Below, piece by piece: positions 1-64,000 of a stretch of 64,000 nucleotides of DNA. The notes below the pieces were generated by a model. That model did no database searches, had not been told where the DNA came from, and was given only the letters and a program-made list of their open reading frames with translations. Source of the stretch: an uncultured virus (IMG/VR IMGVR_UViG_3300042451_000642). Lineage: Duplodnaviria; Heunggongvirae; Uroviricota; Caudoviricetes. Numbering within the stretch: the first letter of the stretch is position 1; the number at the start of each line of letters is the position of its first letter. The position numbers and the translations under genes were made by a program. The DNA lies in IMG/VR virus record IMGVR_UViG_3300042451_000642. The stretch is one strand, 5' to 3'.

Positions 1-1778
1 CTGTAACAATCACATTAGCAGATGCCACAACGGTTACAGCATCAGTACCAACTTTTAATCAAAACACAACTGGAACTGCTGCCAATATAACGGCAAGTTC
101 AAATACAAGTTTAACATCGTTAGCTAACTTAGCAACTGTAGGTACAATTACAACGGGTGTATGGAATGGAACAGCAATTGCAAATGCATATTTAGCAAAC
201 TCATCATTTAATATTGGTACAACGTCAATATCATTAGGTAGGGCGAGTGCATCACAGACATTAACTGGCGTTGCAATTGATGGAAATGCGGGAAGCGTAA
301 CAAATGGTGTTTATACAACAGGAGACCAAACTATAGGTGGAGCAAAAACATTTAGTTCAAATATAACTAATAGTGCTACTGCAGATTGGTACATGTATGG
401 ATTTGGGTCAAGAGGAGCTTCTTCAGGTCAATACGGAATGGGCCTCGCATCTGATATTGCAAATAGGACACTATCATTCCATATACCTAATCATACCGCT
501 TATTCATCTTCAGGTACCGTACCTAAATTTGGTTGGTACTCTAATGGGTCTGTTGAATTAATGTCATTACAAAGTGCCACTGGTAATTTAGTTGTTACAG
601 GAACAATTGGCGCATCTAATTTAAGCGGAACTAACACTGGAGATGAGACTATAACAAGAATTAACGCTTTGGCAATTACCACCGTTGGAACAATCACTTC
701 CGGTGTATGGAACGGTAGTTCAATTAGTACCACATACACTGACGCTAAAGTAACATCAATATCTGGAACTGCGAATCAAGTGATTGCTAGTTCATCAACA
801 GGAGCAATAACATTATCATTACCACAAAGTATACATACTACCGCAACACCAACATTTGGTGGTATGGTGTTATCAGGTGCAGGTACAGGTAATTCACCGG
901 TACTAAGAATAAACAATTCAACTGCCAGTTCTTTTATTCATTCATTGGAAGCTGTTGGTGCTAATATGACTGCTGGACAAACAAATATTATAGTTGTTGG
1001 TGCATCGGGTACCACTAAAAATAGTGGATATATTGGTTATAACTGGGCAGGTGCGGGTTCAAATAGTAACTATGTTAGTATTGGACACTGGGGTGCGGAT
1101 CATTTGTTAAGAGTATATGGTGATGGTACTGTTTACATGGGTACAGTAACAACCGGTACATGGCAAGGTTCCTCGATTAGTACCACATACACTGCAGCAA
1201 AAGTAACTGCAGTAAATGCGGGAACGGGTGTTGGTGTTGATACAACAACAGGTTCAGTTACCGTATCTATTGGACAATCGGTTGCAACATCGGCGGTACC
1301 AACATTTAAGGCTGCAATATTAACTAGTGACACAGATAGTCGGGTTTTAAAATTAAGAGAGTTGACCTCAACTAGTGGTAACATTATTCAATTTCAAGAC
1401 TCTGCAGGAAATAACAAATGGGAAATAGTTGGTAGATCTAATACAGATACAACGCCATTTTACATTTATAAAAATGATGGAACAAATACCGGGTATATAT
1501 TTTCAATTAGTGGAGGTGGTATACCAAATTTCCACACCGCATTAACTATCGGTGGAAGTACCGCTAAATCAATTTCAAACTCATCATATTCAACATCATT
1601 TAGTAGTGTATCATCAGTAACGGTTACACATAGTTTAGGAACAAAAGACGTGGCGGTATTTGTTTATGACAGTTCAGATAATATGTTCTGGCCATCGTCA
1701 ATTGTTACAACAAGTACAAGTGTTGTTACAATAACTTTTGCATCTTCTAGGTCAGGTAGGGTTGTAGTTGTAAGATAA
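1..1778 (+). CDS. Tail fibre protein, 5'-truncated by the window edge
   Basis: The frame of ORF 393..1778 is stop-free back to position 3. S/T/G-rich, with three GT(I/V)T(T/S)G(V/T)W(N/Q)G repeats and a C-terminal 'VTVTHSLGTKDVAVFVYD' fibre-type module. Confidence 0.8.
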   Translation, partial: VTITLADATTVTASVPTFNQNTTGTAANITASSNTSLTSLANLATVGTITTGVWNGTAIANAYLANSSFNIGTTSISLGRASASQTLTGVAIDGNAGSVTNGVYTTGDQTIGGAKTFSSNITNSATADWYMYGFGSRGASSGQYGMGLASDIANRTLSFHIPNHTAYSSSGTVPKFGWYSNGSVELMSLQSATGNLVVTGTIGASNLSGTNTGDETITRINALAITTVGTITSGVWNGSSISTTYTDAKVTSISGTANQVIASSSTGAITLSLPQSIHTTATPTFGGMVLSGAGTGNSPVLRINNSTASSFIHSLEAVGANMTAGQTNIIVVGASGTTKNSGYIGYNWAGAGSNSNYVSIGHWGADHLLRVYGDGTVYMGTVTTGTWQGSSISTTYTAAKVTAVNAGTGVGVDTTTGSVTVSIGQSVATSAVPTFKAAILTSDTDSRVLKLRELTSTSGNIIQFQDSAGNNKWEIVGRSNTDTTPFYIYKNDGTNTGYIFSISGGGIPNFHTALTIGGSTAKSISNSSYSTSFSSVSSVTVTHSLGTKDVAVFVYDSSDNMFWPSSIVTTSTSVVTITFASSRSGRVVVVR

Positions 1779-1797
1779 AATTCGTATATTATAGAAT

Positions 1798-2937
1798 ATG
1801 TTAAGAGAAAACGTTGAAGTAAGTGGTTCATTAAATATAAGTGGACAATATATTATACCAAGAGGGCCAAGAGCAAATAGACCGTCTAGTCCTGATATTG
1901 GGTCATTATATTTAGAAGAATCAACTAGCGGTAGTTTTGTAGTTACATATACAGCATCTTCAAATTATGATGGTGGTTGGGAACCAGTCGGTTCACAAAA
2001 TACAGATAGAACAGGATTCAAATATAGACAGGTTATTAATTACTCATACTTAGCTGGTGGTTATAAATCCTCATCACCATGGAAGAATGTTCATAGAACA
2101 ACAAATTCAACAGACCAAACGGTTCACCTAGGTGAACTATTAGATTATCCCGCTTCATATACATCTGGAGCGTGTAGTAAATCAATATTATTTGTTTGGT
2201 CAACGAATACGGACGGTGTATGGAAAAGTGATAGTGATATCCATTCAACATGGACTAGTGGTGTACACATGGTTAATGAAACCGCATATGCTCACCAATC
2301 AAAATGGGATTTGGCGAATGCGAGAGATGACTGCGGTACTTTACACCAAGAAACAGAATTTGCTTGGATATTTGGTGCGGGTGTTGCTGCTGTTGAGAAA
2401 TTTAATTTAACAAACGAAACAATGTATAGTGTGTACTATGGTGGACCGTACACTTCAACAGTAATGAAAACATCAATCACGGGTAGTGGTCCTTCTGGTG
2501 CATCAGGATTTTCTGATGAGAACTATGGTTATGGATGGACACAACAAAGTGGCACAAAACTATTCTTCGCAAATGATACATTCACAAATAATCAACAGTG
2601 GGGTGCGAGCGGTCAACAAAAAGGTATTAGTTCAAAAGTTGGGAAGGGGTATGCAGGAAACGAAGGAACATATAATGGTGGTTATAATTTAAGAAGATGG
2701 AATGTTTTCACCGAAACAAATATTGGTAATGTGGTAAAGCCACACCCTAACTGTGGAGAAGAAAACTTTACATTAGGACAAGATCATCAATATATGTTAG
2801 GTAACTATGATGGAGCTCAAAATAATACCAGTTGGAAATTTGTTTATGCTACCGATAGTGGGACTGTTAATCCGTCTGGTTTACCACCAGGAGTAAATGA
2901 TGGAACATCATCAGGTCATTGCGGTTGGAGAACATAA
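1798..2937 (+). CDS. Fibre-associated kelch/beta-propeller-like protein, paralogue 1
   Basis: N-terminal PRGxRANRPxSP..GSLYLE module typical of fibre proteins; YLAGGY and GYAGNEG blade-like motifs; ends SSGHCGWRT. Confidence 0.65.
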   Translation: MLRENVEVSGSLNISGQYIIPRGPRANRPSSPDIGSLYLEESTSGSFVVTYTASSNYDGGWEPVGSQNTDRTGFKYRQVINYSYLAGGYKSSSPWKNVHRTTNSTDQTVHLGELLDYPASYTSGACSKSILFVWSTNTDGVWKSDSDIHSTWTSGVHMVNETAYAHQSKWDLANARDDCGTLHQETEFAWIFGAGVAAVEKFNLTNETMYSVYYGGPYTSTVMKTSITGSGPSGASGFSDENYGYGWTQQSGTKLFFANDTFTNNQQWGASGQQKGISSKVGKGYAGNEGTYNGGYNLRRWNVFTETNIGNVVKPHPNCGEENFTLGQDHQYMLGNYDGAQNNTSWKFVYATDSGTVNPSGLPPGVNDGTSSGHCGWRT

Positions 2938-2955
2938 AATTTATATTTATAAGAT

Positions 2956-4062
2956 ATGCTACACGAAAATATTGAAATTAGTGGGTCCCTAAAAGCACAA
3001 GGCGTGATAAAATCACCAGTTGGGTCACGGGCAAATAGACCAGGTAGTCCACAAACAGGTTCTTTATATTTAGAACAAGCCACTAGTGGTAGTTTTTTAA
3101 TGGTTTATGTTGGATTAAGTAATAGTGATAGTGGATGGGTTAGAGTATCTTCTCAAGTAAATGCCAATGTTGGTTTTAAATTTAGACAGATAATTAGTGT
3201 TTCTTATCTTGCGGGTGGTTATAAAGATTCATCCCCTTGGAAAAATGTCCACAAAACAATTAATGCGACCGATCAGACAACACACATTGGTGAGTTATTA
3301 GATTTTGCTGCGTCGTATACATCTGGAGCTTGTAGTAAATATATTTTTTTTGTTTGGTCTGTCAATGAAGACAACGCTTTTAAGGGGCCAAGTGATGTTA
3401 ATGGTGTGAGAACATCTGCAATTAATATGGCAAACGATACCAAGTATGCACATCAAACCAAGTTTAATATTACCACTGCTAGAAGTGACTTGGGAACCAT
3501 GCATAAAGAAACAGAAATGGCATATATGTTTACCGGTGGTAGTGCCACTGTTGAAAGATTTGATTTAAGTACGGAAACAATAGCAACTGGTTTTAATTTA
3601 TCAACAATAAATGGTGGTGATGGTGGTTCAGCATTTTCTGATGAAAATTTTGGATACGGTTGGACATCTAGTGAAGGAATTAAAATGAGTTTTGCCACAG
3701 AAACATTTACATCATCTGGAATGTGGGGGGCACATTCACAACAGAAGGGAATAAGTTCTAAAGTTGGAAAAGGTTACGCCGGAAATGAGGGGTCTTATAA
3801 CGGCGGTTACAATCTTAGACGATGGAGCAACGCGAACGACACCAATCTCGGTAACGTAGCAAAACCACACCAAAACTGCGGAGAAGAAAATTTTACAATG
3901 GGACAAGATCACCAATATATGTTGGGTAATTATGATGGCGCTCAAAATAATACAAGTTGGAAATTTTATTACTCAACGGACACCGGGACGACCAGCGTAA
4001 GCGGTCTAGCCCCTGGCGTAAATGCGGGGACATCATCCGGACATTGTGGTTGGAGAGCATAA
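2956..4062 (+). CDS. Fibre-associated kelch/beta-propeller-like protein, paralogue 2
   Basis: Aligns end to end with the ORFs at 1798 and 4076; preceded by TATTTAT at 2944-2950. Confidence 0.65.
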   Translation: MLHENIEISGSLKAQGVIKSPVGSRANRPGSPQTGSLYLEQATSGSFLMVYVGLSNSDSGWVRVSSQVNANVGFKFRQIISVSYLAGGYKDSSPWKNVHKTINATDQTTHIGELLDFAASYTSGACSKYIFFVWSVNEDNAFKGPSDVNGVRTSAINMANDTKYAHQTKFNITTARSDLGTMHKETEMAYMFTGGSATVERFDLSTETIATGFNLSTINGGDGGSAFSDENFGYGWTSSEGIKMSFATETFTSSGMWGAHSQQKGISSKVGKGYAGNEGSYNGGYNLRRWSNANDTNLGNVAKPHQNCGEENFTMGQDHQYMLGNYDGAQNNTSWKFYYSTDTGTTSVSGLAPGVNAGTSSGHCGWRA

Positions 4063-4075
4063 AAATAATTAAATT

Positions 4076-5185
4076 ATGATATACGAGAATTTAGAAGTTA
4101 GTGGTAGTTTAACATCAGATAGAGTGGTGAATAGACCACCTAGAGGAACAAGAGCAAATAGAGTTGGTTCACCATTGTCTGGTTCATTATATTTGGAAGA
4201 ATCTACGAGCGGTAGTTTCTTAATGTTATATACTGGAGTATCAAATATTGATAACGGATGGGAGAGAATTGCGGCACAAGAAACCATTCCAATAGCATTT
4301 AAATATAGACAAGTTTTATCATATACCTATTTGGCTGGTGGATATAAAGATTCATCACCTTGGAGAAACGTTCATAAAACAACCAACTCAACAAGTCAAA
4401 CAACTCACGTTGGTGAATTATTAGATTATCCAGTATCTTATACATCGGGAGCATGTAATAAAACAATATTGTTTATTTGGTCAGTAAATGACGATGGAGC
4501 ATGGAAAGGGCCGGATAGTATTCATGGAACTCGGACATCGGCAATCAATATGTTTAATGATACAAACTATGCTCACCAAGCTAAATTTAATACAGGTATT
4601 GCTAGAAGTGACGTTGCTACCATGCAAAAGGAAACGGAATTTGCTTACTTAATATCAGGTGGATCAACCACTATTGAAAAATTTAATTTATCTAACGAAA
4701 GTTATGTAAGTGGATTTGGTGTAACGTCAATAAGTGGAACGGATGGTGCTGGTGCATTTTATGATGAAAGTTTTGGATATGCATGGACAACATCCGCAGG
4801 AATAAAATTTAATTTTTCCAACGAAACACCAAGTTCCTCAACACAATGGGGCGCACACGCACAACAAAAAGGTGTACCATCTAAAGTCGGTAAGGGATAT
4901 TGCGGTAACGAGGGATCATATAATGGTGGTTATAACCTAAGAAGGTGGAGTAACTCCACAGATACGAATCTTGGTAACGTAGCTAAACCACACCAAAACT
5001 GTGGAGAAGAAAACTTAGCATTAGGACAAGATTGGCAGTATATGTTAGGTAATTACGATGGAACGGGTCAAAATAACACTAGTTGGCAATTAATATATGC
5101 AACCGACACTGGATCAAATGCGGTTACCGGATTAGCTCCAGTGGTAAATGCCGGAACATCATCCGGACATTGTGGTTGGAGATAA
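4076..5185 (+). CDS. Fibre-associated kelch/beta-propeller-like protein, paralogue 3
   Basis: Same architecture; conserved YTSGAC, H(P/Q)NCGEEN and SSGHCGWR motifs. Confidence 0.65.
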   Translation: MIYENLEVSGSLTSDRVVNRPPRGTRANRVGSPLSGSLYLEESTSGSFLMLYTGVSNIDNGWERIAAQETIPIAFKYRQVLSYTYLAGGYKDSSPWRNVHKTTNSTSQTTHVGELLDYPVSYTSGACNKTILFIWSVNDDGAWKGPDSIHGTRTSAINMFNDTNYAHQAKFNTGIARSDVATMQKETEFAYLISGGSTTIEKFNLSNESYVSGFGVTSISGTDGAGAFYDESFGYAWTTSAGIKFNFSNETPSSSTQWGAHAQQKGVPSKVGKGYCGNEGSYNGGYNLRRWSNSTDTNLGNVAKPHQNCGEENLALGQDWQYMLGNYDGTGQNNTSWQLIYATDTGSNAVTGLAPVVNAGTSSGHCGWR

Positions 5186-5188
5186 CAT

Positions 5189-5217
5189 TTGACTTTATGA
5201 ATATTTTTCACTATATT
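5189..5217 (+). promoter_or_regulatory. sigma70-like promoter TTGACT-N17-TATATT
   Basis: Same geometry at 9442-9470 (TTGATT-N17-TATATT) and 11490-11518 (TTTACA-N17-TATATT), all intergenic. Confidence 0.5.
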
Positions 5218-5235
5218 GTATAAAAACAATTAATT

Positions 5236-6000
5236 ATGGAACAAGGTTACAAATACGACAGGTCTAATTTTATCAATAACCCATTTGATGAAAAACTAAT
5301 GCAAATATCTGAAAGCATGTCATTTGCATTACCGAAATATAAGGCATATAATTTCGTTGGGGGTGCACAAATAACTCCATATGCGAGATTAAAACAATGG
5401 TTATTGGAATTAAGAGGTAGAGAAGATGCTGTTGAACATTTGGAATATACAGTAAGAAAGGCCGAACTTGAAATTCAAATGGACGAAGAAAGTAAAGAAT
5501 TTATTACCGACACCAAAAGAAAAGAAATGGTTGATTTAACCATTGCAGATAAACGTATTGATTTAAGAAAATTTAATAGAAATCTTAAAGATGCGTATAG
5601 AGAAAGACAAGGGTTTATTGATTTAATTAAGGAATATTTGGAATCAGATGATGCCACCTTACCCGATGGTACCAAATTAATTGATGTTTTTGGTAATCCA
5701 AAATTGGAAGAAAAATATGAGCACGAATATTGGACTGTTCGTATGGCTAAACAAGCAATGTTGGATATGATTTCATATGGTAGAATTGGTACAGGTAACT
5801 TAGATTCAATTCTTATGATGGACCCTGAACAACAAAAACAAGTTTTAACTTTGGCTTCAGCATACACGATTTCTATTGATAAAAATATAAATCAATTAAT
5901 GTCACAAGCTACAACAGATAATTTCTCAATTGAAGAGTCGTTAAAGAATCAATTGAAATTAACAGAACCAAATAAAATAGAAACAGAAAAATTATTATAA
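5236..6000 (+). CDS. Hypothetical coiled-coil protein
   Basis: 254 aa, helical; stop overlaps the next start (TAATG). Confidence 0.7.
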   Translation: MEQGYKYDRSNFINNPFDEKLMQISESMSFALPKYKAYNFVGGAQITPYARLKQWLLELRGREDAVEHLEYTVRKAELEIQMDEESKEFITDTKRKEMVDLTIADKRIDLRKFNRNLKDAYRERQGFIDLIKEYLESDDATLPDGTKLIDVFGNPKLEEKYEHEYWTVRMAKQAMLDMISYGRIGTGNLDSILMMDPEQQKQVLTLASAYTISIDKNINQLMSQATTDNFSIEESLKNQLKLTEPNKIETEKLL

Positions 6001-6740
6001 TGACACATATTCTTTTTAAAGTACAAGGGAATGTTCCAGGTTATATACACGTAGTTGGAATGTATTTAAATTACAATTACGGTAGAATAGCTGATGAGTA
6101 TAACGACATGAGAGTTGAATTGAATAAACTTGGTGCAATAGTTATACCAGAAGAGGTTGCTAAAGGATTTGTTTTTGCTGACATATATAAAGATTATATT
6201 AGTGTTAGAACAAATTCAAATATCATGGATGAAATTCCACAGTTGGCGGAATCCAGTGAAACAGAAGCGGAAAAAGTAAAACACTTTCTTACTGACGAAG
6301 ACAAAGCGGCCGGCGTCGCGTTTAATAAAGCCGCGATGAGAAAAGTAGTTGCAGATAGATTTTCTGAAAGATACAAAGAGCTTATGGTTGATGCTTCTAT
6401 ACTGGAGAAAGACACTTGGGAAGAGCAAAAAAGAGAAGCGTTTGGTTGGACTGCTGATGAAGATTATCAAACACCAATCATTGATATTTTATGTGCCGGT
6501 AGAAATATTGAAAAATCAGTATTTGTACAAAAAATCATTAATAATGTAACAGCGTACAATACTAAACTGGCTAATCTATTATTAGAACAACAACTATTAG
6601 AAGAAAGAATTAAAGCGTGTGAAACTATTGCTGATTGTCACAGACTTAAGCATGAGAAGTTTGGCGTTGCAATGAGTAAGCAACAAAGGGAAGATGAGAA
6701 TATTGAAACAACACCTCTCACATTGAGAATGGACTTTTAA
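6000..6740 (+). CDS. Tail-fibre assembly/chaperone-like protein
   Basis: 'TWEEQKREAFGW..D..YQTPIIDILCAGRNIEK..VQKI' resembles phage fibre-assembly domains. Confidence 0.5.
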   Translation: MTHILFKVQGNVPGYIHVVGMYLNYNYGRIADEYNDMRVELNKLGAIVIPEEVAKGFVFADIYKDYISVRTNSNIMDEIPQLAESSETEAEKVKHFLTDEDKAAGVAFNKAAMRKVVADRFSERYKELMVDASILEKDTWEEQKREAFGWTADEDYQTPIIDILCAGRNIEKSVFVQKIINNVTAYNTKLANLLLEQQLLEERIKACETIADCHRLKHEKFGVAMSKQQREDENIETTPLTLRMDF

Positions 6741-6750
6741 ATAATTTTTA

Positions 6751-7752
6751 ATGAATTTAGCGATAAACGGAACGTGTGCTAAGGGATGTTCATTTTGTTT
6801 CACAAAAGAAGATGCAAGATTAAAACACACGTTAGGAGAAATGGATATAGAAATGGTCGATAAAATTATCGACCATTATCGTCTAAATAACTCTAATGAA
6901 GAAATCACCATACTCGGTGGTGAACCCACACAACACTCAAATTTTATTGGGATATTAGACCATATATTTTCTAAGGGATTTAAAGTAAATCTCGTTAGTA
7001 ACTTTTTATTTGGTAAAACAACCAGAGAATATATTGTAGACAATATAAAAAATATAAGATGGGTCTTCCCAAATGCTGCTGAACTCAATGAAAAAAATAG
7101 AATGGTTATTTTTAAAAAAAACTATCTAGAAATTTATAAGGCATATGCAAATACATGGGGATTCGACACTAACCCAAGATTATACTTGGCATTAACAATG
7201 TCCAGTGATTGGGAGAACAGAAACTTCTACGAATATATTAAGTGGTTATACCATGAATTAGATGGTAAAATAAATGCCATTAGATTAGGGTTAGACTTAA
7301 CCGGTACTTATCTCATCAACAATAAAGAGATGGGTGTCGAGATGACCAAAATACTTAAATTTGGACGTTATAATGAGATTAAAATAACTTCAGACTGTCA
7401 AGTTCCACCATGTCTTTGGGAGGGTAAAACAAAAGGTGCAGTAATGGAAAACTCATTAAATTTTGCCACATTCAAAATCCCTGAGTATGAAACCATATGT
7501 GGATTTATGCCGTTAGATATATTTCCCGACGGAAGTTCAATCCATTGTTATCCATTGGAAGATAAGGTAAAAATTAATAATGTTTTGGAAATATCAGGAA
7601 AAAATGGTATATTAGGGTTAAGAGAAGAATTTGATAAACTTTATATTAATAATCATAAAAATTATTCAATCCCACAAGATTGTTTAGATTGTGTTTTCTA
7701 TAAAACAGAATGTAATGGAATATGTGGAGGTTGTATGGAAGGTAACAAATGA
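6751..7752 (+). CDS. Radical SAM protein with SPASM-like C-terminal domain
   Basis: CAKGCSFC (CxxxCxxC), GGEPT, C-terminal CLDC..ECNGICGGC. Confidence 0.9.
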   Translation: MNLAINGTCAKGCSFCFTKEDARLKHTLGEMDIEMVDKIIDHYRLNNSNEEITILGGEPTQHSNFIGILDHIFSKGFKVNLVSNFLFGKTTREYIVDNIKNIRWVFPNAAELNEKNRMVIFKKNYLEIYKAYANTWGFDTNPRLYLALTMSSDWENRNFYEYIKWLYHELDGKINAIRLGLDLTGTYLINNKEMGVEMTKILKFGRYNEIKITSDCQVPPCLWEGKTKGAVMENSLNFATFKIPEYETICGFMPLDIFPDGSSIHCYPLEDKVKINNVLEISGKNGILGLREEFDKLYINNHKNYSIPQDCLDCVFYKTECNGICGGCMEGNK

Positions 7753-8789
7753 CAAAGAAAATATTTTCAATACCGTTTAATCCGATGTTGACAGAGGATA
7801 TGTTTGTAAATAAGTTTTATCCATTCTTAGAAAGAAATAAAGATTGGATTTATGACATTTATTTTACATGTAGAATACCACCATTCACTCAGGATGCGAT
7901 GGGTGCCGTGTTTAGAGAAGAAGACAGAGATGTTATATTTGAAAACGCAATGATAATACAAAGGGCTTTAGGTATTAAAATAAGTGCAACATTCAATAAT
8001 GTTAATGTCTCACCCAAGTATGAAAATTACAAATTGTTTGTTGACAATTTAAAACCATTATATGAAAAAGGTTTAAGGTGTATAACTATTCCGCATGGTC
8101 ATTGGGTTGCAATGGGGTTGAAGAAACATTTTCCCGATATGGAAATTAAAAATACCATATTAAGAAAGGTTGCAACGGGACAAGACTTTTGGTACAATGC
8201 CGATCAAGGATTTGATTACATTAATCTTGATAGAATTTTAATGAGGGATGTTGAAGAATTAAAAAATATCAAGAGAGCACAATTAAAATATCAAGAAGAG
8301 AAAGGTAGATATGTAAAACTATCTTTACTTGTTAACGAAGGTTGTTTAGGTAGGTGTCCTGTAATGGATGAACACTATTCATATAACAATCTTAGACAAC
8401 CTAATGAACTACCATATTTTCATCATGAGATATCTAAGGTGACATGCGAATACAAATGGGAAAAAGAAATAAATGCTTTCTTTTTTAAGGCGGCAACGAT
8501 ACCACCATTCAAAGAAGAGTTCGATGAATTATTGGGGTACATTGATGTATTCAAAATGCATGGTAGAGATAGTTTCAATAGACTAGATGAAACAATTGAA
8601 ATTGTTGAGTCGTATGTTGCAAATAGTGAAGTACTCTCCAAGACCTCTGAAACATATTTGGATGGTATACCATATGATGAATTGAAGGGATGGAGAAATA
8701 AAATAAAGAAATGTAAATTCCAATGTTGGGATTGTAATTATTGCGACATAGTTGCTGACCATAAAAAGAAATCTCATGGACTTAATTAA
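7749..8789 (+). CDS. Peptidase U32-family Fe-S protein (probable hydroxylase-type)
   Basis: LLVNEGCLGRCP...H, FKMHGRD and a C-terminal CKFQCWDCNYC cluster. Confidence 0.7.
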   Translation: MTKKIFSIPFNPMLTEDMFVNKFYPFLERNKDWIYDIYFTCRIPPFTQDAMGAVFREEDRDVIFENAMIIQRALGIKISATFNNVNVSPKYENYKLFVDNLKPLYEKGLRCITIPHGHWVAMGLKKHFPDMEIKNTILRKVATGQDFWYNADQGFDYINLDRILMRDVEELKNIKRAQLKYQEEKGRYVKLSLLVNEGCLGRCPVMDEHYSYNNLRQPNELPYFHHEISKVTCEYKWEKEINAFFFKAATIPPFKEEFDELLGYIDVFKMHGRDSFNRLDETIEIVESYVANSEVLSKTSETYLDGIPYDELKGWRNKIKKCKFQCWDCNYCDIVADHKKKSHGLN

Positions 8790-9441
8790 ACACATTGACG
8801 ACTCCATTGAATGGGGTAAACTTGAGGTATCTAAATTAAATCAAGACATTCTTGATATCCACGGAATAACAAGTAATAAAGTTAAATGTTTTCTCAATAA
8901 CATTTGTAATGTTGATAATGCCACATATCTTGAATTAGGTGTTTTTAGAGGTGCAACTTTTTGTTCCGCAGTCCACGGTAATGACATTTACTCAATAGGT
9001 ATTGATAACTTTATGTCTCCTAACTTAACACCAAAAGGAGTGAGTCAAAAAATTGGCAACTATTATAAACATAATATTGATATACCACCACAAGAAGAAT
9101 TCTTATCGAATGTTAAAAGACATTGTAATGTCAATAAAACATCCATATACAAAACTGATTATCAAACCTTTGATTTTAAAACATTACCAAATGTTGATAT
9201 CATTTTTTATGATGGAGAAACAAAATTCCATGACCAATACGTTGCATTAACAAACATGTTACCAATATTTTCTAAAGAAACTATAGTCATTATGGATGAT
9301 TGGAATTGGAATAGTGGTGCCTTTGAAAAGTTTGTTAGTGATAATAACTTATTTATTAGCCATTATAGGGAATTATATACATCAGGTGAAGACTCCGAAG
9401 ATTTTTGGAATGGTCTTGGAATATTTTTAATTGAAAGGTAG
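8776..9441 (+). CDS. Class I SAM-dependent methyltransferase (Methyltransf_24-like)
   Basis: YLELGVFRGAT, IDNF, IIFYDG, IMDDW motifs; ATG at 8776 overlaps the upstream gene end. Confidence 0.8.
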   Translation: MDLIKHIDDSIEWGKLEVSKLNQDILDIHGITSNKVKCFLNNICNVDNATYLELGVFRGATFCSAVHGNDIYSIGIDNFMSPNLTPKGVSQKIGNYYKHNIDIPPQEEFLSNVKRHCNVNKTSIYKTDYQTFDFKTLPNVDIIFYDGETKFHDQYVALTNMLPIFSKETIVIMDDWNWNSGAFEKFVSDNNLFISHYRELYTSGEDSEDFWNGLGIFLIER

Positions 9442-9484
9442 TTGATTATCTGATATTTTTTGTTTATATTATAATATATTGTAA

Positions 9485-9574
9485 GGGGAGGTGGGTGAGT
9501 GGTTTAAACCGACAGCCTCCGAAGCTGCTATTGGACTTAACATTCAATCGAGAGTCCGAATCTCTTCCTCCCCG
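9485..9574 (+). tRNA. Class II (Ser-type body) tRNA with anticodon CCG
   Basis: Acceptor GGGGAGG/CCTCCCC; D arm GGTGAGTGGTTTAAACC; anticodon arm ACAGC-CTCCGAA-GCTGC; variable arm ATTGGA-CTTAACA-TTCAAT; T arm GAGAG-TCCGAAT-CTCTT; discriminator G; CCA not encoded (CAA follows). Confidence 0.9.
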
Positions 9575-9607
9575 CAATTTTATAAACTTTTCTTAAACAA
9601 AAAACAG

Positions 9608-10492
9608 ATGAGAAAAACAATTACAATGCTATCGATAATGTTAGCACTATTGTTTACTACCACTATGTCATTTGGACAATATAGTAGTAGTGCAATTCAG
9701 AAAGGTTCGGAACAATCCTTAAAAGTTCAAACGGACACAGTCCCTAATCAATTACAAGAAATTGTTGTTACATCAAAGAAAGTCCCATTAATGACCAACG
9801 TAGGTCCTTATGGTCAACCACTTTGGACAACAATGAGAATGTTTGCATCCACTAGAGTTTATGTGATGAATCCACCAGGTACTGCAATGTACGAGAAGTG
9901 GTTTGACATCAGACAAAGAAGAAACGGACCCGCACAAATTAGAATGAGAGATGAATTCACATTCGGTTTAGGTAAGAGACTTCAATTAGACTTTTATTCT
10001 CACACAGTTTATGATGGTGAAAATGGTGACAAGGAATTCAAATGGAGAGGATTCTCTTGGGAGTTCCGTTACGCTCTTGCCGATTGGGGTAAAGTGTGGG
10101 GTAACCCCACATTGTATTGGGAAACTAAAATGTTAGATGGTCGTTGGGGTATCGAACCAAAATTATTATTAGGTGATAGAATTGGTAAGAGTGGTATTTG
10201 GGGATTTAATGCAATTTACGAGGGTAACTTAGCTGGAACCAAAGAAGAACAAGAAAGAGAATACGCATACACCGCTTCGTATGGTAATATCATCAACAAT
10301 GATTTAACATTAGGTGTGTCACATATGTTTAGATATAACGATTATGAGGGAGGTTTTCAAGAATGGTATATTGGACCACTTGTACAATATCGTTTCAATA
10401 ACAAAGCATATTTAAACATTGAACACATGCCAGGTATTAATCAAGATGCAAAACAATCAAGAACCACAATTATATTTGCATGGAGATTTTAA
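9608..10492 (+). CDS. Secreted outer-membrane beta-barrel protein
   Basis: Signal peptide MRKTITMLSIMLALLFTTTMSFG, TonB-box-like LQEIVVT, aromatic amphipathic strands, C-terminal IFAWRF. The track's 9491 start lies inside the tRNA and is rejected. Confidence 0.7.
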   Translation: MRKTITMLSIMLALLFTTTMSFGQYSSSAIQKGSEQSLKVQTDTVPNQLQEIVVTSKKVPLMTNVGPYGQPLWTTMRMFASTRVYVMNPPGTAMYEKWFDIRQRRNGPAQIRMRDEFTFGLGKRLQLDFYSHTVYDGENGDKEFKWRGFSWEFRYALADWGKVWGNPTLYWETKMLDGRWGIEPKLLLGDRIGKSGIWGFNAIYEGNLAGTKEEQEREYAYTASYGNIINNDLTLGVSHMFRYNDYEGGFQEWYIGPLVQYRFNNKAYLNIEHMPGINQDAKQSRTTIIFAWRF

Positions 10493-11487
10493 TCAAAGGA
10501 CAAGAGTTCCTTGTCTATCTAATATTCATAATGTTCGTAACAGGTATCCTCAAAGAAAGAGGATACCTTATGGACATCTTCAGACTACTTGAACAAAAAG
10601 TTAAGTCTAAAAGAATGGTGGTATTTTTGGTATCACTATTTGGTGGTATCTTACCTATTCCTGGACGTGTTGCGTTATCAGCATCTATGTTGAATAGTAT
10701 TGCGCCTATAGATAATAAGAAACGTAAGAAGTTTGGTATCATCGATTATCTTGCAACACATCACTACTATCTATGGTCACCATTAGAGAAGACTGTCATC
10801 ATTCCAATGGCAGTGTTAGGTTTAACCTATATGCAATTCATGTCATATATTTGGCCATTACTTTTAATTTCAGTCTTGTATGTAACCTATTACATTTTAT
10901 CATTAGAAGATGATGAGATTGATATCGAAGTTAAGGATGGACCAATTAATATGCAAAATATAACTATGGTGGTTATACCATTTTTAGTAACCATATTAAT
11001 GTGTGTATTCCTTACCCAATACTATTTTGGTTTCTTTACTGGATTTACAGTATGGTTAGTATATTACTCTAAGAGTTGGAATAAAATATTAGGGTATATT
11101 GATTGGGAATTGATATGGATAGTTGCGTTGGTTATTATTCTTGGTAACTTGGTTGGTTCATATTATAATGTGATTGAAGGATATATTAAACAATATAGTA
11201 AACCTGAACACATTTTAGTTGTTGCAATGATATCATTTCTTTCATCATTTATGTTAGGATCATCTGCAAAATATGCAAGTATTGTTAGTTTATTAACAAG
11301 TGTCTTTGGGATGCATTATTTCGTATTATTCTTTACATTAGAATATTCAGCATATTTGATATCGCCGTCACATAAATGTCTACCAATCGGTCAGAAGTAT
11401 TTCCACACTGGATTTATGACCTACTTGAAGGCTTTAATTGTGTGGATATCTCTTATGATTACTTATGCACTATTGACAATAATTTAA
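10480..11487 (+). CDS. Inner-membrane permease (DUF401/CitMHS/IT-superfamily-like)
   Basis: Many hydrophobic helices; GGILPIPGRVALSA and YLISPSHKCL motifs. Confidence 0.65.
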   Translation: MEILIKGQEFLVYLIFIMFVTGILKERGYLMDIFRLLEQKVKSKRMVVFLVSLFGGILPIPGRVALSASMLNSIAPIDNKKRKKFGIIDYLATHHYYLWSPLEKTVIIPMAVLGLTYMQFMSYIWPLLLISVLYVTYYILSLEDDEIDIEVKDGPINMQNITMVVIPFLVTILMCVFLTQYYFGFFTGFTVWLVYYSKSWNKILGYIDWELIWIVALVIILGNLVGSYYNVIEGYIKQYSKPEHILVVAMISFLSSFMLGSSAKYASIVSLLTSVFGMHYFVLFFTLEYSAYLISPSHKCLPIGQKYFHTGFMTYLKALIVWISLMITYALLTII

Positions 11488-11538
11488 TCTTTACATTTTT
11501 AAAATTAAGATATATATTATAAAAGATAATTAAAAAAT

Positions 11539-12009
11539 ATGGAAAAAATTACGTTAAAATTGGGAGACGTTCTACAATTAGAAAGTGAAATAAACGGATA
11601 TATTGAACCACAAACCGGAGAACAAGTGTTTGAGGGATTCAGTAAACAAAACCTATCAATCATTTTGAAATATGAATTGAGTGACTTCTCAACAGAACTT
11701 AAAGGTGAGAGAACTAAGGTTGAAGCATTAAGAGATGAATTAATCAAAAAATATGGTGAAGAAGATGGTAAGGGTGGTGTCTTAGTTAAAATGTATAATG
11801 AATTGAAAGATGAGGAGGGTAACGTAACTGGTAAAGTTATTAACCCACAATACATCGAATTTGATAATGAATATGGTGTACTTTTAAATCAAGAAATTGA
11901 AATCGAATACCCTGAAATTACCAAAGAAGATTTAAAGGATGCGGGTAAAACGAAAGACAAATATCAGGTCTTATTTAAATTAATCAAAAAAGAAAAAGGG
12001 ACTTTATAG
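11539..12009 (+). CDS. Hypothetical acidic phage protein
   Basis: 156-aa ORF with its own promoter-like site at 11490-11518. Confidence 0.7.
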   Translation: MEKITLKLGDVLQLESEINGYIEPQTGEQVFEGFSKQNLSIILKYELSDFSTELKGERTKVEALRDELIKKYGEEDGKGGVLVKMYNELKDEEGNVTGKVINPQYIEFDNEYGVLLNQEIEIEYPEITKEDLKDAGKTKDKYQVLFKLIKKEKGTL

Positions 12010-12020
12010 TCCCTTTTTTT
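11993..12020. terminator. Bidirectional intrinsic terminator
   Basis: AAAAAGGGACT-TTAT-AGTCCCTTTTT between convergent genes. Confidence 0.8.
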
Positions 12021-12852
12021 TATACTCATCTATGTAATCATATAGATTTACGATTGGTATCCAATTTAAAATTAATCTAGATAATGTACTTTCACATAAA
12101 GTTTCTTGAGCTTCTCCTGGTTTATCTTCCATATAAACTCTATCTTTTTTAAACATATCGGCAACCTCATTTAGAGAAAAATTTTGACCCCTACCCAATT
12201 CAAATGTGTGTCCCCACGATTCCTTATCACATATCTTAATTAATGCGTTAACAATATCATCAATATGGGTGAAATCTCTTCTTTTAGAACCATCACCATA
12301 TATTGTTAAAGGTTCATTATCATCATATTGTTTTTCCCACCTACCGATAACCGTACTATAACCACCATCCCTTAAATGATGTGGACCATATACGTTATAA
12401 AAACGAGTTATGGATGACTTTAAACCAAAATGTTCCTGATAAAGTTTAACAATCTCCTCACCAATATCTTTACTAAATGTGTACGGATTTTTAAACTTAC
12501 CACTATGATGTGAACTACTTCCAGCATAAATTAATGGTATATCATTCTTAACACAATATTGTACCATGTTCAATGTACCATTTGTATTTGTTTCAAAATA
12601 TTCAATTGGATGTTTAAATGATGGTTGTATTCTTGCAATTGCGGCTAAATGAAACACAATATCATATTTCACGTTGTCTAGTATGTTTAGATTTCTAACA
12701 TCACCACATATGTAATTTGCACCATCTTGGTGATTAGAACTAAAACCACTTAAGTAGTTATCTAACGATGTCACATCGTGACCATCTTTTAATAGTCTTT
12801 TAATTAAATTGGTACCTACGAATCCAGCACCACCAGTTACCAGTATATTCAT
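12004..12852 (-). CDS. NAD-dependent epimerase/dehydratase
   Basis: TGGAGFVG, HLAA, YTFSK (YxxxK), RFYNVYGP. Confidence 0.9.
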   Translation of the reverse strand: MNILVTGGAGFVGTNLIKRLLKDGHDVTSLDNYLSGFSSNHQDGANYICGDVRNLNILDNVKYDIVFHLAAIARIQPSFKHPIEYFETNTNGTLNMVQYCVKNDIPLIYAGSSSHHSGKFKNPYTFSKDIGEEIVKLYQEHFGLKSSITRFYNVYGPHHLRDGGYSTVIGRWEKQYDDNEPLTIYGDGSKRRDFTHIDDIVNALIKICDKESWGHTFELGRGQNFSLNEVADMFKKDRVYMEDKPGEAQETLCESTLSRLILNWIPIVNLYDYIDEYKKKGL

Positions 12853-13961
12853 TATATTGTTTTTTTAATAACTATCATCATACTCCCAATTTGGTACTCA
12901 CCTGGTTCATAGTAAGGTATTGATAACCTTATTTTATGTAAAGTTCTAATATCATCATCTGTGAATTGTTCAACTTCAGTAATCATCACGTCAACCGTAT
13001 CTGTAAGGGTAAATTTCGATCTTAAATCGTATCGTGTATTCTTTTGTTCATTTTCAATATAAGTCTCAGGAATCTCTCCTAAATCGATTTTATCGAAGAA
13101 TGGTTCTACCTCCATTAATCTATTTCTATTACGGGTAGTTAAACCCATATTAAAAGTCTTATATGTAAAGTTATCTTCTTCCCAATATCTAAGTTCATTA
13201 AATGCTGAGATTGGTATACCCCACTTTCTAACAAAGTTTCTATTGGATGAAACCTCATATAACATTCTATCTTTTTTATAGTCATCACTAAATCTTGATG
13301 TCTGCGAAACAAAATGATAGGTGATTGCAGAATCACATGTTTTTAAATTATAACCTTTTAGTTTCGCACGGATTAAGAAATCATCATCCTCACAAAATGC
13401 GGGTACGAAACTGAAACCATCAAACCCACCAATATCGTCGAACATCTTTTTAAATCCTGACATAAAGAACACGGCACCATTGTATAAGTTCTTACTATCT
13501 TTCCATTGGTCCACATAAGCATTAAAATTATATTGGTCAAAGTTATCAAACCCCGAACCCAAATCTAATAATACTTTACCTGCTCTTTGGTGACCTCTAA
13601 AAATTGGAGGTTCAATTGTTGTATAGGATAATAATGTATTTGGATTCTCATCTAATAATCTATCTAAGTTCTCTAAAAACTGTTCACCAATTACCATATC
13701 GTTGTGAATCAACACGAGTTTTTCAGTATCAACAAGTTTGATTGCTGCATTATATGTTTCAGAAAATGTTAATCTATCATCATCATGAATAAAAGAAAGA
13801 TTCTTATCTTCCAATGACCCCAACCATTCTTTGGTTCCATCATATGAACCACCGCTACTAATCACCAAAGCTGCTGTTGGGTATATATCACGTAAACGAT
13901 TATAACATTCTATTGTTAAATCTAATTTATTATAAACCGCTAATACAAATGTTATATTCAT
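12852..13961 (-). CDS. Glycosyltransferase family 2
   Basis: GT-A N-terminus, HNDM, GGFD..F..EDDD. Confidence 0.8.
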   Translation of the reverse strand: MNITFVLAVYNKLDLTIECYNRLRDIYPTAALVISSGGSYDGTKEWLGSLEDKNLSFIHDDDRLTFSETYNAAIKLVDTEKLVLIHNDMVIGEQFLENLDRLLDENPNTLLSYTTIEPPIFRGHQRAGKVLLDLGSGFDNFDQYNFNAYVDQWKDSKNLYNGAVFFMSGFKKMFDDIGGFDGFSFVPAFCEDDDFLIRAKLKGYNLKTCDSAITYHFVSQTSRFSDDYKKDRMLYEVSSNRNFVRKWGIPISAFNELRYWEEDNFTYKTFNMGLTTRNRNRLMEVEPFFDKIDLGEIPETYIENEQKNTRYDLRSKFTLTDTVDVMITEVEQFTDDDIRTLHKIRLSIPYYEPGEYQIGSMMIVIKKTI

Positions 13962-14929
13962 TATTTTTCAATTTGTTCTTTAATCCAAGAAAATGTTTTC
14001 GTCAAACCGTCATATAATGAATTTGACGGTGACCAATTTAATTTATCTTTAATTAATTTATTATCACTATTTCTACCTCTCACACCAGTTGGTCCTGTTA
14101 TATTTTTAATATAAACCATTTTACCACTAATGTCAATAATCCATTGAGCCAATTCATTTATTGAAATCATTTCATCACTACCGATGTTAACCGGTCCAAT
14201 AAATTCCGAATCCATTAAACGACGCACTCCCTCTAAACATTCGTCAATATATAAAAACGAACGAGTTTGTTTTCCATCACCCCATATTTCTATTTCACCA
14301 CCATCAATCGATTCCACAACTTTTCTACATAACGCTGCTGGTGCTTTTTCTTTACCACCATCATAAGTTCCATATGGACCAAATATATTATGAAATCTAG
14401 CAATTCTAATATCTAAACCATAATTTTTATGATATGACATATAAAGACGTTCACTAAATAACTTCTCCCAACCATATTCTGAGTCGGGATTTGCTGGATA
14501 AGCTGAAGATTCTTCACAATTAGGATTATTTGGGTCTAATTGATTATGTTCAGGATAAACACATGCTGATGATGAGAAGAATATTTTTTTAACTCCAGTC
14601 TTTAATGCGGAATCTAAAACATTTAAATTTATCATTGCGGAATTATGCATAATTTTTGCATCATTATCGCCAGTAAAAATGTAACCAGCACCACCCATAT
14701 CCGCAGCCAATTGATAAACCTCATCAAATGAACCTTCTGGTAATGACATAACATCAAATACAAAATTAGGGTCCGTTAAGTCACCTTGAAACCACTCTGA
14801 ATTAAATTTAGTAAAAAAGGCATGTCTTTTAATATCCACATTACGAACAAAGTGACCCTCATCGGTTAATTTCTTTGATAGGTTGCCACCGATAAAACCA
14901 CACCCACCAAGGATTAAAATTTTTTTCAT
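13961..14929 (-). CDS. NAD-dependent epimerase (GDP-mannose 3,5-epimerase-like)
   Basis: GGCGFIG, LAADMGG, YGWEKLFSE, KAPAALCRK. Confidence 0.85.
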   Translation of the reverse strand: MKKILILGGCGFIGGNLSKKLTDEGHFVRNVDIKRHAFFTKFNSEWFQGDLTDPNFVFDVMSLPEGSFDEVYQLAADMGGAGYIFTGDNDAKIMHNSAMINLNVLDSALKTGVKKIFFSSSACVYPEHNQLDPNNPNCEESSAYPANPDSEYGWEKLFSERLYMSYHKNYGLDIRIARFHNIFGPYGTYDGGKEKAPAALCRKVVESIDGGEIEIWGDGKQTRSFLYIDECLEGVRRLMDSEFIGPVNIGSDEMISINELAQWIIDISGKMVYIKNITGPTGVRGRNSDNKLIKDKLNWSPSNSLYDGLTKTFSWIKEQIEK

Positions 14930-16017
14930 TTATTTATTTCTGTTTTAATAAAATTTAATGCAGATTCAATTACCTGATGCATATCATAGTACTTGTATTC
15001 GGCCAATCTACCGCCAAAATGTATATTCTTTAACTTATTCGATTCTATTTTATATTTTTGATAAATCTCATTATTATCCATATCGTTAACTGGATAATAT
15101 GGTTCAGTTTCATTCACCTTATATTGAGTAGGATATTCATAAGTTACCCAAGTGTGATTAGTAATATTTTCTTTTTCAAAATGTTTATGTTCAATAACAC
15201 GAGTGTGTTGTGTTTTTGAATCTGTGTAGTTTATGACAGAACAACCTTGGTAATTATCCATATCCTTTTTAAAGTGTTCGAAACGGGTTGTTTTATATTC
15301 CAACTCACCAAATTTGTAATTAAAAAACTTATCTATTGGTCCCGTGTAAATTACACGATTATGTTCAGGTAATTTATCTGTAAAATAATTAGTGTTAAGT
15401 TTAACCTCAATACCATCTAATAACTTTTCAAAAATTTGGGTGTATCCACCGATAGGTATACCTTGATACTTGTCATTGAAATAATTATTATCATATGTGA
15501 ACCTAACTGGTAATCTTTTAATAATTTCTTTTGGTAGTTCGTTGCAAGGTTTTCTCCATTGTTTTTCGGTATAACCTTTGATTAATTTTTCATAGACATC
15601 TTTACCAACTAACTTAATTGCTTGATTTTCCAAATTATTTGGATTATCAATTTCTTTTGATTGAGAATCAATAACATCTTTAGCCTCTTTAGGTGTTGTT
15701 ACATTCCATAGTTTATTAAATGTCCACATGTTAAACGGTAACGAATATAATTCACCTTCATAATTGGCAACAGGATTATATCTGAAATTGTTAAATTCAA
15801 CATATTGGTTAATCCATTTCCACACATCTTCATTTGATGTATGAAATATGTGTGGACCGTAGGTGTGAATGTTTATACCGTCTCTATTTTCTGTGTGACA
15901 ATTACCACCAATATGATTACGAGATTCAATAACTAAAACTTTTTTACCCGACTTAGTTAATTCATGCGCACATATGGACCCATATAATCCAGCACCTACA
16001 ATCAGATAATCGTACAT
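14926..16017 (-). CDS. glf: UDP-galactopyranose mutase
   Basis: IVGAGLYG, HIGGNC, YGPHIFHT, YFNDKYQGIP, GRLAEYKYYDM. Confidence 0.95.
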   Translation of the reverse strand: MYDYLIVGAGLYGSICAHELTKSGKKVLVIESRNHIGGNCHTENRDGINIHTYGPHIFHTSNEDVWKWINQYVEFNNFRYNPVANYEGELYSLPFNMWTFNKLWNVTTPKEAKDVIDSQSKEIDNPNNLENQAIKLVGKDVYEKLIKGYTEKQWRKPCNELPKEIIKRLPVRFTYDNNYFNDKYQGIPIGGYTQIFEKLLDGIEVKLNTNYFTDKLPEHNRVIYTGPIDKFFNYKFGELEYKTTRFEHFKKDMDNYQGCSVINYTDSKTQHTRVIEHKHFEKENITNHTWVTYEYPTQYKVNETEPYYPVNDMDNNEIYQKYKIESNKLKNIHFGGRLAEYKYYDMHQVIESALNFIKTEINK

Positions 16018-16772
16018 TACCACTTATGTTTAAAGAGTACCAACTTATTTTCAAAATAAACATTACCATTACCATCTTGTTTTGTTCCAATAGGACTTGG
16101 GTAATGTGTGTGGTTATGAATATCGTATGGCATTTCTATTACGTTATATTCTGATTTGGTATTAATTATAAATGAAATTAACCATTGTTGTTTTGCATAG
16201 TGTTTAAACATTTTATCAACTAAAGGATATAATGGGATGTAATCGTTTGCCAATTTCTGCCAAGTTTTTTTATTCATAGCAATTAAACCGGTGTTATAAA
16301 CCTTAACCTTTCTCCAATTAACATCAAAAAATTCGGGATACATTGTTCCATTATAACCTAATCTTGGAGCTTCATCATATAACGTATCTGTTGGTGATGC
16401 GTTATAACCTATATAAACATCACCATCTTTAAAGTTGGAATACATTTCCCTTTCTTCGTCAGTAATATTTCTTTGTAGATACATGTCCCCATCAGTATAA
16501 AAAATAACGTCATCATCATTAAATTTATCAAAATATTGTGCGAAAATAAACTCGCCATGCTGTGTACAATTTATTGGACTTAATGCTTTAATTTTTGATG
16601 GGTCCTGCTTGGCAATTGATATTTTTGAAGTGTTTATACTGAAATCTTCATTACTTAATAGAACTAAGACATTTTCATCAAAGTTTGAATTCATTTCTAA
16701 TGACCCTAAATAAGGTTCTATTTTTTTTAAATAGTTAAAATCGGAACCTGTTGCTAAAATTAATTTATTCAT
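16017..16772 (-). CDS. Putative glycosyltransferase (DxD-type)
   Basis: FYTDGD, YNTGL motifs; located inside the sugar cluster. Confidence 0.55.
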   Translation of the reverse strand: MNKLILATGSDFNYLKKIEPYLGSLEMNSNFDENVLVLLSNEDFSINTSKISIAKQDPSKIKALSPINCTQHGEFIFAQYFDKFNDDDVIFYTDGDMYLQRNITDEEREMYSNFKDGDVYIGYNASPTDTLYDEAPRLGYNGTMYPEFFDVNWRKVKVYNTGLIAMNKKTWQKLANDYIPLYPLVDKMFKHYAKQQWLISFIINTKSEYNVIEMPYDIHNHTHYPSPIGTKQDGNGNVYFENKLVLFKHKW

Positions 16773-16827
16773 TTTCTTTTGTCAAGTCTAATTTATTATA
16801 TACTGCTAATACAAATGTTATATTCAT
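16765..16827 (-). pseudogene. 20-codon relic of the 5' end of the GT2 gene that starts at 13961
   Basis: Encodes MNITFVLAVYNKLDLTKENE*, versus MNITFVLAVYNKLDLTIECY for the intact gene. Confidence 0.8.
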
Positions 16828-17441
16828 TAATTTTTAATAAAATTTTCTCTATGTCTTCTATAATATAGAAGACCTTTTTTGACCCATTCCATTTTAGCAC
16901 CAGCACGCTTAAACCCATTATAAAGAAATAAATCTTCTTGTGAATGAATCCCACCAGTTGCTTGGTAACCAATTGATTGGGCTAATTTAGTGTTGTACAT
17001 CATCGATCCATGATGTCTTTGAAATCTAGACCAATACAAGTCACCTTGGTATGGTGTCATCTCAGGGCCGTGCCTATTTAATAATCCTCTTTTAGAATCT
17101 CCAGTCACAACAATATCATATGTTACAACATCAGCATTTACTTTATCTAATATCTCTAATGTATCTGCTCTCAACCAGTTATCTGCACCTAAAAACATAC
17201 ATTTATCGGTTGTCACTCTCATCAACATATCCTGAAAATTTGCAACAGTACCCATGTTTTTTTCCCTCAACACATATTCAACTTCAGGATATATTTTTGG
17301 TAGGTGACCACAATCACCAACACCGTCATCTACAAATAAAATCTTATCAGGTTTTCTCGATTGACATAAAACACTTTCAATACAATGTGCGGCTAAATGT
17401 CCATATTGATATGAAGCAATCACAACTGTTATAGTACTCAT
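16827..17441 (-). CDS. Glycosyltransferase family 2
   Basis: VVIASY, VDDG, FLGADN, EDL motifs. Confidence 0.8.
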   Translation of the reverse strand: MSTITVVIASYQYGHLAAHCIESVLCQSRKPDKILFVDDGVGDCGHLPKIYPEVEYVLREKNMGTVANFQDMLMRVTTDKCMFLGADNWLRADTLEILDKVNADVVTYDIVVTGDSKRGLLNRHGPEMTPYQGDLYWSRFQRHHGSMMYNTKLAQSIGYQATGGIHSQEDLFLYNGFKRAGAKMEWVKKGLLYYRRHRENFIKN

Positions 17442-18172
17442 GGTATATGGTTTACATTAATATTACGAATTATTTCACCATTTTTCAAGTAATCAGGATA
17501 TGTTTTTGTTGATTTTGACCTACAGAATCCATTCATATATGTCATTCTATCTTTCTTTGATTGATTTGGCTCACTACCATGAACAGATAAAACTGACCAT
17601 ATCAAAACATCACCTTTATTTGCGGTATATTTCTTACCACTTAAGTCACCTCTTTTAAATTCTCGTAAATTATTTGGAAGCGGAATCCTCATTGTCTTAT
17701 GTGAACCATCAATAAACTCAATTGCACCATTGTCCTCTGTTATTTCATCAACGGCAATTATTGTTTGGAAATAATCATCCTCTACATCGTTATTGAAATT
17801 TATATCCTCTCTAAACATAACGTCTTGATGCCACGCAAATTGATCTTGGTCACCACTTTCTCTAAAATAAATTTGATTATTTATTTGTTTAACATCATCA
17901 CCAATAAAATTTTTAACCAAATTAATCATCCTTTCATCCGTTCTAATTTTATTCAGATATTCGTTAACAAGTGACGGAAAAAAAACTAACAATCTTTTAT
18001 CATTTTTCTTTTCACTTGGTACGTGTGGATAACCACTTTTTTTAATATCCTCATCTCTCACAGAATAAGCATTCTTTTTAATTTCGTCACACTCTTCTGA
18101 CGTAAAAACATTTGACATAACTATAATACCTTTTTCGTTATATTCTTTCTTAAGTTGTTCAAAATCAATCAT
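17438..18172 (-). CDS. PhyH-family 2OG-Fe(II) dioxygenase
   Basis: WHQD, NGAIEFIDGSHK, GDVLIW..VHGS..N..R. Confidence 0.85.
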   Translation of the reverse strand: MIDFEQLKKEYNEKGIIVMSNVFTSEECDEIKKNAYSVRDEDIKKSGYPHVPSEKKNDKRLLVFFPSLVNEYLNKIRTDERMINLVKNFIGDDVKQINNQIYFRESGDQDQFAWHQDVMFREDINFNNDVEDDYFQTIIAVDEITEDNGAIEFIDGSHKTMRIPLPNNLREFKRGDLSGKKYTANKGDVLIWSVLSVHGSEPNQSKKDRMTYMNGFCRSKSTKTYPDYLKNGEIIRNINVNHIP

Positions 18173-18681
18173 AGGTATGGTCTATATATTTTATAATTAT
18201 GGTCTTTATCTTGTGGATTTCTTGACCCCTGCGTTACGCTCCACGCTTTTTCATAACCCATTTCCTTTACACACTCAATTGCTAAATCATTGAATTTACC
18301 ATATGGATATGCAAAATATTTCATTGGAAATGGTGGAGTTATTTCTTTTATAATTTCATCTTTTTTCAGTAACGTTAAATCCGGATGACTCCAAGTGTGC
18401 CAACCAATTTCAAAATCATATTCATCACACATTTCATTTATTTGTTCCCATGTACAATATTTTTCTAGTTTTGGAACATATTGTAAATCAAAATAATTGT
18501 CACCACCAATAAAATTACCCATGACAAAAAATATTCCGGTTTTATTTTTTAAAATGTCTTTATTTTCATAAACATTTAAATAAATCCCATCAAAACCAAG
18601 AGGTTCATTTGAGTTTAATACTTGTTCTCTTGTGTGGTAATTAGAATGTCTAATGTTACCGATATTATGTAGTAGTCTCAT
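18169..18681 (-). CDS. Polysaccharide deacetylase (NodB-like)
   Basis: FDG, EIGWHTWSHPDL, FAYPYG. Confidence 0.8.
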   Translation of the reverse strand: MRLLHNIGNIRHSNYHTREQVLNSNEPLGFDGIYLNVYENKDILKNKTGIFFVMGNFIGGDNYFDLQYVPKLEKYCTWEQINEMCDEYDFEIGWHTWSHPDLTLLKKDEIIKEITPPFPMKYFAYPYGKFNDLAIECVKEMGYEKAWSVTQGSRNPQDKDHNYKIYRPYL

Positions 18682-19138
18682 ATAATCTCACTATTTGTTT
18701 ATATTCTCTATAATTAAATTCAATCTCTTTTATTATTTTACCAAAATCAGACCAAATCATCCAATCCTTTATGCCACCAACAAGGACATATTTTTTAGCA
18801 GATTCGTGAATCCAGTTCTTTATTTGTTCATTATTATATTGTCTGTATAATGTCCCGGTTGTCATAACTAAATCATATTTACCTTCCGGTTTTAATAATC
18901 TATTTACATTATTTGGTAATCTAGATGATGCATTATCAGACAATTCGATGCCATATATTTTATTTGCTGGTATATCCTTAGTTATATAACCCTCACCACA
19001 ACCAATGTCTAATGCTGTATCATATTGGTCTAATAAAGACAAAATTAAATCTTTTCTTTTTTTATCATCTGGATTTGTTTCATATGACCAAGGGTCCGGT
19101 TTATTGTACCAATTTTCTAACTCTTGTTTTGTTTGCAT
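18665..19138 (-). CDS. SAM-dependent methyltransferase (NodS-like)
   Basis: DPWSY, ALDIGCGEG. Confidence 0.75.
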   Translation of the reverse strand: MQTKQELENWYNKPDPWSYETNPDDKKRKDLILSLLDQYDTALDIGCGEGYITKDIPANKIYGIELSDNASSRLPNNVNRLLKPEGKYDLVMTTGTLYRQYNNEQIKNWIHESAKKYVLVGGIKDWMIWSDFGKIIKEIEFNYREYKQIVRLYETTT

Positions 19139-19147
19139 TATATATAA

Positions 19148-19729
19148 TTAATTATGTACGTATAATGGTTTACTTATTTTTTCAATCTTACCTTTTGGAA
19201 ACTTTTGTAGATACTCTTCCACAAATTTACCGTCAGCCTGTATGTTCGTAACATCCAACTTCATTTGTTGTGCATATTTAGTTCTTACCATAAAATTACC
19301 AATATCAATATGTCCCCATTCAGGTTTACATTGGATATGAACATACTGAGAATTTGTCCAATTGTGAATCATGTCACAATAAACAAAATGTACATCTGGA
19401 TTTGCCCTACTAAACATGTGGTCAACAAATACGGGAGTGTAATAATTATCTTCGCCAGTCATGATGACCCATTCCTCTTTAGCATGTTCTAAACCATAAT
19501 TTCTAGGAGTGTGACCCCAATCATTATATCTTTCAGGTAATATAGTGAATCTAATCCTATCATCACCCTCAAAATATTTAATTATTTTATCTAATGTACC
19601 TTCAGGTGGACAATCTGCTACCACATGTATTGACCAATCTTCACTTCTTTGTGCAAATATGGAATTGATTGTGCACATCAAATGGTGAGGTCTATCATAT
19701 GTTGGTATTATAAATTCTATTTTACTCAT
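19148..19729 (-). CDS. Glycosyltransferase family 2
   Basis: IIPTYDR, RNYGL, EDNYY. Confidence 0.8.
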   Translation of the reverse strand: MSKIEFIIPTYDRPHHLMCTINSIFAQRSEDWSIHVVADCPPEGTLDKIIKYFEGDDRIRFTILPERYNDWGHTPRNYGLEHAKEEWVIMTGEDNYYTPVFVDHMFSRANPDVHFVYCDMIHNWTNSQYVHIQCKPEWGHIDIGNFMVRTKYAQQMKLDVTNIQADGKFVEEYLQKFPKGKIEKISKPLYVHN

Positions 19730-19787
19730 TTTTTTTTATTTAATATAGTTATTTTTTCTGACAATTTATAATGTTTAATAATAATTT

Positions 19788-20669
19788 TTATTTAGTATTA
19801 TTTATAAAATTAATTATACTTTGCCAAGCCTTATCTTCGTATAATTTATATACATTATCATTTTTTTGATTTTTTGTTCCTATTCGTTTTCTAGGGTGTA
19901 CTTGATTATGTCCTTTTAATCTAGTATTAATATGATATTGAGGTATTCCTTTTTTTGAAAAAAACATTTCTAAACAATAATCTTCTCGAGCAAAATGAAG
20001 ATCTAAAGGTAAAAATGGATATGGGAGATTCTGAGATAGTGCAGTCATATTCCCATCTATTTTTAATTTTTTTAATTTAATTACAGTCGGCTCAAATTGT
20101 TCATTAAATTTATTTAATTCATCTAATGTTATGTAATCTGCACAATTAAAAGGTTTAGGTGCTTGTTCTGGCCGGATAGGAGGACCATTTCTTGGAAATT
20201 GATGTATCCAAGGATGTTCAACCTCATCCCAAGTATTATCCCACATTTTTCTAGTTGCTAATGATAGAAAATGAGGTTCTTCTATAACAATATTTGATAA
20301 TAAATAAAAATAATCTTCAGGTACTAAACAATCACTTTCTCCCCATACAATATATTTGTAATCATATTCCGACCCGTATATATCTCTTCTCCAATCACCT
20401 ATATTATAAAATGGATCTGAATCTTTTTTAGTTATTATTTCGGATTTACTAATTAATGGATGTTGAAGGAAATGTTTAAACATTTTTTCAGGTTCAATTC
20501 CTTCTTCTGGTTTTTCTATATATGTTTGAGAATTTAAACATATTATAATATCTACATCTAATTCACTATGTATAATAGATTCTTGTAATGAATCTAATGT
20601 TTCTAAAATCATTTCAGATTCATACCACATTATATGTAATGTATATAAAATTTTACCCATATTATTCAT
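19788..20669 (-). CDS. Putative glycosyltransferase
   Basis: WGESDCL and RED motifs; cluster context. Confidence 0.45.
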   Translation of the reverse strand: MNNMGKILYTLHIMWYESEMILETLDSLQESIIHSELDVDIIICLNSQTYIEKPEEGIEPEKMFKHFLQHPLISKSEIITKKDSDPFYNIGDWRRDIYGSEYDYKYIVWGESDCLVPEDYFYLLSNIVIEEPHFLSLATRKMWDNTWDEVEHPWIHQFPRNGPPIRPEQAPKPFNCADYITLDELNKFNEQFEPTVIKLKKLKIDGNMTALSQNLPYPFLPLDLHFAREDYCLEMFFSKKGIPQYHINTRLKGHNQVHPRKRIGTKNQKNDNVYKLYEDKAWQSIINFINNTK

Positions 20670-21537
20670 ATTTTAAAATTTGTTCTATTCTTTCTTCAAG
20701 AGTATATTTTGGTTTATAAATTGAAAGCATTAACTTAGGATTACAAACTCTATAAGATACTCCTATGGGTTTATTTGTTAAATGTAATATACCATTTTTA
20801 GGTTTCCAATCAGATATATCAAACATTGTTTTAGCTAACTCATTAAATGAAGTTGATATACCACTTCCTAAGTTTAGTGCATCTACTTGAATATCATCAT
20901 TTACTACGGTCATTACCGCTTCAACAATATCTTCCATATGGATAAAATCTCTAACTTGATTCCCATCCCCCCAAATTTCAAAAGTATTAACTTTTCTTTT
21001 AATACGATTTATAAAGGAAGGAAATGGATAAGTTAAATCTTGGTCCGCTCCATAACCTGAAAATGGTCTAAAAACGTAAACTTTTGTTCCTTGTTCCCTA
21101 ACAAATTTAGCTAAATATTCTCCTGTTAATTTAGACCAGCCATAGGTATAATCAGGAAGTCTAATATCATCTAGATTAATATCAGATTCTTTTAAGTGAT
21201 ATTTTAATTCTGGTGTCTGTAAATGAATAGGGTAGGCTGCCGATGAACTAAAATATACTATTTTCGGTTGTTTTGTTTTTACAACCCAATTAAAAAATTC
21301 TGAATCGATTGATAAATCTGTTGCTACCGATAATGGTTCATTTTCAATTGTTTCTCTACCACCTACAATAGCTGCTAAATGAATAATTAAATCAAATTTT
21401 TCTACTGAGTGCTTAAAAAAATTTCTACAATCATTCCCTTCTTTTAAATCAATCCCTGTTATATCATGTTGATTTTTAAAGTATTTTAAAAAGGATCTAC
21501 CAACAAATCCTAAATGTCCCGTTATTAAAATTGTCAT
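20662..21537 (-). CDS. NAD-dependent epimerase/dehydratase
   Basis: TGHLGFVG, HLAAIVGG, YGWSK. Confidence 0.9.
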   Translation of the reverse strand: MTILITGHLGFVGRSFLKYFKNQHDITGIDLKEGNDCRNFFKHSVEKFDLIIHLAAIVGGRETIENEPLSVATDLSIDSEFFNWVVKTKQPKIVYFSSSAAYPIHLQTPELKYHLKESDINLDDIRLPDYTYGWSKLTGEYLAKFVREQGTKVYVFRPFSGYGADQDLTYPFPSFINRIKRKVNTFEIWGDGNQVRDFIHMEDIVEAVMTVVNDDIQVDALNLGSGISTSFNELAKTMFDISDWKPKNGILHLTNKPIGVSYRVCNPKLMLSIYKPKYTLEERIEQILKYE

Positions 21538-21540
21538 AAA

Positions 21541-22161
21541 TTAAATTGATTTGTAAAAATTATTTTGTTTTTCTTGACGTTCTATCGTCTTATGGTGTTC
21601 TATACAGTATTCTTCGTCTAAAGGTAATGATGAGAATTTTTGACCACCATAAACTTTCTCATGTACCTTACCATACCAACTCATTCCTTTCTTATATATT
21701 CTTCCTTGAGCATCCGGAAAATTTATCCATCCATTTTCATTAACTCCCCAACCCCACTTTTGAATATGTTCTTCGGTTATACCCTCCACAGTGTTAATCC
21801 TCGGTACAAAAATTAAATCAACATCTTTATTCATTTCCAATATTTGATGTAAATTTTTAACCATATACTCACTAATCATCTCATCTGCATCTAGTTGATA
21901 GATATAGTCACCTTTACAATAACCATTTAATATATTTTTAAAATCAGAGAAATTATTATTCCAATCGAAACATCTCCATGTTTGGACATTTGGAAATTTA
22001 TTATACGGTAATAAAAAATCTAATACTTCGGGATTACCATTTGTTTCATCATATAGAACTACAATTTCGTCTTGAGCTCTCTTGTGTTTCAGTAAGAAAG
22101 GTACTAATCTCTTTATCTCCTCCAATTCCTTGCAAACTGTTATTGCAAAACTTATCTTCAT
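21541..22161 (-). CDS. Glycosyltransferase family 2
   Basis: ISFAITVC, LDADE, WYGKVHE. Confidence 0.8.
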   Translation of the reverse strand: MKISFAITVCKELEEIKRLVPFLLKHKRAQDEIVVLYDETNGNPEVLDFLLPYNKFPNVQTWRCFDWNNNFSDFKNILNGYCKGDYIYQLDADEMISEYMVKNLHQILEMNKDVDLIFVPRINTVEGITEEHIQKWGWGVNENGWINFPDAQGRIYKKGMSWYGKVHEKVYGGQKFSSLPLDEEYCIEHHKTIERQEKQNNFYKSI

Positions 22162-22248
22162 ATTTCTTTTTATTTTCATTTATTGTTAATTCCTCACATT
22201 TCCAACACCACTCTCTATCATCCGTGTCCCAACTATGTCTTTCACATT

Positions 22249-22497
22249 TCATGCTCTATTTTCCCCCATTCTTAACCAATGGTTTAAATAATCAAAACCA
22301 TGATTACCACCGCCGTTTATACTTCTTGTTATTACATTAATAATTTCTTCATCAATACCTCTGGCAATTTCTTCTGACATCATTCTAGTTAATTCAGCCT
22401 CAGCATCTATACCATAATGCTCATGTTCTTGTGCTGACCACGTTGCGGTTAACGTACTTCTAATTACCCCGTGAAAAAATTTAAAATTCTTAACCAT
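22249..22497 (-). CDS. 82-aa protein: FKFFxG leader plus a segment resembling T4-type major capsid protein
   Basis: MVKNFKFFHG...LTATWS..HYGIDAEAELTRMMSEEIARGIDEEII. Confidence 0.6.
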   Translation of the reverse strand: MVKNFKFFHGVIRSTLTATWSAQEHEHYGIDAEAELTRMMSEEIARGIDEEIINVITRSINGGGNHGFDYLNHWLRMGENRA

Positions 22498-22726
22498 TTT
22501 GTATCTCCCTTGCAAATAATTTAAACTCTTTATCATTGTCGGTGAACAACATACTGGTATCTGAAGTTGGACTTAATCGAATTGAACATTCATTTGGTCC
22601 TGTTGCAAATACAATAGGTTCATTGTTTCCGAACTGAAAACAAAACTCAACATTCTCTGGTGTAAATGTATGTGGTTGAAAAAGAAGTGTTGGTGTTTCA
22701 TCACCTTTGAAAAATTTGAAGTTCAT
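22490..22726 (-). CDS. Small hypothetical protein (FKFFxG leader)
   Basis: Paralogous to 22729..23004 (QF.N.EP..F.T, FTD, FKLFAR). Confidence 0.65.
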   Translation of the reverse strand: MNFKFFKGDETPTLLFQPHTFTPENVEFCFQFGNNEPIVFATGPNECSIRLSPTSDTSMLFTDNDKEFKLFAREIQNG

Positions 22727-22728
22727 TA

Positions 22729-23004
22729 CTATTTTTTTGGTCTAGCAAATAATTTAAATGTTTTACCTGATGTCGGGTCGGTAAACTTAATATAACCCTC
22801 GTTAGTATTTTGTATCCTAATAATAACCTCAGGTGATTCTACGGTTTCATCTGCAGTTGTGAATAATTGAGGTTCGTCATTATCAAATTGAATCATCCAT
22901 TCACAGGGCATATATGTTTCAATTTTTGGTTTATCGTCAACCGTTAATTTATCAATAACCGATTGTAATAATTCCTCCTTTATTTTTTTTCTACCTCTTG
23001 CCAT
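22729..23004 (-). CDS. Small hypothetical protein
   Basis: Paralogue of 22490..22726. Confidence 0.65.
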   Translation of the reverse strand: MARGRKKIKEELLQSVIDKLTVDDKPKIETYMPCEWMIQFDNDEPQLFTTADETVESPEVIIRIQNTNEGYIKFTDPTSGKTFKLFARPKK

Positions 23005-23005
23005 A

Positions 23006-24253
23006 TTATTTAATTTTTGTTAATTTAGGTAAAATTAGTTTTTGTTCTTTTGGTTGTATTGAGAATGGATTGATGATGTCTTTAAACTTCTCTTTCATTT
23101 TTTCCATTGAGAATTTTTCTTTATTCTCATCACCCAACATCATAGACTTTTCTAAAAACTTATCATAGTCTTTGTAAACCAATTTAAAAACTTCAGTCAC
23201 TTCGTTGTAATTTGCGGTAAACCATTTAGAATCTTTTAATATGAAAGTATCGACTGCACTTTCGTGAACCTCAGTTAATTTTCCACCAATCATAATTGCT
23301 TTATCCATCGGTAAGAAATCCTTATGTCCCGACCAGTTTGATGCAATCACAGGTTTACCCGTCATCGTAAATTCTAATAAAGGTCTACCAAACCCTTCAC
23401 CTTTTGTAATCGTAACCATTGATTTAACTTTAGGATGATTATATAAATTATTCATCTCATCATTAGTTAAATCACCAAACAACAAATAGATTGATGGTGG
23501 ATTTTTATAATCACTCACTAACCCTTCTATCTTCTTTCTAAAACTTTCTCTTTCTTTAATTGAGAACGATGCGGATGATGTTTTAAGTATAAGTGCGGGT
23601 CTATCTTCAACATCCTTAAATGCTTCAGCGAAACATCTAATCAACATACCAACATCTTTTCTATCTTGACCTGTGTCACCCTTTAACCAATGACCAACAA
23701 ACAAGTAAGCAAAATCTTCTTTGATGTCAATGTCAATGTTGTTATAAACGTTGTTGTATATTTTGGTATCAACACCTTCGAATAGTACTTCTATCTGTCT
23801 TTCGATTTTGTGTTGTTTGATTAACTTACCCGTGTTTTGTTCATTCTCATTATAAACTGTTTGTAACAAAACATCTTTTGAAAAAGTGGACGTTGTAACA
23901 ATTAAATCCATTCTATTACAACCATCAATCCAATCCTTAGGTGCAATAGTTGTTTCAATACCAGCAGTAATCCCGATATTAAATTTACCAACTCTTTGGA
24001 ATTCATTTGGAACAGTTACTTGAACGTAAATGTCTGGAGTCTTTTCTAATTGATTGATAATATTAGACTCAATCCATTTATGAAATAAATTATCTTCCAA
24101 TGCCGTCATCGGGGTTGAACCCCACATACAACTATCAATCTTGATTTCAAACAAATCCATTTCATAAAGTGCTTGTAACAAATCTCTTGAGTGTGCACCG
24201 TATCCACTTCTTGTTTTAACTGGTCCTCTAAATAATAAAAATGGTTTATTCAT
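23006..24253 (-). CDS. Glycosyltransferase family 4
   Basis: SGYG, RKDVG, KGEGFGRPLLE. Confidence 0.85.
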   Translation of the reverse strand: MNKPFLLFRGPVKTRSGYGAHSRDLLQALYEMDLFEIKIDSCMWGSTPMTALEDNLFHKWIESNIINQLEKTPDIYVQVTVPNEFQRVGKFNIGITAGIETTIAPKDWIDGCNRMDLIVTTSTFSKDVLLQTVYNENEQNTGKLIKQHKIERQIEVLFEGVDTKIYNNVYNNIDIDIKEDFAYLFVGHWLKGDTGQDRKDVGMLIRCFAEAFKDVEDRPALILKTSSASFSIKERESFRKKIEGLVSDYKNPPSIYLLFGDLTNDEMNNLYNHPKVKSMVTITKGEGFGRPLLEFTMTGKPVIASNWSGHKDFLPMDKAIMIGGKLTEVHESAVDTFILKDSKWFTANYNEVTEVFKLVYKDYDKFLEKSMMLGDENKEKFSMEKMKEKFKDIINPFSIQPKEQKLILPKLTKIK

Positions 24254-24254
24254 A

Positions 24255-25613
24255 TTATATAATCTTGTATAAATTAAATTTACTTCTTGGTTTAAAATTC
24301 TCTAAGGTTTGTTCGATACCCTCAATCATTTTATCACACATTATTTTATTTGATAGATTGTTAATCATAAACTTTCTACCCTTTAATCCTTTTTCTTTTC
24401 TTTTCTTCTTACCAATTTTATACATTTCCATGATGGCATTTGCAACATCATTGTCATTAACTCTATCATCGAAGATATATGGTGTTGGTACCGAACCATT
24501 TAGATTAATTGCCGATGACCAAACAGGTTCAACCCAATCACCATGATTTATGTTGCCATGTACTTCTTTATTGTGAAGTGTACCTACATTAATGTAATCA
24601 TCTTCAGTATAATCAAATCCACATTGGTCTTGTAAACCACCAGTAACATTAACAATGATTGGCACACCTGCCATTAAACTCTCAGCAGTTGTTAATCCAA
24701 ATCCTTCATTGTTTGCAATGTTAATCGTACAATCAACACCATTGTAAATTTCATTTAATTTATCTTGTTCCAATTTTAAATTAGTGAACTTAACATCATA
24801 ATCTTTACAAACAGCATCAATTACCGCAGGCAAATCTGTACCATTTTCATCAACTGGATTTGTGTGCATTAGTAACAAACACTTATCTGCCTTTTCTTTT
24901 GGTAACATATCACAGAACAATCTAAATGAATAAATTACATCACTTGGTTGTTTCCTTCTAATGTTTCTGCTGTTGAAGAATAAAACAAAATCATATTTCT
25001 TATCACCATGAATTAAATTATTAATATCATCCGATATTCTATCCAATGGTTTAAATAAATCAGGATTAATGCCGTGAGGAACATAACTAATTTGCCAATC
25101 TTTCAATGGATTGAAAGTTACTTTATCGGTTCTCTTACCAACACGATGTACAATACCATACGTTTGTTTAGATATACAACCCAACCAATCGCAAGATTCA
25201 AAAACATCTCTATTATATTGTGGGTCTGGTAAATCATCCCATATATGATAAAATAATATTGGAGTGTGTTGTCTTATTTCGTGTTCCACATCGTACAACC
25301 ACTGCCAATAATGTGGGTCAGTAAAGTGTAAAATGGCGTCAGGTTTTTCTTCATCTATTAATTTACGAAGAATACCAACGTCACCATAACCATTATATGG
25401 AATAATTTTCAAATTAGCATCTTTAACACCAGTCCTTGTTCTAATATCGTCGTTAACATCAACAACTTTACCAAACTCTGGATGTTTAATTGCCGCACCT
25501 AATTGTACCCAATCATATTTGTGAATGGTACCCATCACAATTTCTTTCGACATTGTGGCAATACCACTTGTCATTCTTAAATCATCAGATAGTAATAATA
25601 TTTTTTTCTTCAT
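24255..25613 (-). CDS. Glycosyltransferase family 4
   Basis: VPHGI, RNIRRK, NEGFGLTTAESL. Confidence 0.85.
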   Translation of the reverse strand: MKKKILLLSDDLRMTSGIATMSKEIVMGTIHKYDWVQLGAAIKHPEFGKVVDVNDDIRTRTGVKDANLKIIPYNGYGDVGILRKLIDEEKPDAILHFTDPHYWQWLYDVEHEIRQHTPILFYHIWDDLPDPQYNRDVFESCDWLGCISKQTYGIVHRVGKRTDKVTFNPLKDWQISYVPHGINPDLFKPLDRISDDINNLIHGDKKYDFVLFFNSRNIRRKQPSDVIYSFRLFCDMLPKEKADKCLLLMHTNPVDENGTDLPAVIDAVCKDYDVKFTNLKLEQDKLNEIYNGVDCTINIANNEGFGLTTAESLMAGVPIIVNVTGGLQDQCGFDYTEDDYINVGTLHNKEVHGNINHGDWVEPVWSSAINLNGSVPTPYIFDDRVNDNDVANAIMEMYKIGKKKRKEKGLKGRKFMINNLSNKIMCDKMIEGIEQTLENFKPRSKFNLYKII

Positions 25614-25614
25614 A

Positions 25615-25812
25615 TTAAAATTTGGATCCTGTTGTTGCTAAACCATTATGGTTGTTTATTGAGTTTCTAAAGTTTTCATCTTTAGAATATAAATCTAAAG
25701 AACGATTTACTAATTTTTGTAGGTTCATTGAACCTTCAATTGATTTAATTTTAAACTTCCTGTAAACATCATCTAAAATGTTAACACTTGTTAATTTTGT
25801 TTCTGCTTTCAT
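25615..25812 (-). CDS. Small ribbon-helix-helix-like DNA-binding protein
   Basis: LTSVNI strand followed by two helices. Confidence 0.45.
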   Translation of the reverse strand: MKAETKLTSVNILDDVYRKFKIKSIEGSMNLQKLVNRSLDLYSKDENFRNSINNHNGLATTGSKF

Positions 25813-25851
25813 ATTGTTTTATATATATTCTTATATACTGAAATGATTAAA

Positions 25852-25877
25852 AAATATCGTCAATTAAGACGATATTT
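25852..25877 (-). terminator. Intrinsic terminator
   Basis: AAATATCGTC-AATTAA-GACGATATTT with an A-run on its left. Confidence 0.55.
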
Positions 25878-25902
25878 CATTTAATCGTTAGTATAAACGA
25901 TA

Positions 25903-26067
25903 TTATTGATTATTTAAACGGTCAATAATTACATCAACCCCCGTTTGATTTGTTGTCGGTGCGGGTGCCGGTTGTGTGACAACAGGTGTTCCCGTTTCGG
26001 TTAATGTTATGTTCGTCGGTTGAACAGGTTGTGAGTCAGATTTGTTTTTTTTACATCCGCAGGCCAT
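25903..26067 (-). CDS. 54-aa MACGCKK protein (below the ORF track cut-off)
   Basis: MACGCKKNKSDSQPVQP...DRLNNQ*; TATTTATA upstream and a terminator downstream. Confidence 0.7.
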   Translation of the reverse strand: MACGCKKNKSDSQPVQPTNITLTETGTPVVTQPAPAPTTNQTGVDVIIDRLNNQ

Positions 26068-26154
26068 GGTATTCTTTTTTTATAAATATTTTGGTTTATT
26101 GTTTTTTATTTCCTATATTTTACTAAAGTATACAAAAAAAATATTAAAAAACAA

Positions 26155-26868
26155 ATGGAAAAAGACTTTAAACCCGTAAAAAGTGTTTACAACAGTAACT
26201 ACGATGCGATTAAAAACATTATGTTCCTCTATAATATCGAAAGATTCGATTTAGATTGTACATATTCAAAAGGTAATTTTTGGAAAGATTTACCCTCACC
26301 GGTTAATAAATCTGACATTTATCCTGTTAACGATACGGTTGTGGAATGTAGTTCAGAAAACTTATCGTTTGCGGACGGAACCATGAAAAGTATTATGTTT
26401 GACCCACCTTTTGTTATTGCTGGTAAATCCTATCGTGATAATAAAGATGGTAGTTCAATCATTGCAAAGAGATTTGAGGGTTATGAGTCATATAACCACC
26501 TAAAAAACCACTATTATAATACATTGAAGGAATTGTACCGAGTTTGTGAGAAAGGCGGTTATGTGGTCTTTAAATGTCAAGACACGGTATCCGGAGGTAA
26601 GAATCATTTTTCTCACGTTATGGTTATGAATATGGCACAGGAATTAGGATTCTATCCGAGAGACTTGTTTATCCTTACATCAAACGTCCGTATTAATAGT
26701 TTTGGTACTAAGTGGACCAAACAAGAACATGCACGTAAATATCATTCGTATTTTTGGGTGTTTGAAAAGGTTAAACCAAGAGTAAAATATGATAGTCCTA
26801 TCGAACAGGATTCTGAGGAGAACCAAGATACATTGCAACACGATCACCCACTTTCCAACCATCAGTAG
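26155..26868 (+). CDS. DNA amino-methyltransferase (N6A/N4C type)
   Basis: DCTYSKG, FDPPF, KELYRV..GG..VFKCQD. Confidence 0.75.
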   Translation: MEKDFKPVKSVYNSNYDAIKNIMFLYNIERFDLDCTYSKGNFWKDLPSPVNKSDIYPVNDTVVECSSENLSFADGTMKSIMFDPPFVIAGKSYRDNKDGSSIIAKRFEGYESYNHLKNHYYNTLKELYRVCEKGGYVVFKCQDTVSGGKNHFSHVMVMNMAQELGFYPRDLFILTSNVRINSFGTKWTKQEHARKYHSYFWVFEKVKPRVKYDSPIEQDSEENQDTLQHDHPLSNHQ

Positions 26869-27163
26869 TTCCTGCAGGAAATTCTATTACGTGATCACCA
26901 ATACCGGTGTAACGAGGTAGAGTCATCCTATGTGAATCTTCAACAGGACAATTGGAATGAATACGATTGATACGGTTGTTAAGTACAAAGACAATATCAA
27001 GTGGGATTAGACAATTCTTCATCCAAAATGAATGATGACCTTTTCCCATTTTAAAAACCATACAACCGTCTAACGACTTTCTACCCATCATACCACGACT
27101 TATGTCCTCTGGTTGGGATAGATATTCAGCATTGAAAGTTTTGTTGTTAATGTGAACTGACAT
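26798..27163 (-). CDS. DUF192-family protein
   Basis: RGMMGR, FWMKNCLIPLDIVF, VIEFPAG. Confidence 0.85.
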   Translation of the reverse strand: MSVHINNKTFNAEYLSQPEDISRGMMGRKSLDGCMVFKMGKGHHSFWMKNCLIPLDIVFVLNNRINRIHSNCPVEDSHRMTLPRYTGIGDHVIEFPAGTTDGWKVGDRVAMYLGSPQNPVR

Positions 27164-27174
27164 ACCTATAATTA

Positions 27175-27206
27175 TTTGGAATTACCAAAAGAATTTTATA
27201 TATTTG
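27175..27206 (+). promoter_or_regulatory. Bacteroidota sigmaA-type promoter (-33 TTTG / -7 TAnnTTTG)
   Basis: TTTG-N20-TATATTTG; ATG 4 nt downstream. Confidence 0.7.
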
Positions 27207-27210
27207 ACAC

Positions 27211-27417
27211 ATGGAAAGAATATTCGGAGGTTTAATTGAATTTGACAACATAGATGAGTTCGACCAATTCGTATACGATATTGATAAAGAATCTGCATTG
27301 ACAATAATAGGAAAGGCATTAGATTTCTGTAATCAAAATAGAATGTTTAACTTAATGGAAGCCAATACGTTATATAAATGTTTAAATAAATTAAAAGAAA
27401 ATGAAAATAAAGATTAA
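27211..27417 (+). CDS. Hypothetical protein
   Basis: ORF directly after a promoter motif. Confidence 0.65.
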   Translation: MERIFGGLIEFDNIDEFDQFVYDIDKESALTIIGKALDFCNQNRMFNLMEANTLYKCLNKLKENENKD

Positions 27418-27577
27418 AGAAATCATCTATATAATGATGATATTAACGGGTATACTAGTTCAGAAGTATGGACTTAAAGGTACAGACCCCGAGTTAGTGA
27501 AGTATTTTGGATGGGGAATAATCAGTTTGGGGTCCCTTAACATCGTATTGGATTATTTTAGAAAGCCCAAAAAATAA
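27401..27577 (+). CDS. Small membrane protein (58 aa, not in track)
   Basis: MKIKIKEIIYIMMILTGILVQ...; overlaps both neighbouring genes. Confidence 0.55.
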   Translation: MKIKIKEIIYIMMILTGILVQKYGLKGTDPELVKYFGWGIISLGSLNIVLDYFRKPKK

Positions 27578-27885
27578 TGAAAAATTATTTACTAATTTTA
27601 TTCTTTCAAATTATGTTCAATATCTTCAAAGTGTTGGAGATAAAATATACATATGAAAATAAACTTAAAGCGTTGTTATTCAATAGTGTTTTCATAAATT
27701 TAATGGCTTTAGGTTCGGCATATTATTCATTAGATGGTATGTTTAAAGGTGATTTTTACGGAATTATTTTTTATATTTTAGGTAGTGTCATTGGTAAATG
27801 GATTGCAATGACTCAGTATGAAAATTATCGTTCTAAAATTTATTCATTGTTTAATAAAAAGGAAGATGAAAAAGAAATATTATAA
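27577..27885 (+). CDS. Small membrane protein
   Basis: Three hydrophobic segments. Confidence 0.6.
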   Translation: MKNYLLILFFQIMFNIFKVLEIKYTYENKLKALLFNSVFINLMALGSAYYSLDGMFKGDFYGIIFYILGSVIGKWIAMTQYENYRSKIYSLFNKKEDEKEIL

Positions 27886-28054
27886 AGATTTTTTTATCTA
27901 TAAGAAGAAACATCATTGGTATATTTTACCGGCGTTTATATTTTACTATGATAAAGATGAATACTTAGAAGATGGTAAAACATCACCATCTTGGGGATTG
28001 ACTATTAGATGGTTACAATATATGATTGGGGTTCAGATACAAAAAATTTATTAA
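27866..28054 (+). CDS. Hypothetical protein
   Basis: MKKKYYKDFF start; fills the operon. Confidence 0.5.
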   Translation: MKKKYYKDFFIYKKKHHWYILPAFIFYYDKDEYLEDGKTSPSWGLTIRWLQYMIGVQIQKIY

Positions 28055-28055
28055 C

Positions 28056-28424
28056 ATGGAAAATAAAGATAGGAGTATATTGATGATGGGGGTAATTGTG
28101 TCCTTGTTTGGTGCAATGGTTTCATTAATGTATTTTAATGATAAACCAACGCCCGTTGTGACGACAAACATATGTAAGGAAGATTCGTTACAAAACGTAA
28201 TTAACGAATTACAAATGGATTTGAAAATGCAATCAGATGGATTTGATTCTAAAGAAAGAAGATATGAAGATATTTTATTTGAATATGAATATGGTCTTGA
28301 CCATTTAAAAAATTATCAACCACACGCATATAGAGAGTTTCACCGAATTCTATCTCATAAAGAAAATTTCACCAGACAAGACGAACAAGAAAATATAAAA
28401 AGGTTGGAGACACCAAAATGGTAA
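28056..28424 (+). CDS. Membrane-anchored coiled-coil protein
   Basis: N-terminal TM helix followed by DSLQ coil; similar in plan to 34641..34934. Confidence 0.6.
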   Translation: MENKDRSILMMGVIVSLFGAMVSLMYFNDKPTPVVTTNICKEDSLQNVINELQMDLKMQSDGFDSKERRYEDILFEYEYGLDHLKNYQPHAYREFHRILSHKENFTRQDEQENIKRLETPKW

Positions 28425-29515
28425 ACATGAATAGATTAGATAAAAGATATCAAGATTTATTACAAGATATTTTAGATAATGGAGTCGTAAAAACGGACAG
28501 AACAGGTACTGGAACCATTTCAGTATTTGGTAGACAAATTAAACATAAGATGTCACAAGGATTCCCATTACTAACCACAAAGAAAATCGCGTGGAATACA
28601 ATGGTAACGGAGTTGTTATGGTTTCTTAAAGGAGACACTAACATCAAATACCTTGTCGATAATGGATGTAATATTTGGAATGGTGATGCGTATAAGAATT
28701 ATCAAAATGTAACCCAAATAGAGACCGCCTTAAATAAGGCCATGAACAATCATCCGCATTATAACCTATCAAAAGAAGATTTTATTGATAAGATAAAAAC
28801 TAATGATGAGTTCGCAAAACAATGGGGTGAGTTAGGACCAGTCTATGGTAAACAATGGAGAGATTGGAATGGTTTTGACCAAATTCAAAACCTGATTGAT
28901 GAACTAAAAACAAATCCTGATAGTAGAAGATTAATGGTTAGTGCTTGGAATGTAGGTGAGTTAGACCATATGGTACTTCCTCCTTGTCATTACGGATTTC
29001 AAGTTTACACAAGGAAGTTAACAGGTGAAGAGATGTGGGTTTTATTAAAGAAAAAAGTAGGAGAAGAAAAGTTCCAATCAATGGTTGATGACATCGTTCC
29101 TTTTGGTGGCGGATTAAGTGAAGAATTAGAATCTTATAAGATACCCAAACGAGCAATATCATTAATGTGGAATCAAAGATCTATTGACACATTCTTAGGT
29201 TTACCCTTCAATATTGCCTCTTATGGGTTATTATTGGAAATATTAGGAATGGAAGTTAATATGGTACCAGAAGATTTAATTGGTAACTTAGGAGATGTTC
29301 ATTTGTATTCTAATCATTTAGAACATGCCAAAGAACAAATCAATAGAGAACCATTTAAAAACTTACCCGTATTAAAGTTTAGTCCAATACTCCTGACACA
29401 TTTCGAACACCACATGGAAACTTTCGATAAATTTATAAGAAATAGTTATCCACATCAATTCATTATTGAAGGGTACGAATGTCATCCAACCATAAAAGCT
29501 CCGTTAAGTAATTAA
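28418..29515 (+). CDS. thyA: Thymidylate synthase
   Basis: DRTGTGT, FPLLTTK, GPVYGKQWR, SRR, LPPCH, QRSID.FLGLPFN, HLYSNH. Confidence 0.97.
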   Translation: MVNMNRLDKRYQDLLQDILDNGVVKTDRTGTGTISVFGRQIKHKMSQGFPLLTTKKIAWNTMVTELLWFLKGDTNIKYLVDNGCNIWNGDAYKNYQNVTQIETALNKAMNNHPHYNLSKEDFIDKIKTNDEFAKQWGELGPVYGKQWRDWNGFDQIQNLIDELKTNPDSRRLMVSAWNVGELDHMVLPPCHYGFQVYTRKLTGEEMWVLLKKKVGEEKFQSMVDDIVPFGGGLSEELESYKIPKRAISLMWNQRSIDTFLGLPFNIASYGLLLEILGMEVNMVPEDLIGNLGDVHLYSNHLEHAKEQINREPFKNLPVLKFSPILLTHFEHHMETFDKFIRNSYPHQFIIEGYECHPTIKAPLSN

Positions 29516-29640
29516 CGACCTTGTCCTTGGTATTTTTTGGGTTTTTGGGCCTTAGGACCGTAACTTTTCTTATAAACACCTTTTTTTCTTTTTCCGAAAG
29601 TCTTCTTTATTGAAGACGACGTACCTTTTGCTTTCGCCAT
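29512..29640 (-). CDS. 42-aa highly basic peptide ending KKYQGQGR (not in track)
   Basis: MAKAKGTSSSIKKTFGKRKKGVYKKSYGPKAQKPKKYQGQGR*. Confidence 0.7.
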   Translation of the reverse strand: MAKAKGTSSSIKKTFGKRKKGVYKKSYGPKAQKPKKYQGQGR

Positions 29641-29710
29641 AATATATATTTTATATTAATAAGTATTTTCTAAATATTTTTTGTATATTTGTCCTATAAA
29701 CTATTAGACA

Positions 29711-31612
29711 ATGGAGGAAATTATAAATCAAAAATTCACCTATGCAACCATTACGGTTTTCAAGGATTATTGTAAAATAATTGATAAGAAAGAATCATTA
29801 AGTTCAATGGGGGTTGATTTAGACTCACTTGACGATGGGGATGATGATATATTTGAAAGTGCCAAGAGTCTTATAAAATTTACAATCGGCGATATGAGGA
29901 GACCGACCTTTGGTCGAACAACGGAATTTCCTGAAAAGGTAGGAAAAAGAAAAACAAAATTTTTCTATGGTGAACCTGGCATAAATGAACGTTCCATAAT
30001 AAATTACGCAATTAGAAATTTCGAGACCAGGGACGATAGACACATTAAGAAATATTATGGTAGCCCGTTTAGTGAAATAACCGTTACCACAATTGAACGT
30101 TCTATTAGAAGACACGGAGATAAAATAACAATTAAACTATATCGACACCATAGACATAGGGCATTTAACAACATTTACTTTAAGAAATCAACTGGTGTTG
30201 AGTCAGTAACGTTTAATGTTAATAATGGTAATTTTACCACACTTAGTATGAATAAAAGTGGTAGGAAAACAACTAAGACATTTAGAACCAACAACTTCAA
30301 CTTTTTGGAGATGCAATTCAAAGATGGTGGAATTTTAAACATGAGAAAGTGTTTAGATGACAACTCTGTTCTGTTGAAAGAGTATAACGAGACATTTAAT
30401 AATACCGATTTCATTTTTGAGATTGATAAGGTATTTAACCTTAATCAAAATTTTAGTTTTAATGGTATATGGTTCTGTCAATTAATGTTAGAACGATTTG
30501 TTGAATTGAAAAAGATTAAAGTATCTAACGATTATGGTATATGGATTAAAAAGTATTATCCCACTGAAAAGTTTTTAAAGAAAAACGACAGAAAATTAAT
30601 TGCTTCGATTTTGGATATGTTTCAAATCAAATCTAAAATTACAATTAAAATAATGCATGAAAATACTAAAATAGATATACACGCATTATCTCGTTTATGT
30701 TATTTTTTTGGTGATAACTTTTCAAAATATATTGGTAGTATTGATTTGGTACATTTTATGAATTCAACATACGAAGATACCGTTGATATTGGTTACCCTA
30801 AATTTAAATTTGCGGAAGAATTAAAAAAAGAAAAGTTCCTAATAACAAATATCGAAAAAGAAAATATCGTTAAAATCATTAATAATTTAAACAACGAAAT
30901 ACGAGGATATCAAAGATTAACCAATAAGAAAGAGACATTGATTAACCATAGATTTATCGGCGATTTAAATGATCATTTTAAGATGATTGATAAATTACGT
31001 AAATTCATACCTGATTTATATTTAAAATCTAAAAACATAGATGATTTCGATAAAGAACATTTGGAATTATCTAAAATGATGAAATTCATTAAAAAGGGAT
31101 ATGTTATTGAATATCAATTTGTTGATAAGATGGTTAACGATGTGGAGTCACCAATTAAAGTTAAGATTAATTTAAGTGATGATGAGTCAAATCCTGAATG
31201 GGTCACTCCCGAATTCTATCCTTATATCTTAAAACGAGAAGAGGATTATGATGAGGAAGGTAATTTCATGCACCATTGTGTGGCATCATATTCGGATAAA
31301 GAAAAATCGATTATTGTTTCGGTAAGAACTGAAGATAAAAAAGATAGGGTTACTTGTGAATTTGATTGTCAAACAGGTACTCTAATTCAAGCGAGACACT
31401 TTTGTAATAAACAACCTCCTGCTGACATTGAGTTAGCTGTCAATATCCTAAAAGAAAAAACTAAGCACTATGCTAGAATGGGTTTATTACATTCTTTAGA
31501 TAAAAAAAAGGTACCGGTTAAAATTAATGGAATAGAAATTATACCTGAAATTAAAGAACCAACACGAATATCTGATGTGTTATTTGATATGAGGCGCGAA
31601 CCAGCATTTTAA
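29711..31612 (+). CDS. PcfJ-like domain protein
   Basis: C-terminal EEGNFMHHCVASY...QARHFCN; TATATTTG at 29684-29691. Confidence 0.7.
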   Translation: MEEIINQKFTYATITVFKDYCKIIDKKESLSSMGVDLDSLDDGDDDIFESAKSLIKFTIGDMRRPTFGRTTEFPEKVGKRKTKFFYGEPGINERSIINYAIRNFETRDDRHIKKYYGSPFSEITVTTIERSIRRHGDKITIKLYRHHRHRAFNNIYFKKSTGVESVTFNVNNGNFTTLSMNKSGRKTTKTFRTNNFNFLEMQFKDGGILNMRKCLDDNSVLLKEYNETFNNTDFIFEIDKVFNLNQNFSFNGIWFCQLMLERFVELKKIKVSNDYGIWIKKYYPTEKFLKKNDRKLIASILDMFQIKSKITIKIMHENTKIDIHALSRLCYFFGDNFSKYIGSIDLVHFMNSTYEDTVDIGYPKFKFAEELKKEKFLITNIEKENIVKIINNLNNEIRGYQRLTNKKETLINHRFIGDLNDHFKMIDKLRKFIPDLYLKSKNIDDFDKEHLELSKMMKFIKKGYVIEYQFVDKMVNDVESPIKVKINLSDDESNPEWVTPEFYPYILKREEDYDEEGNFMHHCVASYSDKEKSIIVSVRTEDKKDRVTCEFDCQTGTLIQARHFCNKQPPADIELAVNILKEKTKHYARMGLLHSLDKKKVPVKINGIEIIPEIKEPTRISDVLFDMRREPAF

Positions 31613-31648
31613 CTACACAATTCAAATAAATCCATATATATTTTGTAT

Positions 31649-33061
31649 ATGGATTTATTATTTATACACAACCAAGAGAAGAAAGACAAGAAAAGTAAAT
31701 CATTATCAACGTGTGATTTAAAGTTATATAATGACGATGATGATATTGTTTACAAATCTACATTTGATTTTGATTACCAAAGATATGGTAAAAATAAAAA
31801 AGTTCTTTTTGAACATGAACTGGTTTTAAATAAAAAAACCGGAGACATCTTTATAACGTATAAAATTGTTAACGATGGTTTAACAGACATGAAAATGTTT
31901 AGAACCACTACCAAACAAAAAAAGAATAACTTTAGTTTATTATTAGATTTAACTGAGAATGGTTTTGAGAGGGGAGAAAAGAGAATTGGGTTTTGGGGAG
32001 TGAAGTATTCAAGAGCAACTAATAAAATAATAGAATTAATTTATAATTTAATCAAAGATAATTTCAAATCGGAATTTATCATTCAAAAAATTAATAGGGG
32101 TGAGTGTGAAATAAACTTTCTTTATGATATGGTTGTTGATTTTCACTTAGAGATGAAGGGTATTAAAGGACACGACAGTGTTTATTATGATATACAACAT
32201 GATTATCCCAAAAAGAAATGGTTAGAAAAAAATGATTATAAGTTTTTACCGTCGGTGTTAGACCACTATGGAATCAAATCAAAATATCTTATTGGTGAAT
32301 TGAATAAACAGAATTCCCATAAGAGTATTAAGTTAGATTCTTTAAACTATATCTGTAAATTATTTGGTGACAATTACATAGATTATTTAAAGAAAATAAA
32401 ATGGGAGAAACATTGTTTTGATTATACACCCAACAAAAAATTACACGTATTAAAAAATGATACGGAAAAAAACTGTATGGTTAGTGTTATTAATAAGTGG
32501 GAGAGTGATTCTTTAAAAACAGATTCATTAGTTTATTTGGTCAATAAGTTATTATCAATTAGAGAGTTACTTGAAGCTAGAGGAGTTGAATTAAAATTTA
32601 AAGCTAAGAACGATAATGAATTTGATAATTTATTGGAGATGTGGTCAGGAATTAAATTTCATTTCGCTCGAGGTTATAAAGTTAGATATGATTTACCAAA
32701 AGAATTTATGGATGATATTGAGGAAGATATTATAGTTGGTGGGGAATTATTTAAACCCAAAGTTTTGGTGACAGAAGAGGATTTTAGAATTGAAGGGTTT
32801 AATATGAAAAACTGTATGTCTAAACAATTTCCACACGGATCAATATACATTTATGTTGGACTACAATGTAAACGAAAAAGGATAAACCTACAATATCGTA
32901 AGGGAGGTTTGGTACAATCATATGGTAAAGCTAACACACCAACATTAGAGTTGTTCAACAATGCGATAAGCATATTAACCCAAAGGTTTAAAAAATACAC
33001 ATATCTTGAATGGAAAAAGGAAAAATACGACTTCCTAACTAACTCATTATCAATACCTTAA
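31649..33061 (+). CDS. PcfJ-like domain protein, paralogue
   Basis: IEGFNMKNCM...QSYGKAN; shares the YP..K.L.KND.K...S.LD...IKSK segment with 29711. Confidence 0.6.
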   Translation: MDLLFIHNQEKKDKKSKSLSTCDLKLYNDDDDIVYKSTFDFDYQRYGKNKKVLFEHELVLNKKTGDIFITYKIVNDGLTDMKMFRTTTKQKKNNFSLLLDLTENGFERGEKRIGFWGVKYSRATNKIIELIYNLIKDNFKSEFIIQKINRGECEINFLYDMVVDFHLEMKGIKGHDSVYYDIQHDYPKKKWLEKNDYKFLPSVLDHYGIKSKYLIGELNKQNSHKSIKLDSLNYICKLFGDNYIDYLKKIKWEKHCFDYTPNKKLHVLKNDTEKNCMVSVINKWESDSLKTDSLVYLVNKLLSIRELLEARGVELKFKAKNDNEFDNLLEMWSGIKFHFARGYKVRYDLPKEFMDDIEEDIIVGGELFKPKVLVTEEDFRIEGFNMKNCMSKQFPHGSIYIYVGLQCKRKRINLQYRKGGLVQSYGKANTPTLELFNNAISILTQRFKKYTYLEWKKEKYDFLTNSLSIP

Positions 33062-33144
33062 GAATAATTTAAAAAATATTCTAAAATTTTTTTTGTATTT
33101 CATAAAATATACATAACTTTGTTTCATCATTAAACAAAACAGGT

Positions 33145-34119
33145 ATGAAATATTTCTCAGTATGTAGTGGAATCGAGGCCGCAACCGTGGCTTGGTCCCC
33201 ATTAAATTGGAAATGTGAAGGGTTATGTGACTTCGCATCTTTCCCACAAAAAGTATTATCACATCACTATCCAACAACCCCATTATTTTCAGACTTAACA
33301 AAATTAAACGAACATGAAAGTTACAGAAACATCAGCTTCGACCTATTGGTCGGAGGAACGCCTTGTCAATCTTTTTCCGATGCAGGACTCAACAAAGGAA
33401 TGGATGATGTCCGTGGTCAACTCTCCCTTGAGTATGGAAGAATTCTTAAAGAAAAACGACCAAGATGGTTCATTTGGGAAAATGTCGAAGGCGTTTTTAA
33501 AAGCAAACACAGAAAAGCGTTATGTGAAATCATCTCCTCTTTCACAGGTACTAACTTCAAAGCAGAAGACCTCGACAAACAAGGTGTTGTCCAAGGAGAA
33601 GAATACTCCATCGCTTATAGGGTTTTCGACAGCCAATACTTCGGAGTTCCCCAACGACGCAAAAGAATCTTCATTGTTGGATATCGTGGAAACAATTGGA
33701 AAGTCCCATTCTCCGTATTATTTGAAGAAGGATGTTTTGAAAGCGTTAAAGAGAAGAATCGAATCAAGAGGGATGAGTACGCCAGAAATGTTCTTGGAGA
33801 AATTAAACTCGCAGGTACAGTAACAAAATCACACGCATCTACATTGGTTGATGGGTTTGGTAAAGTATCTACGTCTAACTATTGGATTGATAACAACAGT
33901 ATTAGAATCTTCACAGAAAGAGAATTAGAGAGACTCCAAGGGTTTCCCGATGGTTATCTTGATTTTGAAATTGGTGGTAAAAAACCAAGTTATTCAAATG
34001 TTAAAGGTGCAATAGGTAACTCTATGACTGTCAATGTAATGTATTGGATTGGTCAACGAATTAATTTTATTGACAATTATATTCAATCTAAAAATATTTT
34101 GAAATCCGAGAAAATTTAA
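33145..34119 (+). CDS. dcm: DNA (cytosine-5)-methyltransferase
   Basis: SVCSGIEA, GGTPCQSFS, WENV, QRRKR, RELERLQGFPD, GNS. Confidence 0.92.
   Translation: MKYFSVCSGIEAATVAWSPLNWKCEGLCDFASFPQKVLSHHYPTTPLFSDLTKLNEHESYRNISFDLLVGGTPCQSFSDAGLNKGMDDVRGQLSLEYGRILKEKRPRWFIWENVEGVFKSKHRKALCEIISSFTGTNFKAEDLDKQGVVQGEEYSIAYRVFDSQYFGVPQRRKRIFIVGYRGNNWKVPFSVLFEEGCFESVKEKNRIKRDEYARNVLGEIKLAGTVTKSHASTLVDGFGKVSTSNYWIDNNSIRIFTERELERLQGFPDGYLDFEIGGKKPSYSNVKGAIGNSMTVNVMYWIGQRINFIDNYIQSKNILKSEKI
33314..33823 (+). CDS. Nested +1-frame ORF inside dcm (M.EcoHK31I beta-like)
   Basis: 169 stop-free codons; SEFPN...SSLLDIVE...YYL....KALKRR..SRG...P pattern. Confidence 0.55.
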   Translation: MKVTETSASTYWSEERLVNLFPMQDSTKEWMMSVVNSPLSMEEFLKKNDQDGSFGKMSKAFLKANTEKRYVKSSPLSQVLTSKQKTSTNKVLSKEKNTPSLIGFSTANTSEFPNDAKESSLLDIVETIGKSHSPYYLKKDVLKALKRRIESRGMSTPEMFLEKLNSQVQ

Positions 34120-34131
34120 CTATATTAGAAT

Positions 34132-34296
34132 ATGCAAGAAAAAGAATCAAAAACAAACAGTCACTTCTGGATAAGTTTTATTAAATCCGTTATCAGATTT
34201 GTGGCTTGTTATTTCTTATTTAATGGTGATCTTAGAAGTTCGGCTTTGTTATTTGCATTAGCTGAAGGTTTGGGTATTGCCGAAGAAATATTTTAA
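34132..34296 (+). CDS. Small membrane protein (54 aa, not in track)
   Basis: HFWISFIKSVIR...AEGLGIAEEIF*. Confidence 0.65.
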   Translation: MQEKESKTNSHFWISFIKSVIRFVACYFLFNGDLRSSALLFALAEGLGIAEEIF

Positions 34297-34341
34297 CTAT
34301 GAATTTTTATTTAATACAATCATTCGTAAAAAAACTAAAAG

Positions 34342-34641
34342 ATGAACGAAACAAGAAGACCAACCAACAACTTAGACACGATAGTGTTCGAAGAATTGAA
34401 CTTTCAACCACATCCGGCGGGAATGGGACAACAGTGCATAGTTCAATTCTCAAACGGATACGGGGCTAGTATAGTTCAAGGACCACACACCTACGGAGGT
34501 AAAGATGGTTTATATGAAATTGCCGTCTTTGGTAAAGATGGTGAAATATCCTACTCCACTCCAATTACGGACGATGTACTTGGTTATCTATCGGAAGAAG
34601 AGGTAGAAAAAACATTAACTGATATTAAAAATTTAGATTAA
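34342..34641 (+). CDS. Conserved phage hypothetical protein
   Basis: FSNGYGASIV..YG...GLYEIAV..TPITDDVLGYL. Confidence 0.75.
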   Translation: MNETRRPTNNLDTIVFEELNFQPHPAGMGQQCIVQFSNGYGASIVQGPHTYGGKDGLYEIAVFGKDGEISYSTPITDDVLGYLSEEEVEKTLTDIKNLD

Positions 34642-34934
34642 TGACAACTGAAACTAAATTTAGAGCAGGAATTGCAACTTCTTTATTAGGGTTGGTGATG
34701 ATGACATTTGCCTATCTTGAAAAAGATAGGAAGTACAATGAAACCTATGATAAATTAACCCATACACGGGATAGTTTATCTACTCAAAAAACATTGTCAG
34801 ATAGTTTACACGATGAATTATTCATTTCAAAGGTTGAAAATGGTAGACACGAGTTTACCAGAGAATACTTCTTTGGTAAACACCCAAAACTACAATTAGA
34901 ATACGAAAATTATTTACATCACGAAACGGAATAA
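34641..34934 (+). CDS. Membrane-anchored small protein
   Basis: N-terminal TM helix; TAATG coupling. Confidence 0.6.
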   Translation: MTTETKFRAGIATSLLGLVMMTFAYLEKDRKYNETYDKLTHTRDSLSTQKTLSDSLHDELFISKVENGRHEFTREYFFGKHPKLQLEYENYLHHETE

Positions 34935-34937
34935 AAC

Positions 34938-35261
34938 ATGTCAGATGAAGAATTTAGAAAACATATTAGTGGTGACCTAAATTTAGGTGGAACAAAATAC
35001 TTAAACATAAAGGCCAGTACTATTATTAGTATGAACGAACAATTTACAGTTTATACAGAAGATGGACCAAAGTATTTAAATGTTAATATAAGTGCGGATT
35101 TTGATGAAATACCAAAAAAATATCATGAGGTATTTTTAAATGTATTGACCTCAAAATACTCAAACTCAGTTTCATTTGGAAATAATCCATTTTCAGAATG
35201 TAAACCAGTTCAAAAAAAGAAGTGGTGGCAGTTTTGGAAAACAGAATATTTCACAATTTAA
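34938..35261 (+). CDS. Hypothetical protein with KKKWWQFWK tail
   Basis: 107-aa ORF within the operon. Confidence 0.6.
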   Translation: MSDEEFRKHISGDLNLGGTKYLNIKASTIISMNEQFTVYTEDGPKYLNVNISADFDEIPKKYHEVFLNVLTSKYSNSVSFGNNPFSECKPVQKKKWWQFWKTEYFTI

Positions 35262-35405
35262 AAATATACACATGAAGTACGCAGCATTATTGATGTTTGT
35301 TACGGGTTTATGGATTGCTTATGAGATTTGGAGAGCACCATTACTTGAAGAAACCGAAAACGGTAATTATAAAACTAAGAGGCCAACTAAAAAACTAAGT
35401 GACTT

Positions 35406-35651
35406 ATGGCGAAAGCGAAACTAGTGTACGATTTAAACGAACCGGATGATGTATACGCACATAAAAGAGCCGTTAAATCTTTAGATATGGCATTAGCACT
35501 ATGGTCTATAACACACAACACTAAGAAAGGGTTGGAATGGTCCATGGAAGGTAAGGAAATTGACAAATACGACGCTCTTGAGTTAGTGTTTGAAAAGATA
35601 CATGAAATCATATCCGAACATAATATTGATTTAGACGATCTAATAGTGTGA
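35406..35651 (+). CDS. Hypothetical protein
   Basis: 81-aa ORF. Confidence 0.65.
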   Translation: MAKAKLVYDLNEPDDVYAHKRAVKSLDMALALWSITHNTKKGLEWSMEGKEIDKYDALELVFEKIHEIISEHNIDLDDLIV

Positions 35652-35674
35652 TATTTATCATATAAACAAATACT

Positions 35675-36085
35675 ATGGCATACTCAGATAAGGTCTTAGA
35701 CCACTACTCAAACCCTAAAAACGTGGGGACATTGGACAAATCTAAATCAAATGTTGGTACTGGATTAGTAGGTGCTCCTGAATGTGGTGATGTAATGAGA
35801 TTACAAATAGAGGTGGTTGATGATATCATTGTTGACGCTAAATTTAAAACTTTTGGATGTGGTTCAGCTATTGCATCTTCTTCAGTTGCAACCGAATGGT
35901 TGAAAGGTAAGAGTTTAGATGAGGCGGTGACAATTGATAATATGGATTTGGTAGAGGAGTTAAATCTTCCTCCAGTTAAAATACATTGTTCAGTATTGGC
36001 GGAAGATGCTATCAAATCAGCAATAAACGATTATAGAAAAAAACAAGGATTAGAGGAAATAATCTTTGAGGAAACTCACATTTAA
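35675..36085 (+). CDS. iscU: Fe-S cluster scaffold IscU
   Basis: YSDKVLDHY.NP.NVG, APECGD, KTFGCGSAIA, LPPVKIHC. Confidence 0.95.
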   Translation: MAYSDKVLDHYSNPKNVGTLDKSKSNVGTGLVGAPECGDVMRLQIEVVDDIIVDAKFKTFGCGSAIASSSVATEWLKGKSLDEAVTIDNMDLVEELNLPPVKIHCSVLAEDAIKSAINDYRKKQGLEEIIFEETHI

Positions 36086-36408
36086 TGGTAACAGTATCAG
36101 AAAAAGCAGCAATTAAATTAAATTCACTTATTGAAGAAAGTGGGTTTCAAACTCCCTTTGTTAGAGTGGCTGTTAAAGGTGGTGGGTGCAGTGGATTATC
36201 ATATGACCTTTCATTTGATACCGAGCAACAACCTGCCGATACTCTTGCAGAAAACAATGGAGTAAAAATTTTAATAGACAACAAATCATTACTATATCTT
36301 TTTGGGACTGAATTAGATTTCTCCGATGGACTTAACGGTAAGGGATTTCAATTTATTAACCCGAACGCATCCCGTACATGTGGATGTGGGGAAAGTTTCG
36401 CTCTTTAA
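36085..36408 (+). CDS. iscA: A-type Fe-S carrier IscA/HesB
   Basis: GGGCSGLSY, NPNA..TCGCGESF. Confidence 0.93.
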   Translation: MVTVSEKAAIKLNSLIEESGFQTPFVRVAVKGGGCSGLSYDLSFDTEQQPADTLAENNGVKILIDNKSLLYLFGTELDFSDGLNGKGFQFINPNASRTCGCGESFAL

Positions 36409-36457
36409 TTTTTTTATGTGAATAATTTTTTGTATATTTTATATATAAATTTTATTC

Positions 36458-36994
36458 ATGGTTACAGAAGAAGAAATTATCGAACATGTAAAAAGTTTAT
36501 CTTATCAAGATAAAATAAAACTAATCAATAAAATTACCCCATTAAAAGATTTCAATAATCAAAAATATAGGGATAAGATTATGAGAGAGATGTTTGATAT
36601 TCCAGAAACAAAGGGGTATTATGGTCCTGATTCAGAAACCACATCCCTTAAATCCGTTTCAATAACCCCAACCAAAAATAAAACATATAATATTACTAAA
36701 GGAAAAACTTTAGGCATATTAGGTAGGATTGATAAGGTGAGTACACATGACAATTCAGATACCATATTTGGTTTATTTAGTGAGGAAGGAGAAATTAAAT
36801 TCGTTGTATTAGTTCATAGTGATGAGAATCTAGATAATCTTTTTAAAATGGAAAGAGAAATTAAACAAAAGAAGATGGAAAATGCTAAGAACAAATATGA
36901 CGGAGTTACAATTAATTTCAAAGTCATTTTAAAATATAATTTATCATATAAAATTTTATATAAAAGTGACGATATTATATTAAAACACATTTAA
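36458..36994 (+). CDS. Hypothetical basic protein
   Basis: 178 aa, very AT-rich. Confidence 0.6.
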   Translation: MVTEEEIIEHVKSLSYQDKIKLINKITPLKDFNNQKYRDKIMREMFDIPETKGYYGPDSETTSLKSVSITPTKNKTYNITKGKTLGILGRIDKVSTHDNSDTIFGLFSEEGEIKFVVLVHSDENLDNLFKMEREIKQKKMENAKNKYDGVTINFKVILKYNLSYKILYKSDDIILKHI

Positions 36995-37004
36995 ATTTAA
37001 AACT

Positions 37005-37286
37005 ATGCCAGAATTTACATCAGAAGTAGACATCGACCCAAGTGAATTTATTGAGTCTTGTAGTAAGAAAGAAATAGACAGATTAGTTGAAATCCTTGTT
37101 GAGGATGGATACATTCAATCAGACCAAGAAACTAAGAGTACTAACAATGGTGTCCGTAGACCGAACATTAATGACCAAACATTTTGGGAAAGTTTAGAAC
37201 GTCTTGCAAAGTGTAGGCATTTATTATCCATCGAAGAAGAGAACTTCATCAATAACCTATCTAACAAGTTCAAATACATACGTTAA
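37005..37286 (+). CDS. Hypothetical protein
   Basis: 93 aa, coupled to the next gene. Confidence 0.65.
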   Translation: MPEFTSEVDIDPSEFIESCSKKEIDRLVEILVEDGYIQSDQETKSTNNGVRRPNINDQTFWESLERLAKCRHLLSIEEENFINNLSNKFKYIR

Positions 37287-37900
37287 TGAAAGTACTTGAG
37301 TTATTTGCGGGTAGTCGTTCAGTAGGAAAGATTGCAGAAGAATTAGGAATGGAAGTATTTTCATCTGATTTAATTGAATTTGAGGGTATTCATTACCCAA
37401 TTAGTATATTAGATTTTGATGTATCTAAAGTTCCGTTTCAACCCGATGTAATTTGGGCATCTCCACCATGTACTGGTTTCAGTGTTGCAGCAATCGGTCA
37501 CCACTGGTCAGGAGGTAAAGGTGCTTATATACCTAAAACAGAAACCGCAAAGTTGGGTATTGAATTAGTTAGAAAGACATTAGAAATTATTAATCACTTC
37601 CAACCAACATATTGGTTTATGGAAAACCCACGAGGTGTTCTTCGTAAGTTAGATGTTGTTAAAGGATTGAAAAAGAATTCTGTAACTTATTGCCAATACG
37701 GTGACGAGCGAATGAAACCAACTGACATATGGACCAACAGTGATGTTTGGATTCCAAAACCAATGTGTAAGAATGGTGACCCATGTCACGTTGCAGCACC
37801 AAGAGGTAGTAGAACAGGAACACAAGGTCGAGCCAACGCTTATGAAAGAAGTAAGATACCGGCAGATTTATGTTTAGAAATATTAAAAAGTTGTAAATGA
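37286..37900 (+). CDS. Short DNA cytosine methyltransferase-like protein
   Basis: LELFAGS, WASPPC, MENP, YCQYG..KPTDIW. Confidence 0.8.
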   Translation: MKVLELFAGSRSVGKIAEELGMEVFSSDLIEFEGIHYPISILDFDVSKVPFQPDVIWASPPCTGFSVAAIGHHWSGGKGAYIPKTETAKLGIELVRKTLEIINHFQPTYWFMENPRGVLRKLDVVKGLKKNSVTYCQYGDERMKPTDIWTNSDVWIPKPMCKNGDPCHVAAPRGSRTGTQGRANAYERSKIPADLCLEILKSCK

Positions 37901-38580
37901 AAAAAATTAAGCACCCGTTAGTTAAAGGTGTGGTTAAAGAGGTGAAACCTCGAATATATTGTGTAACTATTGATGATGATTACGATAGGGCAATGTTGTT
38001 CTGTCGATACCAAGAGTTCTACGAATCCCCATATAAAAAATTCAGAGGTAAACGATTTACTTGGATGGAATATATGAGACATTATAAATTAGCGTGGAAG
38101 AAAAGAACATTTACATACCCTGATGATTGGTCTGGTTATAACATTCCAAGTAATGTTATGGATAAAGCAAACGATATATTCTACAAAGATACCGAATATG
38201 ATGTTATTATGAATGACATTTATTTTTATTGTGCTATCGATTCACAAAATAAAAATAATGGTGCAAGATGTAATTGGTATTTGATTGGTACAAGTTCAAA
38301 AGATAAAGGAACCACCAATCATGAAATTGCTCACGGTTTATATTTCACAAATGAAGAATATAAAAAGAACGTAACCAAGTTAATTAAAAATATTAAACCA
38401 ATTCATTACGAAAAGTTAAAGAAGAAACTTGTTAAGATGGGTTATGTTGATGACAAGAAAATTATTGATGATGAGATTCAGGCATTTATGTCGACAGGTT
38501 TATATAATGGAATGGAAACAAAAGAATTAAAGGTATACGAAAAGGAATTTAAAAAGAATTTTAGTAACTTTACAAAATGA
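37897..38580 (+). CDS. Hypothetical protein with HExxH motif
   Basis: HEIAH...DDEIQA. Confidence 0.55.
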   Translation: MKKIKHPLVKGVVKEVKPRIYCVTIDDDYDRAMLFCRYQEFYESPYKKFRGKRFTWMEYMRHYKLAWKKRTFTYPDDWSGYNIPSNVMDKANDIFYKDTEYDVIMNDIYFYCAIDSQNKNNGARCNWYLIGTSSKDKGTTNHEIAHGLYFTNEEYKKNVTKLIKNIKPIHYEKLKKKLVKMGYVDDKKIIDDEIQAFMSTGLYNGMETKELKVYEKEFKKNFSNFTK

Positions 38581-39107
38581 GACAGAAGATAATATTCATT
38601 GACATTGATGGACCTTTAGCTTGGGGAACTTGGAATGACGGTCCCATCACAATCAATGGAGAAAGACACACGGAGTTTACTATTCCATATTCTTGGAACC
38701 AAGAAGATTGCAATGCACTTAAACAAATATTAGATGAAACCAATGCTAAGTTAGTATTGAGTTCTGATTGGAGATTTCAATTCGCATTTAGACAGATGAA
38801 AGATATATTTCAACACTATGGTATTCATGGATCTAATCTTTTGGATATGACATGTCAGTTTTCTTTGTGGAATAAGATGAGTAGAACGTCATTAGAACAT
38901 GAAAGAGCATTACAGATTGTTAAATGGGCTAAAGATAATAAGATTTCAAATTGGATTGCTATTGATGATTTGGATTTATACCACACATTCAAATGGTTAA
39001 CGCCAAAGACTCCAATGTGGAGACATGTACAAGTTGATGGTGACCACGGTACTGGCGGTAGATTGAGGGATAAGGTTGATGAATGTATTAAGAAATTAGA
39101 AAGATGA
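38577..39107 (+). CDS. HAD-superfamily (Swiss Army Knife-type) protein
   Basis: FIDIDG, VLSSDWR, IAIDD. Confidence 0.8.
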   Translation: MRQKIIFIDIDGPLAWGTWNDGPITINGERHTEFTIPYSWNQEDCNALKQILDETNAKLVLSSDWRFQFAFRQMKDIFQHYGIHGSNLLDMTCQFSLWNKMSRTSLEHERALQIVKWAKDNKISNWIAIDDLDLYHTFKWLTPKTPMWRHVQVDGDHGTGGRLRDKVDECIKKLER

Positions 39108-39466
39108 TATATAGAACAAGGAAGTTAATTAAACCAGGTGATTTAAACCCAAGAGGTACATTATTCGGAGGTCAATTATTAAAGTGGATTGATGAAGAAG
39201 CAGCAATATTCGCAATTTGCCAATTAGGTAGTCCTAATATTGTTACTAAAGCAATGTCTGAAATTGATTTTGTTACCACCGCAAAGGTTGGTGATGTAAT
39301 TGAATTTGGTATGGACTTAGTTAGGTTTGGAATAACATCAGTTACATTATGTTGCGATGTTAGAAACAAAAACACTAAACAATCAATAATTAAAATAGAT
39401 AAAATCATTTTCGTTCTATTGGATGAAAATGGTAAACCTAAAGCACATAATAAAAAGAATAAATAA
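39104..39466 (+). CDS. Acyl-CoA thioesterase (hotdog fold)
   Basis: DLNPRGTLFGGQLLKWIDEEA. Confidence 0.88.
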   Translation: MIYRTRKLIKPGDLNPRGTLFGGQLLKWIDEEAAIFAICQLGSPNIVTKAMSEIDFVTTAKVGDVIEFGMDLVRFGITSVTLCCDVRNKNTKQSIIKIDKIIFVLLDENGKPKAHNKKNK

Positions 39467-39467
39467 T

Positions 39468-39638
39468 ATGGAATACTTTCTAATTTTTGGAATAATGTTC
39501 ATCATCATTGGTTTTATCTCATGGAGATGGGTTGTTGGTATTGATTATATGCAAAAAAATCATCCCGATTACAAAGGTGACGATTTTCTTAATTGGGGTG
39601 ATGAAGACAACCAAGATGATAAAAATCAAATCATGTAA
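39468..39638 (+). CDS. Small membrane protein
   Basis: TM helix followed by HPDYKGDDF. Confidence 0.6.
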   Translation: MEYFLIFGIMFIIIGFISWRWVVGIDYMQKNHPDYKGDDFLNWGDEDNQDDKNQIM

Positions 39639-40033
39639 TGGCAAAAAAGAAACCTGATCTAGTTGTATGGGACGAAGAAAAAGGATATTATCAAAGGGAA
39701 TTAACTTATGGTAGTAATCAGGGTGCGCCTGCAATTAAATTGGAGGATGTTGGTGGTTGGAAACAAATGCAAGCGGGAATTGCCAACAAACAATTTAAAT
39801 CAAGATACGATGAGTTAAAGGAAGAGTTTCAAAAGTTAATTGATGAAGTTAATTGGAATGAATTAGTTTATCAATCATCTTACTCATTCATACCGGTTAT
39901 GGGTGAAACTTATCACTTATATGTTAGGGAAGATGAGTCAACATTTCTATCCTTAATTCACCCCACACAATGGAATAAAAAATATGTCGGGTCCTTCAAA
40001 CTAGACTCAACACAAAAATGGATAAAAGTATAG
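39638..40033 (+). CDS. DUF2452-like protein
   Basis: YGS..GAPAI, F.PV.GETYHLY, FLSLI.P..W. Confidence 0.7.
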   Translation: MAKKKPDLVVWDEEKGYYQRELTYGSNQGAPAIKLEDVGGWKQMQAGIANKQFKSRYDELKEEFQKLIDEVNWNELVYQSSYSFIPVMGETYHLYVREDESTFLSLIHPTQWNKKYVGSFKLDSTQKWIKV

Positions 40034-40054
40034 GTTTGTTATATTTATATTGAT

Positions 40055-41410
40055 ATGAAGAAGAATTTAATCGAACAGCTGGAAAGAATCCACAGACTTA
40101 ACTATGGTAAAGAAGCTATCAAAGAAGGGTTTTTAGATAATATCCTTAAGGCTGTCGGTGTTAAAAAGACTGACAATCCTAAGAAAGCTGATTTAGTCTC
40201 TGACGACGTTGAGTCATTTTATAGTACGTTAGAAGATGCCGCTAATTCTGGTGGTTTGTCACAACAACAAAAGGGTTCGATGAATTTCCAAAAGAATGTT
40301 GAATCGATGCAAATTGGTTTAAAACTATTGGGTTATGAATTACCAAGATATGGTGTTGATGGTCTTTTTGGACCTGAAACTGCATCCGCGGTTGGTAAGT
40401 TTACAAGTGAAAAAGTAAGTGGTGATACTAAAACCGCAATTAATGAGGCGTTTGTTCGATTGGGTGATACGAGTTATTCTAACGTAAAATTTGACGGTGA
40501 TGGGACTCAAAATGACCAAATAAATCAACCACTATTGGATGATTTACAGACGGCAGCATCTAATGCGGGTGTGACTGTTACAATAACAACCGCAAAATCC
40601 GGACATGGAAATCTAACCATAAATGGAAAACCGAGTAGGCACGCCACAAATACTGCCGTTGATATTGCAATATTAGATGGTATCGGTGCGGGAGGTGCAT
40701 CAAACAAATCTAATGGTAATCCAAGATTTAGGGAGTTAGGTGAAAGAGTGAAGAACGAGTTAGTTAAAATGGGTTATGCGTTAAATGCTGAGGGTGGTAA
40801 TCAAAAAGCAGTATTATGGCAAACAGACACCGGAGGTAACCACTACAATCATTTACACGTATCTAATAAAGAAGGAGTTTCAGGTTCTGCACCATCAGAA
40901 ACGATGGCTAAAGCAACACCCGAAATGCTTAAAAAATTAATTGAATTATTAAAAGAAAAAGGAATTACTTCTGAAGATTTAAAAAAGAATATTGACACAA
41001 TAAATGTTGATGATTTGGCAGATAAGAACTTCTACGCTAAGTTACTAGAAAACTTAGGAGCGCCGATTAGTGATGAAAATATGAAATTCATGTATGCTTG
41101 GAGACAAGCTGAGGGTAGAGGAGGTACATACAATCCATTTAACACAACGTGGAATCTACCAAATTCAACCACGATGAATAGTGCAGGTGTTAGAAATTAC
41201 ACATCGTTAGAAGATGGAATGGTTGCAACCATTAAAACCTTAAAAAATGGTAGATACGATTGTATCGTTAACGGACTTAAAAATGATATTGGAGCATCTA
41301 ACATTGCAAGTTGCGAATCCCTTAAAACTTGGGGTACGGGTGATTTAGTTGCCAAAGTTGTTAATAGTTATAACAACGGAGCAAATCCCAAAATATCCGG
41401 TTTAGCGTAA
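40055..41410 (+). CDS. Multidomain peptidoglycan hydrolase (PG-binding + M15-like + lysozyme-like)
   Basis: LGY..GVDGLFGPET; SRH...AVDI...HYNHLHV; AWRQAEG..NPFNTT. Confidence 0.7.
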   Translation: MKKNLIEQLERIHRLNYGKEAIKEGFLDNILKAVGVKKTDNPKKADLVSDDVESFYSTLEDAANSGGLSQQQKGSMNFQKNVESMQIGLKLLGYELPRYGVDGLFGPETASAVGKFTSEKVSGDTKTAINEAFVRLGDTSYSNVKFDGDGTQNDQINQPLLDDLQTAASNAGVTVTITTAKSGHGNLTINGKPSRHATNTAVDIAILDGIGAGGASNKSNGNPRFRELGERVKNELVKMGYALNAEGGNQKAVLWQTDTGGNHYNHLHVSNKEGVSGSAPSETMAKATPEMLKKLIELLKEKGITSEDLKKNIDTINVDDLADKNFYAKLLENLGAPISDENMKFMYAWRQAEGRGGTYNPFNTTWNLPNSTTMNSAGVRNYTSLEDGMVATIKTLKNGRYDCIVNGLKNDIGASNIASCESLKTWGTGDLVAKVVNSYNNGANPKISGLA

Positions 41411-41485
41411 ATTTATATAATTTTATTAGTATTTTCTTGGATTTATCAAATATAATCGGTATTTTAGTATTCTAAAACCTATTAT

Positions 41486-41725
41486 ATGCCAAAAGAAACA
41501 TGTATCTTGTGTGGTAAAGAAACACACGAAGAAATAACAACACACGTGGATTTCAGAACTGGTTATGTCGATGGAGCGGGACAATTATGTATTGAATGTT
41601 ATCGAAAAGGTAACTCATCAAGTAGAAATCACATAATGATACCAGAGGATTATATAAGCGATTACCCTAACGATATGGAGTTAGGTTCAAAAGTTAGAGA
41701 ATTTTATCACAACTCATATAAGTAA
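41486..41725 (+). CDS. Small Zn-finger-like protein
   Basis: CILC...GAGQLCIEC; PNDMELGSKVR. Confidence 0.65.
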   Translation: MPKETCILCGKETHEEITTHVDFRTGYVDGAGQLCIECYRKGNSSSRNHIMIPEDYISDYPNDMELGSKVREFYHNSYK

Positions 41726-41726
41726 C

Positions 41727-42194
41727 ATGAACATTTTCTTTTTAGATTGGAACCCAAAAAAATGTGCAGAATACCATAACGATAAACACGTCGTCAAAAT
41801 GATATTAGAAACTGCCCAATTACTTTGTGGTGCACATTGGGCAACCGGTGGAGAGGCTCCTTATAAGTTATCCCACAAGAATCATCCTTGTTCTGTGTGG
41901 GTTAGAGAGGATTTACAGAATTATATTTGGTTAGTTGACTTAGGGTTCAACCTATGTCAAGAATATACATATCGATACGGAAAACGTCATAAAACACAGG
42001 ATATTATTGAGTGGTGTGCTTATCACAGACCAAAAATTAAGGATTTAGAATTCACGCCACCAGCACTTGCAATGCCCGATAATTATAAAGTGTACGATGA
42101 CACCATTCAATCTTATAGAAATTATTATCTTGGGGATAAAAAGGAATTTTGTAAATGGAAAGGTAGAGAAACTCCAGAATGGTTCCAATTGTAA
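41727..42194 (+). CDS. Pyrimidine-dimer DNA glycosylase-like protein
   Basis: MNIFFLD..DKHVVKMILETAQLL, HKNHPC, EYTYRYGKRH. Confidence 0.75.
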   Translation: MNIFFLDWNPKKCAEYHNDKHVVKMILETAQLLCGAHWATGGEAPYKLSHKNHPCSVWVREDLQNYIWLVDLGFNLCQEYTYRYGKRHKTQDIIEWCAYHRPKIKDLEFTPPALAMPDNYKVYDDTIQSYRNYYLGDKKEFCKWKGRETPEWFQL

Positions 42195-42235
42195 TAATCC
42201 GAGTATTTATATAGATATAAGAAATCTACAACCAA

Positions 42236-43570
42236 ATGAAAGAAATATTAAAAAAAGATTTACTAGCTAAATTGAACGAATCGTCCCTTGAAATGGACGA
42301 AATGTCAAAATATAACCCAGGTAGAGAAGAAAAGAATCCATGGGATGAAACTCCTGAAGAAAGAGAAGAAAGACAAAGATTTGAGAAAAGATCTGTAACA
42401 AAGTCTTATCGTTTTCAGAAACCTCCGATTGGTACAAGACCAGAAGATATGCCACCGGTTGATATTTGGATTTATAACCCAACAAAAGACCCACAGGGTG
42501 AGAAAACCGCGGTTATACCAACAGGTTTAGAACCAATTACTGAAGAGCAATTAAAGGCGGCAAACCCTAAGTTTTTTGAATGGGCTCAAAAGGAAATGGG
42601 AGATAGAATTCATATTATCCGAATGAAAAAAGTTTTTCATGACCCTCTTGAACCGGGTAAAGCTAAACCTTCACCTAAAGCACTTGGTCTTAGACAAAAA
42701 GCCAATTTAAGTTTTGAAACTAAAGATTCTGGACCATCGACAGATAGAGAAAAGATATTAAGAAGGTTTAATCCAATTGTTAGTAGAGTATTAATTAATC
42801 AAGAAGTAAACGATAAGTTAGTTGAATCTGGATTCCCCCCATTAAAAATGCCTGACCAAATGTTTAAAGGACAAAAGGCAGGAACTGACACACATAGTAC
42901 CGTTGGTAATAGTGAAATTAATTTTGGTGGACATAACTATGATTTCTACTTAAGCATTGCGGATTTTGCACAAGCGAATGAAGATAGATTATATGGTGAC
43001 GCACCAAGTGTTGATATTTTAACCACTCACATGCCTCGTCAATACAATCCAGGTGCCAACTGGGATGCGTTAAGACCAACCGAAAATATGGATTTAAATT
43101 ATAAAGAAAATCCATTAACTCCATTGTTAAAATTAGCAAAGAGAGGATATCGTCCTGAAGATAGAGATGTTGCAGTTTCAAGTAGTATCTCAATTAGAGG
43201 TAAAGAAATAATACAGGCTGATGGTAACTCAATATTTGAATGGACTATTGATTTTAGTACCTTAATTGGTAAGAAATTAAAAGACCAAATGAGAATTGCC
43301 GGTAATAATAGACAAAAAGATAAAAACTTTACATGTACGGAATCATCTGTACCATTTTTATGTGCGGGTAATCCATTACAATATAGTGAATGTGTTGAGG
43401 CTTTAGTTAAATGTTTAAATAAAGTTAAGGGTGACATCTTATCAATGGATGTTACCGCGGAATTAGAATCAAGAAGTGTTGTTGATAGAAGTGATATCAC
43501 ACAAAGAATGAATGAAGATACCATATCTAAGTTAGTATCGAACATTATGAAACAAATAAAAAGAAATTAA
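42236..43570 (+). CDS. Hypothetical protein, candidate internal head protein
   Basis: TATTTAT upstream; N-terminal KLNE/S leader. Confidence 0.6.
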   Translation: MKEILKKDLLAKLNESSLEMDEMSKYNPGREEKNPWDETPEEREERQRFEKRSVTKSYRFQKPPIGTRPEDMPPVDIWIYNPTKDPQGEKTAVIPTGLEPITEEQLKAANPKFFEWAQKEMGDRIHIIRMKKVFHDPLEPGKAKPSPKALGLRQKANLSFETKDSGPSTDREKILRRFNPIVSRVLINQEVNDKLVESGFPPLKMPDQMFKGQKAGTDTHSTVGNSEINFGGHNYDFYLSIADFAQANEDRLYGDAPSVDILTTHMPRQYNPGANWDALRPTENMDLNYKENPLTPLLKLAKRGYRPEDRDVAVSSSISIRGKEIIQADGNSIFEWTIDFSTLIGKKLKDQMRIAGNNRQKDKNFTCTESSVPFLCAGNPLQYSECVEALVKCLNKVKGDILSMDVTAELESRSVVDRSDITQRMNEDTISKLVSNIMKQIKRN

Positions 43571-43619
43571 CCTCTCCTTGGTAATTTCCAAGGACTGACC
43601 TACGTAGGGTTTCAGTTAG

Positions 43620-43650
43620 TCCCCCAAAGAAATTTGGGGGATTTTTTTTT
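43620..43650 (+). terminator. Intrinsic terminator
   Basis: TCCCCCAAA-GAAA-TTTGGGGGA followed by a T-run. Confidence 0.85.
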
Positions 43651-43657
43651 GCAATAT

Positions 43658-43688
43658 TTTGGAATATCAATAATAATATTTATTTTTG
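43658..43688 (+). promoter_or_regulatory. Bacteroidota-type promoter
   Basis: TTTG-N19-TATTTTTG. Confidence 0.55.
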
Positions 43689-43707
43689 TGTTATAAACTA
43701 ACTCACA

Positions 43708-44208
43708 ATGAGCACAAACTACTACAGAATACCAACACACGAAGAGATGTTGAAAAGACAACAAACTCTAATTCAACAAGTTACAACAATGGACATGTCA
43801 ATAGAAAACCTCGAAAGGGGAATGAAGTATATCTCACCAACAAAAGATTGGGAATGGTTTTCACCTTGGGAAATGTTTATCGATGGAACAAACATTCATT
43901 TAGGTAAACGAAGTGTGGGTTGGAAATTCTGTTGGAATTTCCATAAGGACAAATACTACGACAGTAAAGAAAGTCTATTAGATTTTATTCGTTCGGGTAG
44001 AGTTGTTAATGAATATGGTGAAGAACAAGATATTGAGGAGTTCATCATAATGGCACTCGAATGGGGTGAACCTGACGGTTGGGTTGTAAATGCGGAGTAT
44101 CGAAAAGAACAACGTCAGAAAGGTGTGGGTTCTTTCTTTGATAAATCAGAATATGATGATAAGATTGTAGACGGATTAAGAGTTTCATCAGCGACAGATT
44201 TTTGTTAA
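43708..44208 (+). CDS. Conserved phage hypothetical protein
   Basis: MSTNYY, IHLGKRS.GWKF, NEYGE. Confidence 0.7.
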   Translation: MSTNYYRIPTHEEMLKRQQTLIQQVTTMDMSIENLERGMKYISPTKDWEWFSPWEMFIDGTNIHLGKRSVGWKFCWNFHKDKYYDSKESLLDFIRSGRVVNEYGEEQDIEEFIIMALEWGEPDGWVVNAEYRKEQRQKGVGSFFDKSEYDDKIVDGLRVSSATDFC

Positions 44209-44209
44209 T

Positions 44210-44863
44210 ATGATTAAGATAGAAAATAATAGAAAGGTTTGGATAACATCCGATACACATTATAACCACACAAACATATGTCGTGGTGTAACTAAATGGA
44301 GGATGTTAGATGGTTCCGTACCCGAAGCACAAACTAGGGATTTCATAAATTTAGATAAAATGAATTCAGCAATTGTAAACAACATCAATGAGTATGTTGG
44401 TCAAGATGATGTGTTAATTCATTTAGGTGATTGGTCGTTTGGTGGATTTGAACAAATAGAAGAGTTTCGCAATAGAATTATCTGTAAAGAAATACATTTA
44501 ACTTTTGGTAATCACGACCATCATATTGAAAGAAATCGCGAGGATTGTCAAAGACATTTTGCATCATCACAATGGTTCTTACAATTAAATTATTTGGGTG
44601 AGACGCTTGAGTTGATGCACTATCCAATTGCTTCGTGGAATGGACTGAATAAGGGACGTATTCATCTTCATGGACATTGTCACCTACCTAACAATAAAAA
44701 GTTCGGTAATGGACGTAGAATGGACGTTGGTATGGATGGGAATCTTGACTTTGCACCATATAATTTAAGAGACATAGTTAACTCAATGAAGAATAGACCA
44801 GTTGGTTCTGAACTTGGGGTTGATGATCATCACATTGATGAATTAAAAAATGTTGTAGGATAA
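44210..44863 (+). CDS. Metallophosphoesterase
   Basis: SDTH, HLGD, GNHD, HGHCH. Confidence 0.88.
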   Translation: MIKIENNRKVWITSDTHYNHTNICRGVTKWRMLDGSVPEAQTRDFINLDKMNSAIVNNINEYVGQDDVLIHLGDWSFGGFEQIEEFRNRIICKEIHLTFGNHDHHIERNREDCQRHFASSQWFLQLNYLGETLELMHYPIASWNGLNKGRIHLHGHCHLPNNKKFGNGRRMDVGMDGNLDFAPYNLRDIVNSMKNRPVGSELGVDDHHIDELKNVVG

Positions 44864-44872
44864 AAATTATTT

Positions 44873-45412
44873 ATGAAATTTACTGAAACAGAAATAGAAG
44901 GTTGTTATATAATAAATTACAATACGTTTGTAGATAGTAGGGGATACTTTGCGGTACCATATAACAAAGAGGTTTTCAATAGTAACGTGGGTTACGATGT
45001 TGAGTTCGTTCAGGATAATATGTCATATTCTCATTTAGGGACCATTAGAGGACTTCATTTCCAAACAGGTGAGTACGAACAAGCTAAACTTGTTACGTGT
45101 ACTAATGGACGTGTATTGGATGTTATCGTTGATATTAGAAAGGATTCCCCAAGTTATGGTAAAGTTGTTAAGGTGGAGCTCGGTGCAACATTAAACAAAC
45201 AGGTGTTCGTACCGAAAGGATGTGCACACGGATTCTCTGCGTTAAGTGATAACACAATATTTCAATATAAGGTTGATAACCCATATAATAAGGAAAGTGA
45301 GGGTGGAATTATATACAATGACCCAACTTTGAATATTGATTGGGGGGTGAGTGATTTTTTTGTAAGAGTCTCAGAAAAGGACTTAGAACTTCCAACTTTC
45401 TTGTCTTTATAG
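44873..45412 (+). CDS. rmlC: dTDP-4-dehydrorhamnose 3,5-epimerase
   Basis: DSRGYF, FVQDN.S.S, RGLHFQ, QAKLV, AHGF, YKVD. Confidence 0.93.
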   Translation: MKFTETEIEGCYIINYNTFVDSRGYFAVPYNKEVFNSNVGYDVEFVQDNMSYSHLGTIRGLHFQTGEYEQAKLVTCTNGRVLDVIVDIRKDSPSYGKVVKVELGATLNKQVFVPKGCAHGFSALSDNTIFQYKVDNPYNKESEGGIIYNDPTLNIDWGVSDFFVRVSEKDLELPTFLSL

Positions 45413-45465
45413 TGTATTTATAAAAATAAAACCTAATAACAAGTATTTATATATAAAATAGAATT

Positions 45466-45690
45466 ATGTCAAAAGTTATTAAATTAAAACAATCTGATAT
45501 TGAAAGAATTGTTTCAAATATAGTTAACGAGCAAGAAATGGGGGATGTAAATCCTGATAGTATTGCTCACGAAGAAGAAATAGATGAGGAAATGGGTGGT
45601 GGTGACATCGACGTTTATCCCGCTAAAGATGCAAAAGGTAACTTGTTTTTAGTCAACGCAAGGACTGGCCAAATTGTGGCTAAGGACTAA
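45466..45690 (+). CDS. Small acidic protein with KVIKLKQSDIERIV leader
   Basis: TATTTAT upstream; terminator downstream. Confidence 0.65.
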   Translation: MSKVIKLKQSDIERIVSNIVNEQEMGDVNPDSIAHEEEIDEEMGGGDIDVYPAKDAKGNLFLVNARTGQIVAKD

Positions 45691-45698
45691 TATATTCT

Positions 45699-45727
45699 AA
45701 CCCTCACAAAAAATGTGAGGGTTTTTT
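45699..45727 (+). terminator. Intrinsic terminator
   Basis: AACCCTCACA-AAAAA-TGTGAGGGTT plus T-run. Confidence 0.8.
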
Positions 45728-45736
45728 ATGCTATTT

Positions 45737-45768
45737 TTTGGAATATTCAAAAATTTTATTTATCTTTG
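45737..45768 (+). promoter_or_regulatory. Bacteroidota-type promoter
   Basis: TTTG-N20-TATCTTTG; ATG 4 nt downstream. Confidence 0.7.
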
Positions 45769-45772
45769 TTAT

Positions 45773-46249
45773 ATGAAAAACACAGAGTACAAGATATATT
45801 GTGACATGGACGGAGTCTTGGTTGACTTTGATAAAGGTTACAAAGAATTAACCGGTGAGGATTTAACCCCTGGTGTGCATAGAAATGATACAGACTTTTG
45901 GGACCCGATTAATAAAGCCGGTTATGATTTCTGGATTAAATTGGGTTGGATGAAAGATGGTAAAAGATTATGGAATTATATTGAAAAATATAAACCAGAA
46001 ATATTATCTGCACCATCTAGACAAAACGATTCAAGAGTTGCAAAACATGATTGGGTTGAAAGAGAACTACCTGACACACATTTAATTCTTAGAAGTGCAA
46101 AACATAAGAAAGATTTTGCAACACCAACATCAATTCTAATTGACGACAGGTTGGATAATATTCAAGGATGGAGAGATGCTGGCGGTATTGGTATTCATCA
46201 TGTTAATACTAAACATACCATTGACCAATTAAAAGTTTTAGGATTATAA
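45773..46249 (+). CDS. 5'(3')-deoxyribonucleotidase-like HAD protein
   Basis: DMDGVLVDF, ILSAP, LIDDR.DN...W...GGIGI.H. Confidence 0.85.
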   Translation: MKNTEYKIYCDMDGVLVDFDKGYKELTGEDLTPGVHRNDTDFWDPINKAGYDFWIKLGWMKDGKRLWNYIEKYKPEILSAPSRQNDSRVAKHDWVERELPDTHLILRSAKHKKDFATPTSILIDDRLDNIQGWRDAGGIGIHHVNTKHTIDQLKVLGL

Positions 46250-46259
46250 AATATAATTT

Positions 46260-46502
46260 ATGCTATTCAAATATACTATTAGTTTGGAAGTTGAGGTTGA
46301 ATTCGAGGCACCATTGTTAGGTGCCGACAACACCAAACACAAAAGAAAGTATGCTGGGTCAATTGCAAAAAAAACACTTCAAGAGATGGTAAGTCTTAAT
46401 AGTACTTCATTGATTGTTGATAGAAATATTGAAGAGGACAACTTTAATGGAACAATTAAAGGTCGAGCACATTTAGGTAAATCACTAAAAAACAAATATT
46501 AA
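46260..46502 (+). CDS. Hypothetical protein
   Basis: 80-aa ORF. Confidence 0.55.
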   Translation: MLFKYTISLEVEVEFEAPLLGADNTKHKRKYAGSIAKKTLQEMVSLNSTSLIVDRNIEEDNFNGTIKGRAHLGKSLKNKY

Positions 46503-46503
46503 A

Positions 46504-46788
46504 ATGAAAAAGTTAATTATATTAATAATGTTGTTGGGAGTGACAACATTAGAGGCGAAGCCGAAATATCGTATTGAAACTTGGTTTCAAGACGAATACC
46601 AATATTTTTTACCACAAAAAAAAGTATGGTATAAAACAAATTATTTTCCGTTGCCGTTTAAAGTATGGATATCTGGAGATTACCCATTTCAAAATAAAGA
46701 CCAAGCAGAGGAAATAATTAAAAATTGGAATCAATCGGATATTGATAGAAAAAAATATAAAAAATCAGAATTTATTTATATAAAATAA
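46504..46788 (+). CDS. Secreted hypothetical protein
   Basis: Signal peptide MKKLIILIMLLGVTTLEA. Confidence 0.6.
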   Translation: MKKLIILIMLLGVTTLEAKPKYRIETWFQDEYQYFLPQKKVWYKTNYFPLPFKVWISGDYPFQNKDQAEEIIKNWNQSDIDRKKYKKSEFIYIK

Positions 46789-46804
46789 AATAAAATACAA
46801 AATA

Positions 46805-47932
46805 ATGTCAAAAATTAAAGAACTAAAAACCAATCCAGACAACAGTTTGAATTTGGTCACTGTACTTGAACTGTTTAGTCCTGAAGGAAAATCTAAGTAT
46901 ACTGATTTGTTACTTAAATTGATGAAGGGCACCCCAAACTTAAAAGAACACACCAAAGAAATTAAGGAGACATTATCTAATGAATTTACATTTATTAGTG
47001 TAGAAAAATTGAATCAATTTAGTGAAATTCAATTAATGTTATTATATAAATTTGTTGATAGTTTTTTTAACGTTCAAGATTTGGTAAATTTTAAGAAATT
47101 CTGCGATTACAATGAAAGATGTCTTATTGACCAAAACGATTTAAGTAGATATAAAAAATTTGAGGATATTGTTAATGCGGTTAGTGTTGCCGATATGAAG
47201 GTAGAAACTAAGGACATGGAAAACCAAATCATTAAAGTTTATGAAGATGATGAGTGGTTATTACTTAGACCGTTAACATATTTAGCATCTAAAAAATATG
47301 GATCTAACACAAAATGGTGTACAACCCAATCAAACAATTCCGAATATTTTATTAAGTATAGTTCTAAAGGTGTTTTAATTTATTGTATTAATAAAAAGAC
47401 AGGGTACAAAGTTGCCAGTTTTTATTCATTGGATAAAAATGACCAAGAGTTTTCATTTTGGAATCAAAAAGATACTCGTGTTGATTCATTACAAACTGAA
47501 TTAAACGATGAGTTAAGAAAAATAATTAGTGAGACATCTATGGCTAAAAATGCCAAAACAAATAGATACCTATTAGATGATGACCAAAGAACTAAAGAAG
47601 ATATTCTTTTAAAACATAATGGGTTATTTAAGAGTGAGGCACTTTATGAACCGACACCAGTGGAGCAACCTGAAAGACGATTAAGTAATAGGATTGGTGC
47701 CGCCATTAGAAGAGAAAATGAACCAACAGAAGAAATGTTAGAAGAAAGAAGTCAAGAGGCGGAATATGAGGATAGCGAAAATGCTCAGGAACCACAAGAA
47801 GATTCGATATTGACTAGAATGATGTGGAATTCTACTGGTGAAACTAACTCAATCCCCGAAACTATCGAACATAACAGAGAAAGTTATTACATTAGAAATG
47901 GAGGACCAAGTACAGAAACACCAAGAGGGTAA
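46805..47932 (+). CDS. Hypothetical phage protein
   Basis: VYEDDEW...PLTY.AS.KYG.NTKWC motif; acidic tail. Confidence 0.7.
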   Translation: MSKIKELKTNPDNSLNLVTVLELFSPEGKSKYTDLLLKLMKGTPNLKEHTKEIKETLSNEFTFISVEKLNQFSEIQLMLLYKFVDSFFNVQDLVNFKKFCDYNERCLIDQNDLSRYKKFEDIVNAVSVADMKVETKDMENQIIKVYEDDEWLLLRPLTYLASKKYGSNTKWCTTQSNNSEYFIKYSSKGVLIYCINKKTGYKVASFYSLDKNDQEFSFWNQKDTRVDSLQTELNDELRKIISETSMAKNAKTNRYLLDDDQRTKEDILLKHNGLFKSEALYEPTPVEQPERRLSNRIGAAIRRENEPTEEMLEERSQEAEYEDSENAQEPQEDSILTRMMWNSTGETNSIPETIEHNRESYYIRNGGPSTETPRG

Positions 47933-47943
47933 TATTTATAAGT

Positions 47944-48180
47944 ATGAAAGTAATTGTAACAGAATCCCAATATCAAAGAGTTGTTTCAGAAGGGTTTTAT
48001 GAATCTGAAAAACTATACCCAAGAGACTATATTGTTGGTAGATTAAACAGAGCTCCAAAATATATGAGAGAATATATTAAAAATTTACCTCATATTGAAT
48101 GTACTGACAATAAAGGTATACAATCTATTTGTACCAAAATCCCCGAAGTGGTTTACCAATTTTTATTTGGAAATTTCTAA
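47944..48180 (+). CDS. Small protein with MKVIVTESQ leader
   Basis: TATTTAT 4 nt before the ATG. Confidence 0.65.
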   Translation: MKVIVTESQYQRVVSEGFYESEKLYPRDYIVGRLNRAPKYMREYIKNLPHIECTDNKGIQSICTKIPEVVYQFLFGNF

Positions 48181-48186
48181 AATATT

Positions 48187-48218
48187 TTTGGAATATTCTA
48201 AAAATTAGAATATATTTG
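48187..48218 (+). promoter_or_regulatory. Bacteroidota-type promoter
   Basis: TTTG-N20-TATATTTG. Confidence 0.7.
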
Positions 48219-48237
48219 TAATCTAAAACAATAAAAC

Positions 48238-48615
48238 ATGTTAGAGAACATCAGTCCCTACGTTTATCCTGGTATTAAAAATAACGAGGAGTATAAAAAA
48301 TTAAGAAGGTTTAAAAGGGATAGAATTACAAAAGAGGAAATACTTGATATAGTTGCTAAGAATTGCTGTGTCACCGCTTCTCAAATACTATCAAGAGTTA
48401 GAGATAGAGAAGTAATCGACGCCAGATTTATTTTTGTTGCGGTTATGAAAAGAGAGTTTGGTCACACCTTAAAACACATCGGTAAAATTTTAAACAGAGA
48501 CCATACAACTATCATTCATTCATTGGAAACATTTGCCGATAGATACAAACAGTATGATGAATATAGAGAAGTTGCAGATGGGGTATTCGAAGAAATCAAA
48601 TCAAAAATAGAGTAA
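48238..48615 (+). CDS. DnaA C-terminal (domain IV) HTH protein
   Basis: ILSRVRDREVIDAR...LKHIGKILNRDHTTIIH. Confidence 0.8.
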   Translation: MLENISPYVYPGIKNNEEYKKLRRFKRDRITKEEILDIVAKNCCVTASQILSRVRDREVIDARFIFVAVMKREFGHTLKHIGKILNRDHTTIIHSLETFADRYKQYDEYREVADGVFEEIKSKIE

Positions 48616-49172
48616 TGAAAACTTTAATAGTACATCCGGCCGATGAGTCCACTACGTTTCTTGACATAGTTTATAAGAACATCCCAAATAAGACTGTTGT
48701 TCAAGGTGGTTGTAGTAAGATGGACGTTATGAACTTAATAAAAGAACATGACCGAGTAATGATGATGGGACACGGCAGTCCGGGAGGGTTATTCTCAATA
48801 GGTCAATTTGATAATTGCGGTGCGAAATACGGTGGTTATATTATTGACCAATCAACGGTATCACTTTTAAAAGAAAAGGACAACAGTGTCTTTATTTGGT
48901 GTAATGCCGATAAGTTTGTTAATGTGTTCGGATTGAAGGGATTCTATTCTGGAATGTTCATCAGCGAAGTTGGTGAGGCGTTATATTGTGGATTACCCGG
49001 TACACAACAAGATGAAGTTGACGAATCAAACTATGGTTTTGTAAACATCATTGGTAAGTACATTAATGAAGATAAGAACGTCATATATGAAAATGTGATG
49101 AAAGAATATGGAATTATTGCGGAGGAAAACCCTGTTGCATTATACAATCACAATAGACTTTATAAATCATGA
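48615..49172 (+). CDS. Hypothetical protein, possible His-Cys (caspase-like fold) peptidase
   Basis: MMMGHG...VFIWC. Confidence 0.4.
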   Translation: MKTLIVHPADESTTFLDIVYKNIPNKTVVQGGCSKMDVMNLIKEHDRVMMMGHGSPGGLFSIGQFDNCGAKYGGYIIDQSTVSLLKEKDNSVFIWCNADKFVNVFGLKGFYSGMFISEVGEALYCGLPGTQQDEVDESNYGFVNIIGKYINEDKNVIYENVMKEYGIIAEENPVALYNHNRLYKS

Positions 49173-49681
49173 TAACAAACAAACAATACAAAGTAGAACT
49201 CTTAGATGGTAGAATACCCGATAAGATATTCGAAACGAGACAAGAGGCGGTTAGAGAATACCGTGGTAACATTAGTAAATTAATCGAGTATCTCCCAAGA
49301 GAAATTAAAAAGACAGTCGACACATCTGGTGACCAACTTGCAATATTAATTAGTGCAAGAAGTAACGAAGATTTAGACATATCTTTAGATTGTAGTTATG
49401 CGGTAATGTATAATTGTCCTAAAAGAGATAAGATATATCCCGGTATGAAATACTTGGAGGTATCGGATGAATATGTTTTGGAGGCGGTAATCGATAAGTT
49501 AGAAAAATATGAGAAAGGTGCACATCCACATTGGAAAGGACCGGGTTATAAACCCACCAAAGAATGGAAATGGGCTATCTATCACAAGAATGGTAAGTTA
49601 ATTAGAAGGGACAACGCAGAACAAAAATATAGCAACTCTTTGAAGGGAACTCAAGGAGGAATTAGTTACATCAAAATTTAA
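49169..49681 (+). CDS. Hypothetical protein
   Basis: 170 aa, ATGA coupling. Confidence 0.65.
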   Translation: MITNKQYKVELLDGRIPDKIFETRQEAVREYRGNISKLIEYLPREIKKTVDTSGDQLAILISARSNEDLDISLDCSYAVMYNCPKRDKIYPGMKYLEVSDEYVLEAVIDKLEKYEKGAHPHWKGPGYKPTKEWKWAIYHKNGKLIRRDNAEQKYSNSLKGTQGGISYIKI

Positions 49682-49684
49682 ATC

Positions 49685-50170
49685 ATGTCTAAAAAACCAA
49701 CACAATACCCATTGGTGATTAGAGAATTAAGAGACTATATGAACGCCGAAGATTTGATTATTACATTATCATTTGGTAGAAAATGCTTAAGTGAAACACT
49801 TTATGTAAGTGGTGAATGGGAGGGTAAAGATTATTCACTTACCGCAGACATCAATTGGAGAAGTGGGGAACTTAAAACAACCGAAATGGACGTTTTTCAA
49901 TTGGTTAAACTATTGAAAACCAAGAACATTTCGGAGATGAATCATAAAGATTTTAATGGTTTGGAATTAATTGAAACAAGAGACGGAGATACAAGTTTTT
50001 ATGATTTGGAATGGAGTGAACCTTTAACTGAAGAAGAGGAAGAAGTGGCACCAAGTGAATGGGATATGTACAATGACGGAGACATAAACGATGCTTGGTA
50101 CGAATTCGATGGAGGTATCGATAAATTAGAAATAAGAGTTGGTGATTACGCAACCGAAATAACAGAATAA
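49685..50170 (+). CDS. Hypothetical acidic protein
   Basis: 161-aa ORF. Confidence 0.65.
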   Translation: MSKKPTQYPLVIRELRDYMNAEDLIITLSFGRKCLSETLYVSGEWEGKDYSLTADINWRSGELKTTEMDVFQLVKLLKTKNISEMNHKDFNGLELIETRDGDTSFYDLEWSEPLTEEEEEVAPSEWDMYNDGDINDAWYEFDGGIDKLEIRVGDYATEITE

Positions 50171-50171
50171 T

Positions 50172-50345
50172 ATGGATAGATTTCCCAAAGGATTTGCAAG
50201 ATTTTTAAGTTTAATGTCAGCTCTTATTTTAGGATCTTACATTACCCAACAGTTTAAATTTAATCAACCTGTTGAATTTTATAGATATTTTTTAACCTTT
50301 ATGTTTGGTTTGATGTTCTATATTCACGGAAATTCAAAAGATTAA
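50172..50345 (+). CDS. Small membrane protein (57 aa, not in track)
   Basis: MDRFPKGFARFLSLMSALILG...; fills the gap between neighbours. Confidence 0.55.
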   Translation: MDRFPKGFARFLSLMSALILGSYITQQFKFNQPVEFYRYFLTFMFGLMFYIHGNSKD

Positions 50346-50346
50346 T

Positions 50347-50568
50347 ATGAAAAGATATAATTGTTTTTTAATTATCGGTAGTGAATTAAGAGAAGTAACG
50401 GTTCTTGCTGATACGGTACACCCTGATTCTACATGTGCAACTAGATTTCATAAGAAAGTAAATGTAATTGGGGAGTATGGATCACGAGAAACTCATTTTG
50501 AACTTGTGGCTCAGTACCCATCTGATAGATTGGTTATAGAATCGATTGAAGATTTAACCATTGAGTAG
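50347..50568 (+). CDS. Hypothetical protein
   Basis: 73-aa ORF. Confidence 0.55.
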   Translation: MKRYNCFLIIGSELREVTVLADTVHPDSTCATRFHKKVNVIGEYGSRETHFELVAQYPSDRLVIESIEDLTIE

Positions 50569-50579
50569 TATTTATTAAT

Positions 50580-51098
50580 ATGAAAAAGGTTATTTTAACA
50601 GAAGCACAGTTTAGTAAATTGGTTGAACAAACCGTATTTTATGATTTGAGTGAACTACCATCTCATATTGAGTCTATAACGAAAGATGTTATCGAGGGTA
50701 AGAAATCTATGAGTAAACTAATTGGTTTTTTAAAAACAATCAATATTGGTAATATTCTTGAAGAACCTGCAAAGTATTCTAAAATCGTTCAAGATTGTTC
50801 TAAACTACATGAAGTTTATAGAGCAAAAAATAACAAATATTGGGATATTAGAGATTCGTTCGACGAACAGGAATATGAGAATGGTGGACGTTATAGTGAC
50901 GAATTTTACAAATTTGACCACTTAGTAAATGATATAGATAATTTACAAACAGATTTAGATAACTTACATGACATGTATAATGATATTATTGAACCATTTG
51001 TTGAATATGGTAAAGTGTCTGAAAGAATGTCATATTTTGAAAAAGAATATCCACCTGAAACAATTAACATTAAACCAATAGATAACAACCCTGAATAA
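50580..51098 (+). CDS. Protein with MKKVILTEAQ leader
   Basis: TATTTAT 4 nt before the ATG; terminator downstream. Confidence 0.65.
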   Translation: MKKVILTEAQFSKLVEQTVFYDLSELPSHIESITKDVIEGKKSMSKLIGFLKTINIGNILEEPAKYSKIVQDCSKLHEVYRAKNNKYWDIRDSFDEQEYENGGRYSDEFYKFDHLVNDIDNLQTDLDNLHDMYNDIIEPFVEYGKVSERMSYFEKEYPPETINIKPIDNNPE

Positions 51099-51116
51099 AT
51101 TTCAGGGTTTTTTTTT
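51087..51116 (+). terminator. Intrinsic terminator overlapping the next promoter
   Basis: AACCCTGAA-TAAAT-TTCAGGGTT plus T-run. Confidence 0.8.
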
Positions 51117-51145
51117 GGAATATACAAAATATTATTGTATATTTG
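51114..51145 (+). promoter_or_regulatory. Bacteroidota-type promoter
   Basis: TTTG-N20-TATATTTG. Confidence 0.7.
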
Positions 51146-51166
51146 CATGTAAACAAAATATAAAAG

Positions 51167-51640
51167 ATGAACAAACATTTTGAATTTAGTGAAGAAGATT
51201 TTAATGACCCTAAAAAGTTTATGAAAAAATTTAGGGCTATGTTAAAAGATATGAGGGAGGGGTTAAGTGATGATAGAAGAAAAGAATTGGATGATTTTAT
51301 GAAGAAAAGTAGAGTTAAAACTGATATGTTTGAAGTTCGTAATGTTAGAGGTGTGAGGTCGTTTGGTTTATTTGAAGAGGTTATGAATATTACTGAGTTC
51401 ATGATAACAAACGGAATCGAGAGTTTCTTTTCTATTCCAAGAAGACCAGGTAAAACTTATGACGAACACATTGACGCCGTTTATGAACATTACGTTAATG
51501 TTGAGCAGTTAGAATTTGACGAAACATTTATTAGTAACGTTAATTACCTTCTTGAATATTATGTTGAGGATGAACAATACGAAAAATGTGTTTATCTCCA
51601 ATGGTTGAAGGAACAATACACAGAGTACATTTCAAAGTAA
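51167..51640 (+). CDS. Hypothetical protein
   Basis: C-terminal EDEQYEKC..L helix. Confidence 0.65.
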   Translation: MNKHFEFSEEDFNDPKKFMKKFRAMLKDMREGLSDDRRKELDDFMKKSRVKTDMFEVRNVRGVRSFGLFEEVMNITEFMITNGIESFFSIPRRPGKTYDEHIDAVYEHYVNVEQLEFDETFISNVNYLLEYYVEDEQYEKCVYLQWLKEQYTEYISK

Positions 51641-51646
51641 TTTAAA

Positions 51647-51871
51647 ATGGAACAATGTCAAAAAATAAAATTTGGAAAAAAGGAAGTTAAGACGGTCTTA
51701 AACTACATTCGTTTTAAACAAAGTAAACGATGGAGAAAAGAAGTACGATACTACCATTGTTCAGATTGTAACCATTGGCATTTAACATCTTGGGACAATT
51801 ATGATGAAGAACCAATAGACATCCAAATAGATTATTCTAAATGGGAAAAATTATTAAAACAAGAATTATAA
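51647..51871 (+). CDS. Small Zn-ribbon protein
   Basis: RYYHCSDCNHWHLTS. Confidence 0.7.
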   Translation: MEQCQKIKFGKKEVKTVLNYIRFKQSKRWRKEVRYYHCSDCNHWHLTSWDNYDEEPIDIQIDYSKWEKLLKQEL

Positions 51872-51874
51872 AAC

Positions 51875-52057
51875 ATGGAAATTAAAATTAAAATTAAATA
51901 TCATATCGAAGTTGGTGAAGAAATTATTGAGTGTGAAACTTTAGAACAGGCCGAAAAAAAGATGAAGAATTTAAGATCTTCTGAATCTGAATTTTATCTT
52001 TATCGCACAGAATTAAAAGGTAAATCAATTAAAGAAATCTATTTAATCGGTAACTAA
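51875..52057 (+). CDS. Hypothetical protein
   Basis: 60-aa ORF within the operon. Confidence 0.5.
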   Translation: MEIKIKIKYHIEVGEEIIECETLEQAEKKMKNLRSSESEFYLYRTELKGKSIKEIYLIGN

Positions 52058-52062
52058 CTCAT

Positions 52063-52398
52063 ATGATTAAAGCGTTTAAATTTTTTACTGGTAATGAAGA
52101 GGACGAAGATTATCCAATCGAAGATATGGATATCGAAACCTTAGATGATGATAGTCCTTCTTGGTCATGGACATGTATGTTACCATTAGATGGTTACACA
52201 TACGATATTGTCGAAACCCAAAGCAATGGGATACATGAATTCTTAAGTAGATTCCCAAACAGATTTTGTGTTCCTGTGTTATCGATAACCGGACCAAACG
52301 GAAGATTTCATGATACTAACACACAATATGATGATGGTTGGGGATTTGATATCACATCCGATTTACTTACAATAAGATTTTTAAGATTTGAATCTTAG
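52063..52398 (+). CDS. Hypothetical protein (FKFFxG leader)
   Basis: MIKAFKFFTG. Confidence 0.65.
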   Translation: MIKAFKFFTGNEEDEDYPIEDMDIETLDDDSPSWSWTCMLPLDGYTYDIVETQSNGIHEFLSRFPNRFCVPVLSITGPNGRFHDTNTQYDDGWGFDITSDLLTIRFLRFES

Positions 52399-52422
52399 TT
52401 TCTTAAAAATAATAGTAATATT

Positions 52423-52454
52423 TTTGGATATTCAAAATATAATTCGTATATTTG
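52423..52454 (+). promoter_or_regulatory. Bacteroidota-type promoter
   Basis: TTTG-N20-TATATTTG; ATG 4 nt downstream. Confidence 0.7.
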
Positions 52455-52458
52455 TGGT

Positions 52459-52884
52459 ATGAATACATCAATATTGACCTTTTTATTATCAATGTCACCA
52501 TTGGTTATAAAAACTGCAGAAGCTCCAAGTAGATTTAATTATCCGATAAAGATAACTAAATCAATTAGTTATGAGACAGTTACCCTTACAACCTATTCTG
52601 CAAGCGTAGGAGAAACTGACTCAACTCCTCACATAACAGCATCGGGATTTAAGATTGATACTGCTAATCCAAAAAAACACAGAATCATTGCGGTTTCAAG
52701 GGATTTAAAAAAGAAATGGCCGTTTGGTACTAAGGTTAGAATTAAAAGTGCGGGAAAATATAACGGAGTTTATACCGTTAAAGATGTAATGAACAAAAGG
52801 TATAAGAATAGAGTAGATATATTAATTGGTGAGGATGATAGACAAACCACCATGAACAACGTAAGAATTACTAAAATTAAATAA
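52459..52884 (+). CDS. 3D-domain protein
   Basis: TTYS...ETDSTPHITASG, IAVSRD, PFGT, KDVMNKR, VDI. Confidence 0.8.
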   Translation: MNTSILTFLLSMSPLVIKTAEAPSRFNYPIKITKSISYETVTLTTYSASVGETDSTPHITASGFKIDTANPKKHRIIAVSRDLKKKWPFGTKVRIKSAGKYNGVYTVKDVMNKRYKNRVDILIGEDDRQTTMNNVRITKIK

Positions 52885-52885
52885 A

Positions 52886-53332
52886 ATGACTCCTGATTTC
52901 ACAGTTAGACCATCCCAATTAATAAACATTCTTTGGGTATTTATTGGTGGATTTGCAGTATCTGCCGCAGTATCAACAGAATTTTATTGGATTGCACTTG
53001 TTGCACTAATACCAATCTATAAGATTTTAGATTATGCATGTTGGACCTACGATATCTATGACGACCGTATTGTAGAAAGTCGTGGTGTATTTTCTGTTAC
53101 CACAAGAGAAGTGTATTTCCATAGAATTAAATCTGTAATGATGGAAAGACCTTTTTGGATGAGAATTCTTGGTGTTGGTAGTATCATGGTTAGAAGTTCT
53201 GACCAGTTTACCAGTTACTTTGTAATCTATGGTATCGATGACGTTGAGGAATTTGAAGAAGATTTCCAAGATGTTATTCAAGATAAAAGAAAGGAAAATG
53301 GAATGAAAGAACATGAAATATTTCAAATGTAA
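52886..53332 (+). CDS. Membrane protein with bacterial PH domain
   Basis: Two TM helices, then RIVESRGVFS...RIKSV...RILGVGSI. Confidence 0.75.
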   Translation: MTPDFTVRPSQLINILWVFIGGFAVSAAVSTEFYWIALVALIPIYKILDYACWTYDIYDDRIVESRGVFSVTTREVYFHRIKSVMMERPFWMRILGVGSIMVRSSDQFTSYFVIYGIDDVEEFEEDFQDVIQDKRKENGMKEHEIFQM

Positions 53333-53467
53333 AATATAAAACAATTAATATGAACAAGTTAATAATTAAATTTAAAAAAATCCTACAAGAAATATTGTTG
53401 GGGTTTAAAATTGCTGAAGAGAATAAACATAAATCCCAATGGGGTAAGTTTTAAATTAAAAAAATGT

Positions 53468-53809
53468 ATGCGAGAATTTAAATTTTTCAGAGGGTATGAA
53501 ATAAACCCATTTGTTTTTGATGGAGAACAAATAAATAATAATTTAATACAACCATTAACATGGCCAGGAACAACCACTAATACACCAACATGGATTACTA
53601 ATCCAGGTTATATTGTTCCACAACCATATACTATAACAACAACACCAGGTACTGGCACATATACGATTCCATTTAGCGGGACAATCAATACCGCAACAGG
53701 ATTTAGTTTGACGACATCAAATCCAAATGGAACAACATATACCACAACCGGTATGGGTGGAACTTTAACAACATCGGCAAACACATTTTATAATCAAACG
53801 ATTAAGTAA
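53468..53809 (+). CDS. Thr-rich protein (FKFFxG leader)
   Basis: MREFKFFRG followed by T/P/G-rich low complexity. Confidence 0.6.
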   Translation: MREFKFFRGYEINPFVFDGEQINNNLIQPLTWPGTTTNTPTWITNPGYIVPQPYTITTTPGTGTYTIPFSGTINTATGFSLTTSNPNGTTYTTTGMGGTLTTSANTFYNQTIK

Positions 53810-54246
53810 TGATTGAGTTCAAATTTTTAAGGGGTTATGTTGGAACATTAAATGTAATGGATGGAGAAACTTATGCCACCGCATCACTCAATGACGATAC
53901 ACCAGAAGGTCATATGAATAGAAGAATGTTATATCACACAAATCATAATCTTCTTGATAATGTTAGAAGGGAAATACCAAGAGGTCGGTTTGGCACGCCC
54001 GAGAGACATCAAGATATCCTAAGAAGATTACAAATGACTAACGATTCAAGAGATTTAAATGATAACCCTATAAGATTATTCCAAACAACATCAGTAACAA
54101 CAGTTAACCCGAAGTGGTGGATGAAGATAAAGATGTTTTTTCAAGAGGCTAATTTTAATGGTGAAATCTTAGGTATTATTTTTATTGCTGGTTCATTAAC
54201 TATTGGTGTAATTCTCGGAATTGCTAAATTATTAAATGCATGGTAA
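53809..54246 (+). CDS. C-terminally anchored membrane protein (FKFLxG leader)
   Basis: MIEFKFLRG; C-terminal TM helix. Confidence 0.6.
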   Translation: MIEFKFLRGYVGTLNVMDGETYATASLNDDTPEGHMNRRMLYHTNHNLLDNVRREIPRGRFGTPERHQDILRRLQMTNDSRDLNDNPIRLFQTTSVTTVNPKWWMKIKMFFQEANFNGEILGIIFIAGSLTIGVILGIAKLLNAW

Positions 54247-54464
54247 GCGAGTTTAAGTTCTTTCAGAAGAACAAGTATAAAGATAGATGTCGATTACAGA
54301 TTGGTTCCTCATTTATTTTACGTGGATATTATTGTACCGTAACAAGAATGTTTGCAAACCATTTTGAATATTGGGTACAAGAAACGGAATTTACCATTGC
54401 TATGAGTTATAAAGATTATCTAGCCACACCATCGGCTGCAGGTAGACAATTAAATAGTATATGA
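54240..54464 (+). CDS. Hypothetical protein (FKFF leader)
   Basis: MVSEFKFFQK. Confidence 0.6.
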   Translation: MVSEFKFFQKNKYKDRCRLQIGSSFILRGYYCTVTRMFANHFEYWVQETEFTIAMSYKDYLATPSAAGRQLNSI

Positions 54465-54955
54465 TAAAACCTTTTAAACTACTTAAAGGATACACATATA
54501 GTGATGAGTATACATTACCAACACAACAAAATCCACCATTCAATTTATCACATCGTCATTGGAATTTGTTACCTCAAGATTTGAGAGGTGCGACATTACA
54601 AGAAATGGAATGTTATATTCGTGGATGGGAAGATGCTCGTAGTAATGTTGCTGTAAATCCATATATTGATAGAATAAGACGTAGTTTGTGGAATAGGGGG
54701 TTTCTAAGGTGGAGGGGTAGAGTAGGAATGAATTATCGTAATGTAAATCCTAACCTACCAATAGACGAAAGTTACCCTGAATATTATAACACAGATGATT
54801 TTGTCTTCTCTGACGTGTCCTCAATTATGTTTGATCCAGTTAGTTCTCAACCATACAAACATATGATGTTTAGACATATTGAGGATGGAGATACGGTGGA
54901 AGGTAATAGAATATTTCCCGACCACCCAATGTGGAACTTCCCTGATATAATATAA
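54461..54955 (+). CDS. Hypothetical protein (FKLLxG leader)
   Basis: MIKPFKLLKG. Confidence 0.6.
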   Translation: MIKPFKLLKGYTYSDEYTLPTQQNPPFNLSHRHWNLLPQDLRGATLQEMECYIRGWEDARSNVAVNPYIDRIRRSLWNRGFLRWRGRVGMNYRNVNPNLPIDESYPEYYNTDDFVFSDVSSIMFDPVSSQPYKHMMFRHIEDGDTVEGNRIFPDHPMWNFPDII

Positions 54956-55013
54956 ATGACAAAGTCGGAAGTAAAAACGTGACAATCTCGGAAGTTAAAG
55001 ATAATTATTATTT

Positions 55014-55202
55014 ATGAGAGAAAGAATTATAGGACCTTATTTGGTTCAACAACAAATTGTATTAGATCCTGAGGGAGAAGTCATTTTTTATAAAATTGAC
55101 TCACCATTATTTAATGGGGTAAAATTAACGGTTATGTCTGAAAGTGATTTAACTGAGGAAGTAATTGAACAACACTTACGGGTTCTGAATATAATGGTTT
55201 GA
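55014..55202 (+). CDS. Hypothetical protein
   Basis: 62-aa ORF. Confidence 0.5.
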   Translation: MRERIIGPYLVQQQIVLDPEGEVIFYKIDSPLFNGVKLTVMSESDLTEEVIEQHLRVLNIMV

Positions 55203-55247
55203 TAATCAAAGTTATGGTTAAAGAGAACTATATATTAAAAATTCAAT

Positions 55248-55925
55248 ATGAAAATTCTTTTAATTGCAAAAGGTAGATGTGGATCACATTCATTAATGGA
55301 TTGGTTAAGTAATGATTTTAATTTGGTAAAAATATATGAAAATGGGGATGTAGATACTTCAATCTTAAATGACTATATTCTTAAAAGACATCCGTCATTA
55401 GATTTGATTACTGATGGATATGATTATGTTATAAGATTAATTAGAGAAAATACGATACTAACTTCTGAAAGTAATGTGTGGGCACAAGAAAAACAAAAAT
55501 ATCATCCGGTTGACAACGAGAAATATATTATAGATGAGGACTTTTTAATAAATAACCATGAAGAAATATGGAATAAAAAAATAGGATATGATGAGTTCAA
55601 TAATATGATAACTAATATTAATGCGGGTCTATTGGTTACATATGAAGAAATCTTTATACATGGAACAGGTCAGGAAAAGATAGAGAACTATATGGGATTT
55701 AAATCTAATTCAAAATTAAACACTGACGATAAAAAAGGTAGATTACATGTAATGGATAAAACATTACACACCACATATGATATTGAATACAAAAAATTCA
55801 CTGATAAGTTAAAAGAAATGGAAAATTTTATTAAAATTAGAAATTTAACGATTGATAAATTAATAAAAGAAAAAGACAAGGTGATTAAAGATTTAGTCTC
55901 TTATATACCAAAAAAAATGATTTAG
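55248..55925 (+). CDS. Sulfotransferase-like P-loop protein, paralogue A
   Basis: IAKGRCGSHSL (PAPS-loop-like), LIREN, VTYEE. Confidence 0.55.
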   Translation: MKILLIAKGRCGSHSLMDWLSNDFNLVKIYENGDVDTSILNDYILKRHPSLDLITDGYDYVIRLIRENTILTSESNVWAQEKQKYHPVDNEKYIIDEDFLINNHEEIWNKKIGYDEFNNMITNINAGLLVTYEEIFIHGTGQEKIENYMGFKSNSKLNTDDKKGRLHVMDKTLHTTYDIEYKKFTDKLKEMENFIKIRNLTIDKLIKEKDKVIKDLVSYIPKKMI

Positions 55926-55989
55926 ATAATTGGGACAATGTTAAGAAATTATTAACGTCCGTCCCGGTTTCGGAGAACTATTTATGAGG

Positions 55990-56673
55990 ATGAAAATACA
56001 AGCATTATTTATCTCAGATGTTCATCTGGGTTCAAAAGGTTCCAACGCAAATGAGGTCCTAAACATTCTCAAACAATACCAACCCGAATATCTATTCTTA
56101 GTTGGGGATATAATTGACGGATGGTTACTGAAAAGGAAGTTCCGTTGGCCCCAATCACATACCAATGTGTTAAGAAAGATATTATCACATTCAAAGAATG
56201 GGACAAAGGTAATATACATACCGGGGAATCATGATGAATTTCTAAGGGAATATGGTGAATTTTCTTTTGGAAACATTGAAATTCATAATGAGTATATATG
56301 GAAAAATACTTTTATTACTCATGGTGATTTTTATGATGGTGTGGTTAAATTAAAATGGTTAGGTGTTCTTGGTTCAATTGGATATGATATGGCAATATCA
56401 ATTGATAGAAGACTTAAGAAATTGGGGATGAAGAGATCATTATCCAAGTTTTTAAAGGATAAAGTTAAAGAGGCGGTGAAGTTTATAACACAATATGAGG
56501 TGGAGTTAACCAGACAAGCCAAGAAACATCGATGCACAACCGTGATATCTGGACACATTCATCATCCTGAGGATAGAATGATTGATGGTATAAGATACAT
56601 GAACTGCGGGGATTGGATTGAAAACAATAGTTATATAATATACAACAACGATGAATATAAGGTCATTAAATAA
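55990..56673 (+). CDS. LpxH/PlcP-like metallophosphoesterase
   Basis: SDVHLG, GDIIDGW, PGNHD, HGD, GHIH, NCGDWIE. Confidence 0.85.
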   Translation: MKIQALFISDVHLGSKGSNANEVLNILKQYQPEYLFLVGDIIDGWLLKRKFRWPQSHTNVLRKILSHSKNGTKVIYIPGNHDEFLREYGEFSFGNIEIHNEYIWKNTFITHGDFYDGVVKLKWLGVLGSIGYDMAISIDRRLKKLGMKRSLSKFLKDKVKEAVKFITQYEVELTRQAKKHRCTTVISGHIHHPEDRMIDGIRYMNCGDWIENNSYIIYNNDEYKVIK

Positions 56674-57367
56674 GAGATTAACAATAGTAATCCCGTCAAA
56701 GAACGAGGGAGTAATCTTATACAATTGCATTCAGTACATATCAAGACAAAACCATATCGATGGGGTAAGAGTAATCATTGCTGATGTATCAGATGATAAT
56801 GACTCCATACTATGGATTAAGAAAGCGCAATTAGAGTTCAAACACTTATTAAAGATTACGGTAATCAAAGGGGGATATCCGGCAGAAGGAAGATTAAATG
56901 GAAGTATGTTGGTAACGACTCCGTATATGTTATTCTTGGATGCGGACATTTTATTAACCAATCCAAAGATTATTGAGGAGTGTTTATCTCATAAGAAGGA
57001 TTTGGTAACGGTACCATTCCACACAGATTATCCTTATAGATGGGTGTTCAGGGTATTTGATACCTTACAATCAATATCTACTTTAATCGGTTCACCATTT
57101 GCCATAGGGGGATTTCAACTATGGAAGACGGAATCCTATTGGGAAGTTGGGGGATATAACCCACAAGAACTATTCGCCGAGGATTATTCAATATCACAGA
57201 AGGTAAAATCGAATAACTTTAAGGTGGTAAACATAGAAGGAACATATACGTCATCCAGAAGATTTAAATCTAAAGGGGTATTATGGATGTTCAAGATAAT
57301 GATTAAGAGTTACATAAACAGAAAGAACCCTGAGTTCTTCAAACATCATCATAACTATTGGAATTAA
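56651..57367 (+). CDS. Glycosyltransferase family 2
   Basis: IVIPSKNE, FLDAD, GGY..FAED, TSSRRF. Confidence 0.85.
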   Translation: MNIRSLNKRLTIVIPSKNEGVILYNCIQYISRQNHIDGVRVIIADVSDDNDSILWIKKAQLEFKHLLKITVIKGGYPAEGRLNGSMLVTTPYMLFLDADILLTNPKIIEECLSHKKDLVTVPFHTDYPYRWVFRVFDTLQSISTLIGSPFAIGGFQLWKTESYWEVGGYNPQELFAEDYSISQKVKSNNFKVVNIEGTYTSSRRFKSKGVLWMFKIMIKSYINRKNPEFFKHHHNYWN

Positions 57368-57474
57368 TATGGGAACAATATTTCCGGTCATAATATCATT
57401 TACAATTGTAATAGGATTGACTATATTTTTAATGATAATTGACTACATCACAAAAAAAAGATAAAAAAAATTAT

Positions 57475-58212
57475 ATGAAAATTTTAGTAATTGCAAGGGG
57501 AAGATGTGGTTCACATTCATTAATAGATTGGTTAGGAGAGGAATTTGACTTAAAAACCATCTACGAAAATGAAGATACGGACACTTCCAATCTTAAAAAC
57601 TATTGTATTAAAAGATTTCCGACACCAGATTTAGTCACTGAGGGATACGATTACATTATAAGATTGATTAGGGAAAATACAATACTAACCGCTGAGAGTG
57701 ATGTGTGGGCACGAGAAAAACAAAAATATCACCCGATGGGTCGGGAAAAATATATCATAGATGAATCCTTTTTGAGAAAAAATCACAATGAAATATGGAA
57801 TAAAAAAATTGGTTACGATGAATCCAATGATTTAATAACGAATATGCCTGTGGGTATATTAGTTACTTATGAAGAATTATTTTTACGTGGAACGGGTCAG
57901 GAAAAGATAGAGAAGTATATAGGTTTTAAATCTATCACAAAATTAGATACCGACCTTAAGAAAGGTAGATTTCACATAATGGATAAAACGGCATTTATCA
58001 CATATGATTTAGCATATAATAAAACCACCATTTTAGAAAAAATTGTTAAAGAAAAAGATTTAATTATTGATAATCTAAACGAAAAGATTAAAAATTTGTC
58101 AAATCCTCAAGAAATATCTAAAGAAAAAGATTTAATTATTGATAATCTAAACGAAAAGATTAAAAATCTTAACGAAACAATTGTAGATTTGGTATCATCA
58201 AAAAAGAGATAA
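57475..58212 (+). CDS. Sulfotransferase-like P-loop protein, paralogue B
   Basis: Aligns along most of its length with 55248..55925; start placed at MKILVIARGRCGS. Confidence 0.55.
   Translation: MKILVIARGRCGSHSLIDWLGEEFDLKTIYENEDTDTSNLKNYCIKRFPTPDLVTEGYDYIIRLIRENTILTAESDVWAREKQKYHPMGREKYIIDESFLRKNHNEIWNKKIGYDESNDLITNMPVGILVTYEELFLRGTGQEKIEKYIGFKSITKLDTDLKKGRFHIMDKTAFITYDLAYNKTTILEKIVKEKDLIIDNLNEKIKNLSNPQEISKEKDLIIDNLNEKIKNLNETIVDLVSSKKR
58047..58167 (+). repeat. 49-nt exact direct repeat, period 72 nt, in frame
   Basis: 58047-58095 equals 58119-58167 (KEKDLIIDNLNEKIKN twice). Confidence 0.9.
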
Positions 58213-58535
58213 TGATTAAAAGAAAGAAACCCTTTGCAAAGATTGTAAAGGAATGGAATGAGGCATCCACCATGGAAGTATGGGAAGGTGTAAGGGATAA
58301 CTTTATATTTGGATTCCTTGGTGCAACGATTGTTGTATTCATTGCCACCCGAGCGGACCTTATGGTTCTATTCGGGTATCTGACTTACTACTTTTTCATG
58401 GGAAGGATTGTTAATAGACCCAAATACGTTACAGACTTAGGTAAACTAATTGTATTCCCCATCCCATCAGCTTTGGGAGCCTTTGCTGGGTATAAGTTCT
58501 CATATATTATTCAAGAGTTAATCCAACGTGTATGA
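58212..58535 (+). CDS. Membrane protein
   Basis: Three hydrophobic segments. Confidence 0.65.
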   Translation: MIKRKKPFAKIVKEWNEASTMEVWEGVRDNFIFGFLGATIVVFIATRADLMVLFGYLTYYFFMGRIVNRPKYVTDLGKLIVFPIPSALGAFAGYKFSYIIQELIQRV

Positions 58536-59113
58536 AGATATGTATAATATCATCCATAGGTAGATCTGGAACAACCTCACTATTTGATATGATGAGTTTG
58601 TGTCTACCAAGATACTACACATGTTTAAATGAACCATTCGGTCGATTTCAAAAAGGGCATGAGATGAATCTTATTGAAAACGCCCCCAATGTTCTTGTAA
58701 AGGAGTTATTAAATAATACGGTTAACCATAAGGTTTTCCCATATGATTGGATGTACCAGACCTTTGATAAGGTTATTGTGATGGATAGAAGGAATAAGTG
58801 GGAACAGGCGGAGAGTCACGCAGCACATTCATATAAAGGGGATAACTATAAAAGTTGGCACAATAGAAGGGAATACGACTTAACAAACATACCCACGGAG
58901 TATATTAAGGCATTAGCAGACCAATCGGAGGATTTAATGCAATATCATAGGGGTATGATTTACTATTACGAGGATGTGTTTATGGAACATAACTTGGATT
59001 TGTTGATGGAGATTATGAATTCCGTGGGAATAACAGAGATACCCAATCAAATACTAAAGGATTATTTCTATAGTCCCAAGAAGAAGGTAAGGATAGTAAA
59101 GACCCTAATTTAA
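58532..59113 (+). CDS. Sulfotransferase-like protein
   Basis: SIGRSGTTSL, NEPF, DRRN..EQAES, YYED. Confidence 0.6.
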   Translation: MKICIISSIGRSGTTSLFDMMSLCLPRYYTCLNEPFGRFQKGHEMNLIENAPNVLVKELLNNTVNHKVFPYDWMYQTFDKVIVMDRRNKWEQAESHAAHSYKGDNYKSWHNRREYDLTNIPTEYIKALADQSEDLMQYHRGMIYYYEDVFMEHNLDLLMEIMNSVGITEIPNQILKDYFYSPKKKVRIVKTLI

Positions 59114-59169
59114 GAGTGTCCAATTTAAAATATAACTGCGAACGGGGATTCCGGAGAACAGAAAATATA

Positions 59170-59201
59170 TTTGGAATATACTAGAATATCTTATATCTTT
59201 G
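59170..59201 (+). promoter_or_regulatory. Bacteroidota-type promoter
   Basis: TTTG-N20-TATCTTTG; ATG 4 nt downstream. Confidence 0.7.
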
Positions 59202-59205
59202 TGGT

Positions 59206-59466
59206 ATGAGAAGAAAGAAACCATATATGGATGATATCCATAAGACCACGCCCGTAACCATCACCTATAAGTTCTATAATGATACGGTGATAATGAAGAG
59301 AGATGTATATGATTTAACAATCAGGGACCTAATGGAACTAAATCGGTCCATGGTGGTGAATGTCTTTGATGAACAACTCTATCAGGAGTATATTATCCAA
59401 TTAGCAGGGGAGTTAACAAAGAAAAAGAATCCAATTAAGAACTTTATAGATAGAATACTAAGATAA
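59206..59466 (+). CDS. Hypothetical protein
   Basis: 86-aa ORF after a promoter motif. Confidence 0.6.
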   Translation: MRRKKPYMDDIHKTTPVTITYKFYNDTVIMKRDVYDLTIRDLMELNRSMVVNVFDEQLYQEYIIQLAGELTKKKNPIKNFIDRILR

Positions 59467-59467
59467 A

Positions 59468-59499
59468 TTTGGAATATACGGAATAATATGTTATATTTG
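59468..59499 (+). promoter_or_regulatory. Bacteroidota-type promoter
   Basis: TTTG-N20-TATATTTG; ATG 4 nt downstream. Confidence 0.7.
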
Positions 59500-59503
59500 T
59501 GTT

Positions 59504-60892
59504 ATGGGAAATAAATTAAAGGCAATACCAGGAACAAGATTCAATATAATAACCATCATAAAGGAAACCGAGGGTAAAAGATATAAGGATGGAACCCTTG
59601 CAAGGATGGTTACAATTCAATGTGATTGTGGTAACATAAGGGATAAGAATTTGGCACTTGTATTAAGAGGTGAGGTAAAGAGTTGTGGGTGTTTATCAGG
59701 TAAAGGTGATTTAACCAAAGATCAAGTAGGGAAGAAATATAATATGTTAACTATTACGGGGGAAGCACCTAAGAGACGTTCAAAAGGAGGTCATAGTCAA
59801 AGGTTCGTTAAGGTTAAGTGTGATTGTGGTAGTAAAGAGTACGAGGTCCAACTAAGTGCTATTGTCAGTGAAAATACAAAATCCTGTGGATGTTCCAAAT
59901 TAAATGGTGGTATAAAAAATAAGATAGATTATATAGGAAAGAGATATGGTAGATTAACTATTATAAAGGAATTACCTGGAGTAAGAAAACCTGGAGGATC
60001 CATTCAAAGAATTATGGAATGTAGATGTGATTGTGGTGTAGTTAAACCACTAAGAATATCTGACATAAGAAGTGGAAGGACAACATCGTGCGGATGTTAT
60101 ATGAGACAGGTGTCAAGTGAATCAAATGCCATGAATGTGGAAATTGGTACAAAGAGAGGATTCATGACATTACTAAAAGAAACTGACAAGGTAACAAAAT
60201 ACAAGAAAGATGGTGGAATGTCAAGTAGTATAAGGTATGTAATGGTTAAATGTGACTCTTGTGGTGATATTGAGGAGATGACCCTTCATAGGTTCATAAC
60301 GGAATCACAACCAATCCATTGTGGATGTTTGACATCCAAAACAACCATGGGGAGATTAAATAGTAAAGAGATGATTATTGAGCGGTATAATAGTCTTGAG
60401 ATTCTTAAGGAACTTGATGAGGTTGAATATTATACACATGATGGGGTAATATATAAACAAAGGATGGTAGAATGTAGATGTGAATGTGGTAGTGTTGATT
60501 CTTACAAATATAAAGATTTATTATTAAGTAATATAAAGTCTTGTGGATGTAAGAGTCATTTTGATAGTCATGGGTTATGTAAGAATGAAAATACTCGACG
60601 AATGTATCAAAGATGGAAAAACATGTTGAGTAGATGTTATAATCAAAGAGATGTACATTATCATCATTATGGAGGTAGAGGAATTGGAGTATGTGAAAGA
60701 TGGAGAGAGTCATGTGAGAACTGGATTGAGGATATGGGATTTCCACCTACATGGGAAGACACTAACGATAGAATCGATGTGAATGGTGACTATGGACCAG
60801 ATAACTGTAGATGGGCAGACCATAAAACTCAGAGTATTAATAAGAGAAGTAGTAAGTGGTATAGGAATGGAGAAAAAAATCCCACCATATAA
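59504..60892 (+). CDS. HNH-type endonuclease with five CxCG...CGC zinc-binding repeats
   Basis: Five CDCG/CECG...(S/H)CGC units; W.NM..RC, YGGRGI.VC, DRID.NG.Y.P.NCRW. Confidence 0.8.
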   Translation: MGNKLKAIPGTRFNIITIIKETEGKRYKDGTLARMVTIQCDCGNIRDKNLALVLRGEVKSCGCLSGKGDLTKDQVGKKYNMLTITGEAPKRRSKGGHSQRFVKVKCDCGSKEYEVQLSAIVSENTKSCGCSKLNGGIKNKIDYIGKRYGRLTIIKELPGVRKPGGSIQRIMECRCDCGVVKPLRISDIRSGRTTSCGCYMRQVSSESNAMNVEIGTKRGFMTLLKETDKVTKYKKDGGMSSSIRYVMVKCDSCGDIEEMTLHRFITESQPIHCGCLTSKTTMGRLNSKEMIIERYNSLEILKELDEVEYYTHDGVIYKQRMVECRCECGSVDSYKYKDLLLSNIKSCGCKSHFDSHGLCKNENTRRMYQRWKNMLSRCYNQRDVHYHHYGGRGIGVCERWRESCENWIEDMGFPPTWEDTNDRIDVNGDYGPDNCRWADHKTQSINKRSSKWYRNGEKNPTI

Positions 60893-60893
60893 T

Positions 60894-61781
60894 CTTCACC
60901 TGTTCACGTTTACGTGAACGTTCACTGTCCGTGAACATAGGTATTTTGTGAACACCTTTACTATCCTGAAGGGAGGAGACGAGAGTCTCCGACCGACAAT
61001 TACACCCTATAAAATTACCCCTCAGAACCCCTCCATAGGGGTTTTATTTTACCCCGAATTTTTTCCTGTTTATACCACTAAAAACCCTACTTTTTCCTGT
61101 CTGTTTTATCGTGATCAATTAATATATCTAAAACTATCTTTTTCTATCCCATATTTGGGTTCTAGTATAATTTATCCACAATTCCCCACTTTCTCCCACT
61201 TACTAGGAATGTTCACTGGGATTGACCCGTGAGCGAATCACAGACCATTTTATTTTTTCTACCAGAATATACCCCTAATATCATTATATTATTACGGTCG
61301 GACTCTTCGAGTCCTCCCTTCAGGATGTCATACAACGTCTTAGTATAACCCTTTATATATTATATTAATCTGTCATACATTAGGTTCCACGTGGAACCCT
61401 GAAGGGGGACCGAAGGTCCCCCGTATAATAGAATATTCGTAATACAGGATGAAGGGGACCGAAGGTCCCCGAGTATACTTATAATACTTTTATACGGTCC
61501 TGATGTGATACGTCTATAATCCCTGAACCGTAATACAAACATTACTGGGGAAACCCACCCATGGGAAATAGTTTGCCAAACAACATTAAGATTACTGGGG
61601 AGACCAATATTGTTTGGCAGATTATACGGGGACCTTCGGTCCCCTTCAGGAGAATCTCGGAATAATCCTATGGAAATTAAAAAAACCCTTAGGGATTTTC
61701 CGAAGGGTTCTTAGTATAGTACAATATATGTCTTACAAGGAAAGGATGAAGGGGGACCGAAGGTCCCCCGTAAGTAATACG
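60894..61781. repeat. Non-coding region with hairpin repeats and palindromes
   Basis: GGGGACC-GAA-GGTCCCC at 61405, 61454, 61752 (+) and 61628 (-); variant hairpins at 60975 and 61300; GTTCAC/GTGAAC palindromes at 60902-60936; GGTTCCACGTGGAACC at 61383-61398. Confidence 0.9.
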
Positions 61782-62666
61782 TTATATCCATTTATAAATA
61801 AAGTTGAACTTATCTAAATTACTTGAAAAACGAACAGGAACTAAATCATTTGATTTAAGTATGTATTTTATTCTTTCTGTTAATAGTGTTTCTAATAGTT
61901 CTTTTTTAGGTACTGCATAATCTTCAGAAAGTTTTGGGTACTCTATATAGATTGGCATGAAATCGAAGTCTACTTCCCCAGTAATCTTGTTGTGGCTTCT
62001 TGCATCACATTTGAACTTAAGTTTAACATTTTTGGGGAATTTATAATATACCTTGATTTGTTTTAATTCACCATCATCTCCCATACTCGTATTGATTTCA
62101 TCTGGTATTGTAAAGGTTCCCTCCTCGACGAAGTCAAGATGAACCTGAAGGTTATGTGGAGTATTCTTTTGGGATTGGAGTTGTCTCAGACCTCTATTAA
62201 TTCTTTCCAAGGTGGTGTCGTCGAGTTCCATTACAGATCTGAATCCCACGGGATCTTTAAGAAAAGTCATCAGAGTCTTTACTTTACGAACTTCTTTTGT
62301 CCATTGAAGTATCTCCACGGGTAATACAGTGTCCATTGCACTGTTTAAGTTAAATCCAATGAATTCATTCATTCCCCCAGTAAATAATAGGTCACTGATC
62401 CTCACCATGGTTTCACCCATCTCATTACCATCTTTATCCATGTACTCGTCATACATGGGCTTGAACTTCTCCGCAATCTCGGTCATCAACTTGAATATTA
62501 TATCTGGTTGGACCTGAGTCTCACGTATTACGATGTTCAAGTAAGATCCAAATGTACCAAAAGTTTCAGGTAGTGTATAATAAATCTCACCGTTTATTGA
62601 GTTCAGCGGACCCCTCAGAGATTTTACGAATCTCTCGAAATCTGATTTGTCTAAAATTTTTCCCAT
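61782..62666 (-). CDS. Hypothetical protein
   Basis: 294 aa; TATTTAT 4 nt upstream of the ATG on the minus strand. Confidence 0.7.
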   Translation of the reverse strand: MGKILDKSDFERFVKSLRGPLNSINGEIYYTLPETFGTFGSYLNIVIRETQVQPDIIFKLMTEIAEKFKPMYDEYMDKDGNEMGETMVRISDLLFTGGMNEFIGFNLNSAMDTVLPVEILQWTKEVRKVKTLMTFLKDPVGFRSVMELDDTTLERINRGLRQLQSQKNTPHNLQVHLDFVEEGTFTIPDEINTSMGDDGELKQIKVYYKFPKNVKLKFKCDARSHNKITGEVDFDFMPIYIEYPKLSEDYAVPKKELLETLLTERIKYILKSNDLVPVRFSSNLDKFNFIYKWI

Positions 62667-62677
62667 AGATATAAATA

Positions 62678-62708
62678 TAAAAAAAAAGGTTCCATTGTGG
62701 TGGAACCT
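62678..62708 (-). terminator. Intrinsic terminator
   Basis: A-run followed by AGGTTCCA-TTGTGG-TGGAACCT. Confidence 0.7.
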
Positions 62709-62734
62709 CTTAGTAATACATGTGTGTAATAAGA

Positions 62735-62914
62735 CTATCGTCCCATTAACTCGTTACGGAACTGTACGGCCTTTCTCTTGCTTGAGAAATTCTTAGAGTA
62801 CTTAGTACCATTAACACTTACACGTACACGGTAAGATGAACCATCATGATAGATGTTGTCGGCAACAGGAACATATGTAGTAACTGTGGTGCGACGGGAT
62901 GTTGTTTTTTTCAT
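62735..62914 (-). CDS. 59-aa AP2-like DNA-binding protein (not in track)
   Basis: NIYHDGSSYRVRVSVNGTKYSKNFSSKRKAVQFRNEL. Confidence 0.6.
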   Translation of the reverse strand: MKKTTSRRTTVTTYVPVADNIYHDGSSYRVRVSVNGTKYSKNFSSKRKAVQFRNELMGR

Positions 62915-63060
62915 TTGTGACTATTTTAAGTTTATATATAAAATATAACAAATAATATCCAAATAAAAAAATCCTGCCAAAAAATATTTTACCCCAGTAA
63001 ACTTAGACCATCTTGCTGTTGGTCAGAGGTGAATTCCCCAGTAATGTTCCGAGTCCCTGA

Positions 63061-63201
63061 TCAGGTCCCACTGTTGAGATATCTATCTCCCCACTTCTTG
63101 GTCATATAGGCATCATACCTATGTACCTTGTTCGGGTTGAACAGGAATATCACGAAGTAGTAATCCCACTTCCACTCTAAATCTTTTAAAAACTTCTTCA
63201 T
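63061..63201 (-). CDS. 46-aa hypothetical protein (not in track)
   Basis: MKKFLKDLEWKWDYYFVIFLFNPNK...KKWG. Confidence 0.55.
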   Translation of the reverse strand: MKKFLKDLEWKWDYYFVIFLFNPNKVHRYDAYMTKKWGDRYLNSGT

Positions 63202-63227
63202 ATGATGTTGTTTATTCCCCAGTAATG

Positions 63228-63428
63228 TTATCCCATCTTCTCCTTCCTGAGGATGTCGGTCAGAAGATTTTTGTGATTTTGAACGATTACACCGTGCTGT
63301 TTCTTAAGAGCTTCCTCTAAGGACATTCGTTTGTGTGTAATCTTCCAATTGATTCTGTCGGTCGACTCCCATCGTTCCCAATGCTTACCACTAGGTGAGA
63401 GCTGAATTCTACTGTGAATCTTTTTCAT
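63228..63428 (-). CDS. Hypothetical protein
   Basis: Start at MKKIHSRIQ, downstream of a minus-strand promoter motif. Confidence 0.55.
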   Translation of the reverse strand: MKKIHSRIQLSPSGKHWERWESTDRINWKITHKRMSLEEALKKQHGVIVQNHKNLLTDILRKEKMG

Positions 63429-63451
63429 TTGTTTTTTATTTGATAATTCCG

Positions 63452-63483
63452 CAAAGGTACGGTGTTTAAGGGTTAATACCAAA
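63452..63483 (-). promoter_or_regulatory. Bacteroidota-type promoter overlapped by an inverted repeat
   Basis: TTTG-N20-TACCTTTG on the minus strand; GTTTAAGGGTT/AACCCTTAAAC inverted repeat at about 63463-63491. Confidence 0.6.
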
Positions 63484-63486
63484 CCC

Positions 63487-64000
63487 TTAAACAAATTCTT
63501 CAGTTTTAATCATATTGAAATCAATTGACTTCAGTTTGAATACTAAGTAGTCGATTGCTATTCCCACAATCTTTCCATTGTGCTTGGCTACAAGAAGTCG
63601 GTAGGAACCATCCCCATAACCTGAAGACGATACTACCCCAGTATTATATGATCCCCACTGTTGGCTTGACAAGGTTAATCTACACATCTTCTCATACCAC
63701 TTATCTCCCTCACCCTCACACGGTAACATAAAGTCCATCTTAGGTGCTGTTATCTCGTCAGCAATGGAATCATTCCTATAGGACTCCATATCAAATATCC
63801 CACACTGACCTGAGTCAACACCGATATCTGCTGCGGTAACTGTTCTCCAAGACAAATCGTCCTCCACATAATCCTTGTGGACAGCAACAAGTGCTGCACA
63901 TCTTGTACCCCAACCACCGGTCTCATCCGATTTGAATGCTGTGGAGGAGTACTCACCAGGTAATACATCTGTCAACTTATGCTGACACCAGGTAGGGACA
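63487..64000 (-). CDS. DUF4241-like protein, probably extending past the window edge
   Basis: IGVDSGQCGIFD, SSGYGDGSY. Confidence 0.65.
   Translation of the reverse strand, partial: VPTWCQHKLTDVLPGEYSSTAFKSDETGGWGTRCAALVAVHKDYVEDDLSWRTVTAADIGVDSGQCGIFDMESYRNDSIADEITAPKMDFMLPCEGEGDKWYEKMCRLTLSSQQWGSYNTGVVSSSGYGDGSYRLLVAKHNGKIVGIAIDYLVFKLKSIDFNMIKTEEFV

Follow-up and report, generated by a model that had tools for sequence, protein, structure and literature searches.

Class II tRNA bodies with foreign anticodons are known from the Candida tRNA-Ser(CAG) and the nematode nev-tRNAs, which are charged according to the body and give ambiguous decoding; both are cellular, act genome-wide, and their charging has been shown experimentally. 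The bldA tRNA-Leu(UAA) of Streptomyces is dedicated to a very rare codon that is present in few genes, and it gates the expression of these genes. In bacteria, the allo-tRNAs are tRNA-Ser/Sec-like molecules whose anticodons are mostly not those of serine and include arginine ones, namely GCG and readers of AGA/AGG (Mukai et al. 2017, PMC5389517). CGG has been reassigned in low-GC bacteria, with CGG columns showing Trp or Gln (Shulgina and Eddy 2021, PMC8629427). As for the rules of charging, the main determinant of ArgRS is A20, serine identity lies in the variable arm with the anticodon ignored, and G73 together with G1-C72 and G2-C71 is the rule for bacterial tRNA-Ser (PMC9976931); a yeast tRNA-Ser given Arg anticodons is a serine mistranslator (PMC6125640). 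We found no report of a phage-encoded class II tRNA with an arginine anticodon in the open-access literature, which is not proof of absence.

The window analysed here, that is, the whole 64-kb stretch of DNA, represents part of a T4-like jumbo phage genome with a GC content of 32.6%. Its sole tRNA, as called by ARAGORN, is a 91-nt gene labelled tRNA-Arg(ccg) with the anticodon at position 35, which we refer to as tRNA(CCG). The Rfam gathering scan of the entire window missed this gene; when 9400-9660 was scanned alone, RF00005 matched it at full length (1-71) with a score of 50 bits against a cut-off of 29 (E 4e-10). The gene and its parts are listed below.

9485..9575 (+): tRNA gene of class II (long variable arm) with anticodon CCG, from ARAGORN, RF00005 and conservation in 24 + 25 + 10 related records
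9519..9521 (+): anticodon CCG, in the loop CTCCGAA at 9517-9523, invariant in 9/9 distinct variants
9529..9549 (+): variable region, consisting of T, a 6-bp stem ATTGGA/TTCAAT with a 7-nt loop CTTAACA, and C; variation within the family is greatest in the loop
9555..9561 (+): T loop TCCGAAT with C55 (9556) replacing the usual U, invariant in all variants

The acceptor stem (GGGGAGG/CCTCCCC) has 7 bp, the discriminator G73 lies at 9574, and CCA is not encoded, GCAA being next. The D arm, GGTG-AGTGGTTTA-AACC, contains G13.A22 and has T (U20), not A, after G18G19, and the anticodon arm, ACAGC-CTCCGAA-GCTGC, contains an A27.C43 mismatch and A37. The variable region is 21 nt long in the window and 21-23 nt across variants, with an AU-rich, weak stem, and the T arm (GAGAG-TCCGAAT-CTCTT) has a 5-bp stem. 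The T loops of all other class II tRNAs compared were TTCGAAT, TTCAAAT, TTCAAGT or TTCGAGT. Serine-type features are thus represented by a variable stem of about 5-7 bp, G73, G1-C72 and G2-C71, and a serine anticodon (NGA or GCU) is absent, CCG being found in every copy; on the arginine side, the element C35 with U36 or G36 is present, and A20 and the short variable loop of class I are absent. The initial annotation had listed a 6-bp variable arm, G73, G13.A22, the GGGGAGG acceptor, the lack of A20, A37, C55 and A27.C43, all of which we confirmed, and its claim of a serine-type body with an arginine anticodon was borne out by the architecture, by the covariance-model matches given below and by CCG in every copy.

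Comparison with related phages, which had been proposed as a check of the anticodon, confirmed CCG in 24 contigs, 25 syntenic loci and 10 metagenome records. The exact 45-nt 5ʹ half including CCG was found in 24 IMG/VR contigs, and a search with the anticodon wild-carded returned the same 24 contigs and no other anticodon, indicating that CCG is not an assembly error. A synteny search via the upstream methyltransferase gave 80 loci, of which 7 end short of the site and 73 are evaluable; tRNA(CCG) was present in 25 of the 80, with ccg every time, and missing in 48 of the 73. The metagenome scan contributed 10 further ccg copies. The nine distinct variants split into two main lineages with 84% identity between them. 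Across variants differing at 15 other positions, the sequences of the 7-nt anticodon loop and of the T loop stay the same, two-sided compensatory changes are found at 30-40 (G-C to A-U) and 52-62 (A-U to G-C), and the A27.C43 mismatch is repaired to A-U or G.U in other variants. When the cloverleaf was fitted to the nine variants, which represent only two main lineages, 95.7% of the cells were paired and two pairs had changed on both sides, and an alternative fold fitted at least as well. The gene appears to be kept under structural constraint. Outside these records, blastn of tRNA(CCG) against GenBank phages gave no match among cultured phages, and an exact 26-mer covering the acceptor and D arm had 0 matches in 185,579 bacterial species genomes.

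An assembly error or a decaying tRNA-Ser pseudogene could explain the A27.C43 mismatch, C55 and the weak AU-rich variable stem, as well as the odd changes in two low-coverage copies, L117 and L126. It is countered by the identical anticodon in independent assemblies and in RNA-library contigs, by the compensatory substitutions in the stems, and by the finding that no relative has a copy with a Ser anticodon at this locus. We give this explanation practically no chance and regard it as already refuted, as far as sequence can show.

A covariance model (R1) built from the nine variants was used as a reciprocal search for isotype. In 5 Bacteroidota genomes, the best matches were tRNA-Ser in 11 of 11 cases (54-75 bits), the next match scored 37 bits, and there was no tRNA-Arg; in 151 Flavobacteriales genomes, the best 30 matches were all tRNA-Ser(GCT), with 77-84 bits. 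Many of these best 30 agree with tRNA(CCG) in the D stem GGTG/AACC and almost agree in the D loop, and some are nearly identical to it in the anticodon stem. Moreover, positions 8-44 of a metagenome tRNA-Ser(GCT) located inside a tRNA array (L420) equal those of phage variant C except for bases 34 and 36. Given these matches and this identity, tRNA(CCG) goes back to a tRNA-Ser(GCU) of the Flavobacteriales type in which two anticodon bases were replaced, G34>C and U36>G. The canonical tRNA-Arg(CCG) genes of 8 Bacteroidota genomes are class I, 73-75 nt in length, and have A20 in 8/8 cases, and both tRNA-Arg of the phage array also have A after G18G19.

The phage array is that of G002, a related contig of 251 kb with a CheckV completeness estimate of 75%, which contains T4-type genes (portal, terminase, gp32, sheath and baseplate), and also ribosomal protein S21, an Rnl1-type ligase, SprB repeats, many rSAM/SPASM genes and glycosyltransferases. 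The array comprises 21-22 tRNAs, including Ser(gct), Ser(tga), Arg(tct) and Arg(acg), and has no CGG reader; CGG is the only Arg codon that it cannot read (Arg-ACG, Arg-UCU). The ccg tRNA of G002 stands alone, 200 kb from the array. DNA bearing tRNA(CCG) occurs in lake-water metagenomes. The host is probably a member of Bacteroidota, as the initial annotation had supposed, on the basis of the near absence of the Shine-Dalgarno motif (5/159 genes, with an A-rich peak at -13 to -11 instead), the SprB repeats and the Flavobacteriales relatives of tRNA(CCG). A UDP-galactopyranose mutase gene was uninformative about the host, with 54-61% identity across many phyla. Five related contigs, all of them fragments, yielded no phage-encoded SerRS or ArgRS domain, and pattern surveys for the canonical tRNA-Arg(CCG) in Flavobacteriales were too noisy to tell which genomes are without one.

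Upstream of tRNA(CCG) lies a 16-kb module with a long fibre gene, three phrog_1417 paralogues and five enzyme genes. The features of the window on both sides of the tRNA are as follows.

3..1778 (+): 3ʹ part of the long tail-fibre gene, with CGG at 1341-1343
2956..4062 (+): fibre-tip paralogue 2 (phrog_1417), with CGG at 3028-3030 as codon 25, in the motif P-x-G-x-R-A-N-R-P
4076..5185 (+): fibre-tip paralogue 3 (phrog_1417), with CGG at 4532-4534 as codon 153
6751-7752 (+): radical SAM (rSAM) gene
7749-8789 (+): gene of a 346-aa protein, phrog_1458
8752-9441 (+): methyltransferase (MTase) gene
9456..9471 (+): AT-rich conserved motif TTTTTTGTTTATATTA, just before the insertion point; most of the tRNA-less relatives shown have it unchanged or nearly so
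9577..10492 (+): leader (beginning with AATTTTATAAACTTTTCTTAAAC) and downstream gene (ATG at 9608, 294 aa, signal-peptide-like N terminus), with RNA-library contigs running across the tRNA and both of these

Relatives without the tRNA have an intergenic region shorter by about 100 nt, and in them the exact or near form of the AT-rich motif almost abuts the leader of the next gene, AATAAACTTTTCTTAAAC. As the motif runs almost straight into this leader, tRNA(CCG) is a clean insertion between the two, placed as a unit of about 100 nt behind the tail-fibre cassette. The motif may be a promoter; the sigma-70-like matches at 9431-9459 and 9442-9470 were no more than shuffled sequence gives. The site is an insertion hotspot, with an ORF of about 110 codons in place of the tRNA in L133 and L134. 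Contigs from four riverine RNA libraries start at 9425, 9485, 9502 or 9525 and run into the downstream gene, with no coverage of 9000-9424 and no differing letters within tRNA(CCG). This coverage, which consists of assembled contigs only and in which DNA carry-over is possible, gives a weak hint that the tRNA is transcribed.

The initial annotation had named rSAM, U32 and MTase genes as neighbours and had suggested the tRNA as a substrate of their products. The rSAM and methyltransferase genes were found again, and the U32 label of the 346-aa protein received no support from Pfam at E<=1, from phmmer against PDB or from NCBIfam. Relatives of the 346-aa protein are present in 126 cultured phage records, and the cultured relatives of the gene are cyanomyoviruses with about 45% identity. 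Because the rSAM/346-aa/MTase cassette is widespread without tRNA(CCG) (48/73 evaluable loci), there is no support for the enzyme-substrate idea.

No sense codon is rarer than CGG in these phages, with 9 of 19,378 codons in the window and 19 of 77,934 in G002. In the fibre gene and its paralogues, all 12 contigs with tRNA(CCG) (bearers) have 2-7 CGG codons each, 58 in total in about 33,300 codons, while all 16 tRNA-less contigs (non-bearers) have zero in about 48,000 codons; the set includes the near-duplicate contigs G004/G166, G005/G169, G170/G177 and G173/G174. The strongest new finding of our analysis is this joint occurrence of tRNA(CCG) with CGG codons in the fibre genes linked to it. 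Other rare codons (CGC, CGA, CTG and CCC) did not differ between bearers and non-bearers, and genome-wide CGG showed no clear difference (0.25-0.68 per 1000 in bearers, 0.12 and 0.35 in two non-bearers). The CGG codons in the fibre/tip genes of bearers occupy at least 12 distinct sites, which differ between lineages, and no DNA motif was seen around them. The proposal that the tRNA is aimed at host genes finds no support in these results, as the co-tracking CGG codons belong to the fibre genes of the phage itself. In the distant tRNA-less contig G008, CGG is found in other fibre-like genes outside the module, and this, like the genome-wide frequencies, counts against a coupling of tRNA(CCG) and CGG.

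Trees of paralogues 2 and 3 and of the 346-aa gene show bearers intermingled with non-bearers; parsimony gives 4-6 changes of the tRNA state, of which well-supported branches force 1-3. The association between CGG and the tRNA therefore rests on a handful of independent contrasts, all in one direction. The tRNA gene and its codons co-travel as one recombining module. A rapid switching from AGA to CGG was considered and rejected: the closest bearer and non-bearer fibres are only 77-87% identical and about 40% of the identical residues use other codons, which leaves ample time for two-step changes from AGA to CGG. In the five enzyme genes of the module, CGG occurred 9 times in non-bearers and had 0 true occurrences in bearers (p about 0.01 in a post hoc count that leaves aside two codons in a probable start-codon overcall), and this pattern is the opposite of what an Arg-tRNA predicts.

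The window contains CGG at 3028 and at 4532, both of which had been described as aligning with AGA in the paralogues. This is the case for 3028 in both paralogues and for 4532 in one of them, the other having TGG. Nearly all CGG sites are occupied by AGA in the closest non-bearers. Over 604 pairs from all module genes, the residues opposite CGG in non-bearer orthologues were R (60.3%), K (10.8%), A (7.3%), Y (6.1%) and Q (5.1%), with Ser at no more than 1.5%; for comparison, AGA was matched by R in 83.9%, CGT and CGA together by R in 65.9%, and Ser codons by S in 70.0%. The log10 likelihood ratio of Arg-like versus Ser-like was +24.9 when summed over 23 contexts at about 13 sites, with the majority residue taken per context. 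Codon 25 of paralogue 2 is CGG in 10/12 bearers and 0/16 non-bearers, the latter using AGA (7), AAG (4) and AAA (2), and also CGA, AGG and CCG; the family column at this codon has R in 93, K in 20, and A, V and S in 2 each of 121 rows. At least five CGG sites are invariant or near-invariant Arg in non-bearers, such as TKN-R-VDS (39/39) and GDY-R-TGI (40/40). Close relatives alone say little about the meaning of CGG, since no Ser codon is one step away from it; AGA to AGY is a single step, yet Ser is almost never found at the CGG sites in relatives. At one fibre site, CGG alternates with AGT (Ser) in three bearers. Judged from these alignments, the CGG sites appear to behave as arginine sites. 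The earlier statement that CGG still looks like Arg in this phage is consistent with the R and K partners and with R/K in 113/121 rows of the codon-25 column, and the suggested incipient reassignment of CGG to Ser is not supported, given the Arg-like columns and the near absence of Ser among the partners.

As CGG is present in the fibre/tip genes only in carriers of tRNA(CCG), the tRNA quite likely decodes CGG for these linked genes, whichever amino acid it carries. Our best explanation, which we advance tentatively, is that tRNA(CCG) could be a working elongator that reads CGG for the late tail-fibre genes of the phage itself, leaning towards arginine since the CGG sites were AGA ancestrally and several of them coincide with invariant Arg/Lys positions. 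In this mechanism, the tRNA would make CGG usable, its tight linkage would prevent the frequent recombination of the module from separating codon and reader, and arginine would be delivered after identity had shifted to ArgRS via C35 and G36. Such a shift of identity from Ser to Arg would be biochemically unorthodox. For the amino acid on tRNA(CCG), the codon record seems to point to Arg, and the architecture and the published identity rules to Ser; C35 and U36 are already present in the native tRNA-Ser(GCU), which is not an Arg acceptor, and this would count against Arg charging. C55 and a predicted fold stabler than the cloverleaf may also impair the function of the tRNA.

Charging by the host SerRS, as the shape predicts, would instead make tRNA(CCG) a serylated missense tRNA reading CGG, and about a dozen CGG positions in the fibre/tip genes would receive Ser, either wholly or mixed with Arg from the host tRNA-Arg(CCG), the benefit being a tolerated or useful Arg/Ser heterogeneity in receptor-binding proteins. 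Every architectural test and the identity rules say Ser, allo-tRNAs with non-serine anticodons may be missense suppressors (PMC5389517), and an engineered tS-R(CCG) is tolerated because CGG is rare (PMC6125640). Serine charging also best explains why CGG occurs in the fast-evolving fibre genes and in none of the module enzyme genes of bearers, and it agrees with the CGG/AGT alternation at the fibre site mentioned above. However, Ser hardly ever takes the place of CGG in relatives although it lies one step from AGA, at least five of the sites are invariant or near-invariant Arg in non-bearers, the codon-25 motif is R/K in nearly all family rows, and AGY would supply Ser without a special tRNA. 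We consider serine charging unlikely, at roughly one chance in a few. A specific form of it, in which the serylated tRNA competes with the host Arg-tRNA and yields a deliberate Arg/Ser mix at about a dozen chosen fibre/tip positions, we hold to be distinctly unlikely; if true, receptor-binding proteins would be diversified at translation through a portable module of codon plus tRNA that moves together with the fibre genes.

A different possibility is that decoding plays little or no part, and that the RNA is carried along as a passenger or has another purpose, such as helping to process or stabilise the downstream mRNA at its 5ʹ end, possibly in an alternative fold; the CGG pattern would then follow the host range of the fibre module, with hosts that read CGG well. 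The position of tRNA(CCG) between the conserved upstream motif and the leader of the next gene, with RNA-library contigs spanning both, the use of the site as an insertion hotspot (the ORF of L133 and L134) and the unusual C55 all suit this view, and fibre modules set host range, so that codon usage could follow the host. The predicted minimum free energy fold is not the cloverleaf (-31.1 vs -26.1 kcal/mol for the window and -33.2 vs -21.4 kcal/mol for variant C), whereas the other class II tRNAs in the same folding test mostly fold to the cloverleaf. In the alternative fold, the T arm, C55 and C56 included, is base-paired with the 5ʹ strand of the variable stem; every substitution in the family fits this fold, it pairs 99.6% of the cells against 95.7% for the cloverleaf, and it has a covarying pair of its own at columns 53-71. 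This comparison is biased, since the alternative fold was derived from one of the compared sequences, and the penalty for keeping the acceptor and T stems is 1.3 kcal/mol in variant A, which lies within the 0-2.2 of ordinary class II tRNAs. Furthermore, the 7-nt anticodon loop does not vary among variants that differ at 15 other positions, the anticodon exactly fits the one codon whose usage differs, and a harmless 'parked' anticodon predicts fewer, not more, CGG codons in bearers. A role without decoding is also improbable, at about a quarter of our belief. Lastly, the RNA might protect against a host defence that cleaves tRNAs, serving as a decoy or a replacement; the enzyme in question would be an anticodon nuclease with tRNA-Arg(CCG) as its target, or a nuclease that cuts class II variable loops. 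G002 has a T4 Rnl1-type RNA ligase beside a kinase-like AAA_33 protein, which we take to be a tRNA repair pair. The variable loop is the most variable part of tRNA(CCG), and Septu is reported to cleave the variable loop of tRNA-Tyr (PMC13096335). Variable loops, however, vary freely in any class II tRNA, the CGG codons in the linked genes are left unexplained, and the loop CUCCGAA differs from the UUCCGGU and UUCCGAU loops of the canonical Bacteroidota tRNA-Arg(CCG), which also weakens the earlier suggestion of a decoy for anticodon nucleases. We consider a decoy very improbable.

Returning to tRNA(CCG) as a decoder of CGG, the consequences depend on the amino acid. If it carries Arg, a long-arm tRNA without A20 would be accepted by ArgRS and escape SerRS, amounting to a natural Ser-to-Arg identity switch, of which we found no case in the open-access literature. 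If it carries Ser, the virus would keep a missense tRNA aimed at its own receptor-binding proteins. With either charging, the locus gives a simple, testable picture of a rare codon being privatised. tRNA(CCG) may break the usual link between tRNA shape and amino acid, and tRNA(CCG) with CGG may offer a natural codon/tRNA pair for engineering in Bacteroidota.

Among the described systems, the Candida tRNA-Ser(CAG) and the nev-tRNAs share with tRNA(CCG) a class II body with the anticodon of another amino acid; they are cellular and their charging rests on experiment, whereas tRNA(CCG) is viral. bldA is a normal tRNA-Leu, while in tRNA(CCG) body and anticodon disagree and the gene is physically linked to its client genes. 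The canonical Bacteroidota tRNA-Arg(CCG) has the same anticodon, and A37 is also found in the copies of small-genome Flavobacteriales (loop TTCCGAT). It is, however, a class I tRNA of 73-75 nt with A20 and a normal TTC T loop, in contrast to the 91 nt, 21-nt variable region, U20 and C55 of the phage tRNA.

The allo-tRNAs resemble tRNA(CCG) in combining a serine-like body with an Arg anticodon, although neither CCG nor CGG occurs in the paper describing them (0 occurrences, PMC5389517). Their acceptor/T stems are 8/4 or 9/3, while those of tRNA(CCG) are the canonical 7/5, with no eighth acceptor pair because position 8 (T) faces T65. tRNA(CCG) further differs from them in being phage-borne, in having C55 and in being tied to codon use in linked genes. 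With the cases of CGG reassignment described in PMC8629427, the phage has in common a low GC content (0.32 here), CGG among the rarest codons, an inosine tRNA that serves CGU/C/A so that CGG has a dedicated tRNA(CCG), and a tRNA(CCG) bearing identity features of another amino acid. Unlike in those cases, the CGG columns of the phage are Arg-like, the tRNA is viral, and the codon is concentrated in one gene module.

The serine-type tRNA with a CCG anticodon (window 9485-9575, plus strand) was missed when positions 1-64000 were scanned against Rfam at gathering thresholds, a scan with no hits at all, while the tRNA region scanned alone scored 50 bits; a long-armed tRNA such as this one can be lost through the fast filters of the Rfam scan. 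The minimum-energy fold predicted for the tRNA differs from the cloverleaf. In this predicted structure, the T arm would pair through its 5ʹ half, C55 and C56 among the bases involved, with the variable stem's 5ʹ strand, and the 3ʹ strand of the T stem would pair with the 5ʹ strand of the D arm. Across the alignment of the nine distinct family variants, all substitutions were compatible with the alternative fold and 99.6% of cells were paired, a figure to be read with the fold having been derived from one member, and columns 53-71 formed a covarying pair specific to this fold.

Codon CGG was counted in the five enzyme genes of the module upstream of the tRNA (window 5236-9441 and orthologues). 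Nine CGG codons were found across 16 tRNA-less contigs, whereas the 12 tRNA-bearing contigs had none once two were set aside that lie where the start codon was probably called too far upstream. This distribution runs opposite to that in the fibre genes of the module, where, among these contigs, CGG occurs only in tRNA bearers.

The intergenic site holding the tRNA is an insertion hotspot. Two tRNA-less relatives carry the following at this same site:

L133:4690-5060, inserted ORF of about 110 codons in place of the tRNA
L134:4690-5060, inserted ORF of about 110 codons in place of the tRNA

In the tRNA-bearing syntenic loci L109-L112, L127 and L129, the gene 3ʹ of the tRNA shares only its first ~44 codons with the 294-aa gene of the window, the rest being a different, longer gene of ~1.7 kb (about 4857-6630, locus coordinates).

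Elsewhere, the window contains:

12004-25613, minus strand, long run of sugar-nucleotide epimerases, UDP-galactopyranose mutase, glycosyltransferases, a PhyH-type dioxygenase and a polysaccharide deacetylase
22249-22536, 95-aa ORF inside this run, with a short gp23-like match
35675-36408, Fe-S assembly proteins of IscU-like (NifU_N, E 1e-50) and IscA-like type

The presence of Fe-S assembly genes fits the many radical SAM genes of this phage.

The related 251-kb contig G002 has a weak candidate:

G002:C1:50496-50565 (L075 6496-6565), minus strand, tRNA-like gene (RF00005, 29.7 bits)

ARAGORN made no call for this gene; inspection by eye gives an anticodon loop TTTGCAA, with TGC (Ala) as anticodon, a D arm shorter than usual and a CCA encoded in the gene. 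Other pieces of G002 (L186, L191 and L192) encode ribosomal protein S21, ClpB-like, ClpP and Hsp20 proteins, a sigma-70 factor, a NusG-like protein, a histone H1-like Hc1 protein, and an Rnl1-type RNA ligase adjoining a kinase-like protein.

Relatives from metagenomes that share the D arm and anticodon stem of the phage tRNA were:

L416:103-190, minus strand, tRNA-Ser, anticodon ACT (A34)
L419:143-230, plus strand, tRNA-Ser, anticodon ACT (A34)

Position 34 seems labile in the family, with GCT, ACT and CCG all found; among bacteria, A34 in tRNA-Ser is rare.

Follow-up and report, generated by a model that had tools for sequence, protein, structure and literature searches.

A tagged, lysine-poor small protein with a gp23 capsid segment in large uncultured lake phages

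An 82-residue protein, encoded on the minus strand of the window (the whole stretch of phage DNA analysed, 64,000 nucleotides), combines a short N-terminal tag with a segment of the T4-type major capsid protein (MCP) gp23 and a C-terminal module. This mini-gene is real, conserved, selected and, within the literature searched, undescribed; its function is putative. With a probability of about 40%, its product is proposed to mimic the P-domain/spine surface of unassembled MCP and to compete for a host partner.

Homology to gp23

The features of the mini-gene are as follows.

22249-22497 (-): mini-gene, 82 aa (FKFFxG tag, gp23 segment, C-terminal module), with no Lys past residue 6
22468-22497 (-): N-terminal tag, residues 1-10, M-x(1-4)-F-K-F-F-x-G
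22324-22458 (-): gp23-derived segment, residues 14-58, equivalent to T4 gp23 263-316 and to residues 358-407 of the MCP of relative G007
22252-22329 (-): C-terminal module, residues 57-82, T-R-x-I-N-G-G ... Y-L-x-x-W ... R-A

The open reading frame from 22497 to 22249 (-) is intact over 82 codons, and its translation carries the gp23-like motif and the leader FKFFHG, in agreement with the original prediction of an 82-aa stand-alone gene with an FKFFxG leader. An in-frame ATG at 22536 (+13 codons) was rejected as the start, as the added codons overlap, out of frame, the conserved end of the gene upstream. The start most probably lies at 22497 because of the position of the tag.

The likeness to the gp23 family, first proposed from the motif, is upheld by profile searches. 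The Pfam family Gp23 (PF07068) matches residues 26-61 with an E value of 5e-6 and 26.6 bits, above the cut-off of 24.4, over profile positions 163-199 of 376 only, and PHROG 138 (major head protein) matches with an E value of 4.5e-5. Among the aligned members of the mini-protein family, 67 of 70 match PF07068 at E<=0.1. The prediction had been staked on a significant profile match to gp23, and the match is significant: a profile of the 70 family members aligned to 28 full MCPs gives a probability of 99.3% in hhalign, with an E value of 8.7e-21 over 50 columns. The same family profile aligns to residues 263-316 of T4 gp23 with an E value of 3e-6. A search of 866 six-frame stretches with an MCP profile finds the mini-gene as the sole MCP-like reading frame in the window. 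It is likewise the sole MCP match in a 176-kb record (G002) with a 99% identical copy. In that copy (L130:2343-2591, minus strand), His replaces the conserved Asp that precedes the spine helix.

By sequence homology, the mini-protein belongs with PF07068. The complete HK97 fold, with P-domain, A-domain, E-loop and N-arm over several hundred residues, is not present in its 82 residues, and the gene does not stand in a head module after a scaffold gene; in 40 of 48 loci, it lies in a glycosyltransferase operon. The mini-protein is a gp23 descendant, yet its length, fold and position place it outside the capsid-protein class.

Relatives and likely host

The carriers are a group of large uncultured lake phages. 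In two relatives, G007 (335,630 nt, 100% complete) and G008 (316,007 nt, 95%; the part of the record that was read), the gene for a full MCP (591 or 575 aa) follows a scaffold-like gene and is separated from the mini-gene by about 176-182 kb. The mini-protein of G007 matches residues 349-405 of its own MCP with an iE of 4.6e-15. Records G001, G002 and G003 hold no full MCP. The alignment with the phage's true MCP, proposed together with the original prediction, was made with the MCPs of relatives, that of the window phage being absent from the records; the proteins encoded next to the mini-gene are 66-80% identical between the window and these relatives. A tree of 27 mini-proteins and 10 MCP segments (51 columns), built with those 27 of 44 mini-proteins that lack indels, is mostly unresolved, with two label changes, and leaves a single origin of the mini-proteins neither shown nor excluded.

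The host is likely a member of the Bacteroidota. Upstream regions of G007 genes are enriched in the word TAnnTTTG, which we take to be the housekeeping promoter of Bacteroidota. Among named isolates, the closest MCPs (~41%) belong to Flavobacterium phages and to one phage recorded from Microcystis. A bS21 gene lies near the MCP gene of G007, on the opposite strand, a layout like that of the bS21 phages predicted to infect Bacteroidetes in the consulted part of PMC9723584. G007 also encodes a tmRNA and four tRNAs (Glu, Ser, Met and Thr) at L111:6275-6679 (-).

Family, operon setting and selection

Homologues of the mini-protein fall into 98 clusters at 90% identity (98 candidates, 45-144 aa) and 65 representatives at 50% identity (41-152 aa), all of them short reading frames. 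They occur in 73 viral loci, or 48 after removal of duplicates. Scoring of 7999 longer candidates (267-2000 aa) returned 26 full MCPs and one 378-aa fusion, which sits on a 1.5-kb contig; lengths of 145-266 aa are covered solely by the search that gave the 65 representatives. No internal stops are seen in the homologue matches examined in the fetched relatives. The mini-gene is absent from all isolates among 50,697 phage records, and in the ESM Atlas clusters of the family are present, named only as Gp23-domain or hypothetical proteins.

The neighbouring genes in the window are the following.

23006-24253 (-): GT-B (group 1) glycosyltransferase-like gene, upstream
22729-23004 (-): paralogue of the 78-aa gene with Lys and without the tag (39% over 62 aa, E 9e-9)
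22490-22726 (-): overlapping upstream gene, 78 aa, tagged, with no assigned function
21541-22161 (-): GT2 glycosyltransferase gene, downstream

The GT-B gene lies upstream in 40 of 48 loci, a GT2 motif follows within 900 nt downstream in 33 of 48, and the tagged 78-aa gene precedes the mini-gene in 30 of 48. Between GT-B and GT2, starts and stops of the mini-gene overlap those of its neighbours in most loci. The same MCP piece stands in other contexts at 8 of the 48. The 78-aa gene and its paralogue (22490-23004, minus strand) belong to no known family, and both end in F-K-L-F-A-R. A Cys/His peptide (C-x-x-H ... C-W-x-C; 22049-22252, minus strand) begins at the stop of the mini-gene; its first ~25 residues are found in 25 of 48 loci, and it heads a 315-aa reading frame in L035 and L041 and enters the GT2 gene in another frame in the window. 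The glycosyltransferase run is headed by a 65-aa gene, weakly RHH-like (25615-25876, minus strand; Pfam E 0.14), which is preceded by a 9-bp inverted repeat with a minus-strand T run that might serve as terminator or operator. In RNA runs, the word fraction is 0.05-0.11 in the five listed, from which no conclusion is drawn on expression or habitat; the four runs inspected are contigs, with no listed piece spanning the mini-gene, and one listed short match within it continues into unlike sequence.

Selection was assessed in a codon alignment of 42 distinct tagged genes out of 46 short matches. In the dN/dS analysis of relatives suggested at the outset, the 14 closest pairs, which together show 70.8 synonymous and 52.2 non-synonymous differences, have values of 0-0.49. 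For 545 pairs with 0.03<pS<0.55, the mini-gene has a median dN/dS of 0.51; the corresponding median is 0.34 in the upstream gene and 0.13 in GT2. These pairs are non-independent, and distant ones are affected by saturation and indels. Identity to G007 is 45% for the mini-protein and 66-80% for neighbouring proteins. The mini-gene is thus under purifying selection, though of a looser kind than its neighbours. Frameshifted or decaying homologues, which would have spoken against the original prediction, are not what is found: the homologues are intact and under selection.

Anatomy of the mini-protein

In 63 aligned homologues, residues F5, F7, F8 and G10 of the tag are invariant, and position 6 varies. 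The gp23-derived segment comprises a P-domain strand, a shortened acidic helix and a long helix, which we take to be the spine helix of the HK97 fold. The segment is closer to the MCP of the clade itself (residues ~349-407) than to T4 gp23. In the predicted model of the mini-protein, only helices 32-60 (pLDDT 82-89) and 68-77 are formed, and there is no compact fold (pTM 0.34).

The spine positions scored were those conserved in at least 90% of 27 MCPs. Across the 69 of 70 mini-proteins that were anchored, these positions are mostly kept, as shown by the fractions for L1 (0.91), S6 (0.84), I9 (0.83) and D14 (0.96); E0 is kept at 1.00, but is fixed by the anchoring pattern itself. Most positions that vary among MCPs differ in the mini-proteins. 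This comparison used ungapped anchoring of 69/70 mini-proteins and 27/28 MCPs, most of the latter from other clades. The acidic helix is cut more often than any other part and is whole in only 25 of 70 family members (pattern-based); the window copy is short by ~4-5 residues in this helix, just before the spine helix. Indels are common in the N-terminal half of the family alignment, and the family is acidic, with a median pI of 4.9.

The C-terminal module weakly resembles the end of a phage GH19 endolysin (hhalign 3.1%, E 0.014). The endolysin of G007 is the only one of 589 reading frames with the word of the module and is the best match of the tail profile (iE 0.03), and the PHROG chitinase profile matches 7 of 10 chosen family members with E values of 0.006-0.16. 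The T-R-R-I-N-G-G word recurs in another tagged gene. A complex prediction for the mini-protein and MCP of G007 scored 0.01, with the verdict "no answer", and is given no weight either way; the single-sequence fold of the MCP was unusable (pLDDT 34).

A tag common to many small genes

The original prediction overlooked that the leader is shared among many unrelated small genes with lysine-free bodies. Seven genes in the window start with M-x(1-4)-F-K-[FL]-[FL], among them the following.

52063-52398 (+): a further small gene with the tag, whose 99 body residues include 0 Lys
53468-54955 (+): four consecutive tagged small genes (53468, 53809, 54240, 54461), 1-4 Lys per body

In G007, the tag is found on 25 of 214 genes of <=200 aa and on 0 of 201 larger genes, counted with a slightly wider pattern and with one of the 25 probably a false positive; 0.28% of random internal 9-residue windows match by chance. 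Most of these genes lie in a tandem array at 3-17 kb. Altogether, 102 tagged sequences can be grouped by body into 27-31 clusters that are unrelated to one another. Within the tag, synonymous Phe and Lys codons are used about as variably as genome-wide, and on this variation a DNA-only reading of the tag was ruled out; the tag Gly codon is GGG in 35 of 76 cases vs 7% genome-wide. Since the tag pattern itself selects on amino acids, the independent evidence is the homologue alignment. The tag appears to be read as protein, and copying may also have spread it. A twin-arginine signal, compared by its general consensus, was rejected, as no hydrophobic stretch follows the tag. No Glu or other acidic processing residue is conserved after the tag, the conserved residue being Gly. 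Head-module genes have no tag, and the late-type motif of structural genes is not seen directly upstream of tagged genes in the few gaps inspected.

Arrays of unrelated FKFF-tagged small genes with overlapping stops and starts occur at 52063-54955 (+) of the window and at 3301-17493 of G007 (L107), with ~20 members in G007 and 19 listed in L144. Some genes carry doubled tags. An RMF-like pattern, Y/W-x-x-G-W, occurs in several tagged bodies (one weak match to Pfam RMF, E 0.02). Two other N-terminal word families in G007, M-K-L-x-D-I-L-x-E (9 genes) and x-I-x-L-T-E-x-Q-L (6 genes), are candidate head-packaging signals.

Avoidance of lysine

In G007, Lys makes up 2.2% of the tagged bodies (25 genes) and 9.5% of the remaining 189 small genes (Mann-Whitney p 8e-12), and Arg is up 1.8-fold in the tagged bodies. 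From the helix to the C-terminus, the mini-protein family has 3 Lys in 3354 residues and 10.7% Arg. Wholly Lys-free bodies are found in 33 of 64 family members, and 61 of 64 are Lys-free from the first Trp onward. The tagged 78-aa neighbour has 2 Lys and its untagged paralogue 8. The spine helix of the parent MCP is itself without Lys; the lack is partly inherited, and inheritance does not account for the tail and flanks. With a genomic GC content of 33%, Lys avoidance is a good indication that the protein is produced and important. That a short tag and near-total Lys avoidance go together in an AT-rich phage is a strong sign of selection that has yet to be explained. Scanning G007 and G002 for tRNA genes revealed no tRNA-Lys, and there is therefore no support for a phage-supplied replacement.

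By the criterion of a Lys-free stretch over at least 50% of the length, the mini-protein is a lysine desert (76 of 82 residues), with the proviso that published surveys used proteins of at least 150 aa. Lysine deserts are discussed for Mycobacterium phages, with a Pup-proteasome hypothesis, in the consulted part of PMC13696103. Those deserts share with the mini-protein a Lys-free stretch over more than half of the protein. In contrast, the genome here is AT-rich and lysine-rich, the likely host belongs to the Bacteroidota and the desert is tied to a tag. Pupylation is not expected in Bacteroidota.

Other copies of MCP pieces

In G007, three small genes match the MCP profile at iE<0.01, and all are tagged (3 of 25 vs 0 of 189; p ~0.0014 by hand, with the iE threshold picked after inspection). 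Over all loci, which had been chosen around such genes, 53 of 1005 distinct small genes match at iE<0.05, and 46 of the 53 are tagged. Three MCP blocks have been copied: a stretch homologous to Gol, the strand and spine helix, and the C-terminal YAPY strand. The Gol-homologous stretch corresponds to residues 70-105 of the G007 MCP and ~91-126 of the T4 precursor. Genes in L081, L091 and L095 fuse spine and Gol blocks with the order swapped. No clear match was found between tagged bodies and other proteins of at least 150 aa in the fetched genomes, apart from MCP and their own paralogues, and there are no clear excerpts of other large proteins among the 589 reading frames. The enrichment of MCP pieces is biased, as only conserved ones remain recognisable.

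A 60-aa gene at L064:2181-2360 (+), inserted two genes upstream of a mini-gene homologue, has a tag at both ends and a tail-fibre repeat between them (PHROG 9942, E 1.7e-8). In distant phages, lysine-poor small genes with other leaders (L081:5742-6363, L091:2969-3364, L096:3312-5052) carry MCP pieces that include the C-terminal strand and spine-plus-Gol fusions.

Proposed function and alternatives

We infer the following course of events, from translation in vivo through mimicry and a host partner to the roles of the tag and of Lys avoidance. A piece of the clade's gp23 MCP gene would have been copied behind a portable N-terminal tag, one that dozens of small accessory proteins of these phages carry. 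The encoded protein would be a long acidic amphipathic helix and a short helix, incapable of acting as a capsid subunit while retaining residues kept in MCPs. Such a mimic may compete for a host protein that reads the P-domain/spine surface, be it an immune sensor, a chaperone or a protease, and this competition would spare the real MCP or dampen the response. The tag may deliver the mimic to a common partner or place, and the lack of Lys may keep it clear of lysine-directed modification or of a shortage of lysyl-tRNA.

The homology to the MCP core, the kept spine residues, the repeated copying of MCP blocks and the avoidance of Lys argue tentatively for mimicry. Several observations argue against it. 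The mini-protein lacks the A-domain surfaces read by Avs7 and CapRel, and its predicted model is not compact; the MCP sensors compared here (CapRel, CmdTAC and the Avs families), all studied in enterobacteria, read folded, extended surfaces. A fragment that binds a sensor could trigger rather than block it. The fixed place in the glycosyltransferase operon is unlike the shuffled tagged arrays and unusual for a volatile counter-defence gene. The deletion in the acidic helix of the window copy and the median dN/dS, high against that of GT2, also count against mimicry.

An alternative that we consider somewhat unlikely is a modulator of head assembly, whose helix would swap into or cap unassembled MCP or bind the scaffold, and so time or size the phage's own prohead or poison the assembly of a co-infecting relative. 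The copied stretch includes the acidic small-helix region, and in T4 a negatively charged small helix of the P-domain makes inter-capsomer contacts, according to the consulted part of PMC9958956. That contact helix is probably the one copied here. The stable position of the mini-gene across the clade and the acidic family pI would also suit a modulator. However, the acidic helix is precisely the part most often cut, the MCP gene is far away in both near-complete relatives, and head-module genes are untagged. Neither would a modulator account for one tag and Lys avoidance on several MCP pieces and on unrelated bodies.

It is less probable that the tagged genes form a nursery, in which selection keeps the tag and Lys avoidance and recombination at gene starts supplies any folding body, the MCP piece being a handy stable helix with no MCP-specific role. 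The mosaic bodies, such as the tail-fibre piece in L064:2181, the T-R-R-I-N-G-G word elsewhere and the doubled tags, fit this idea, the excess of GGG hints at copied DNA, and the mini-gene evolves faster than its neighbours. Set against this are the retention of MCP-invariant acidic and polar residues beyond a helical pattern, the repeated copying of MCP in different blocks and the genome-like variation of the tag Phe and Lys codons. We give a similarly low probability to an extended form of mimicry, a tagged library of lysine-free mimics, in which one address label would deliver excerpts of conserved virion-protein motifs (three MCP blocks, a tail-fibre repeat and perhaps an endolysin helix) as decoys. 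The target of such a library, an equally doubtful proposal, would be a host surveillance or lysine-conjugation machine that reads patterns the phage cannot mutate away.

Two further roles are considered quite improbable. As an adaptor of the glycosyltransferase operon, the mini-protein would bring transferases to the capsid protein, or serve as acceptor, for virion glycosylation. Its place between GT-B and GT2, with overlapping starts and stops, suits this role; the other contexts of the same MCP piece at 8 of 48 loci do not, other MCP-piece genes sit in tagged arrays, and the data offer no support for glycosylation of these virions. As packaged cargo, it would resemble the T4 internal proteins, with the tag as a capsid-targeting sequence and injection at the next infection. 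The ~10 common N-terminal residues on unrelated small bodies and the variable locus are consistent with packaging, which is compatible and combinable with a decoy. The missing acidic cleavage residue of the tag and the late-type motif, not seen directly upstream of tagged genes in the few gaps inspected, speak against it. A decaying fragment or chance resemblance, to which the frequent N-terminal indels and a dN/dS above that of neighbours might point, is a highly improbable reading, largely refuted by the clusters of short reading frames (98 at 90%, 65 representatives at 50%), by the lack of stops in the examined matches and by Lys avoidance despite 33% GC.

Comparison with known systems

Relative to T4 gp23 (PF07068; PDB 6UZC, 5VF3, 7VS5), the mini-protein is a true homologue of residues 263-316. 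It differs in having ~45-55 of more than 520 residues, without A-domain, E-loop or N-arm, in its gene lying outside the head module, and in its tag and own C-terminal module. In T-even phages, a short N-terminal capsid-targeting sequence is carried by unrelated small internal proteins (IPI, IPII and IPIII), as described in the consulted parts of PMC9026906 and PMC9958956. The FKFF tag is likewise a ~10-residue N-terminal signal common to unrelated small proteins, but has another residue pattern and no conserved site for processing by the prohead protease. Those parts do not mention MCP-derived bodies, which are a feature of the tagged genes here.

Bacterial immunity is triggered by MCPs repeatedly, and several such responses are relevant to mimicry. 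Gol lies in the first quarter of gp23, and this short stretch alone can act on a host protein (PMC3014915, in the part consulted). In the Gol/Lit/EF-Tu system, Gol is a trigger within the MCP and not a separate gene. Gol-homologous pieces do occur in other tagged genes of the relatives, whereas the mini-gene carries another stretch of gp23; since it lacks the Gol region, the decoy of Lit-type defences named in the original prediction is not supported for it. For CapRel-SJ46, the predicted contacts on the SECphi27 MCP are with the P-domain sheet, the spine helix and A-domain loops (PMC9712102, in the part consulted). The same structural element has been copied in the mini-protein, which by homology has one strand and the spine helix of this trigger surface and lacks the folded sheet and the A-domain loops; the MCP family is a different one, the CapRel host is enterobacterial, and no such decoy is mentioned in that part of the paper. 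T4 gp23 triggers CmdTAC, and no gp23 escape mutants were found, according to the consulted part of PMC11618068; MCPs may therefore be hard to mutate out of detection. Avs7, Avs8 and Avs10 also sense MCPs, and Avs7 reads an extended shape centred on the A-domain (10.64898/2026.01.04.697583, in the part consulted).

No description of tagged MCP excerpts was found in the open literature searched, including the consulted part of a 2026 overview of phage countermeasures (PMC13728456). The supplements of PMC9723584 may list these genes as hypothetical. If mimicry is true, making separate copies of the best-conserved MCP surfaces would let a phage sidestep immune detection directly, and each excerpt would be a ready probe for its host receptor. 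If there is a library of mimics, the excerpts would map the epitopes read by Bacteroidota immunity, and Lys avoidance would point to an undescribed lysine-directed antiviral system. If head assembly is what it affects instead, the mini-protein would represent a minimal modulator of capsid assembly.

Elsewhere in the window, three or four adjacent paralogues of 368-379 aa with a shared N-terminus and internal repeats (393-5185, plus strand) are followed by genes that we take to be radical-SAM-like and sugar-modifying. Iron-sulfur assembly genes, presumably IscU-like and IscA-like, lie at 35675-36408 (+) and are present in G007 too.

Follow-up and report, generated by a model that had tools for sequence, protein, structure and literature searches.

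What is the role of a gene-free stretch crowded with small hairpins in the genome of an uncultured phage? The window analysed here, 64,000 nt of DNA from an uncultured virus of the Caudoviricetes, carries such an array at positions 60894–61781, between a plus-strand HNH endonuclease gene and a series of minus-strand genes. The first-pass annotation regarded it as a cis-acting locus for replication, termination or packaging, or as a structured ncRNA. Our analysis indicates that the array is real and conserved, a control region in DNA whose hairpins follow an unusually clear grammar; it probably marks the boundary of a terminal repeat. The proposal of a cis-acting locus stands as a conserved, single-copy DNA locus; among the roles proposed, packaging or the making of genome ends is best supported, and the locus may also serve replication priming. 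Intrinsic terminators are unlikely.

As judged from its PHROG hits, the source of the window is a large phage. The relatives bearing the array are bS21-type Bacteroidota jumbo phages of freshwater, and several of their contigs span 298–336 kb. The test for bS21 was made on these relatives; the window does not reach the bS21 and terminase region. All three relatives that are at least 90% complete (G007, G009 and G002) encode bS21; in G007 and G009 its gene and that of the large terminase are about 4 kb apart. G007, with 323,865 nt and 97% completeness, serves for the whole-genome analyses below, together with G008, a 181-kb fragment. The array loci were collected by searching with the exact 21-base unit (8 viral loci), with a looser unit (22 loci, one of them unrelated) and with a neighbouring gene for a 59-aa protein (16 loci), and the sets from the unit and gene searches overlap. 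L055 was rejected as an array locus, being an unrelated coding match. Among cultured phages, the array sequence finds a single chance match of 26 nt, and neither the far element described below nor the 59-aa protein finds any match.

The six hairpins led by TGAAGGG that had been annotated are present, at 60967(+), 61322(−), 61400(+), 61450(+), 61648(−) and 61747(+), and each of the six is followed by a perfect stem of 6–8 bp. Four of them have the expected core GGGGACC-GAA-GGTCCCC. The loop was described as GAA throughout, which holds for five of the six. Hairpin 1 (60967–60995, plus strand) instead consists of TGAA, GG, a tandem GA/GA mismatch, a 6-bp stem and a four-base GAGA loop; of the conserved elements, it lies farthest from the cassette block. 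Its inverted partner, hairpin 2 (61295–61322, minus), combines a tandem GA/GA with a different 6-bp stem and a GAA loop. This agrees with the reported inverted pair, 60963–60995 and 61295–61326, of identical flanks and different inner stems; the flanks look identical because a tandem GA/GA mismatch recurs at a similar place in many stems. Stems of 8 bp occur in hairpin 3 (61400–61425, plus) and hairpin 6 (61747–61772, plus), and stems of 7 bp in hairpin 4 (61450–61471, plus) and hairpin 5 (61627–61648, minus). All four have a GAA loop, which in hairpin 6 becomes GTA in L003 and L005. The second inverted pair, 61398–61429 and 61621–61650, extends to GTATAAT, just as first noticed. The pattern TGAAGG-N7-30-CCG has 12 matches in the window, 7 of which fall in the array, compared with 3.21 ± 1.82 in shuffled sequences, none of 100 shuffles reaching 12. 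Among the window hairpins listed, those with a stem G+C above 80% are all inside the array.

On the other hand, two further palindromic features pointed out earlier are accessory. The perfect 16-bp palindrome (61383–61398) exists, but the window has five such perfect 16-mers in all, and L005 has lost this one. The GTTCAC/GTGAAC palindromes (60902–60953) are likewise real and occur also in L002 and L008, but they are absent from two close relatives, L003 and L005, and we treat the cluster as an optional part. We also considered a protelomerase site and rejected it; the 16-bp palindrome is short and poorly conserved.

To describe the unit, we surveyed by eye 14 non-identical loci including the window (the sequence of L009 is incomplete). 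They contain 58 TGAAGG-led hairpins, three to six in each full array and two in the examined stretch of L060. The order of the unit is a TGAA foot, GG(G), a stem of free sequence and free length, a closing C-G pair in nearly all cases, and a tail, GTA or GAC in most units. Loops of the form G..A close 49 of the 58 units (37 GNA and 12 GNNA), and the remaining nine, four of them in L022, have other loops. Stem length ranges from 7 to about 15 bp, so that the distance from loop to foot varies. Both orientations are present in every full array, while the order of the units differs between lineages. In 11 aligned units, all 88 stem cells are paired, 16 of them with two-sided changes, and the closing C-G pair is found in every unit. 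Their covariation score exceeds all 500 shuffles and all slid controls. These 11 units were picked for equal length, were picked as hairpins and are mutually related, so the score demonstrates maintained pairing and is not to be read as a probability.

Free but paired stems, G..A loops and both orientations argue for DNA mini-hairpins rather than one RNA. C-G closed GNA and GNNA loops are far more stable in DNA than in RNA, and such loops occur at ssiA (CCGAAGG), at the G4, St-1 and alpha3 origins and in N4 promoters, according to the accessible parts of two sources (PMC13037366; PMC4496689). Most simply, the units are read as a signal in DNA, active on either strand once it is single-stranded or extruded. 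In DNA energies computed with ViennaRNA, the TGAA strand is favoured by only 0.4–1.2 kcal/mol, and sheared GA pairs lie outside the model; the strand polarity therefore rests on loop conservation and on the literature.

A structured ncRNA, or alternatively a set of promoters for an N4-like virion RNA polymerase, could also account for covarying stems, and the whole array region folds with a z of −9.1. However, the ncRNA proposed at first becomes unlikely, since the units face both ways and change their order among relatives, 9 of the 12 four-base loops are not GNRA, and the region has no match in Rfam. In the sole RNA run, X20, coverage amounts to 170 nt, all in the HNH gene, and is nil in the array, which is a weak absence. 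N4 promoters do need a C-G closed G-N-A loop, but this loop is fixed at −11 in N4, as the part of the source consulted describes (PMC4496689), while the stems here vary in length. Furthermore, no genes start at the units, which lie downstream of converging genes, and PF00940 (T7-type RNA polymerase) is detected in none of three near-complete relatives, the control being silent in that search. We consider these RNA-centred explanations very improbable. Intrinsic terminators are unlikely as well. The hairpins have no T tails and go unscored in a terminator scan, which returned one site in the array (61038–61055) and none of the six hairpins. The promoter scan found 2 sigma-70-like sites, compared with 3.2 expected.

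The hairpins are not scattered over the genome like ordinary terminators, and the array is conserved across relatives. In G007, four of five matches to the general motif are located at 173.9–174.4 kb, and the fifth lacks a stem; the three matches of G008 all lie within 0.5 kb. For the exact core in five records, 12 of 12 placed matches are in the array, five further matches in G002 are unplaced, and one-mismatch matches outside the array number three. Among 185,579 prokaryote genomes, we find 45 matches, all single, in unrelated taxa and forming no arrays.

The gene slot on the left of hairpin 1 is variable. In the window it is occupied by the HNH endonuclease gene (59504–60892, plus; phrog_374, E 2e-73), which adjoins the array, in L002 by a TnpB/Cas12f-like gene (PF07282/PF01385), in L021 by another HNH and in L003 by an ORF without a Pfam match. 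No nuclease fills the slot in L008, L025 and L029, in which the array persists. Since the slot varies or is empty, the array is not part of the nuclease genes; rather, nuclease genes insert next to an indispensable site. The TnpB/Cas12f-like gene of L002 (L002:1084–2451) stops about 60 nt short of hairpin 1; its guide RNA would reach into the first part of the array, and no transposase is seen in the locus.

The fixed TGAA foot 5′ of a hairpin, together with the TnpB-like neighbour in L002, recalls REP-like or IS200/IS605-like ends, in which foot and hairpin are read by an HUH nuclease and which would be tied to the adjoining mobile nuclease genes. Against this, the Y1 transposase family is found in none of three near-complete relatives (6 of 14 controls positive), the units form a single locus without dispersed copies, the array outlives the nuclease in the three loci named above, and the prokaryote matches are solitary ones. 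This explanation is extremely improbable and largely refuted.

Besides the hairpins, the array contains several conserved words. In the alignment A1 of 14 array loci, the most constant features are a C/T-tract block, TTATCGTGATC and GGGATTGACCC. The C-tract/T-tract block (61005–61116, plus) has invariant or near-invariant columns and ends in the conserved word TTTTATCGTGATC, and GGGATTGACCC (61218–61228, plus) is the most conserved word of the array. Two TGTCATAC words, the only copies in the window, surround an A+T-rich stretch (61326–61378, plus). An inverted pair of TGCCAAACAA words at 61574–61619 comprises its only two exact copies in the window, and this word recurs in the arrays and cassette spacers of relatives. 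A AAAAAACCCTTAGGGA block followed by CTTAGTATAGTACAA (61680–61724, plus) is kept in L002, L003, L005, L008 and L021, and in part in L022. We also notice TTACTGGG twice in the array (61541 and 61591); in G010, a long ORF-poor spacer of the block (L080:500–1150) has many copies of it.

A consensus DnaA-box word, TTATCCACA, matches exactly at 61172–61180 on the plus strand. An exact DnaA-box word is found somewhere in 11 of the 14 aligned arrays, at varying places and in varying directions. With three exact copies in the window as a whole, the word is not rare by itself, and words of this kind are not rare in the related genomes either.

This word bears on the main rival of a terminal repeat, a strand-displacement origin, in which the DnaA word, the repeats and the A+T-rich patch would open the duplex and the hairpins would act as primase signals on both strands. 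The CCGAAGG core is that of the ssiA mini-hairpin, GTTA loops occur at St-1 and alpha3 in the portion of the source available (PMC13037366), and both loop types are present in the arrays. Units on both strands, the frequent DnaA word and a greater depth on one side of the array (see below) also agree with an origin. However, genes converge on the array, no initiator gene is identified next to it, a second conserved edge 14–20 kb away is left unexplained, and the DnaA-box region of T5 is not its origin, as stated in the accessible part of that work (10.1101/866236).

The GC skew also speaks against this origin. The plus strand does switch from G-rich to C-rich at 61 kb, as observed initially, but two more switches occur in the window, at 12 kb and 26 kb, each at a change of gene strand. 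The whole-genome profile of G007 shows about seven local switches, one of them at the array, and about 242 of 324 kb (about 75%) of the curve is one-signed, with no V shape. We therefore reject the array as a global skew extremum, that is, as a bidirectional origin or terminus, and the local change from G to C is the reverse of that at a bidirectional origin. Because the switches coincide with changes of gene strand, the skew reflects the coding strand and is silent on origin or terminus; the earlier argument from skew fails. An origin at the array is possible, though we hold it to be unlikely, and it is compatible with a terminal repeat, in which an origin can lie.

The switches at 12 kb and 26 kb are due to a block of glycosyltransferases and nucleotide-sugar epimerases that occupies 14 kb on the minus strand (12004–25613). 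Elsewhere in the window, we notice three tandem paralogues of phrog_1417 (unknown function; 1798–5185, 368–379 aa each) and an ARAGORN tRNA-Arg(ccg) at 9485–9575, which overlaps the start of a 333-aa ORF at 9491 and may be spurious. Three related-looking ORFs (55248–55925, 57439–58212 and 58532–59113) start with a P-loop-like motif and have no Pfam match; the two scanned against PHROGs have none there either. These ORFs may be sulfotransferase-like.

On its right side, the array bounds a block made up of small promoter-terminator cassettes, which measures 13.5–19.6 kb in the nine contigs showing both edges. The block starts in the window at 62915 on the minus strand, is transcribed toward the array and continues beyond position 64000; it was mapped in relatives. 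It consists of small genes with long spacers of their own and ordinary hairpin-plus-T terminators, all genes pointing at the array. Eight of 29 scanned block ORFs in G007 have PHROG matches, all of unknown function (ORFs below about 60 aa being partly covered). The word TGTCATAC marks the whole block in relatives and clusters by the array, with 12 of 18 matches within 157.2–174.3 kb in G007, 14 of 17 within 25.2–39.5 kb in G009, 5 of 6 within 10 kb in G003 and, more weakly, 8 of 11 within 105.8–122.9 kb in G008.

Between the array and the block are two minus-strand genes. A 294-aa ORF of no known family (61782–62666) is absent from this place in L021, L022, L025 and L027. The 59-aa gene (62735–62914), by contrast, points at the array and is near it in all 16 loci, with TGAAGGG units downstream in every one (one locus is incomplete). 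Its stand-alone protein is 68–100% identical across the clade. The predicted model (pLDDT 83) shows a three-strand sheet and a helix, and the best Foldseek rows, at E 0.29–0.34 and probability 0.89–0.92 with none at E ≤ 0.001, are integrase arm-binding and AP2 domains. We regard the protein as a candidate binder of short words, which is offered as a lead. Upstream of its gene on the minus strand (62940–62975), two TATTTG words are present, which resemble Bacteroidota promoter elements.

Such an arrangement may also be that of a transcription-control hub and nothing else, in which the early block ends, converging transcription stops and the small phage protein binds operator words. The hairpins would then extrude as cruciforms under transcription supercoiling and act as roadblocks or switches, while the genome would be permuted and a step in depth would reflect strain mixing. 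Genes converge at the array in all relatives examined, TGTCATAC and TGCCARACAA words recur through the block spacers, the gene for a DNA-binding-like protein, as modelled, always adjoins, and the terminase is T4-like. But the hairpins differ from the ordinary terminators of the block, lacking T tails and terminator scores, and the hub offers no explanation for a far G/C-tract element or for the words common to both edges. We judge it rather improbable.

This far element, a second conserved non-coding sequence, lies beyond the right end of the window. It is located at L039:15690–15900 (155.7–155.9 kb in G007) and in L077–L081, and it comprises A/T tracts, GGCATTGACCCCC and G/C runs. It aligns well and is single-copy in five of five further records. 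The exact pattern gives 37 matches in 36 viral contigs; the sole contig with two matches has them 1.7 kb apart (L159 and L185). The L054 contig, in which the element would have space, gave no match to the pattern, and neither did L029 and L068, where the space is borderline. Conversely, exact patterns did not find the array in 27 of the 36 far-element contigs, many of which are fragments. A copy of GGGGGGTAC near the right end of the window was considered as the far element and rejected, as it is inside a gene.

The two edges also correspond in their words. GGCATTGACCCCC, the core of the far element, is like GGGATTGACCC of the array, and the two words face each other. Both edges share ATTGACCC, in facing copies, and in some lineages the 12-base CTGCKCAYATTT stands at both edges, in the same direction in G009 and G010. 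Among 186 loci, CTGCKCAYATTT occurs only in array or far-element loci, and none is present in 17 stretches of G007. DnaA-box words and nuclease insertions are also found at both edges. In L080:1740–2250 (G010), an opposite-strand HNH-like ORF sits inside the far element and splits its two conserved parts. The first gene after the far element encodes a basic protein of about 180 aa in G007 (L039:16667–17212) and G009 (L073, about 15630–16190); it has no Pfam or PHROG match in G007, and the similarity between the two was judged by eye. Two conserved boundary sequences thus enclose the block, for which the cassette layout suggests early expression.

Two conserved edges with common words could also belong to a recombining or amplifiable segment, such as an excised circle, a tandem duplication or a recombination module, in which array and far element would resemble attachment sites and the 59-aa protein would bind arm sites. 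A doubled depth would follow from it too, and the predicted fold of the protein is weakly like integrase arm-binding domains. However, only short words are common to the edges, and the window, L003, L021, L063 and L025 have the same gene neighbourhood on the left flank, so no inversion is seen. We find a recombining segment of this kind very improbable as well.

Read depth also bears on a terminal repeat. In all three DNA runs, the depth roughly doubles across the array, taken as one mean per contig and summed over strains. It rises from 6.7 to 13.8 in X7, where a 2,182-nt contig without differences starts at 60963, from 20–21 to 43 and then 78 in X8, and from about 3 to 6.6 in X17. X8 and X17 show second strains, with loose ends at 60919 and 60964 and other letters, and X7 alone is fairly clean. 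At best, the step is placed to 60,963–61,675, that is, at or to the right of hairpin 1. The left flank is 91–95% identical among close strains; a mixture of strains would therefore usually be visible on either side, and in X7 it is not. The doubled depth points to a terminal repeat, which is suggestive but not proof.

Relative to the central word, 7 of 22 contigs end within 300 nt on the left and 2 of 22 on the right. The ends near hairpin 1 share no single base, and the variable gene slot explains them equally well. None of 37 far-element loci ends within 600 nt, and all 11 records of relatives are classed as 'linear, no end repeats'.

Taken together, we give an even chance to a long direct terminal repeat, about 14–20 kb, in a bS21-type Bacteroidota jumbo phage, with the array as its inner boundary. 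We infer the repeat, its cut positions, the part played by the hairpins and the protein that reads them as follows. The cassette block would be the repeat, collapsed into one copy in assemblies, and it would run from the far G/C-tract element, as the first packaging cut and left end of the chromosome, to the array as the right end. Its genes would enter the cell first and be read toward the array. There, convergent transcription, supercoiling, a nick or strand displacement may open the DNA, and an opened TGAA-led unit would fold on one strand only into a GNA or GNNA mini-hairpin. A phage protein would then read the single-stranded TGAA foot and the GTA tail beside a stem of free sequence. With units on both strands, either strand could be primed or nicked, by which the repeat would be duplicated and the second end made. 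T7 uses a hairpin beside its repeat to duplicate the repeat or make the second end, and SPO1 keeps host-takeover genes in a long repeat. A literature search on the repeat-side hairpin of T7 found nothing relevant.

The terminase is a difficulty for a terminal repeat. Its best matches, at 24–30%, are T4-like headful enzymes, PBECO4 at 26% is no closer than the headful phages, and the gene is located about 68 kb from the block. Phage CBB combines a terminase of the T4 gp17 type with a 22-kb repeat predicted from twofold depth, in the part of its description available (PMC5259590), so a T4-like terminase weighs against the terminal repeat and does not exclude it. A bolder proposal would make the TGAA-foot hairpins single-strand DNA signals of a new class. 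A phage enzyme would recognise the four-base foot and the tail, brought together by a stem of whatever sequence, and from copies on both strands would nick, prime and duplicate the 14–20 kb terminal repeat, or pause DNA entry behind it, in a phage with a T4-type terminase. We think this unlikely.

By what means long terminal repeats are duplicated, and what halts injection of the T5 type, has been asked for a long time. Natural variation among the arrays brings out a unit with definite rules, namely a fixed foot, a free paired stem, a DNA-type loop and strand polarity, together with a possible partner site and a small protein that is a candidate to bind. If the terminal repeat is true, the chromosome ends and the first-injected genes would be fixed for a widespread group of uncultured phages treated as circles; if the new signal class is true, it would supply a defined substrate for the unsolved regeneration of long terminal repeats. 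What is new here is the array as the edge of a cassette block, with a second conserved edge that shares its words, and the rise in depth. In the literature searched, which excluded most subscription papers, we found no published description of this array.

We then compared the array with known systems. The closest in genome type are the bS21-encoding freshwater Bacteroidetes phages of PMC9723584, which according to the available portion resemble the relatives in genomes of 298–336 kb, low G+C and a bS21 gene near the large terminase. In contrast, the main text there, as far as accessible, contains neither 'GC skew' nor 'origin' and leaves the genome ends undescribed, and its passages on 'terminal' or 'repeat' concern other matters. 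In the text available of PMC12619734, bS21, hairpins and skew are all unmentioned.

The hairpins themselves most resemble ssiA, the G4, St-1 and alpha3 elements and the N4 virion polymerase hairpins, which in the accessible sections are C-G closed GNA or GNNA, stable as DNA and strand-polar (PMC13037366; PMC4496689); the likeness to ssiA extends to the exact CCGAAGG core in four units of the window. Unlike these, the units here occur three to six per locus and in both directions in a 300-kb dsDNA phage, with a fixed TGAA foot, a GTA tail, free stem length and tandem GA/GA in many stems, and no cognate enzyme is known for them.

Among jumbo phages, twofold depth marks repeats of 10–17 kb in the phiCbK-like phages (PMC3556154, in the part seen). 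The block agrees with the long repeats of these phages and CBB in its size, in a roughly twofold rise of contig depth across the array and in a presumed collapse to one copy in assemblies, as their partly available descriptions give them (PMC3556154; PMC5259590). On the other hand, the step here rests on contig means at one edge, the phiCbK boundaries are at the terminase gene (PMC3556154, same part) rather than about 68 kb away, and the accessible text on phiCbK-like phages and CBB does not mention a hairpin array (PMC3556154; PMC5259590).

The nearest counterpart is found in T5, in the sections of one study that were available (10.1101/866236). At the inner end of its 10,139-bp repeat, Repeat Region 3, or the injection stop signal, is about 1 kb without ORFs, with nested repeats, palindromes and DnaA-box words; like the array, it is conserved more than its neighbouring genes, takes optional HNH insertions and borders a block of small genes of the first-expressed type, with a distant partner element in the block. 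The same source calls the region a 'bewildering array', without a defined working unit, and the T5 parts seen describe no repeated mini-hairpin with a TGAA foot. The array, in turn, has no sequence match to any cultured phage. The T5 stop signal has eight DnaA boxes paired in two inverted repeats, whereas the window array has one exact box with no one-mismatch box beside it, and the arrays of relatives carry 0–2. No gene with the PHROG name A1, A2 or dmp is present among the 29 scanned block ORFs of G007. Differing from T5 in the DnaA boxes and in A1/A2, the array is not a member of that system, but it would work like the inner repeat region of T5.
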